Shown here: in pieces, positions 1-45,550 of the stretch
Layout: every line of letters starts with the position of its first letter
Numbering within the stretch: position 1 is the stretch's first letter
Origin: Macrostomum lignano
Lineage: Eukaryota
DNA length: 45,550 nt
NCBI GenBank assembly: GCA_002269645.1
Contig: NIVC01003695.1
Coordinates: 1 to 45,550, forward strand
Direction: 5' to 3'
Made by a program: the position numbers and the translations under genes
Notes under the pieces: model-generated
Database searches by the model: none
What the model was told of the DNA's origin: nothing
Seen by the model: the letters and a program-made list of their open reading frames with translations, nothing else

Positions 1-277
1 ATTATCTCTTGACCAATTTTTGTAGCCTCTATAGTATTGAGCTTATAGTATTATATTAACTTATTCTAGTTGTTTTCAAAAGTGACACTCACACTGTATA
101 GCTTGATTTATAATTTGTTTGACCAATAATATTTTCAAACAAAAATATTGATAGAGCAAATGCTCCTACCATTATATTAAAGTACCTAAAATAAGTAATA
201 AATATAATATGCTCGTAAAGATTTTTAGCTATCCTCTCCACAAAAATTTTACCTAAAACAATCAATACAAATTTTAG

Positions 278-3200
278 AGACTTTCTGCCTCGTGGTTCCG
301 GCATTGTCACCAGGCGCCCGCTGATACTCCAGTTGTTGTACAATCCATCGGGTAGGAAGGCCTTTTTGACACAATAATTCAATAGTTAGTTACTGCTACT
401 GTTCCTTGACCTCTTACTGTTAGCAATCTAAGAGTTGCCCACATATTCCAAACCTCCCTGACCCATTGCCCTATTCAAGACCTTCCCTGACCCACCACCA
501 TCTTCAAGACATTCCCTGACCCCACCACCATCTTCAAGACATTCCCTGACCCACCACCATCTTCAAGACATTCCCTGACTCCACCACCATCTTCAAGACC
601 TTCCCTGACTCCACCACCATCTTCAAGACCTTCACTGGCTCCACCACCATCTTCAAGACCTTCCCTGACTCCACCACCATCTTCAAGACCTTCACTGACC
701 CCACCACCATCTTCAAGACCTTCACTGACCCACTGCCATCTCGAACACCCGCCCTGACCCACTGCCATCTCCAACACCCGCCCTGACCCCACTGCCGTCT
801 CCAACACCCGCCCTGACCCCACTGCCGTCTCCAACACCCGCCCTGACCCACTGCCGTCTCCAACACCCGCCCTGACCCCACTGCCATCTCCAACACCCGC
901 CCTGACCCCACTGCCATCTCCAACACCCGCCCTGACCCCACTGCCATCTCCAACACCCGCCCTGACCCCACTGCCATCTCCAACACCCGCCCTGACCCCA
1001 CTGCCATCTCCAACACCCGCCCTGACCCACTGCCATCTCCAACACCCGCCCTGACCCCACTGCCATCTCCAACACCCGCCCTGACCCCACTGCCATCTCC
1101 AACACCCGCCCTGACCCACTGCCATCTCCAACACCCGCCCTGACCCCCAACACCCGCCCTGACCCCACTGCCATCTCCAACACCCGCCCTGACTCCGCTG
1201 CGTTGGCAGCCGAGTACGCCGAGTTCGGCACCAGCGCGGCCGGAAGTACACCAACTTCGAGGAGGTCGCCAGGAGATCGAAGCGGAGACGGACCGGCTCA
1301 CGGGCCGCAACAAGGGCATCTCCAATGTGCCAATCATGCTGCGCGTGTTCAGCCCGCACGTGCTCAATTTGACCTTAGTTGACCTGCCCGGCATGACCAA
1401 AGTGGCTGTTGGCGACCAGCCGCCCGATATCGAGGTGCAAATCCGCACATGCTTCTGGAGTTCATCACCAAGGAGAACTGCCTGATTCTGGCCGTCAGCC
1501 CGGCCAACTCGGACCTAGCCAACTCCGATGCGCTCAAACTTGCCAAAGAGGTTGCGATTGTTTTTGCGTGCAAATATCGGCGCCATATTCATTTTGCAGG
1601 TGCGGAGTTATATTAATCTGCTACTGTTCGCTCCGCCAGGTGGACCCCGCCGGCACCCGCACCATCGGCGTCATCACCAAGCTGGACCTCATGGACCAGG
1701 GCACCGACGCCAGGGAGGTTCTGGAGAACAAGCTGCTGCCGCTTCGCCGCGGCTACATCGGCGTGGTCACGATCCAGAAGGACATCGAAGGTGAGACTGC
1801 TCACTGCTCAGACTCTACTCCACTGACTGCTCAGACTCTACTCCACTGACTGCTCAGACTCTACTCCACTGACTGCTCAGACTCTACTCCACTGACTGCT
1901 CAGACTCTACTCCACTGACTGCTCAGACTCTAATTCACCCTATAATGCCCATAGACCTCATCTACACAGCTCCCTGCTCCCTCTGAAACGTCACCCCAGG
2001 CCGCAAAGACATCAAGGCAGCCATGGCGCGGAGCGGAAGTTCTTCCTGTCGCACCCGTCCTACAGGCACATGGCGGAGCGCATGGGCACCCCGTACCTGC
2101 AGCGCTGCCTTAACCAGCAGCTCACCAACCACATCCGGGAGACGCTGCCTCCCTGCGCAGCGAGCTGCAGACCAAACTGCTAGCCATGGAGAAGGACTAC
2201 CAGGCCTACGCCAATTTTAGTCCCGACGATCCAGCATCAAGACCAAGGCGATGATGACGTAAGCCGCCGTTTGCCAGCTGTCTGGGGTTTTTCCGCTGGG
2301 CTGCCCGCGATCATCTTTCATCCATTCCTATAGGGAGGTTGTGGGGGTTTCCATCGAGCTGATGCACTCATTCCAAGGGGGGTTAAATGTGGGGGGTTTC
2401 CATTGAGGAAATGCTTAGGCGATCGCATGAAGCAAGCCAAAGTGGCCATCTTGCAGGATGATCAACCAGTTCACTGACGAGTTCACCCAGTCCATCGAAG
2501 GCTCCGGCGAAGTCAGCACCAAGGAGCTGTCCGGCGGAGCCAGAATCAATCGCATCTTTCACGAGAGATTCATGTACATGCTGCATCAGGTAAGATAATT
2601 AGCAGTGCGTGCATACTGAGCTGTCACCTTGTCAAGTGCTTTATTCAATTTTATAACTTGAGCCCGTCTTAAGCTGAGCCTAAGCTGTCCGATATTTAAT
2701 TTACCAGTGCTAGAGTACAAAGATTTTATCGCTACATATCGGATTCTTCCAGTGCTAGAGTACAAAGATTTTATCGCTACATATCGGATTCTTCCAGTGC
2801 TGGAGTACAAAGATTTTATCGCTACATATCGGATTCTTCCAGTGCTGGAGTACAAAGATTTTATCGCTACATATCGGATTCTTCCAGTGCTAGAGTACAA
2901 AGATTTTATCGCTACATATCGGATTCTTCCAGTGCTGGAGTACAAAGATTTTATCGCTACATATCGGATTCTTCCAGTGCTGGAGTACAAAGATTTTATC
3001 GCTACATGTCGGATTCTTCCAGTGCTGGAGTACAAAGATTTTATCGCTACATGTCGGATTCTTCCAGTGCTGGAGTACAAAGATTTTATCGCTACATGTC
3101 GGATTCTTCCAGTGCTGGAGTACAAAGATTTTATCGCTACATATCGGATTCTTCCTAAAATGTGTTTAGTAAACTGACAAAGTAAATATTTTTATAGCCA

Positions 3201-6200
3201 GAATAGTATAAGAAGAATTTATTAGAGATTTTATCAAAGGGCACTGGGCCAGAATAGAAGCAGAGGTCACTGAGCCAGAATAGAAGCAGAGGGCACTGAG
3301 CCAGAATAGAAGCAGAGGGCACTGAGCCAGAATAGAAGCAGAGGGCACTGAGCCAGAATAGAAGCAGAGGACACCGAGCCAGAATAGAAGCAGAGGGCAC
3401 TGAGCCAGAATAGAAGCAGAGGGCACTGAGCCAGAATAGAAGCAGAGGGCACTGAGCCAGAATAGAAGCAGAGGGCACTGAGCCAGAATAGAAGCAGAGG
3501 GCACTGAGCCAGAATAGAAGCAGAGGGCACTGAGCCAGAATAGAAGCAGAGGGCACTGAGCCAGAATAGAAGCAGAGGGCACTGAGCCAGAATAGAAGCA
3601 GAGGGCACTGAGCCAGAATAGAAGCAGAGGGCACTGAGCCAGAATAGAAGCAGAGGACACTGAGCCAGAATAGAAGCAGAGGGCACTGAGCCAGAATAGA
3701 AGCAGACGGCACTGAACACTTAACCGCTGCGGGAAAGCTCACAAATAAGTAATTTAATCCGCACAGCATGCCACTAACTCATTCTATTGTCACTTTAAAG
3801 CGTTTCGAAACTCATTTCTAGGCATCCCTGTTTGTAGGACTTCATGCTAAGCAGAGAGTGCGTTTTTATACAGTGCACTGATCCAAAAGAACTCTGCTTT
3901 TAATGCTTTGCATTGCCACCCATTCCAATGTAGCGTGTAAACAAATATTTCTAATACAGAAACTAACAGATTGTGTTTCAATTGTTCTTGAATTTTAATC
4001 ATTAGCCGTATCTAACTGCCCGTAGTTCACTGCAATTTACGGTGCGGCACTATTGGATAAAAAATGTAGCAGTGCTGTTGGATTGCTTATCCCCTGCTCT
4101 TTTCCTAGCTTTGTTCTGACACCATCTCAGCCACATAGGGTGATGTACAGCATCGAGACATTGCCTGGGTAGTCAGACAATTGGGCAAACACTGAGACAA
4201 ACAATTAAAAACACTGAGACAAACAATTGGACAGACACTGAGACAAACAATTGGGCAGACACTGAGACAAACAATTGGGCAGACACTGAGACAGACAATT
4301 GGGCAGACACTGAGACAAACAATTGGGCAGACACTGAGACAGACAATTGGGCAGACACTGAGACAAACAATTGGGCAGACACTGAGACAGACAATTGGGC
4401 AGACACTGAGACAGACAATTGGGCAGACACTGAGACAGACAATTGGGCAGACACTGAGACAAACAATTGGGCAGACACTGAGACAGACAATTGGGCAGAC
4501 ACTGAGACAGACAATTGGGCAGACACTGAGACAGACAATTGGGCAGACACTGAGACAAACAATTGGGCAGACACTGAGACAGACAGGCAGACACTGAGAC
4601 AAACAATTGGGCAGACACTGAGACAAACAATTGGACAGACACTGAGACAAACATAAAAACACAAAAGGACAAACACAAAGATGCACTTGTAGACACTTAC
4701 GCAGACACCAACACAAAACGACAGATAGACGAACAAATAGAGACAAAGACAGGCAGAAATAGTTCTGTCTCAGAGGCTGTTCTCACGCCATTAATGCACG
4801 CACAAATCGATTTTTGCAATCTTGAGTAGAAGTGGATTTCCAGCCGCACAGTCAAAATGGCCTCAACTTCGCTCCACTGCAGACCGAATCCGATGAGCGC
4901 GAGCTGCGCAAGGAGATCAGCTACACTATTCGCAATGTGCACGGCATCAGGTAGGAGCTCTGCTCTTCATCTGGTAACGGGTGTTTAGTGCCGGAGTCCT
5001 CTAAATCTATAATGGGATCCTTTTACTGTTTCCTTATTGCTTTCCGCACTAAAATCTAGAATCCATTCGAAACATTCCATCTTCCCGTGACTAACATCCC
5101 ATTTCCCATGTTGAGAATCTCATTTCCTATATTGAGAATCCCATTTCCCATGTTGAGAATACATTTCCCATGTTGAGAGTCCCATTTCCCATGTTGAGTG
5201 TCCCGTTTCCCATGTTAAGAGTCTCATTTCCCATGTTGAGAGTCCCATTTCCCATGTTGAGAGTCTCATTTCCCATGTTGAGAGTCTCATTTCCCATGTT
5301 AAGAGTCTCATTTCCCATGTTGAGAGTCCCATTTCCCATATTGAGAGTCCCCTTTCCCATGCAGAAAATCCCACACTGGGTGCACCCGATCCCGCAGGAC
5401 CGGCCTGTTCACTCCCGACATGGCATTCGAGCGCATCGTCAAGCAGCAGATCATGCGGCTGAAAGAGCCGACGCTGAAATGCGTGGACATGGTGATCGAG
5501 GAGCTCATCAACGTGGTGCACAAGTGCACGCAGCAGATGGCCAGCTACCCCAGGCTGCGCGAGGCCGTGGAGACCACCGTCACCAACCGGATCCGGGAGC
5601 AGGAGACCCGGGCCAAGACCCAGCTGATGCTGCTGGTGGACATCCAGCTGGCGTACATGAACACCAATCACGAGGACTTTATCGGCTTCGCCAAGTGAGT
5701 CTCGGGTTGCGTGGCCCGGATGCGAACACAATTCCCATTGCCGAATCAGTCATTGCGAATCTCACTTTTACCTTCAGCGCCCAGCAACGGACTGAGAGCA
5801 CCAGGAAGGAGCGAGTGGCGAACCAGGTGCGGCAGCTTATGCTGGGGGGTTGGGATAATAAAGCTGGGGGATTCGGTTCGGGGCAGTGTTGGCACCACTG
5901 CGATTTTTTATCGCTCAGCGATTTTTTATCGCTCAGCGATTTTTAATCGCTCAGCGATAATTTTGTCTGTTTTGCTCATTTCCTGCGATTTTTTGTGGAC
6001 ACCAGTCCTTTCAACTTTTTATCAAGTACTGTGTTTCATTTTGTGCTCAATTTAAGTGTCATGAATGTCATCAATATAGCGTGAGGCTGTGCAAGCCTCC
6101 GGTTTTGAAGCTCGGCGAAAGGAGATTGAGCATGCTGCGGTCGAGCGAGCACTGAAGAAAGCTGCTGACGAAACGGCTCGGCGAAAGAGACAGGCGGAGT

Positions 6201-9200
6201 TCGGCGCTCGATCTGTCCTGCCAAAGGTTCCAAAGAAAAAATGAACATCCACTGAAGAGCCTGCAGTTTTGCTTGACTAACGTTTGACTAGCCAAACAAA
6301 GATTCACGTAAAAGTATTTCTTTCCCTACAGTTACCGACATTGACCAACAATTTAAATATTAAAAGAATTCATTTTAGCTATATAGAATTGAAAACAGAT
6401 TCAGACAACTGGAATATAGCACAAAATTTAGTTGCAAAATTGTTATTACTTATTACTCATCAGCGGTCGTAGCGTCTTGTGTTTTTGTTGGTTGCTCGGT
6501 TCGGTTTCATAATGAACATCAGTAATCTATATTATACACTCAGCAACAGTCAAAACCGCCACCCTACCGAGAGAGGCGACTTCTCTCTCACCTTAACTGC
6601 AAGTGACGTAACTTGCGCCACGGCGTGGCTGGAGCTGGGTGAGAGTGAATGCAGGAGAGGGCAATCAGGGGATGCCCCATCTGCTTCTTTCACCCCACAT
6701 TAGACGGAGCAGGGTGGCTGGTGCGGTCGGAGTTCGCCTGACAATCCGCAGCAGACGTCGATTTGCCCTGGCTGTTGAGCCGCGGAGATCATGGCGCTGG
6801 CTGCCTATGGCTGCGTGCTGAACACTACCAGTATCTTGGGACTTCGTTAACAGCGCCGGAATTGTTGAACGTGATCGGCCAAATTGGCGAGCAACTGCGC
6901 TGATGGATGCACCAGCTTCTACTCGTAGCATGTCAACAGCGCGCCATCGTTCAGCGTCTGTCATATGCCTGACCATTGTCACGTGTACTGTTGCACCCCA
7001 AACCCCAACCTCAGTCCCTTTTGTACTCTCACCCTGGAATTCACTCTCACCTAGCTTTAGCCACGCCGTGGCGCAAGTTGCGTCACTTGCAGTTGAGGTG
7101 GGAGAGAGGTCGCCTCTCTCGGTGGGGTGGCGGTTTTGACTGTTGCTGAGTGTACGCTCGTATGTATGCCTGTCTTATCTTAAGAAAATGCTTGTGTTGT
7201 ATGACTACTTCACTGCTTCGGCGTAAATGAGAGTTGCATGCAGTTATTGCAAATTGTAGCAGTTCTTTCTGGTCAAATAGAAGATGGAATTAGAAATGGA
7301 AAGCTAAAAAATAAAGTTGTTTTCGCATACTGGCGCCTTCGGGGTTCGAGATGTGCTAGAGATGCGATGTGTGGGATATGCTAGAGGTGGGTATGTGATA
7401 TGCTAGAGATAGGGGAATGGGTATGGGATTTGGGATATGCCAGAGGTGGGATATGGGAAATAGGATCCATGAGATATTAGAGATGGGATCTCTGGAATTC
7501 TAGAGATGGGATCTCTGGGATGCTAGAGATGGGATCTCTGGGATGCTAGAGATGGGATCTCTGGGATGCTAGAGATGGGATCTCTGGGATTCTAGAGATG
7601 GGACACTGTAATAGTTTATGCTAGACTGGATCAGAAAATTGGGTGAGACAACATGGTTTGGTTTGCTGCTGTCACAATTATCATTATTATTCCTCTCTGT
7701 AAAACCGTCAAAGTGTCTGAATCTGAGCTGAGCAAATACCACTGAGAATTAAATATTCTGATTTATGGAATTCGTCTGCGCCCTCTGTACTTCAGCTGTG
7801 AGTACAGCCGTTTTTGCTGAGTTGCCCAACAAAATGTGAATTAATGAGAGGACTCAATCTGAGCTCATTATATATTTTTTTTTCGCGAGGCCCATATGCA
7901 GCAATCAGGCGGAGTTGTTCGCTTTTGCGCAGTGCACTGTACAGGCTCACAGTCATTCAAGTCGCCTCTCCTCTGTCCAGGTGATTCGCAAGGGCTATCT
8001 CACGCTCAACAATGTCTCCCTTATGCGCGGCGGCTCTAAGGAGTGCTGGTTTGTGCTCACCGCTGAGTCGCTCATGTGGTTCAAGGACGAGGAGGTGAGC
8101 TGACCGGCTGACTAGCTGACCCACTGATTCCTCAATGACCCACTGACTCCTTCCCTGAGCCACTGATTTTTCAATGACCCACTGACTCCTTCCCTGACCC
8201 ACCGATTCCTCAATGACCCACTGACTCCTTCCCTGACCCACCGATTCCTCAATGACCCACTGACTCCTTCCCTGACCCACTGATTCTTCAATGACCCACT
8301 GACTCCTTCCCTGACCCACTGATTCCTTTCCTGACCCACTGATTCTTCAATGACCCACTGACTCCTTCCCTGACCCACTGATTCTTCAATGACCCACTGA
8401 CTCCTTCCCTGACCCACTGACTCCTTCCCTGACCCACTGATTCTTCAATGACCCACTGACTCCTTCCCTGACCCACTGATTCTTCAATGACCCACTGACT
8501 CCTTCCCTGACCCACTGATTCCTTTCCTGACCCACTGATTCTTCAATGACCCACTGACTCCTTCCCTGACCCACTGAATCTTCAATGACCCACTGACTCC
8601 TTCCCTGACCCACTGATTCTTCAATGACCCACTGACTCCTTCCCTGACCCACTGATTCTTCAATGACCCACTGACTCCTTCCCTGACCCACTGATTCTTC
8701 AATGACCCACTGACTCCTTCCCTGACCCACTGATTCTTCAATGACCCACTGATTCCTTTCCTGACCCACTGATTCTTCAATGACCCACTGACTCCTTCCC
8801 TGACCCACTGAATCTTCAATGACCCACTGACTCCTTCCCTGACCCACTGATTCTTCAATGACCCACTGACTCCTTCCCTGACCCACTGATTCTTCAATGA
8901 CCCACTGACTCCTTCCCTGACCCACTGATTCTTCAATGACCCACTGACTCCTTCCCTGACCCACTGATTCTTCAATGACCCACTGACTCCTTCCCTGACC
9001 CACTGATTCTTCAATGACCCACTGCACTCCTTCCCTGACCCACTGACCGACCACATTGCCGCAGGAGCGCGAGAAAAAGTACATGCTGCCCCTTGACGGC
9101 CTGAAGATTCGAGACGGCGAGTCGCGCGGCCTGTTCGGCAAGAAGAACGTCTTCATGCTGTTCCACTCTGAAGGCCGGTGGGTGTTACGTATGCAATCTG

Positions 9201-12200
9201 TATGCAGTTTACAACTCAGCCGCTTATACCCTAAGCTGTGATATGATAAACAGCAGCCCTCCCATCTCCATCCCCCAGCAACACGTACAAAGACTACAAG
9301 ACGCTGGAGCTGGCCGCCGAGTCCGCAGACGAAGTGGACAGCTGGAAGGCGTCGTTTCTGCGTGCCGGCGTTTATCCCGAGCGGGAGAGCCGCGAAACGG
9401 ATGAGGTAAAGCTGCGTCTGGCATGAGTGGCTAGCTGGGTATATTTTGTCAATAATTGCTACTGTCAAGTAGTCCAAAGCGAGACTTTGTTGAGCAGTGT
9501 TAGTGTCGCGTGGGGTCTGTCTGGTTGCAAAAATGCAGTTGGCTGAGTTCGACGAGCCAGTTGGTCACGTGATCGTGCGGTCATACGGTCGCCAAATTAT
9601 CAAGTAGATGTAGGGCCCTATTGTACTTTTATTACTCGAATTCGGTCGTTGGTGTACTTTTATTGCTCATTAGTCTCTGTCAGATAGTCGCACATCTCTT
9701 TGTTGCTCTACTAGTACCTAAAGCAGCTATGATTGGCTATTGCTCTCACTCACTGGTTGCACTGAGAATGCTCAGCTATAATTGGCTATTGCTCTCACTC
9801 ACTGGTTGCACTGAGAATGCTCAGCTATAATTGGCTATTGCTCTCACTCGCTGGTTGCACTGAGAATGCTCAGCTATGATTGGCTATTGCTCTCACTCAC
9901 TGGTTGCACTGAGAATGCTCAGCTATAATTGGCTATTGCTCTCACTCGCTGGTTGCACTGAGAATGCTCAGCTATGATTGGCTATTGCTCTCACTCACTG
10001 GTTGCACTGAGAATGCTCAGCTATGATTGGCTATTGCTCTCACTCGCTGGTTGCACTGAGAATGCTCAGCTATAATTGGCTATTGCTCTCACTCACTGGT
10101 TGCACTGAGAATGCTCAGCTATGATTGGCTATTGCTCTCACTCACTGGTTGCACTGAGAATACTCAGCTATGATTGGCTATTGCTCTCACTCACTGGTTG
10201 CACTGAGAATGCTCAGCTATGATTGGCTATTGCTCTCACTCACTGGTTGCACTGAGAATGCTCAGCTATGATTGGCTATTGCTCTCACTCACTGGTTGCA
10301 CTGAGAATGCTCAGCTATGATTGGCTATTTCTCTCACTCACTGGTTGCACTGAGAATGCTCAGCTATAATTGGCTATTGCTCTCACTCGCTGGTTGCACT
10401 GAGAATGCTCAGCTATAATTGGCTATTTCTCTCACTCACTGGTTGCACTGAGAATGCTCAGCTATAATTGGCTATTGCTCTCACTCGCTGGTTGCACTGA
10501 GAATGCTCAGCTATAATTGGCTATTGCTCTCACTCGCTGGTTACACTGAGAATGCTCAGCTATAATTGGCTATTGCTCTCACTCGCTGGTTGCACTGAGA
10601 ATGCTCAGCTATGATTGGCTATTGCTCTCACTCACTGGTTGCACTGAGAATGCTCAGCTATGATTGGCTATTGCTCTCACTCGCTGGTTGCACTGAGAAT
10701 GCTCAGCTATAATTGGCTATTGCTCTCACTCACTGGTTGCACTGAGAATGCTCAGCTATGATTGGCTATTGCTCTCACTCACTGGTTGCACTGAGAATAC
10801 TCAGCTATGATTGGCTATTGCTCTCACTCACTGGTTGCACTGAGAATGCTCAGCTATGATTGGCTATTGCTCTCACTCGCTGGTTACACTGAGAATGCTC
10901 AGCTATAATTGGCTATTGCTCTCACTCACTGGTTGCACTGAGAATGCTCAGCTATGATTGGCTATTGCTCTCACTCGCTGGTTACACTGAGAATGCTCAG
11001 CTATAATTGGCTATTGCTCTCACTCGCTGGCTACACTGAGAATGCTCCACCGCCTCAGCAGCTCGGCGAAGATCCCACAGACTCGGACGGTCCGGGCCAG
11101 CAGCCCGACAGCTTGCGCGACCGGCAAGTTGAAATCATTCGCAGCCTGGTCAGCAGCTATTTCCAGATCTGCGTCTCCGAGCACAAAGACCTGTTCCCCA
11201 AGATCGTGGTGCACCTGCTGGTCAACTGCGTAGGGCTTGATGGGTCTTTGTGACCGCCTGTCTGGCTTCGCGGCTTGGGGGGGGGATATTCGCTGATGAT
11301 TTCACTCTGATTCCAGCTGCGATCACGCCTATGCTCCCAGATTGACTCACGCATTGCCTGATTGGCCCGCCACCCCAGCCCGAGCAGGACCTCGGCAGCA
11401 CGGATCCGCAGATGGAGCGCCAGGTGGAGACCATCCGCAACCTGGTCGAGTCCTACATGAAAATTGTGGACAAAACCCAGCGGGATATTGTGCCCAAGAC
11501 TGTCATTCACATTGTGGTCAATGAGGTAATGCCCTCGGAGCCATGACTGCCGTTCCCCTTCCTAATTGTGATTCCATCAATACTATGCATTGGCTTTAAC
11601 CACTCTAATGAACTGCAATTCACCAATGGATAGGGTTCTCAGCGCTTGTAGCCTTGAAAATTAGTGAACATGATTGATTAATGTTCAGCCCACCTGGCAG
11701 TGCCAATTGCATTCGTTTCATACCTGTCATTAGCCTAATCAGAAACCGAAGTTTCCGAAGTTTAGAGAATACCCAATTTAGAGAATATCAAATGTTAGCC
11801 TTATCTTGAAAAACCATTCCCAGCCTCAGCTTGTAGACCCAATCCCAGCCTTCAATGTACACCCAATCCCAGCCTCCGATGTACACCCAATCCCAGCCTT
11901 CAATGTACACCCAATCCCAGCTTCCAGTGTACACCCAATCCCAGCTTCCTGTGTACACCCAATCCCAGCTTCCAGTGTACACCCAATCTCAGCTTCCAGT
12001 GTACACCCAATCCCAGCTTCCAGTGTACACCCAATCCCAGCTTCCAGTGTACACCCAATCCCAGCTTCCAGTGTACACCCAATCTCAGCTTCCAGTGTAC
12101 ACCCAATCCCAGCTTCCAGTGTACACCCAATCCCAGCTTCCAGTGTACACCCAATCTCAGCTTCCAGTGTACACCCAATCCCAGCTTCCAGTGTACACCC

Positions 12201-15200
12201 AATCCCAGCTTCCAGTGTACACCCAATCCCAGCCTGCACTGTAGGCCAAATCCCACCCACCCGCCCCGCAGTTGAAGGACTTCCTGAAGTCCAGCATGCT
12301 GGCGCAGCTGTACGGCGGCTACGATCAGAACCAACTGATGGAGGAGTCGCCCGAGGAGGCGCAGCGCCGCGAGGAGACGCTGCGCATCTACAAGGCCACC
12401 AAGGAGGCGCTGAAGATCCTCAGTGACGTCTCGGCCAACACCACGCACACGCCGACTCCGCCGCCTGTGAAGGATGACTGGATCCAGCCGGACTCGATGC
12501 CCGCCCCGCAGCCTCCGACTCACGGCCGGCGAACCCCCGTTGGCGGCGGCCCGCCGTCTCAGCCGCCTCCTGTAGCCGGCCGGCCCGCCGTGCCCTCACG
12601 ACCGGCGCCCTCTGTACCGCGCCCTGGAGGCGCCGGGGCTCCCGGCGGTCAGCTGCCTCCGCCAATGGTGCCACAGTAAGTGCCCAGGCCTCTGGTGTCT
12701 TGGGGGTCTGCGATTTCCTGCATCCCCTATATTGATTGAATAGGCGATCCATGTGTTGCTTTTCTGTAGCTTGATTTGTTGCGCTTCGATTTTAGCTATT
12801 CGATTGGGCGCCAAACTGTGTTTAAAAATTCAATGTAATTTCACTATACAGTATTAGGACTCAGAAGCGCATATAATAAAGCGTTAAGGCACGCCAAACA
12901 GGGTGTCTGAGTAGCGCCAAACAGGGTGTCTGAGTAGCGCCAGACAGGGTGTCTAAGTTGCGCCAAACTGGGTGTTTAAATGGCGCCAGACAGGGTGTCT
13001 AAGTAGCGCCAAACAGGGTGTCTAATTAGCGCCAAACAGGGTGTCTGAGTAGCGCCAGACAGGGTGTCTAAGTTGCGCCAAACAGGGTGTTTAATTAGCG
13101 CCAAACAGGGTGTCTAAGTTGTGCCAAACAGGGTGTCTGAGTAGCGCCAAACAGGGTGTTTAATTAGCGCCAAACAGGGTGCCTAAATGGCGTCAAATAG
13201 GGCTGTTTAAATAGCGCCAAATAGGGGTGTTTAAACAGCACCAAAAGGGTGGTAAATGGCACCAAAAGGGTGGTAAATGGCACCAAAAGGGTGGTAAATG
13301 GCACCAAAAGGGTGGTAAATGGCACCAAAAGGGTGATAAATGGCACCAAAAGGGTGGTAAATGGCACCAAAAGGGTGGTAAATGGCACCAAAAGGGTGAT
13401 AAATGGCACCAAAAGGGTGGTAAATGGCACCAAAAGGGTGATAAATGGCACCAAAAGGGTGGTAAATGGCACCAAAAGGGTGGTAAATGGCGCCAAAAGG
13501 GTGATAAATGGCACCAAAAGGGTGGTAAATGGCGCCAAAAGGGTGATAAATGGCACCAAAAGGGTGGTAAATGGCGCCAAAAGGGTGGTAAATGGCACCA
13601 AAAGGGTGATAAATGGCACCAAAAGGGTGGTAAATGGCACCAAAAGGGTGGTAAATGGCGCCAAACATGGGAGTCCAAAAAGCGCCAAATAAAACGCCCA
13701 GAAGCGCGCCGAAAGAAGAATCAATAAAGTATGCATAAAAAACCGAAATAGGCGGTCTCCACTTGCATGGACTCGCTTGCATTCTTTACCTACCAACCCC
13801 ATCAGACATCGGTCAAAATCGCCAGCTCCTGAGTAAGTTGAACTGTTTTGCGGTCGCTTCCCGTTCTGACTGTCCCGTCTGCTGTGTCCGTGCTTTGAGT
13901 GCTGCTTTGAAAACCGTTGCACTCGCTTCGTCTACTGTCAGTCGCATCACAGTTCGGGATTTTATTGTTTAGAGCCAATAAAATTTTACTTGCCAATCGT
14001 ACTGGCCTTAAAGGCGCACTCGCTCGCACTGAACTCTTTGAACACGCGCTTGTGTAGGAAGCCGCTGGGCCAGCGGTCTGTTTCCACTGGCGCTTTTGGC
14101 TTTGAAGCCGCAGCCGCCGCTTCGTTGGCCGCGTCCTACCAGGCTGCCCAGCCGTTTTCAAAGCAGTAAGACTGTCATATTGGACCGCCTGCACCACCGC
14201 AATCCCTGCGGCTGGCAGTGCTGGATTGGATCTCTGGACTCGGATATATCATCTGTCTGTGTTATCTGTGCTTTAACGGTCTTGGATTTTTATATTTATA
14301 AAACTGACAAGTTAAGATGATTATGCATAAGAGCATTGGATAAAATTCTTATCCAGACAAAGATAAATATTCTTGCAGAATTTAGATTAGCAATTTTGTG
14401 TTCCTCCATTGGCTCTGCGCAGCAATACAATTAATTGCCAGCGAATCTTTTATTCGGACTGAAAAACTCCGATCTCATCTTGGTAGCAATTCGTCTCTCG
14501 GGCAGGACAAACTTTTTGGAGTCGGGATCTCGGCACAGGTCGGGACGGGTTCTCGGGACAGGTCGGGACGGGTTCTCGGGACAGGTCGGGACGGGATCTC
14601 GGGAAAACTCGGGACTGGATCTCCGGACAACTCGGGACGGGATCTCCGGACAACTCGGGACGGGATCTCCGGACAGCTTGGGACGGGATCTCCGGACAAC
14701 TTGGGACGGGATCTCGAGATAGCTCGGGACGGGATCTCGGGACAACTTGGAAAATCTCGGGACAACCTGGAAAAGCTCGGGACAACTTGGAAAAGCTCGG
14801 GACAACTCGGGATCTCAGGACAGCTCGGAACATCTCGGGACAGCTTGGGACGGGATCTCAGGAACACTCGGGATCTCAGGACAGCTCGGGACAGCTTGGT
14901 ACGGGATCTCCGGACAACTTGGGACGGGATCTCGAGATAGCTCGGGACGGGATCTCGGGACAACTTGGAAAATCTCGGGACAACCTGGAAAAGCTCGGGA
15001 CAACTTGAAAAAGCTCGGGACAACTCGGGATCTCAGGACAGCTCGGAACATCTCGGGACAGCTTGGGACGGGATCTCAGGAACACTCGGGATCTCAGGAC
15101 AGCTCGGGACAGCTTGGTACGGGATCTCAGGACAACTTGGGATCTCAGGATAACTCGGGATCTCAGGACCGCTCAGGACAACTCGGGATCTCGGGACAAC

Positions 15201-16915
15201 TCAGGATCTCGGGACAGCTTGGGACGGGATCTCAGGACAACTCGGGATCTCAGGACAACTCGGGATCTCGGGACAGCTCCGGACGGGATCTCGGGACAAC
15301 TCGGGATCTCAGGACAACTCGGGATCTCAGGACCGCTCGGGAAAACTTGGGATCTCGGGACGGGAACTCGAGACAGGATCTCGGGATCTCAAGACAGAAT
15401 CTCATGACAACTCGAGACGAGATCTCAGTACTTGATTTGGCCATAATCACAATCGGAACATCCATAATTACAAACTTTTACTCCATTACTCTACTGCGAG
15501 CGTAACAGCCTTCAGACTGTGAACCACAGGCTCAGAAGAGATATCTGCACAGCTGTTTAGCATATTTATTATACTTGAGAAAAATCTTCCGCTTTCAATT
15601 CTTCAAACATTTTTTCTTTTTCGCTATCTCAACAATAATTTAGAAGCTTGCATACTGCCTAAATAGTCACATTTTCAAAAACTCCTCCCTCAACCAGTCA
15701 AGATTTCCGTGGCAGGATTCTGGAATGGAGATGGAATCCCATTCTAGCACTGCCCGGAATCCCCCTAAAGTCGCAGCTGGCACTCAGCTAAGCTTCAATC
15801 CGACTGCCTTTTGCTCTCTATTTAACCGGCTGATCAATGCGGTGGAAATGTTTCAACTGGATACTTGCTACACGCTACTTACTACTGCCTGCTCTTCTTC
15901 AGCAGTAGTGCAATACGCTTATTAGACGTATTTTTGCTATTTGTTCAATTTCCGTCACCGATTGTAGGCGAGCTGTGAATGACAGCCACGGCCTGCCGCC
16001 GCCCCTGCTGCCTGCGTGAGTAGCGAGCCGCCGGGCCCCTCGCTTCCCTCATCGGCTTTTTTATCCTCGCTCATTTTTATTTGCCTGAGTGGCATTCTGT
16101 TGCTTGATCGCATGCTCCTTTTTGCTTTAGAAGCAGTCAGATTTAATTGCCAATATTTCCTTAAGTATTATTTTTATTTTAAAGTATACTTTTCACTGCA
16201 TACAAACACAAGTTTATGTCTTGCATGCTCGTATGAAAATATTTTGGCAAATTATACTCACCCACTCATTATGGCTGTTGTGCCACCCTCCCAGATCCTC
16301 AGTTGCTGTACCAGCCTCCCAGATCCTCAGTTGCTGGGCCAGCCTCCCAGATCCTCAGTTGCTGGGGCAGCCTCCAAGATCCTCAGTTGCTGGGCCAGCC
16401 TCCCAGATCCTCAGTTGCTGGGCCAGCCTCCCAGATCCTCAGTTGCTGGGCCAGCCTCCAAGATCCTCTGTTGCTGGGCAAGCCTCCCAGATCCTCAGTT
16501 GCTGGGCCAGCCTCCAAGCTCCTCAGTTGCTGGGCCAGCCTCCCAGAGTGTCAGTTGCTGAGGCCAGCCTCCCTGAGTGTCAGTTGCTGAGGCCAGCCTC
16601 CCAGATCCTCTGTTGCTGGGCCAGCCTCCCAGATCCCCAGTTGCTGGGCCACCGCCGCCCTCCCATGCCCAGGGTGCGGGGCGCCAGACCCAGCACCAGG
16701 ATCAGTATTGCATGTTCGTGTTGTTGCAAAGCCAAAAAGCGGCACATTTCTCATAGACTCCGAGCTATCGTATACTAGGATTCGACTCTGCTTGTCTAGA
16801 AAGCTCGCATAGAAACTGTTTCAGCGGTTCGGCAGCCGACCCCCCCCCTGCACCGTCCCGCAGGCGGCCAACATCCGGCACGCCGCCCATTCCGTCCAGG
16901 CCGAACATGGGCTGA
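278..16915 (+). CDS. DNM1: Classical dynamin (GTPase-middle-PH-GED-PRD), multi-exon, 5'-partial
   Basis: Manual GT-AG splicing with matching phases: 278-351 ([19 protein letters not shown]), 1210-1550 ([12 protein letters not shown]), 1640-1790 (TKLDLMD), 2000-2258, 2457-2589 ([15 protein letters not shown]), 4883-4950, 5398-5694 ([11 protein letters not shown]...[11 protein letters not shown]), 5778-5826, 7981-8094, 9065-9177 and 9279-9405 (PH domain), 11059-11229 or 11379-11525 (GED), 12272-12675, 15968-16015, 16825-16915 (ends [10 protein letters not shown]). The PH domain plus PRD indicates classical dynamin rather than Drp1. Several 1-bp deletions lie in 1210-2258. The symbol denotes the DNM1/2/3-shibire orthology group. 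Confidence 0.95.
458..1195. repeat. 30-bp minisatellite with two related unit types
   Basis: CCCTGACCCCACCACCATCTTCAAGACCTT grades into CCCTGACCCCACTGCCATCTCCAACACCCG. Ends about 14 nt before the acceptor at 1209. Confidence 0.95.
1803..1931. repeat. 23-bp minisatellite, about 5.5 copies
   Basis: ACTGCTCAGACTCTACTCCACTG. Confidence 0.95.
2703..3155. repeat. 45-bp minisatellite, about 10 copies
   Basis: CCAGTGCTGGAGTACAAAGATTTTATCGCTACATATCGGATTCTT. Confidence 0.95.
3241..3716. repeat. 26-bp minisatellite, about 18 copies
   Basis: GGGCACTGAGCCAGAATAGAAGCAGA. Confidence 0.95.
4168..4655. repeat. 24-bp minisatellite, about 20 copies
   Basis: ACAATTGGGCAGACACTGAGACA(A/G). Confidence 0.95.
5095..5362. 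repeat. 21-bp minisatellite, about 12 copies
   Basis: ATTTCCCATGTTGAGAGTC(C/T)C. Confidence 0.95.
6537..7152 (-). mobile_element. Non-autonomous Tc1/mariner deletion derivative in a dynamin intron
   Basis: Ends CACTCAGCAACAGTC...GACTGTTGCTGAGTG, with imperfect TIRs of about 115 bp and TA on both flanks (6535-6536, 7153-7154). Internal minus ORF 6665-6982 ([13 protein letters not shown]...[16 protein letters not shown]...[11 protein letters not shown]) resembles the Tc1 N-terminal HTH region. No DDE domain is present. Confidence 0.88.
7430..7605. repeat. 23-bp minisatellite with degenerate 5' flank
   Basis: CTAGAGATGGGATCTCTGGGAT(G/T). Confidence 0.9.
8115..9046. repeat. 39-bp minisatellite filling a PH-domain intron, about 23 copies
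   Basis: GACCCACTGATTCTTCAATGACCCACTGACTCCTTCCCT. Confidence 0.95.
9722..11047. repeat. 49-bp minisatellite, about 27 copies
   Basis: CTCAGCTAT(G/A)ATTGGCTATTGCTCTCACTC(A/G)CTGGTTGCACTGAGAATG. Confidence 0.95.
11059..11229 (+). CDS. Dynamin GED exon A (divergent duplicate, candidate alternative exon)
   Basis: cctcag| acceptor, 171 nt, phase 0-0, |gtaggg donor. Encodes [57 protein letters not shown], colinear with exon B. Confidence 0.8.
11379..11525 (+). CDS. Dynamin GED exon B (canonical)
   Basis: ccccag| acceptor, 147 nt, phase 0-0, |gtaatg donor. Encodes [49 protein letters not shown], which matches the classical dynamin [18 protein letters not shown] motif. Confidence 0.92.
11815..12237. 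repeat. 24-bp minisatellite, about 17 copies
   Basis: GTGTACACCCAATCCCAGCTTCCA. Confidence 0.95.
12890..13665. repeat. Compound 23-bp then 21-bp minisatellite
   Basis: AGCGCCAAACAGGGTGTCTGAGT followed by AAATGGCACCAAAAGGGTG(G/A)T. Confidence 0.95.
14520..15420. repeat. Degenerate 9-bp-based satellite with a 218-bp higher-order duplication
   Basis: CTCGGGA(C/T)-type monomers. The blocks starting at 14747 and 14965 are near-identical. Confidence 0.9.
15968..16015 (+). CDS. Dynamin PRD mini-exon ([15 protein letters not shown])
   Basis: ttgtag| acceptor and |gtgagt donor, 48 nt, phase 2-2. In frame with 12272-12675 and 16825-16915. Confidence 0.7.
16285..16645. repeat. 28-bp minisatellite, about 12 copies
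   Basis: CCTCCCAGATCCTCAGTTGCTGGGCCAG. Confidence 0.95.
16633..16704 (+). CDS. Possible optional dynamin PRD exon ([23 protein letters not shown])
   Basis: ctcccag| acceptor in phase 2 and Pro-rich translation. Weak donors at 16705 (gtattg) or 16714 (gttcgt) both keep the frame. Confidence 0.35.
16825..16915 (+). CDS. Dynamin terminal PRD exon
   Basis: gtttcag| acceptor in phase 2. Encodes [29 protein letters not shown], with a PxxP/PSRP SH3-ligand motif typical of dynamin tails. Confidence 0.75.
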
Positions 16916-19900
16916 TTGTTTCTGGGCGCCTAGCAACCGATCGAGGCCTTGATTACGAGTTTCGAACATAAAAGATTTGCTTAACATAAATTATCACTTT
17001 ATTGTTTATATCTATTCAAAGTTATCAGAGCTGTAAACTGAAGCTGCAGCTAGTTGAAATTATGAATTAATTATGCTGCCAGCCTGCTGATTGTGAGCTT
17101 CTGTGTGATAATTCAATCAAATAATGCTTACTCAGCTCCCCATTTTTCAGGTTTAGTATTTGTTTTGTAGAAACCAATTCTCCCATTCTGTTCAATTTGC
17201 TATCTGCGATTCAAGCAATTTATTTGATTTTCTGTTGCTAACTGAAATGCGACTTATTGAGCGTCACAATCACTTCGATTTTCGTTTGCCAATCTGTCAC
17301 CATAGTAACCTGCGTACACCTGTCGTTGTAGCCGGAGTACTCAACATAAATAACTTTATCTACTGATATTAGCAACCACATTGATGTTATTAGTTTGATG
17401 CTTACCTTGGCCCTGACCAGCCATGACCCTGCAAAAAAAAATTGACGTTGTGTCGCGCACAAACCATTTTGCCTACGAGTTATTACGATTTGTTAGTCTT
17501 CTGTACGAGTCAGTCAATGAATACTTTATTAGAAGCTACGAGGCACAATTCATATACTGTCGGTAATTAGTTTAAAAACGTAAAAGAATGAAGCATGAGA
17601 ATAGAAAATCTGTTAACATTCTGCTAGTACTACTTATTTCATGAGTAAGCGTAAGCGACAAGGCCAGGTGCATCTAGGAATTTAGGTAATTTTTGTTTAC
17701 TACACATCGTGCTGTGTTGGCCCGCAATATTGATCGTTATTTTTATTTTCATGTAGGTTATTGAGTTGTTATTCTAATATGCTATCCGCTGACTGCCAGT
17801 TGTAAAAGTTGTCACCAATAACCCAAGTATACTTGTAGTACGCAGGTGGCAATTGACTGATGCATGTAACTCCGCTCGATTCCTGTAATGCACTGTGGCT
17901 AATTTAGTCGCATTTTCAATCTGTTTTGCAGTAGCCTGGAACCCGAAACATCCGCCATGCAGGCTCGCATATTCCATCCTAACTTCAGTCGGTTCCTCAT
18001 TGTAAAATGCTTAAAGATGTTCGATACTGGTGGATCCCGCTGCTTAATTAATTCATTTCGATTCCAATTGTCTGCAGGTGAAGAATGTCTGGCCAATTCT
18101 GATTATATTAGTACCGGCTATTATTATTCGGCGCCAACCGTACTTGTACTAATTTGCCTCATCGTATATCAACTACAATGTATTATTCCATGATATATAC
18201 TAATTAATTGATACTAAATGGCTTTTCATGCTTTCGTTGTCTGCATAAATCAATCAACTCTGCGCTTTAGCTGGGCACAATGGATCTCCACTGTCGATTA
18301 TAATTTGCACTAATATCACCTGTAACTCGATTCCTTGACCAACTTTCCCATTCCCTGCCCATTGAGTTTCAAGCCTGACCATCCTCAGAGAGCGCACAAT
18401 TTGCCCCAAAGTTTGTTCTTTCTACAAACGGCTAAAAATAATAGCGGATCGATCTGCGCGTGAATGCGTACTTCTATATCTTATTTACACGCATATACAC
18501 ATTTACGACATGATGGTTATATTAATAAATTGATTTTTCTTGCGCGCTACTTTTGCGCTTTCGTCGTGCGGTTTATTCATTTGGCGCATAAGTTCTCTCA
18601 GTTGATGCAAAATTTTTAGGCTTTTTGATATTTTGCGCATCAGCGCGGGGTGTGTAGTTTTCTTGTCCCTTTCATATAGCTTATACATCACATGTACGAG
18701 TACATGTAGTAGTTTCTTAGTAGCGGTTCTAGGGTTTTGTAGAATAGCTTTGTTTATTGTATGTTACAAGTTGCAGATTAAAGTACTCGTGCTTTGTTTC
18801 AATGCACAATTACATGTATATCCGGGCGATAATGCAATTCAGGATCCAGGTCCAAAAAATTACTAAAAAAATAAATCTTTCGCCATATTCTTGATTTAAA
18901 ATGACAATCGGTTTGCAGCTTAAATAAGCAAAAAACAACTTCAAAAAAGGCTAAAAGCCAACTACTACGTGCAATAGTTTGTTAGCTTTGATCAGGATCA
19001 ATAACTCAGGACCACCGTAGTATAGTGTAGTATAACATGGTGGTCCTTGAGTTAACTACTGAAGAAATCTAGGAATGTATTTTCCTCATTAATGTGGATT
19101 GTCGTGGAGGTGAGTCAAAATTGTTGTCTTTGATCGTTAATAAGCAAGAAAAGATAATTAGGTCTAATCTAAAATTAAAATATAACAGATAATTTTTTAC
19201 TTTTTTCTAAAATAAAATGCTTTGAAGATGCCAATAAAATAAATTAAACATTTATTTTGTTAAAGTCTACCAAAGATAAGAAAATTCAAAGCTTAAGTCT
19301 CTTTCGTCATAACTTTTTGTCACTACTGTTTTACTAATACTAGCTTGACACAAAAATTATTTACAGTATCATTTATCCTGTGGTGTATTCAAAATGTATT
19401 CACTCAAGGCAGTCAGCTATGTGCAGCGGACCATTCAGGCTACGTCTAAATTATCTCCTCTCAGTGCAACGGTAAGCAACAGCAACAAGCTATTAACTTC
19501 TCAAATGTTTATTCGACTAGTCCGTGCTCTATAACATTTTGATTTTTGTGATTGTGGGGGAAGAGCCAGCGAACTAGCCACGAAGGTACCATGGTGAACG
19601 GCGAAGTGCAAGCAGAATGAAAGGAATCTGATGTCTAATTGCTAATACTACTTGAGTCTACTCTAAAGTCTGTTAAACTAATAACTTAGGATTAAGGGTT
19701 CAAAGGCTTTAGTTTAGATGGCCTAGTTGAAAAAAATCTATACTTTAAAATTTGAAATATGCCTATTAGACCGATTGCTATATGCTTTTTGTTGTATATT
19801 TTCCATTTCATTCATAATATAATAATTTAAATTTACTTAAAAGGCCTAGTTTTGTAAAATGCAATATGCATAGCCATAGGCTAGACCAAAGGTTGGCAAA

Positions 19901-21293
19901 CTCCAGCCTGAACACATCCTTCAAGTCTGGCCCACAGCACCCTTACCATCTAACAATGTAAAAATAGCCTACAAATCAATTTTGTGTTGAACTTGAAGCA
20001 TTAAACTTTACAAGTAAAATTAGCTTTTGACCCATTAGGCCTATTTCTCAACCCATAGTCTGGATCATGTTGGGTGCATGCCCATACAAAAAAAATTATG
20101 AGTGCATGCAGAAAAAAATTAAGTGCACACCCATTCTTAAAACTATACTGGTATTGCAGTAATAAATGTCCTTTTTATGTTGTGACAATAAACAACCTTT
20201 TTTGAATTATATAATAATATATCCTTTTGGGAAATAATTTGGTTGATTTTTATGCTTTTTAGGCAATAATATTTATTACAAAAAATCAATACATACAAAT
20301 ACTTGTTTCAATGCGCATGCTTTATTATGAGCTTAAAAAATCTTTTTTTCTATTTCACAATAACTTTTCTACTAGATTTTATAAAAGTGCATGCCAGGTG
20401 TGCATACACACTTTTCTTAGGAGTGATGCATGCCTACTTTTGGCATGCAAGGCCAATGTATGCCTGAAGTTTTGGGCATATACTACAATTACATAATCCA
20501 GAGTGTGGTTATATGTTTTTACATGGGGTTACATTGTTGGTTGTATTTGGTCTAATGATTTGGTTTTTTTTGTTTATTACTTTTTTTAAAATGTTTGACT
20601 TTTTTTCAAAAAAATATTATCAAGAAAATATTTAAAAATGTATTGATTGAAAAACATTTAGTAAAATATTGTTATTGTATTCTGATAAAATACTAAAAAC
20701 ACTTTAAAATCTGTTTTTTTTTCTCTCAAAAAATGATTTCATAATAAAAATTATATTTAAAATATTAAAAAATTCAACCTGTATGACCAATGCCTTGCAT
20801 TGCAAGCATCAATTTTTTATGTAGAATTTATTGTAGATTGTTTTATATGTATTCATTTTTAATTTTGTTGCCCTCATTTTTGTGGCCCACAATTTAAAAC
20901 ATGACCCCCCCATGACATGTATATTGGTATTGCTACCAGATTAGGAACACAAAATTGGTATCTAAAGGTACCTAAAAATGAAGAAAATGAGTATAAAAAT
21001 CAACAAGACACAATTTAAAAGCACAATAAATACTTTATAGCAAAGCAATAAATTGTTAAAAGATATAATATGCTAAAATGACATTTAATACCATAGCATA
21101 GACATATAAAAAGATTGAAATAAAAAACTATTTGTTACATGTTTTTAATTAAAAGAAAAATGTCTTTTTTTCTTTCTTTTATCCAATCTACTATTTATTT
21201 TGTTATTTACTTTTTTTTGCTTTTCTCTTTAATATGTTCATATAGTTTTTTGACTTGCATTTTCTGACATTTTTTCAATTATTGTGTATGTTA

Positions 21294-22213
21294 TAGTGTT
21301 CCGCCGTAATTACGGCTATGGCTATGGCAAATTACGGCTACGACACTTTTGAAGCCATATTTTCATTACGGATTACGGTTACGGACATATTTTCAGCTTA
21401 CGGTTACGGTTACGGATTACGGAGATTTTTCTAGACTTGCCATAATTGGTAGCCGTAACAAAAATTATTTATTTTTAACTGTTTGGTGTTGCAAAAGAAA
21501 TTTTTTTATATCAACTTCAACCAGTTTTCATTTTTTTTACTAGTTATTATTTTTTTTACTTTTTTAAGTTTCTAAATATCTACGAAACTTTTTGAAAACG
21601 AAAAACGATTTTTTCCTGAATTTTCTCATTAGGCATACAGCATAGCATAGCGATAGCATGATAGCAGCGAGACAGAGAGAGCCAGTCAAAGCCTGCAAGA
21701 GACTAAGAATCTGGCATTTTGAAGTCATCGGAAATTTTGAAGCAGTTTTATTTGAACAAATTCATATATTTATTTAATGATATTAAACATACACATTGAC
21801 CTTGGCACGTCAGTCATACATCCATATTGTAGCGAAACAAAACAGAATCACAACACAGAAAACTGAAAAAGGCACCAAGCACACAATTGCATACAACAAT
21901 GCTATAGAATACTTAGATAAAGATAATAAGATATTATATTTACGAAAAAAATAAATGAATATTAATGCATGAACGAACAACAAGTAGGTTTTATTGCTAT
22001 CCTTTTATCCTTTTTATCTGTCCTTTTCTGTCTGCCCCACTTTTCATGCAAAAATATCAATTTTTGTTATACATTACGGCTATGGTTACGGCAAATTACA
22101 GTTACGGACTTTTTTAGCCCGTAATGAAAGCAAAATTCGGCTACGGAAGTTGCTTCTTTCTTACGGCTACGGTTACGGTTACGGAGGTCAAAACTCGCGG
22201 CGGCGGAACACTA
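21294..22213. mobile_element. hAT-family MITE (920 bp)
   Basis: Perfect 13-bp TIR TAGTGTTCCGCCG / CGGCGGAACACTA. Exact 8-bp TSD GTATGTTA (21286-21293, 22214-22221). Clustered subterminal TTACGG/CTACGG motifs at both ends and no ORF. Confidence 0.9.
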
Positions 22214-22849
22214 GTATGTTAATAGATTGCAGTTCTTATGGGAAAAATACATGAAAGTCATACAAGTCAAAGAAATTGGGACAATAAAATGATCATCACT
22301 TTTTTATTTTCCTAGGCTAATTTTCATGAACTAATTGTTTTTTAAAACTCTTCTCAATGTTTGCATTTTATTGTGTAGATCTTATTGAGAGGTTTTGGAA
22401 AATATTTAGTTTATAAAAATAGGTCCAAAAAGTTATTGTGACAATTTCTTAGATTTTTATGTATTTTTTATCATAAGGACTGTGATCTATTGAATGCATA
22501 CAAAAATTGAATAAATAAATAAAATTAAATGAAATATTTTCAATGCACCAAGGCTAGGGTATTAAATGTCATTTTAGTATATTATTATTTCTTTCAACAA
22601 TTTATTGATCCCCTTAAAGCATTTATTGTGCTTTTGAATTATTTTGTTTACTTTTATATTATTTTACTTAGTTTTAGGTGCACACTCTGTTCTTAATCTA
22701 GTAGCAATACTGATATACATGATATTAGGGGAGCATGTTTCAAATGTCTGAGCAAAAATGTGAAGGGCCGTCCATTGCATTTTAAATGTCTCTTGTTTGG
22801 TAGTGCTTAGAGTAAAAGTAAAAATGCCATCCCTCCCTCCCTTGTCCAG

Positions 22850-25800
22850 CGCTGCCTGTCCTCTGATGGCAAGGTCAAAGGTCACGTGATCGGCATCGAC
22901 CTGGGCACCACCAACTCGTGCGTGGCGGTGATGGAGGGCAAGCAGGCCAAGGTGCTGGAGAACGCCGAGGGCGCCCGCACGACGCCCTCCGTGGTGGCTT
23001 TCACTAGCAGCGGCGAGCGGCTGGTGGGCGCCCCGGCCAAGCGGCAGGCCGTCACGAACTCGCAGAACACGCTGTCAGCCACCAAGCGGCTCATCGGTCG
23101 CCGATTCGAAGACGCCGAGGTGCAGAAGGACATCAAGAATGTCAGCTTCAAGATTGTGCGCGCCTCCAACGGTGACGCGTGGCTTGAGGCCCAGGGCAAG
23201 GCCTACAGCCCCAGCCAGATTGGCGCGTTCGTGCTCATCAAGATGAAGGAGACTGCCGGTGAGTCATCACTGCTTTGGCCTAAAATCTTAACCTAGACTA
23301 GAGAGCATCAGCAGTAGCATTGGGCAGGCATAATTAGGAGTGCAATTTTTCAGAGCAGACTTCTTAAGTTCTTTCTCTTCCAATCCGAGAGCTTCAGTTG
23401 TCCTTGACCATATACTCCACTTGCCGCACGCTAAGGATGACAGCTAACTTACACGTACTTGCGACGCCATAGATTTGCATATCGTTGGCGAATGACGCAA
23501 GTTGAACTCTCTCACTGAGGCTGTGCAGACCCTGTCTAGGCAGCTCAGCTTTCATCCCTAAGATTTATTATTTTCTAAAGCCGGCAGTCTTGCTGTCATT
23601 CGCATTGCAGAAAGCTATCTCGGCACCTCGGTGAAGAACGCTGTGATCACCGTGCCAGCCTACTTTAATGATTCTCAGCGCCAGGTAAGTCTATCAGTAA
23701 TTTTGCTCTCCATACTACTTGCAGCCGTATAATCAAATATGATGCTTTCATATTTTTCGTCGCTCAGGCCACAGACTGGCCAATGATGAACTAACCATTG
23801 TGACTGATGCCCATCCACCAGCCCCTGTACAGCGCTGCACTGCCTTGCACCACGGCTTGCGTGTGCATCTCCCCGCCCCCTCACCATCCACCGCCAGGCC
23901 ACGAAGGACGCCGGCCAGATCGCCGGCCTGAACTGCCTGCGCGTCATCAACGAGCCCACAGCTGCCGCGCTGGCCTACGGCATGGACAAAACCGAGGACA
24001 AAATCATCGCCGTGTACGACCTGGGCGGCGGCACCTTCGACATTTCCATTCTGGAGATTCAGAAGGGCGTGTTCGAAGTCAAGTCCACCAACGGCGACAC
24101 CTTCTTGGGCGGCGAGGATTTCGACAACGCCCTGTTGCGCTTCTTGTCGGCTGAATTCAAGCGCGATGTGAGTTGGAAGTTCTCGAGCTCTTCATCAGCG
24201 TGTTCTCTTAGCACAGGGAACAGCCAGCCTTCGCTGCCACAATAAGTTTCAGCTTCATGTGCAACATCTGAGGCTCTGAAGTTGATGTGTTGACAGTTTA
24301 GTGCTAAAAAATAAAAACTTCCAATCTCTTCAAATTCTTTAGAACACAAGTGCTGCGTCCTGAAACAGCAGTAACTCGTGTGACTTCTAGTTGGCCCTTC
24401 GCCCTTGTTTTAGTGCCTGTAACAGATTGGTTTAGAAGCATTTGATCCCTCAATATCGCTGACTTCCGATAGTAATTGTTGAGTCGCAAATTTCATTCAC
24501 CCGCGCTTCTGCTTTCGTGTTAATTAATCAAGTAACTGTTTCAGTGGGACTGTTCATCTTGGCAACGAGTCCACATAGCAACTGTATCGCTTTCTTAGAA
24601 ACCGGCAGCCAACAGGCAGAAGTCCACATAGCAACTGTATAGCTTTCTTAGAAACCGGCAGCCAACAGGCAGAAGTCCACATAGCAACTGTATAGCTTTC
24701 TTAGAAACCGGCAGCCAATGGGCAGAAGTCCACATAGCAACTGTATAGCTTTCTTAGAAACCGGCAGCCAATGAGCAGAAGTCCACATAGCAACTGTATA
24801 GCTTTCTTAGAAACCGGCAGCCAATGAGCAGAAGTCCACATAGCAACTGTATAGCTTTCTTAGAAACCGGCAGCCAATGAGCAGAAGTCCACATAGCAAC
24901 TGTATAGCTTTCTTAGAAACCGGCAGCCAATGAGCAGAAGTCCACATAGCAACTGTATAGCTTTCTTAGAAACCGGCAGCCAATGAGCAGAAGTCCACAT
25001 AGCAACTGTATAGCTTTCTTAGAAACCGGCAGCCAATGAGCAGAAGTCCACATAGCAACTGTATAGCTTTCTTAGAAACCGGCAGCCAATGGGCAGAAGT
25101 CCACATAGCAACTGTATAGCTTTCTTAGAAACCGGCAGCCAATGAGCAGAAGTCCACATAGAAACTGTATAGCTTTCTTAGAAACCGGCAGCCAATGAGC
25201 AGAAGTCCACATAGCAACTGTATAGATTTCTTAGAAACCGGCAGCCAATGAGCAGAAGTCCACATAGCAACTGTATAGCTTTCTTAGAAACCGGCAGCCA
25301 ATGAGCAGAAGTCCACATAGCAACTGTATAGATTTCTTAGAAACCGGCAGCCAATGAGCAGAAGTCCACATAGCAACTGTATAGCTTTCTTAGAAACCGG
25401 CAGCCAATGAGCAGAAGTGATGTTATCAATACATTTTTCGTCGCTCAGGCAGGAAGCCAAAAAAAATCTTGGCTTTCGGTCAGTGATGAGCAACATCTGC
25501 GCTGATCTGCTTGTCCAGCTGCCGTCCTATCCATATCCATATTTGCATTTGTATGCATGATAACAGTTAATTCTCAAGTCCGAGACAGTCTGTGCGGACA
25601 AGCAATTTGATGAACTCTCTCTCTGAACTTGTTCTTTTATAATTTAGCTAATTTTGCCTCCTAACTATATTGCCTAGTTGCTAAGGAACCCCGAACTCCT
25701 TCCCAGACCGGCATCGACATCACCAAGGACAACATGGCCCTGCAGCGGCTGCGCGAGGCGGCCGAGAAGGCCAAGATTGAGCTGTCTTCGTCGCTGCAGA

Positions 25801-27680
25801 CCGACATCAACCTGCCCTACCTCACCATGGACGCCAGCGGCCCGAAGCACATGAACCTCAAGCTCTCCCGCTCCAAGTTCGAGAGCCTGGTTGACGACCT
25901 GATCAAGCGGACGGTGGCGCCCTGCGAGAAGGCCATGAAGGACGCCGAGGTGAAGAAGTCCGACATCGGCGACGTGCTGCTGGTGGGCGGCATGACCCGC
26001 ATGCCGAAGGTGCAGTCCACCGTGCAGGACATGTTTGGCCGCCAGCCAAGCAAGTCTGTCAACCCGGATGAGGCTGTGGCCATTGGAGCCGCTATTCAGG
26101 TGCGCAGATTTGCGGCAGAATCCCCCTATGGCAATACACTGACATCCGTGATGACAATACACAACCTGAATAAAGCCACCCTTTATTCTGCTGTAATCTT
26201 TGAACTCTCTCACTGAGGATGTGCCTTCTTCAGCAATCCCTCATTGCTTATTAATTAGCAGTCCGCCTGACTGAGCCTTTGCCCAAACCTTCGTCTCTGC
26301 AGGGCGGCGTTCTCGCTGGCGACGTGACCGACGTCCTGCTGCTGGACGTGACGCCCCTGTCGCTGGGCATCGAGACCCTCGGCGGCGTCTTCACCCGCTT
26401 GATCGGCCGCAACACCACCATCCCGACCAAGAAGTCGCAGGTGTTCTCCACCGCCGCTGACGGCCAGACCCAGGTCGAGATCAAGGTGCACCAGGGCGAG
26501 CGGGAGATGGCCGCCGACAACAAACTGCTGGGCCAGTTCAGCCTTGTGGGCATCCCGCCCGCCCCGCGCGGAGTGCCGCAGATCGAGGTGAGTTTATTTT
26601 CTTTGACTAGAGTTCTCACCCTGACTCCATCAGATCCTCCACCTCTCACCCTGAGTCCATCAGATCCTCCACCTCTCACTCTGACTCCATCAGATCCTCC
26701 ACCTCTCACCCTGACTCCATCAGATCCTCCACCTCACCCTGACTCCATCAGATCCTCCACCTCTCACCCTGACTCCATCAGATCCTCCATCTCTCACCCT
26801 GACTCCATCAGATCCTCCACCTCTCACTCTGACTCCATCAGATCCTCCACCTCTCACCCTGACTCCATCAGATCCTCCACCTCTCACCCTGACTCCATCA
26901 GATCCTCCACCTCTCACCCTGACTCCATCAGATCCTCCACCTCTCACTCTGACTCCATCAGATCCTCCACCTCTCACCCTGACTCCATCAGATCATACAC
27001 CTTTCACCTGAGTCTGAAACCCATCTCTCACCTGAGTCTCAGACCCATCTCTCACCTGAGTCTGAGAGTCTCAGACCCATCTCCCACCTGAGTCTGAGAG
27101 TCTCAGACCCATCTCTCACCTGAGTCTGAACCCCACTCCCGCCCAGGTGATTTTCGACATCGACGCTAACGGCATCGTGAACGTGTCGGCCCGGGACAAG
27201 GGCACCGGCCGGGAGCAGCAGATCGTCATCCAGTCCAGCGGCGGGCTCAGCAAGGACGAGATCGAGAACATGGTGCGCAACGCCGAGCAGTACGCCGCGG
27301 CCGACAAGGAGCGCCGCGAGACCGTAGAGGTGGTGAACCAGGCCGAGGGCATCATCCACGACACCGAGACCAAGATGGAGGAGTTCCGCAGCCAGCTGCC
27401 GCAGGAGGAGTACAACAAGCTCAAGGAGCTCATCGACGGCCTGCGCAATCGGCTGGCGAACAAAGACCAGGAGACCTCGGCCAGCATCAAGACTGCCACC
27501 AACGAGCTGCAGCAGGCCAGCCTGAAGCTGTTCGAAATGGCCTACAAGAAGATGGCCAGCGAGCGGGAGGGCGGCAGCGGCCAGCAGCAGCAGGAGCAAC
27601 AGCAGCAGGAGCAGAAAGAGGGCGGCAGCGACTCGTCTAGCAGCAGCTCGTCTGACGGCGGTCGCAAGGAGAGCAACTGA
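22850..27680 (+). CDS. HSPA9: Mitochondrial Hsp70 (mortalin), first exon not located
   Basis: Exons 22850-23258 ([31 protein letters not shown]), 23611-23684 ([12 protein letters not shown]), 23898-24167 ([13 protein letters not shown]), 25707-26099 ([28 protein letters not shown]), 26303-26587, 27147-27680. Phases are consistent, giving 654 codons plus stop with no frameshift. [23 protein letters not shown] and the lack of EEVD/KDEL indicate the mitochondrial paralog. Confidence 0.96.
24571..25418. repeat. 53-bp minisatellite in a mortalin intron, about 16 copies
   Basis: AGTCCACATAGCAACTGTATAGCTTTCTTAGAAACCGGCAGCCAATGAGCAGA. Confidence 0.95.
26613..27130. repeat. Compound minisatellite filling the last mortalin intron
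   Basis: 30-bp CTCACCCTGACTCCATCAGATCCTCCACCT followed by a few CTCACCTGAGTCT...CCCATCT units. Confidence 0.95.
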
Positions 27681-28472
27681 GCAGCGAGAGCATAGCGGGG
27701 AAACTGCCCAGAGTAGTGGGAATCGAACAATTGGCTGGAGTTAGGGCTATTTTTTCACTCCTATCAGTACTGATTGAGCTGTTGCTGTGCATGCAGTACT
27801 GCAATTTATTATTGACATGATCGAATGCCATGCGTACATCTTATTGGCTGCCACTTCTGCATTGCACTGCAGTTCCCATTGTATTGTTTCTGCTACCTGT
27901 TACTAATACTACTGTCTAGTTCGCTCTGAGTTGGCTTGGTTTTTTATTAATAGTTTAATTGCATTCTCCATCAGCTTGAAACTGGCTAGAGAGTACAGGT
28001 AAACTGCAGTCCCATCTCTCTAATAATCTTCTGTTTTGCATTGCCGTAGACCGTTGCTTTTGTTTATGTGTGCACCCACCTGCAGCAAACCAGCTGTCTG
28101 TACCCCCCTGTCACCGCCCCTTTTTATTCCAGAGTCCCTGCCTATTTGTAGGGCTAGCACTGGCTTGATCTATTCACACCCCGGCTATTCGAGTTTGTGT
28201 AGTTTAGCTGCAGTCTCTGGGCGGGAATACTAGCTAGTGACAACACCTTGTTGAATTTGACCCCGCCGCCTCTGATGCTGCCTGCTCTGCTCTGTTTAAA
28301 ATCGTTTGAAATTAACAATAATAATTATTATTATTATAGCTACTCATATTTTCCAACCCGTTGTGTTGAACTCTCAAGTTGAGCAGCATTTTTGATCGAT
28401 CACCTGGCTCCGATATGCGGGGAGAAACCAGTCGCCTGCGCCTTTGGTGTTCATTTTTTATGACTCAAAAAT

Positions 28473-29686
28473 CCCCGATGGGAAAAGGGCAGCCTCTAAT
28501 TTTTACCCTAGCCTCAAACGCAGCCTCGAATGAACCTCAAAGCGGATTTTTCGAGGCTGGTTTGATGCTAGCCTCAAAAATAATCTTCAGCATTGAAAGA
28601 GATTGTATTTGATGCTGGATTCGAGGCTGGAGTAGAGGTTCAAATTAGACTCTGAAGTAGAGGCTGGATTCGAGACTGGATTAGAGGCTTTATTTGATGT
28701 TTAATTTAGAGGCTAAATTCGAGGCTGAATTTGAGGCTGGATTCGATGTTTAAGTTAGAGGCTGGATTCGATGTTTAAGTTAGAGGCTGGATTCGATGTT
28801 TAAGTTAGAGGCTGGATTCGATGTTTAAGTTAGAGGCTGGATTCGATGTTTAAGTTAGAGGATGGATTCGATGTTTAAGTTAGAGGCTGGATTCGATGTT
28901 TAAGTTAGAGGCTGGATTCGATGTTTAAGTTAGAGGCTGGATTCGATGTTTAAGTTAGAGGATGGATTCGATGTTTAAGTTAGAGGATGGATTCGATGTT
29001 TAAGTTAGAGGATGGATTCGATGTTTAAGTTAGAGGCTGGATTCGATGTTTAAGTTAGAGGATGGATTCGATGTTTAAGTTAGAGGATGGATTCGATGTT
29101 TAAGTTAGAGGATGGATTCGATGTTTAAGTTAGAGGATGGATTCGATGTTTAAGTTAGAGGATGGATTAGAGGCTGTAGAAAAGTCAATGCCCCACAGAG
29201 GCTGGATTAGAGGTCGGATTAGAGGCTGGATTAGAGGTTGGATTCGAGGCTGGAAGAGAAGCTCAAGTTGGAGGCTTAATGGTGTGTGCCTGCAGCTCTT
29301 TTGTAAATAGAGGAGCAAATATCCCTCCCAAAAAAATGTGAAGTCTGTATATACTCTGTAATCCATATGACCGATTATATGGCCTTTTAACATCTTTTTG
29401 AACAGACATTGTCTAACTGTTTAGTATTGTCTTTGAAAAAAAACTACGCCAGTCTCGAATCCATCTCCTCTAATTAAGCCTCGAACTGAGCATCAAATTG
29501 AGCGTCTAATTCAGCCTCTAACTGAGCCTCAAATCTGGGTCATTTTTAGAGGCTGTCACACGCAAGAGTCGAGCCTCTAACCTAGCCTCTAGCCTCCCAT
29601 TGGTTTAGTGTAACCAAATAAAAAATCATTAGAGGCTAGCGCTAAAAAGTGAGCCTCCAACACCCCTCCAGATTTCCCATCGGGAT
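28473..29686. mobile_element. Non-autonomous TIR element with GAGGCT/AGCCTC subterminal motifs
   Basis: Left end (AT)CCCCGATGGGAAA and right end TTTCCCATCGGG(AT). Dispersed TTAGAGGCT/AGCCTCTAA motifs lie near both ends. An internal 25-bp array is built from the same motif. Superfamily not assigned. Confidence 0.6.
28730..29165. repeat. 25-bp minisatellite, about 17 copies
   Basis: GAGG(C/A)TGGATTCGATGTTTAAGTTA. Confidence 0.95.
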
Positions 29687-29687
29687 C

Positions 29688-29990
29688 CACTGCATTAGAG
29701 CCCTCACTCACTGCATTAGAGCCCTCACCCACTGCATTAGAGCCCTCACCCACTGCATTAGAGCCCTCACCCACTGCATTAGAGCCCTCACCCACTGCAT
29801 TACAGCCCTCACCCACTGCATTACAGCCCTCACCCACTGCATTACAGCCCTCACCCACTGCATTAGAGCCATCACTCACTGCATTAGAGCCCTCATCCAC
29901 TGCATTAGAGCCCTCACCCACTGCATTAGAGCCCTCACCCACTGCATTAGAGCCATCACCCACTGCATTAGAACCCTCACCCACTGCATT
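29688..29990. repeat. 21-bp minisatellite, about 14 copies
   Basis: CACTGCATTAGAGCCCTCACC. Confidence 0.95.
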
Positions 29991-30316
29991 AAAGAAGAGC
30001 AGCTCTCACACAAGTGCCATCGGTGTAGGCGAGTGATGCAATGCTGAGGAGAGCCGCATTTTCACTCCTTATTTACACAGTTGAACTGCGCCAGCCATGC
30101 AAATATTTGCATCTTGGCTTTACCTGCATGGCTGTTGATCTCTGCTCACTAAGCAGAGCTGCACTGATATTTAAAAGGCGCGGCTGAGCTCAGAGCCGAG
30201 ATTGCGGGCTGCGATATTTGCGCACTTGACCCCCGCTCTGCCCAGTCCTTTGTGGACTCTTCAAAACCTTGTCAGGCCCCCCACGCATTCTTTAGTCGGG
30301 CCGAGAGTTTATCTGG

Positions 30317-30329
30317 GTTGCCTAGCAAC
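30317..30329 (+). promoter_or_regulatory. RFX X-box upstream of the LRR gene
   Basis: GTTGCCTAGCAAC fits GTNRCC-N0-3-RGYAAC and lies about 120 nt upstream of the ATG at 30451. Confidence 0.65.
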
Positions 30330-30450
30330 CATCAGCTAGATTAGGACTGCCGCCGCCCCAGCTGCAGAATAAATGAAAGCGATAAAAAGCAACTAAACCG
30401 GCTGGCTGCTCAGAGCTGCCGTGCTCAAGGCTTCACTCGGCACAGAATTT

Positions 30451-33069
30451 ATGGCGACTTCCTTCCGCGGCGGGCGCGGCCGGGCGCCCTCCATCGCGCC
30501 GGGCAGCAGCAGTCTGAGAATGATGATCGACACTGAGGACCCGCTGTTCCAGGGCATGAAGAAGCTGAAGATCCAGGGCAGGAATTTGACTGCTGTGCCG
30601 CCAGAGCTGTTCAACCTGTCCGAGCTGGAGGTGCTGGACATGAGTCCGGAGCGGGAGGCCTGTCTGTACTATAAGCTGGCCGATGTGCCCACTGCCATCT
30701 GTGAGTGCCGGCACACGTTAGAATATGGCCCTGTAAACACATTCGGAGTGTGGCTCTTTAACATATAATATGCTCTAAGTCTATAGATGCATGAAGTAAC
30801 CTAGCCTAAGCCTATACTACTGACAAGATTTTTATTCTTACAAGATTAGCAAAATTAAACAAGTTCAGATTTATACAGAATATGACAGGACGGCAAAGCG
30901 ACAGCTCAGCCGCAGCTATTGCGCGGCGCATCTGAACGCTGCCTACGGCTGTTCAGTCCAAGGCGTGGGGGGTCGCCACACGCCCTCAATTAACCCAGCT
31001 AATGCTGGCACCCATTTTACAGCTGGGTGAACTGACGCAATGTAAGAGTTAAGTGTCTTACTCAGAGACAAATTGTTCTAGTGGTATCGGGAATCGAATC
31101 CCCGGCCTTCAAGCCGCGAGTCCGACGCCCAAACCACAACCAAAACCTAAAACCTTTAAACACAGGAAATATGGCCCTCTAAACAAAGGGAATACGGCCC
31201 TCTAAACAAAGGGAATACGGCCCTCTGAACACAGGGAATACGGCCCTCTGAACACAGAGAATACGGCCCTCTAAACAAAGGGAATACGGCCCTCCAAACA
31301 CAGGGAATACGGCCCTCTGAACACAGGGAATACGGCCCTCCAAACACAGGGAATACGGCCCTCTGAACACAGGGAATACGGCCCTCTGAACACAGGGAAT
31401 ACGGCCCTCCAAACACAGGGAATACGGCCCTCCAAACACAGGGAATACGGCCCTCTGAACACAGGGAATACGGCCCTCTGAACACAGGGAATACGGCCCT
31501 CCAAACACAGGGAATACGGCCCTCTGAACACAGGGAATACGGCCCTCCAAACACAGGGAATACGGCCCTCCAAACACAGGGAATACGGCCCTCTGAACAC
31601 GGAATTCAGTTCTTAAAATTACAGATTTGCTCCTGAATCACTGTGGACCCATGCGCTAAGAACAGAGTGATTCGTCAATTAGTTAAGAGCACTGCCTCCC
31701 GCAGGCAAGCTGAAGAACCTCCGCATCCTTCTGCTGGACACGAACGACCTCGCCAAGGTGCCCGGCGAGATCGGCCTGCTGGAGAACCTCGAGCGCCTGG
31801 CGCTCAGCAACAACTGGTTGAGCAGCCTGCCACCTGAGATCGGCGACCTCACCCAGTTGAAGAGCATCCACCTGGCCAACAACAAGTTCGTGCACTTCCC
31901 GGCCGCTGTGCTGCGCTGCACCCAGCTGGAGTTTCTCGACATCTCCGATAACATGCTGCAGAAGGTGCCGAAGGCAATCCGTAGGCTCACCAACTTGGAG
32001 ACGCTGATGGTGTTCAGCAACCAGCTGCGGGGCTTGCCGGATGAGATCTGCGATCTGGTGAGAGGCTACGGTGGGACAGCAGCTTGGTGGCGCTAGGGCT
32101 AGGGGCTAAGGCTTGGGCTATAGGGCTAGGGCTAGGGGCTAAAGCTAGGGCTAGGGCTAGGGCTTGGGCTATAGGGCTAAGGTTAGGGCTAGGGCTAGGG
32201 CTAAGGTTAGGGCTAGGGCTATAGGGCTAGGGCTAAGGTTAGGGCTAGGGCTAGGGCTAAGGTTAGGGCTAGGGCTAAGGTTAGGGCTAGGGCAAGGACA
32301 AGGGCTAAGGCTTGTGCTATAGGGCTAAGGTTAGGGCTAGGGCTAGGGCTAAGGTTAGGGCTAGGGCTAGGGCTAAGGTTAGGGCTAGGGCTAGGGCAAG
32401 GGCAAGGGCAAGAATCGCTGAATCACTAAGAATTGTTCCTGTTTGATCGGCCCCTCTACTCAGTTTAAAATGCGCGTCGTATTTTTCCATATTTCAAGCA
32501 CACTACTTTTAGTAGAGCAGTCCGCATGAAGGCATTCAGATGGCAAAGCATCAAGAACACGCAACATCTCCCAGGTGCAACTCCGCTGCGTCTGGCTCGG
32601 CTTCAACAAGGTGGCGAATCTGCCGAAGAACTTCGGCCGCCTGAAGTTGCTGGACTGGTCCTGGCACTACACCTCGACCATCTTGAACGAGAACCCGCTG
32701 GTGCATCCGCCGCTGGAGATCTGCAAGCAGGGCGCAGACGAGATCGAGCGCTACTTCGCCATGCTGGGCAGCAGCGCCGACCGCATGCTGTACCGCCAGG
32801 AGGACGACACCGCCGAGGATCTTCAGGCCATGGGGCCGGACGCCGATGCCGTCCTGAGCTCGCGCCAGCCGGCAGCTGTCACCATGGGAACGCCTCAGTC
32901 GGGGCCATCGACTCAGCGGTCTCAGCAGCCTCAGCAGCAGGCGTCGGCGCCGCAGCAGCAGCCGCAGCAACCGATGTCGCTGGACATCAACCCGGCGGCT
33001 GTGCGGCTGCTCCGGCGGGGCTCCACCTCCGACCCCTCCTTCCTGCAGCAGCTGCAGAGCGGCAGCTAG
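30451..33069 (+). CDS. Intracellular leucine-rich-repeat protein (about 365 aa, 3 exons)
   Basis: Exons 30451-30700 (phase 1), 31705-32057, 32575-33069 splice in frame. Repeated LxxLxLxxNxLxxLPxEI units (LENLERLALSNNWLSSLPPEIGDLTQLKSIHLANNKF), a cap motif NPLVHPPLEICKQG and a Gln/Pro-rich tail. Confidence 0.9.
30897..31141 (-). mobile_element. tRNA-derived CORE-type SINE, copy 1 (LRR intron 1)
   Basis: The minus strand starts with a tRNA-like head (B-box GGATTCGATTCC), then GAGTAAGACACTTAAC...CAGTTCACCCAGCTGTAAAATGGG. Homologous to 36364-36615. Confidence 0.75.
31157..31600. repeat. 23-bp minisatellite, about 19 copies
   Basis: AACACAGGGAATACGGCCCTC(TG/CA). Confidence 0.95.
32094..32412 (+). 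repeat. Telomere-like (TAGGGC/TTAGGG/TAAGGT)n in LRR intron 2
   Basis: Tandem GGGCTA hexamers interspersed with GGTTAGGG. Confidence 0.92.
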
Positions 33070-33181
33070 GCTGGAGCTGGGGCTGGGCCTGGGCCTGGGG
33101 CTGGGGCTGGGGCTGGGGCTGGGGCTGGGCCTGGGCCTGGGGCTGGGGCTGAGGCTGAGGCTGGGGCTGGGGCTGGGGCTT
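33070..33181 (+). repeat. (GGGGCT/GGGCCT)n immediately after the LRR stop codon
   Basis: Tandem G-rich hexamers. Confidence 0.92.
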
Positions 33182-34066
33182 GGATTGAGACTGGAACTTT
33201 GGAACGATTCGAGGTCCAAGTACGAGTACTATATTAAAATATGAATTCATATTTATTGCAACTTGCGAGCTACTCAAGCATCAACTCAGCTGTTTCAAAC
33301 TGAAAATGATTGACTCTCGTCTCCGATGTACCTGTAGAAAAGAGCTTCAACAATATACTGTTTATATTCAGAGCCACTCTCAAGCGATATTTTTTTACTC
33401 TTTCTTTGCTCGAATAAAAACTAAAGTCTGTCTTATCCTTGCAATTAGGACAGACCCAACTGTGGCCTGCTTTCCTGAAGTGTTCAAGCTATTTACTTAT
33501 AGATCAGAGGCAGGGGCTGTGTGCACTCCCTTTAGCGCGCGGATGCGTACGCAGTCATACGCACAGGCACACAGTGGCACAGGAGTGTACAGCAGCTCTA
33601 ACTTTCTAAGTCCATTATTTGCACGAGCAGACCCCACGCCGAAATTCTAATTTAGCCCCAGATTAATGTGACTGCACTGCCATTGGGCTATGGCTCCCCT
33701 GCTGACGCGTTAATTCTAATATTTCATGTAAACTTAAAAAAGGCTTGTACGAGCTGTGTTTTACAGTGCATATTTATCAAACTTTCGTAAAACTTTTGTA
33801 AAGAACTGCAGCAGGCCAGCAGACACGTCATGGCTGTTTTTAGCCACATGCAGTAAACAAGCGTGTCTGCCACAGAAATATGCTTCGCTGCACAATGGCG
33901 CCACCTTATACTGCCTTGTCGCTTGAAGCGCGCAGAGTTCGAATGTACTCAGCCCGAACTCCAGAAAGAGCTGTCTGTCTGTCTGGGCGCAGAAACTGTA
34001 TTTAAATATGCTGGCTAGGGAATTCCTTTTTTAGCAAAGTGGGGCGATCCGGAAGCCTGGCCCGTT

Positions 34067-35489
34067 ATGCCGAGCGAGTTCGAGTCCGGTAAACATCTTA
34101 ATCCTGTGACCTGCGCAGCAGCTTGAAGCTTTCCCTAAGCCATCTCTGAGTCTCGTAAAAGTTCCGCTGTAAAGGACTGCAGTCCCCAAGATCAGCTCTT
34201 AGTCTGAAGATCAGTCTGTTGTGTAGTTGGTTTGCAGATATGTACATCTGTTTTCCGATATTGATCTGTCGCAGCTAAATGAATATATAAGTATAAATAT
34301 ACCAGTCGGTAGGCCAACTTGGGCTAAGTTCGTGTGTACCCCTAAATTCAGTCTAACTTTCTCAACACAACACAGTCCTGGTCCTAAGTCAAGTCCTAGT
34401 CCCAAGAGTATCACTCCTAGTCCCAAGAGTATCACTCCTAGTCCCAAGAGTATCACTCCTAGTCCCAAGAGTATCACTCCTAGTCCCAAGAGTATCACTC
34501 CTAGTCCCAAGAGTATCGCTCCTAGTCCCCAAGATCATTCATAGTCCCGCGATCAGTCCCAGTCCAAGTCCCGCGGTTAGTGCCAGTCCTCGCCCGAAAG
34601 ACAGAGAAGAATATGAATATCAGAGCGCAGACACACGGAGAGGCGCGTGTACATGCGGAGAGCAATTCAAGGGGCCGTTTGGCTGGAATGAAAGGCGTTT
34701 CTTTTCTGCATTTCCCTTGCAGCAGCATTCGTAGCAAAAGCCAGGACTCTTTGTTTGCACAAAGACCGCGTCGACTCGATGTCAGCCGTCGCGCCGCTCC
34801 CCGGCCAGTCCCAGATCGCCGTCTTCTGGCAGCGCTGGAGCCGCAGCGCCACCGTCAAGTCGTTGACGGCCTCAAAGTTCCGGTTCGCCCGCCACCTGCT
34901 GCTGGTGGCGGCGCTGGTGGCGGGACTGGCAGGCCGGGACTGGCACTGGGACAGCGGACCGCAGCTGCCGCTCGGCCTCCTCACGCTGGAGTTTCTGTTC
35001 TCCAGCGCGCTGTGGTCCGTCTGGCGCCGGCTGCTGCTGGGCGCCGCCAACCGCCGCTGGCGTTGCCGAGGATCGACCGTCGGCTGCCTGACGCCGGTCC
35101 GGGTGCAGCGCCGCTTCCGCCTGCTGGCCGTCCTGCTGTTGACCGCCCCAGCTCAGACCGCCGCCGTCTCCGTTGTCGATGACGTCAACTGCGGCGGCGA
35201 CTCGGTGGCCGAAGCGGACTCCGACGCTGATGACAGTGCCGAGAATCGTCGAGGAGGCGGCCAGGCCGACCGGCAGCTGCGGCTGAGTCGACGGGCCTTG
35301 CAAGCCGCTGCCGCTGACGCTGCCGGGATCCTCGACCAGGGAGGCGGCGGCCTCCAGCAGCCGTCGGTGAGCCAGGAGCGTCCCGGCAGCGACCCGCTGA
35401 ACTTGCTGACGGATCTGGCTGGGGAGCCGAGAGCGCCGCGACCGACACCGGCTGCTTTTTCTTCCGTGGCTGGGCTGACGGCGTCCTGA
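34067..35489 (+). CDS. Hypothetical membrane-associated protein (about 262 aa)
   Basis: Main exon 34723-35489 has strong GC3 bias, a cccttgcag| acceptor, hydrophobic stretches (RHLLLVAALVAGLAG, LPLGLLTLEFLFSSALWSVW) and an acidic tail. The putative first exon 34067-34088 (MPSEFES, phase 1, |gtaaac) fits the phase but is less certain. Confidence 0.65.
34388..34530. repeat. 21-bp minisatellite, about 6 copies
   Basis: CTAGTCCCAAGAGTATCACTC. Confidence 0.92.
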
Positions 35490-35494
35490 ACCCA

Positions 35495-35992
35495 TCTGTA
35501 GCTTCATCAAATCTGCAGCTTCATCAAATCTGTATCTTTTATTTTCAGTCTGCTTCATTAAATCTGCAGCCTCATCAAATCTGCAGCTTCATCAAATCTG
35601 CAGCTTCATCAAATCTGCAGCTTCATCAAATCTGCAGCCTCATCAAATCTGCAGCTTCATCAAATCTGCAGCCTCATCAAATCTGCAGCTTCATCAAATC
35701 TGCATCTTTTATCAGTCTGCTTCATTAAATCTGCAGCCTCATCAAATCTGCAGCTTCATCAAATCTGCAGCTTCATCAAATCTGCAGCTTCATCAAATCT
35801 GCAGCCTCATCAAATCTGCAGCTTCATCAAATCTGCATCTTCATCAAATCTGCAGCTTCATCAAATCTGCAGCTTCATCAAATCTGCAGCTTCATCAAAT
35901 CTGCAGCTTCATCAAATCTGCAGCTTCATCAAATCTGCAGCTTCATCAAATCTGCAGTTTCATCAAATCTGCAGCTTCATCAAATCTGCATC
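35495..35992. repeat. 17-bp minisatellite directly after the stop at 35489
   Basis: CATCAAATCTGCAGC(T/C)T with two interrupting spacer copies. Confidence 0.95.
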
Positions 35993-36363
35993 TTTATTTA
36001 GCCGTCAGCTTTATTGAATCTCCAGCTTTATCAAACTTACACTAAACTTGTTCAAATCTAAATTTGTCAATGCAGTTTGTTTTCCTGTGAACTTGTGATT
36101 TTTGGGCCCCGCTCTCCAACTGTACTTAAAGCTTTTTCATTTTTCATTGCGCGATTCTCGTTCTTTCTACATAATGACTGGGTTTTGTGTATATTCGTAC
36201 CCTCGAGTCACCGCGGTAAAGAATAAATTATTTCTTATTCAATTCGTTTTTAATTCCATGTCAGAGTTGCCTGTACGAGTGCTCCTTGCTCGATAATAAT
36301 TGCAATAATATAATAATAGCTCGTACTAATAATCGATTAAACCTGTCATAAAGGGCAGATGTG

Positions 36364-36615
36364 CAACCGACAGCTCAGCCGCAGCTACTGCGCGGCGCAT
36401 CTGAAGGCTGCGTACGGCTGTTCAGTCCAAGGACTGGAGGTCGCCACACACCCTCAATTACCCCAGCTAATGCTGGCACCCATTTTACAGCTGGGTGAAC
36501 TGCAGCAATGCAGAGTTAAGGGCGTTGCTCAAGGACACAAATTGTTCAGAGTGGGTCCAGAATCGAACCCCCGACCTTTCAGTCGTGAGTCCGACGCTCG
36601 AATCTCTAGGCTACA
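36364..36615 (-). mobile_element. tRNA-derived CORE-type SINE, copy 2
   Basis: The minus strand has an A-box-like TAGCCTAGAG, B-box GGTTCGATTC, then GTGTCCTTGAGCAACGCCCTTAAC...CACCCAGCTGTAAAATGGG. Diverged copy of 30897-31141. Confidence 0.75.
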
Positions 36616-37149
36616 ACAACCCCATTTGATAATTTAGACTCAAGACTGACAGCAAATCTTGCTGAACCGCTGCCTCTCAGCATGCCATTGGCGCGGGACC
36701 CCTCAGAGCTGCATGGACCCTCCCGCACTCCAGCCCAGATAGCAGTGAGCCTCAGCATGAGGCCAGGTGTCTCTGAGGTGCCAACCGGAGGTGCGGCTCG
36801 TGACAGCCTGAGCTGAGAACTTCCGCACCTCTGCGGGACCCCGCTAAGCCACTTGAAATTCGCAGATTTTTTACGATCCAGTAATCTGCTGCTCATCTTC
36901 GCCTCAGGCGACAACTTCAGGCTGTCCTTGCTTTTAATTAGCTCATCATTTTGGACGGAATTCGCACCTGGCCTCGGCTCCATTGGCTGCAGTCTTCCCG
37001 CTCAGCCAATCAGCTTTCAGTGAGCAGTTCTCAAGTCCCGCCGTCACTTCTGACTGAATAAAAAGCCAGCAGCTGAGCGTCGACTTCTACTGACTTCCAA
37101 TCAAATCCGTTTATAAGAGTTGGCTTGGCAAAAAGATCAGCGAGGCCCC

Positions 37150-38115
<966 letters not shown>

Positions 38116-38507
38116 CGAGTGCAAATGGCTCCCGTGCGGACAACTTTGAATTTAATTTAATTAATATCCATTTTGTTATACTGATTTGTTTTACTGAAGC
38201 AGCAGGACTGTTTTTGTAACTTTTTTCACTACGCGAATTTTATTTAAAATGTTTAATGCAATAATGTTTTGTTGAAAAAATATACAGATGCTAACTAGAG
38301 ATACACATTAAAATTTTTTCCAGTAAAATATTGCATTCAATCAACCCTGTCTCTGCTTTGTTGCAGAAACACAAATCACAGGCCTACAAATCAGCGAAGG
38401 CGCTTTCTTAGAAATTCAATGGAATTTTACATTATTTAGGAGAATGGCAGTGGATGAGAAGTCTGTACAATGAGCACAACCTGGCAAGCAACAGCTTATC
38501 TACTAAA

Positions 38508-39247
<740 letters not shown>

Positions 39248-39319
39248 AGGGCAAGTCAGTTTATTAGCATTAAAATTTTTATAAACGAATATCTGGAACT
39301 ATATTGAAATTAAAACCAC

Positions 39320-42300
39320 CTACTCCGTGTTGGCATTCAGTGAGATGCTGAGCTCATGCTTCACTCTAAGCTGCTGGCCCAACATCGGATAGTCGTACTT
39401 GCATGTCATGGCGCCGTCTCCAGAGCCGCTGCCCGACCCGCCCGAAGGCCCACCATGGGAGCCTGGGCTCGGTGGAGTACCCGGTGGAGTTCCCGCATTG
39501 ACTGTGACCGGCTGCTGCTGTGGCTGCTGCTGTTGCTGCTGTTGCTGCTGCTGACTGGCCGTGGGATTTCCTGGGTCATTTGCAGCAGGGACATTGGCAT
39601 CGGCAATGAGCTCAGCAGCTTCTCCCTCGGCCCGTCCTTCACCCCTGGCAGCAGCGCGAGCCAGCTGTTCTAGAAAGCCCGGCGGCAGAGTCAAAATCTG
39701 GGTGACTTGCAGCAGCGGCCTGTCGGAGCTGCAGCTGCCGTTTGGCGACTCGGTGGGCTGCAGGGCTGGGTTGAGCAGGTTTGGCTGAGCAGGCCGGTCC
39801 AGGATGTTGGAGTTGGGGTGGATGGAGGGGAAGTCCAGCCTGGTCCGCCGGATGGTGGAGTCGTTGACGTCGGCGGATTCGCAGGCTGAAGCAGGAGGAC
39901 GATCGCAAGAAGCGAGCGAGTGAGCTGCACTTTGCGGCTGCGGATCCGAGAATTTTGGCGGAGTCAGGGGCTTCAGTTCAAAGTTGAGGAACTTCTGGCT
40001 GAGCACGGCGACCAGGATGGGGATCACTTTGACAGCCTGTTGAGTAGTGGGACTGGCAAGCAGCCAAGGAAAACAGCTGTCCAGGTGCTGCAGCAGCTGC
40101 GGAATTGGGGATGGGTGAGTCAAACTCGTCCGGGAATTCGACAGTCCCCAACGTTGAGGGGATTCGCGAAGTGCTCAGGAGGGCGCCAAGCGGGTTTAGG
40201 AACATCCCGAGTGCTCAGGGAAGTGCATGTACCGAGTTCAGTGACGAACTGAGGGTTCAGTGACGAACTGAGGGTTCAGTGACGAACTGAGGGTTCAGTG
40301 ACGAACTGAGGGTTCAGTGACGAACTGAGGGTTCAGTGACGAACTGAGGGTTCAGTGACGAACTGAGGGTTCAGTGACGAACTGAGGGTTCAGTGACGAA
40401 CTGAGGGTTCAGTGACGAACTGAGGGTTCAGTGACGAACTGAGGGTTCAGTGACGAACTGAGGGTTCAGTGATGAACTGAGGGTTCAGTGAAGAACTGAG
40501 GGTTCAGTGAAGAACTGAGGGTTCAGTGACGAACTGAGGGTTCAGTGAAGAACTGAGGGTTCAGTGACGAACTGAGGGTTCAGTGACGAACTGAGGGCTC
40601 AGTGAAGAACTGAGGGTTCAGTGATAAACTGAGGGTTCAGTGACCAACTGAGGGTTCAGTGATAAACTGAGGGTTCAGTGAAGAACTGAGGGTTCAGTGA
40701 CTAACTGAGGGTTCAGTGAAGAACTGAGGGTTCAGGGAAGAACTGATTATGATTCAGGAACGTAACTGAGGGGCTCAGGATCGCTTCGGGTCGGTCAGCT
40801 TACACCTGAATGTTCTTAAAGGCGCCATGGGTGCAGTGCCATGTCCCAATCACTTCACCCCTAGTGACAAATTGATGTCGTTAAAAAAATTAGCTATGCT
40901 TTATAATATGGAAAATCCTTGAGGTTGCTAAAAATAGCACTGACAATATTTTGTCTATATATAGACCATGACTGCAAGCTGCCTTTATTGGCCTCGAAGG
41001 ACAGCTACTCACTTGCGAAATTACAAAACTCACCAAGTGCGTCAGCAGGCCCAGCAGCACCGGGAGCGCTGCCGGGCCCACAAAGCTCAGCAGTTCGAGT
41101 GACCAGTTTTGAACGGTCAATTTGATTGATTCTTTGAATTTGGTCTCAGATTTGCCCGGGCAGATTGCATGCTGAAAGAGTTTGAGATGGGCTTCAGAAC
41201 CTGAAAACTGAAACTGGTATATTATTTCAGAAACTGGGTGGCGCTATGAGTGGCGCTATGGGTGGCGCTATGAGTGGCGCTATGAGTGGCGCTAAGGGTG
41301 GCGCTATGAGTGGCGCTATGAGTGGCACTATGAGTGGCACTATGAGTGGCGCTATGAGTGGCGCTAAGGGTGGCGCTATGAGTGGCGCTATGAGTGGCGC
41401 TATGGGTGGCGCTATGAGTGGCGCTATGAGTGGCGCTAAGGGTGGCGCTATGAGTGGCGCTATGAGTGGCACTATGAGTGGCGCTATGAGTGGCGCTAAG
41501 GGTGGCGCTATGAGTGGCGCTATGAGTGGCACTATGAGTGGCGCTATGAGTGGCGCTATGGGTGGCACTATGAGTGGCGCTATGAGTGGCGCTATGAGTG
41601 GCGCTATGAGTGGCGCTATGAGTGGCGCTATGAGTGGCGCTATGAGTGGCGCTATGAGTGGCGCTAAGGGTGGCGCTATGAGTGCCGCTATGAGTGGCGC
41701 TATGAGTGGCGCTATGAGTGGCGCTATGAGTGGCGCTAAGGGTGGCGCTATGAGTGCCGCTATGAGTGCCGCTATGAGTGCCGCTATGAGTGGCGCTATG
41801 AGTGGCGCTATGAGTGGCGCTATGGGTGGCGCTATGAGTGGCGCTATGAGTGGCGCTATGGGTGGCGCTATGAGTGCCGCTATGAGTGGCGCTATGAGTG
41901 CCGCTATGAGTGGCGCTATGAGTGCCGCTATGAGTGGCGCTATGGGTGGCGCTATGGGTGGCGCTATGAGTGGCGCTATGGTTGACGCTATGGGTGGCGC
42001 TATGAGCGGCGCTATGAGTGGCGCTATGAGTGGCGCTATGGGTGGCGCTATGAGTGGCGCTATGAGTGCGCTATGAGTGGCGCTATGGGTGGCGCTATGA
42101 GTGGCGCTATGAGTGCCGCTAAGGGTGGCGCTATGAGTGCCGCTATGAGTGCCGCTATGAGTGGCGCTATGAGTGGCGCTATGGGTGGCGCTATGAGTGG
42201 TGCTATGAGTGGCGCTATGAGTGCCGCTATGAGTGGCGCTATGAGTGGCGCTATGAGTGGCGCTAAGGGTGGCGCTATGAGTGGCGCTATGAGTGCCGCT

Positions 42301-42822
42301 ATGAGTGGCGCTATGAGTGGCGCTAAGGGTGGCGCTATGAGTGCCGCTATGAGTGCCGCTATGAGTGGCGCTATGAGTGGCGCTATGGGTGGCGCTATGA
42401 GTGGCGCTATGAGTGGCGCTATGAGTGGCGCTATGAGTGGCGCTATGAGTGCCGCTATGAGTGGCGCTAAGGGTGGCGCTATGAGTGCCGCTATGAGTGG
42501 CGCTATGAGTGGCGCTATGAGTGGCGCTATGAGTGGCGCTATGAGTGGCGCTATGAGTGGCGCTATGAGTGGCGCTATGAGTGGCGCTATGATGGGCGCT
42601 GTGCCTGCAGTCCTCTGACGGAAGTAATTTCTGGATTACTAAACCCAGCAAGCCACACTGCGAGCAGTCAAAGCTCAAAGCCGTGTGTGAAAGCCAAGCT
42701 CACCCACAGTGTACCTGTTGATGGCCGCAGTCTTCGCTGCTGCCTGTGAGGCAGCCGGCGCCGCCTCCAGCTCCTCGCCTTTTCAGCGTGCGCTGCTGTC
42801 TCGCTTGAGCCATTAGACGAGG
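39320..42822 (-). CDS. Hypothetical multi-exon protein with hydrophobic core and Gln/Pro/Gly-rich tail
   Basis: Minus-strand exons 42822-42704 (one probable 1-bp error near 42780), 41200-41034 and 40096-39320 have good splice signals and matching phases (1, 0). AATAAA lies at 39265-39260. The 5' end is uncertain. Confidence 0.65.
40237..40760. repeat. 19-bp self-complementary minisatellite, about 27 copies
   Basis: TTCAGTGACGAACTGAGGG. Confidence 0.95.
41236..42595. repeat. 12-bp minisatellite, more than 100 copies
   Basis: GGCGCTATGAGT with GCCGCT, GGCACT, ATGGGT and AAGGGT variants. Confidence 0.95.
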
Positions 42823-43249
42823 CTGATTGTTAAAGTGCTTGTGGAGAAAGACCTTATAGTGCGACTTTTGGCTCGTGGAATAAGGAACGATTGTTGTACC
42901 TACAGTGTACAAACTGTACACTCCTAAGTACTTAAATGGTACATAAACTTAACTTTGGAATTGTCCTGACGTCAACTCCATAAATATAATGTAAAGCGTT
43001 AAATTAAAAAACTCACCTGCAATAGTCGCTGAAGCCTACTTACAGTAGTTTTCGTGCAAATGCCGGAGTTTACAGTTTCGGAATATACTTATGAATAAAA
43101 TTTTCGGGTGATTTTTCAGCGGTAAATCGCTAATTTGATCAGTTCTGACCTCTGTTACTCGTTGGCGATCCCGAGAAACTGAACAATATCAGTTAGCTGA
43201 ATAACAGCACTTCAGAATCTGCCATCGTCTCTTAGGCATCTTCCCTCTT

Positions 43250-43930
43250 CCCCTGAGAATCTCCCTGGAAATCTGCATGAGAATCTCCCTGAGAATCTTC
43301 ATGACAAGCTCCCTGAGAATCTTCATGAGAATCTTCATGACAATCTCTCTGAGAATCTTCATGACAATCTCCCTGAGAATCTTCATGACAATCTCCCTGA
43401 GAATCTTCATGACAATCTCCCTGAGAATCTTCATGACAATCTCCCTGAGAATCTTCATGACAATCTCCCTGAGAATCTTCATGACAATCTCCCTGAGAAT
43501 CTTCATGACAATCTCCCTGAGAATCTTCATGACAATCTCCCTGAGAATCTTCATGACAATCTCCCTGAGAATCTTCATGACAATCTCCATGAGAATCTTC
43601 ATGACAATCTCCCTCAGAATCTTCATGAGAATCTTCATGACAATCTCCCTGAGAATCTTCATGACAATCTCCCTGAGAATCTTCATGACAATCTCCCTCA
43701 GAATCTTCATGAGAATCTTCATGACAATCTCCCTGAGAATCTTCATGACAATCTCCCTGACAATCTCCCCGAGAATCTTCCGAGAATCTTCCAAGAATCT
43801 CCCTGAGAATTTTCACGAGAATCTCCCTTAGAATATCCCTGAGAATCTCCCTGAAAATCTCCCTGGAAATCTGCATGAGAACCTCCGTGAAAATCTCCAT
43901 GACAATCTCCCTGAGAATCTTTATGAATCT
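43250..43930. repeat. 24-bp minisatellite with degenerate flanks
   Basis: GAGAATCTTCATGACAATCTCCCT. Confidence 0.95.
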
Positions 43931-44374
43931 CATGAATCTTCTCGAATTTCATGAAATATTTCGGGAAGAGTTTTCGAGAATGTGATATTTCGGATTTGTG
44001 ATGAGAGGTGCGTTTCGAGGTTGTGATTTTTAGGGTTTGTGGTGGCGTCCCCTCTCTTATACAGGAAAATTGACAAAAATTGTTAATCACTATCAGCAAC
44101 GATCTTCAATAGCTACCCAGTTGACTGACCTCTTACAGTTAAGGACCTCCAGTTAGCAACAGTTGGGATTTTCCATTGAGTACCTGGCTGCTTAACTACT
44201 TCGCTTTTATTTCAGTGCAAATTTCACTGAATAAAACTATTAAAAATAGTTACAATCTTCAAGGTCAAAACATGTCCTGGCTGGTTGCGCCAATCGACAC
44301 GAACACAGGGCTAGGGCAGTGGCAGCCGCAGATCTCCGGCGCCTTAGGATTACAGGACTGTTGAAACCCCACAG

Positions 44375-45201
44375 TTTGCCAAAGTGTTGAACCGTCAACT
44401 TGGCGGCTCAGCGTCTCACCGGGAACTGCCGTGGCTACGGCTGTGGTCCGTTCGGACTCGGACCCCAGAGTGTCTTGCGTCTGGGCAGTGAGAGCTCCGC
44501 CAGGTTACGAGGTGCTGCAGCGCCTCAGCCAAGTGAATGTCAACTCCGAATTGGATGTGTGGTTGATGGCGCCAATCCTTACACTGATCGGCTTCTCTTT
44601 CATGTGTCGCGGATCCTCAGAAAGGACAACTTCAGCTCAAAGACATTTGCCTCCACCAGTAATTATATTGGCGTGAAATTGTTAGAGAAAATTCCAGCTA
44701 TGAAACTGGATTTACATTCAAATATTAGGCAATCAGCAGCCACAGAAAAGGTGCGAAATTTCAGTGCAGTTTCCAGCTTTTTTAAGTTTCCACAGAGAAG
44801 CGACTTGAACTGAGATCACCAGCTTCCATTCCTCTCCATCAGTTTGCGGCGCAGACATCGAGCTGAGCAGTGCGGACGGAGACTTCGCTGACCTGGTGAG
44901 CCACTCCGGCTTCAACGCCAGCTCGCAGTTCAGCAGCGGCACCGCCTGCCTCGTCGCCATCCGAGCGCCGGCCGGGTCCGTGATCGTGGCTGGAGTCACC
45001 CACATTGACGTCGACCCCAGCTCCGACTTTCTCGCCCTGTTTGACGGACCGGCGAACGCAGCTCGCTGTGCAGAGCCGCGGCTCGAGGCGAGCCACCGGC
45101 GGTGGGTTCGGTCAGCGTCAGCCGGATGAGCATGCAGTTCTTCGGGCTCTCCGGCAGCGGCAGTGGCTTCCGGCTGCTGTACAGAGCGGTGCGGGTCAGT
45201 G
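44375..45201 (+). CDS. Two CUB-domain exons (partial gene, frameshifted in this sequence)
   Basis: Exons 44375-44750 and 44843-45201 both start cag|TT TGC and end in phase 1, as expected for 1-1 modules. Motifs CVWAVRAPPGYEV...VDG...STSNYIGVK...GFTFKY and CGADI...CLVAIRAPAGSVI...DFLALFDG...GFRLLYRA. About four frameshifts and one in-frame TAG (44726-44728). Confidence 0.72.
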
Positions 45202-45344
45202 GTGAGCGGCTATCATGCTTGAATAGCTTGACGCTAGGTGTTCCCTTAGGAATTTTCCATGCTTTTTCTGCAATTAATGTTTCAAAATAGGCAGGGCTAT
45301 GAACTCTGAAGTATACCCATCGCTCAGTTGGTTTTATCAATCAA

Positions 45345-45550
45345 TCAATTAATCAACGATCAGTCAGTCAGTCAATCAACCAACTGATCAGTCAGTCAAT
45401 CAACCAACAATCAGTCAGTCAATCAACCAACCAATCAGTCAGTCAATCAACCAACCGATCAGTCAGTCATCAACCAACCAACCAATCAGTCAGTCAATCA
45501 ACCAACCAATCAGTCAGTCAATCAACAACCGATCAGTCAGTCAGTCAATC
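45345..45550. repeat. Compound (TCAA/TCAG/CCAA)n microsatellite at the window end
   Basis: Mixed tetranucleotide run. Confidence 0.95.

Follow-up and report, generated by a model that had tools for sequence, protein, structure and literature searches.

The question raised by this locus is whether a dynamin gene can exchange one segment of its GED by way of two adjacent exons, here called A and B, of which only one would enter a given mRNA. The window (the whole stretch of DNA that was analysed, 45,550 nucleotides) carries the following features around the pair; a slash in a splice site marks the exon boundary.

9279..9405 (+): constitutive upstream exon, encoding the end of the PH domain and a linker; donor GAG/GTAAAG; ends in phase 0.
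9724..11047 (.): 49-bp minisatellite (x27), filling most of the intron 5' of exon A.
11059..11229 (+): exon A, the diverged duplicate of the GED exon; 171 nt, 57 codons; phase 0-0.
11230..11378 (+): A-B intron; 149 nt; GC 0.58.
11379..11525 (+): exon B, the canonical GED exon; 147 nt, 49 codons; phase 0-0.
11832..12255 (.): 24-bp minisatellite (17.7 copies) in the intron 3' of exon B.
12272..12677 (+): constitutive downstream exon, encoding the rest of the GED and the start of the proline-rich domain; acceptor cgcag/TTG.

The original prediction had described two adjacent phase 0-0 exons for one GED segment, A diverged yet intact and B canonical. Our translations were identical to those it gave, both frames are open and both exons have usable AG and GT sites. 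All junctions linking 9405, exon A, exon B and 12272 are in phase 0, and the downstream exon starts in that phase with LKDFLKSS and ends at a CAG/GTAAGT donor. Exon A is bounded by a cctcag/CAG acceptor and a TGC/GTAGGG donor, and exon B by ccccag/CCC and GAG/GTAATG. The acceptor of exon A is a NAGNAG (cagcag), so that an alternative start at 11062 is possible. The splice signals of both exons fall inside the range of the constitutive exons in the same gene; according to our reading of the gene structure, donors of the GTAGG type apparently also close two constitutive exons, near 338 and at 4951. Two of the exons listed have close counterparts in M. lignano locus L001: the upstream exon is 86% identical to the exon at 14697-14822 and exon B is 88% identical to the one at 15491-15643. 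The 49-bp minisatellite stops 11 nt short of the exon A acceptor and the 24-bp minisatellite 16 nt short of the acceptor at 12272.

When the whole window was searched by tblastn with exon A, exon B was matched with E=9e-10 and no third copy of the GED exon was found. The pair arose by tandem duplication of the GED exon, and both copies have the same phase and position. Exon A alone matched the Pfam GED profile (PF02212) with 30.7 bits (E=3.7e-7) and exon B with 38.2 bits, for a gathering score of 21.4; once joined to the downstream exon, the A and B forms reached 81.1 and 88.4 bits, respectively. Human DNM1 was 36% identical to exon A (E=2e-6) and 69% identical to exon B (E=4e-14). The eight best HMMER matches to exon A that were inspected are classical-dynamin exons of the DPQLERQVE type, except for one spurious repeat protein (P0243, unrelated to dynamin), and none is Drp1-like. 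The gene around the pair is itself a classical dynamin from a Macrostomum-like flatworm, with a PH domain and a PRD. By these comparisons exon A is derived from a classical dynamin and not from Drp1, Vps1 or Mx. The Drp1/Vps1-like SYF signature of the original prediction comes down to one residue (M to F) and was not borne out by the best matches. In solved structures A and B map to residues 648-692 of DNM1, the exons as a whole covering ~640-692. This stretch forms the N-terminal portion of stalk helix alpha4 and includes the I690 equivalent, in agreement with the earlier assignment of the segment to the self-assembly stalk. Self-assembly was reported to be governed by the N-terminal GED on the basis of I690K and K694A mutants, the I690 mutation impairing it (PMC2171915). 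The middle-domain exon of the gene (5396-5692) is present in a single copy.

We then compared A and B over their 38-codon core (114 nt), where they diverge at 46% of nucleotides without a single indel. Identity is 61/68/32% at the three codon positions and about 19-20 of the 38 residues differ. Of 16 hydrophobic positions exon A retains 15, and the residues invariant in the family (RQVE, IR, LV, SY, D--PK, H and VN) are present in it. Its GC content per codon position (0.65/0.33/0.82) resembles that of real exons, while the flanking introns lie at 0.42-0.58. Between A and B, dN is 0.56 and dS 1.3-2.3 on ~25 synonymous sites, which are few and saturated and with which a neutral A branch is compatible; exon B compared to M. 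lignano gave dN=0.08 and dS=0.92. Because the A/B dN/dS is too poor in sites and too saturated to discriminate, neutral decay was simulated instead, in 4000 replicates matched to the observed divergence at positions 1 and 2. An open frame was not unusual in these replicates (P=0.34 for no stop). The retention of 15/16 hydrophobic positions (P=0.015), the BLOSUM sum (92 observed, 57 +/- 12 simulated, P=0.0015) and GC3 (0.84 observed, 0.61 simulated, P=0.0015) were all rarely reached, and 0/4000 replicates combined an open frame with the values seen in exon A for both hydrophobic retention and BLOSUM score. Even where the two exons carry different residues (19 positions), their hydrophobicities are correlated (r=0.74, permutation P=3e-4), and the direction of the hydrophobic moment is the same in both. 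None of the marks of decay looked for in exon A (stops, frameshifts, lost splice sites, even divergence across codon positions) was detected. Exon A, a duplicate with intact frame and splice sites, carries a signature of constraint. Since no neutral replicate jointly reached the three observed values, the comparison indicates that for a large part of its history A was evolving as a coding sequence, even if constraint may have been lost recently. Neutral decay of exon A is rejected for this history as a whole.

Exclusive use of A and B is a separate matter. Mutually exclusive exon clusters arising from tandem exon duplication are the topic of a paper on prediction criteria (PMC3228551). A and B share with such clusters adjacency, similar length (171 and 147 nt), phase, splice sites and homology, but the classical enforcing devices are missing from this candidate pair. 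In the window, steric hindrance (the intron has 149 nt), U2/U12 incompatibility (both introns are GT-AG) and a frameshift followed by NMD (both exons are multiples of 3) are absent. No inverted repeats of at least 12 nt were found for a docking/selector pairing. The best of 8 tests for RNA duplexes (z=-3.3) would loop out both exons, and none survives multiple testing. The 149-nt intron can be considered spliceable because the same gene apparently has an 80-nt intron (1554-1633 in our reading of its structure). The view that the spacer does not force exclusivity and that dual inclusion would stay in frame was therefore upheld. With no cis device to enforce it, exclusivity at A/B would need regulated splice-site choice.

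Exon A was also looked for outside the window. A word-indexed search yielded no candidate protein with exon A among 5.8 billion, in a set evidently without the source genome, and an exhaustive HMMER scan of sets of which the same is true returned genomic read-through ORFs only. A first metagenome scan with exon A gave no match. A protein search with the 166-residue GED region, whose matches were all proteins below ~300 aa, gave none from Macrostomum; those of low identity were ORFs read through from genomic sequence, in vertebrate-type (DNM1-like) and other dynamin genes, and not alternative exons. In M. lignano locus L001, a single locus that may not be orthologous, a 668-nt intron occupies the place where A would sit; A is absent, and the Smith-Waterman score for a relic of A in this intron was no better than with shuffled sequences. 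A second copy of the GED exon is absent in the trematodes Fasciola and Paragonimus and in the sea slug (mollusc) Plakobranchus. As for conservation in relatives, a check that the original prediction had proposed, the absences from one M. lignano locus, two trematodes and one mollusc stand beside analogous pairs in two other animals, described below. A Paragonimus kellicotti gene model with three GED stretches (KAF6779292, P0241) was discarded as an artefact of assembly or annotation: its copies do not differ from one another, the exon before them is duplicated as well and N gaps are present.

These absences bear most directly on the idea that exon A is a pseudo-exon, either constrained for a time and now unspliced, or never spliced and surviving by chance. 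No A-containing transcript or protein came out of the searched sets (evidently without the source genome), the locus L001 and the other flatworms checked lack A, dN/dS taken alone fits a neutral A branch, the donor of A (GTAGGG) is weaker than that of B (GTAATG) and a mechanism of exclusivity was not found. However, hydrophobic retention, conservativeness of substitutions and GC3 reject a history that was neutral throughout, and 0/4000 replicates jointly reached an open frame, this retention and the BLOSUM score. In addition, 114 nt have remained without indel at 46% divergence, and both splice sites and the coding-type GC periodicity are kept. Only a recent loss of use is compatible with the constraint data, and we regard a pseudo-exon as possible but rather unlikely. 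The doubt can be extended to the whole dynamin copy, which might be a pseudogene, for instance a decaying paralogue in a polyploid genome, leaving A and B without present function. Compared with the M. lignano coding sequence, the 5' exons (1215-2262) have at least 7 single-base gaps that break the frame, which would mean a dead gene if they are real; among them is a local loss that deletes the NRSQ stretch conserved in the GTPase domain. Yet in these same exons substitutions relative to M. lignano amount to 7.7/7.2/42.5% at the three codon positions, as expected from strong purifying selection, and nearly all gaps are bases missing from the window, a typical long-read consensus error. The later exons examined by tblastn and ungapped comparisons have no frame break, and a frame error of the same sort is seen in the TGLFTPDM exon of the M. 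lignano assembly. A dead gene is accordingly improbable.

Two further readings concern the pair itself. Exon A could be a cassette exon joined with B, adding a second linker-plus-helix of 57 residues to the stalk; the spliceable 149-nt intron, the two lengths divisible by 3 and the lack of anything in cis that forbids dual inclusion would allow it. But a tandem helix occurs in none of the hundreds of dynamins retrieved, apart from genomic read-through ORFs and one assembly artefact, and A keeps exactly the residues required for the slot of B. Moreover, to judge from solved dynamin structures, the four-helix stalk would leave no space for a fifth helix, and joint inclusion appears very unlikely. 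The pair could also be an artefact, with alleles wrongly joined or copies of a single exon collapsed in an error-prone assembly, and the identical triplicate copies produced by scaffolding in the P. kellicotti model illustrate such a case. Alleles or recent assembly duplicates would nevertheless be near-identical, as they are in P. kellicotti, while A and B are 46% apart at the nucleotide level and unlike at about half of their residues, and each is flanked by intron sequence and splice sites of its own. We give this reading hardly any credence.

On balance, we lean towards A and B being a plausible mutually exclusive pair of GED exons, with A functional at present. Exon A would be an old tandem duplicate of the constitutive exon B, kept splice-competent and protein-coding, and we infer that it is spliced in place of B, probably in a minority or tissue-specific mRNA (9405^11059/11062 ... 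11229^12272). The swap would exchange the linker and stalk helix alpha4 over its first ~37 residues (human DNM1 ~640-692). In the A isoform, the register of the helix, its buried hydrophobic positions and the residues invariant across the family are predicted to be retained. From B to A, the exposed face changes from T to I, E to S, K to Q, D to V, K to S, T to I and E to C, and would lose charge and gain hydrophobicity. Both exons have the same I690-equivalent residue and the same His; it is the polar face that differs. The expected effect would be on stalk-stalk or stalk-PH contacts, and hence on assembly behaviour, so that the two isoforms may present different polymerisation interfaces.

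The dynamin stalk decides between a tetramer and polymerisation around the membrane neck, and a single mutation in the vertebrate 10a/10b exon pair leads to epilepsy in mice. This middle-domain pair is the only natural isoform switch of the stalk in the literature searched; as the original prediction had supposed, a GED exon switch is apparently undescribed. Like A and B, the 10a/10b exons of DNM1 and DNM2 are tandem homologous exons of the same phase in a classical dynamin and encode a single segment that forms a helix in the self-assembly stalk. They belong, however, to the middle domain, as a 46-residue segment that includes residue 408, whereas A and B cover ~640-692 of the GED. They differ at 14/46 residues, compared with about 19-20/38 for A and B, and are expressed and conserved across vertebrates, whereas the A/B pair is a candidate seen in genomic DNA and was not found in the relatives checked. 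The 10a/10b isoforms are described as differing in a minority of residues, with a mutation in one exon impairing self-assembly, and invertebrate dynamin is stated to have one isoform and to lack the pair (PMC2916854).

If the preferred reading of A and B as alternatives is true, the gene would have a second, independent stalk switch, located on the GED helix, in an invertebrate. Evolution would then have tuned assembly repeatedly through the exchange of one stalk helix, and natural helix variants would be available for structure-function work. If A is unused, it would illustrate for how long an exon copy may keep a functional appearance. Exon A is missing from all gene models examined, which points to a class of exons skipped by annotation pipelines.

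Similar exon pairs were observed in two other animal contigs, both in phase 0 with GT-AG introns.

L004 (Logan SRR30767268): A' at 1005-1163, a 39-nt intron, B' at 1203-1349.
L043 (metagenome contig JAAUYG010207926.1): A'' at 2949-3101, a 341-nt intron, B'' at 3443-3592.

In both, as in the window, the GED exon is duplicated, with the diverged copy upstream and the canonical copy downstream. The upstream copies of the window, L004 and L043 all keep the hydrophobic pattern, and A' and A'' carry signs of constraint as A does. Each upstream copy exceeds its partner in hydrophobicity and is less amphipathic; in the simulation, hydrophobic retention reached significance in the window and in L004 but not in L043 (P=0.15). 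Mutually exclusive use through steric hindrance is the case of alpha-tropomyosin exons 2/3. The 39-nt intron of L004 fits this type and could sterically block the joining of A' and B', while the 149-nt intron of the window is outside its reach. The steric mechanism is no more than possible in L004, since some flatworms splice micro-introns of ~32 nt (PMC4040987). Exon A is 39% identical to each of A' and A'' and ~47% identical to B-type exons (partly manual counts); since it is no closer to the former than to the latter, a common origin is not established and independent duplications are equally possible. We advance only tentatively the broader proposal that in the classical dynamins of several spiralian animals the exon encoding the N-terminal GED helix was duplicated, repeatedly or anciently, and that the copies are used mutually exclusively, as an invertebrate counterpart of 10a/10b on the partner helix of the stalk; the upstream copy, with a more hydrophobic and less amphipathic outer face, would alter polymerisation or auto-inhibition in particular cells. 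The conserved His is replaced by Arg in A' and A'' but is retained in exon A of the window.

The duplication of the GED exon reported in the original prediction is confirmed: its translations of exons A and B are matched exactly by window 11059-11229 and 11379-11525, and tblastn recovered two copies of the GED helix, and no more, from the window (A vs B, E=9e-10).

Exons and splice sites around the duplicated GED exon (a slash marks the exon boundary)
9405, + strand: end of the upstream exon, GAG/GTAAAG
11059-11229, + strand: exon A, diverged copy, 171 nt, cctcag/CAG ... TGC/GTAGGG
11379-11525, + strand: exon B, canonical copy, 147 nt, ccccag/CCC ... GAG/GTAATG
12272, + strand: start of the next exon, cgcag/TTG

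All splice sites of the pair are GT-AG, every junction from the upstream to the downstream exon is in phase 0, and 149 nt separate A from B. The acceptor of exon A is of the NAGNAG type (cagcag), giving an alternative start at 11062. Its donor lies within the local norm because, on our reading of the sequence, two constitutive exons of the same gene, near 338 and at 4951, also appear to end in GTAGG-type donors. The acceptor tracts of A and B are C-rich, like those of other exons of this gene.

The 38-codon core of A and B aligns without indels at 54% nucleotide identity, distributed as 61%, 68% and 32% over codon positions 1, 2 and 3. The comparison gave dN=0.56 and dS=1.3-2.3 (Nei-Gojobori, about 25 synonymous sites); a dN/dS near 0.5 is expected for a neutral A and a constrained B, so that this ratio alone is not decisive. 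Neutral decay was simulated under HKY from a B-type exon, with intron base frequencies, until the observed divergence at positions 1+2 was reached (4000 replicates).

Exon A compared with simulated neutral decay
Stop-free core: A, yes; simulated, 34% of replicates
B-hydrophobic positions retained: A, 15/16; simulated, 10.9 +/- 1.8; P=0.015
BLOSUM62 sum: A, 92; simulated, 56.7 +/- 12; P=0.0015
GC3: A, 0.84; simulated, 0.61 +/- 0.07; P=0.0015

A stop-free core that also reached A's values for hydrophobic retention and BLOSUM score occurred in 0/4000 replicates. Moreover, hydrophobicity of A and B is correlated at the 19 differing positions (r=0.74, permutation P=3e-4), and their helical hydrophobic moments still point the same way (263 vs 239 degrees). 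GC by codon position is 0.65/0.33/0.82 in A and 0.61/0.27/0.80 in B, with 0.42-0.58 in the flanking introns, and exon A alone passes the Pfam GED model (30.7 bits vs a gathering score of 21.4). Together, these patterns argue that, over much of its history at least, A evolved as protein-coding sequence filling the structural slot of B, and mark it as a constrained, splice-competent duplicate of the stalk-helix exon.

Whether A is used today is a separate matter. We somewhat favour its current use as an alternative exon. No A-containing protein was found in the protein collections searched, which also lacked the source's own proteins. Judging from sequence, a relic that lost its use recently is possible, if rather unlikely. 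Smaller weights still fall on a dead gene copy, on dual inclusion and on an artefact. A dead copy might be suspected from exons 1215-2262 (GTPase domain): against the coding sequence of M. lignano they show at least seven gaps of a single base, and in nearly all cases it is the window that lacks the base; one local loss takes out the NRSQ stretch (GVVNRSQKD to GVVTIQKD). Because the substitution pattern of these exons remains strongly synonymous (7.7/7.2/42.5% at codon positions 1, 2 and 3), the gaps are likely long-read consensus errors rather than signs of pseudogenisation, and no frame breaks were seen in the later dynamin exons examined. A frame error also affects the M. lignano assembly, at the TGLFTPDM exon: the comparison locus L001 (NIVC01001832.1) reads QNGPVHPDMAFE at 9974-10000 instead of the 11 residues expected there; this apparent frameshift probably explains why its annotated protein P0001 starts at MAFETIV.

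Mutually exclusive exons are usually recognised by adjacency, similar length, the same reading frame, conserved splice sites and sequence homology, and by these A and B qualify as candidates. The original prediction had gone further and proposed a mutually exclusive stalk-helix switch. This proposal is partly supported: the constrained duplicate, with analogues in two other contigs, speaks for it; against it, no device enforcing exclusivity in cis was found. The 149-nt intron is spliceable (on our reading, the same gene seems to contain one of 80 nt, at 1554-1633), and the length of each exon is divisible by three, so the frame would survive whether the two were both included or both skipped. 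No inverted repeats of at least 12 nt occur in 9406-12271, and the energies of RNA duplexes between segments of the introns are ordinary but for one pair, the 49-mer array with the downstream intron (z=-3.3), which fails correction for eight tests and would leave both exons looped out. Hence the window appears to contain no cis element that enforces exclusivity.

The GED exon is single in M. lignano L001 (upstream exon ending at 14822, GED exon at 15491-15643), and no A-like sequence is present at the protein or DNA level in its 668-nt intron. It is likewise single, with no second copy, in Fasciola gigantica, Paragonimus skrjabini miyazakii and the sea slug Plakobranchus. Two contigs with the A/B architecture came out of an exhaustive HMMER scan with exon A and a subsequent metagenome scan; the remaining 78 metagenome loci each have one canonical GED exon.

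Contigs with a similar exon pair
L004 (Logan SRR30767268, 40% GC): A' at 1005-1163; 39-nt intron; canonical B' at 1203-1349
L043 (JAAUYG010207926.1): upstream exon end at 2678; A'' at 2949-3101; 341-nt intron; B'' at 3443-3592; downstream exon start near 3968

All these exons are in phase 0 with GT-AG sites, and the canonical ones look spiralian. In simulation the upstream copy of L004 exceeds neutral expectation on hydrophobic retention; that of L043 does not (P=0.15), its excess being confined to identity, the substitution score and GC3. The upstream copy is the more hydrophobic, less amphipathic one in both contigs. Identity of A is about 47% to B-type exons and 39% to each of A' and A'' (partly manual counts), which does not demonstrate a common origin of A, A' and A''. 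A and A' both have a rare Phe ahead of the PK motif, a single shared character. The 39-nt intron of L004 would fit steric exclusion, a reading qualified by the micro-introns of about 32 nt in some flatworms (PMC4040987). This intron (1164-1202) is itself open and in frame, so that gene callers read through both exons (protein P0242). Three GED exon copies in Paragonimus kellicotti (L085, LOND01000373.1 230-11774, KAF6779292) were rejected as an exon array: they are identical, the upstream exon is duplicated as well, 1358 N lie within the locus, and we regard them as an assembly or scaffolding artefact.

The exon segment aligns to DNM1 648-692 in solved dynamin structures (e.g. 4uud, 3snh, 3zvr, 5a3f, 6dlu). 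It covers the PH-GED linker and, in the GED stalk helix, the N-terminal two-thirds. I690K and K694A in the N-terminal GED region inhibit self-assembly (PMC2171915). A and B have in common the H687 and I690 equivalents (V in both at I690) and all family-invariant positions. They differ mainly at polar positions (T->I, N->S, E->S, K->Q, D->V, K->S, T->E, Q->H, T->I, E->C), resulting in a higher mean hydrophobicity in A (+0.12 vs -0.12) and a lower amphipathic moment (0.18 vs 0.31). These changes may alter polymerisation or PH docking. The vertebrate middle-domain pair 10a/10b is reported to be absent from invertebrate dynamin, for which only one isoform is described (PMC2916854); both pairs are tandem-duplicated alternative exons of the dynamin stalk, here as candidates. 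No paper on a GED exon pair was found in the literature searched.

The classical dynamin gene, mapped with a human DNM1 sequence, runs along the + strand from ~276 to 12677 or beyond; its PRD probably extends further, into a last exon that ends near 16915. An open frame at 16757-16915, followed by a stop, has a C-terminal end similar to that of P0007, a dynamin transcript of Macrostomum (...VPQIPARPNMG); it is probably the last exon, and the gene would then span about 16.6 kb. The closest database relative is Macrostomum lignano BOX15_Mlig002684g1. Identity to it (71% overall, rising to about 86-88% in the exons for the PH end and the GED), third-position divergence from the M. lignano gene (~0.45) and dS of exon B (~0.9) indicate a distinct gene copy, which may be an old paralogue. 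Apparent introns at 1554-1633 and ~1771-1990, one with an unusual GTTGCG donor, correspond to an uninterrupted 756-nt exon in L001 (5720-6475), a difference suggesting that introns were gained or lost between these genes.

Nearly every dynamin intron appears filled by a long minisatellite array (~490-1200, 2660-3740, 4140-4650, 5100-5340, 8100-9020, 9724-11047, 11832-12255, 13225-13690 and 14400-15500). Periods were measured for two (49 bp x27 and 24 bp x17.7), which both stop 11-16 nt before the next acceptor; the others were recognised only as periodic six-frame translations. A peptide at 27372-27620 (+) resembles the C-terminal tail of mitochondrial Hsp70 (mortalin), and this short piece gave no Pfam match. 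Downstream of the probable last dynamin exon, an abrupt AT-rich block occupies 17000-23000 (GC 0.27-0.38, flanks ~0.5).
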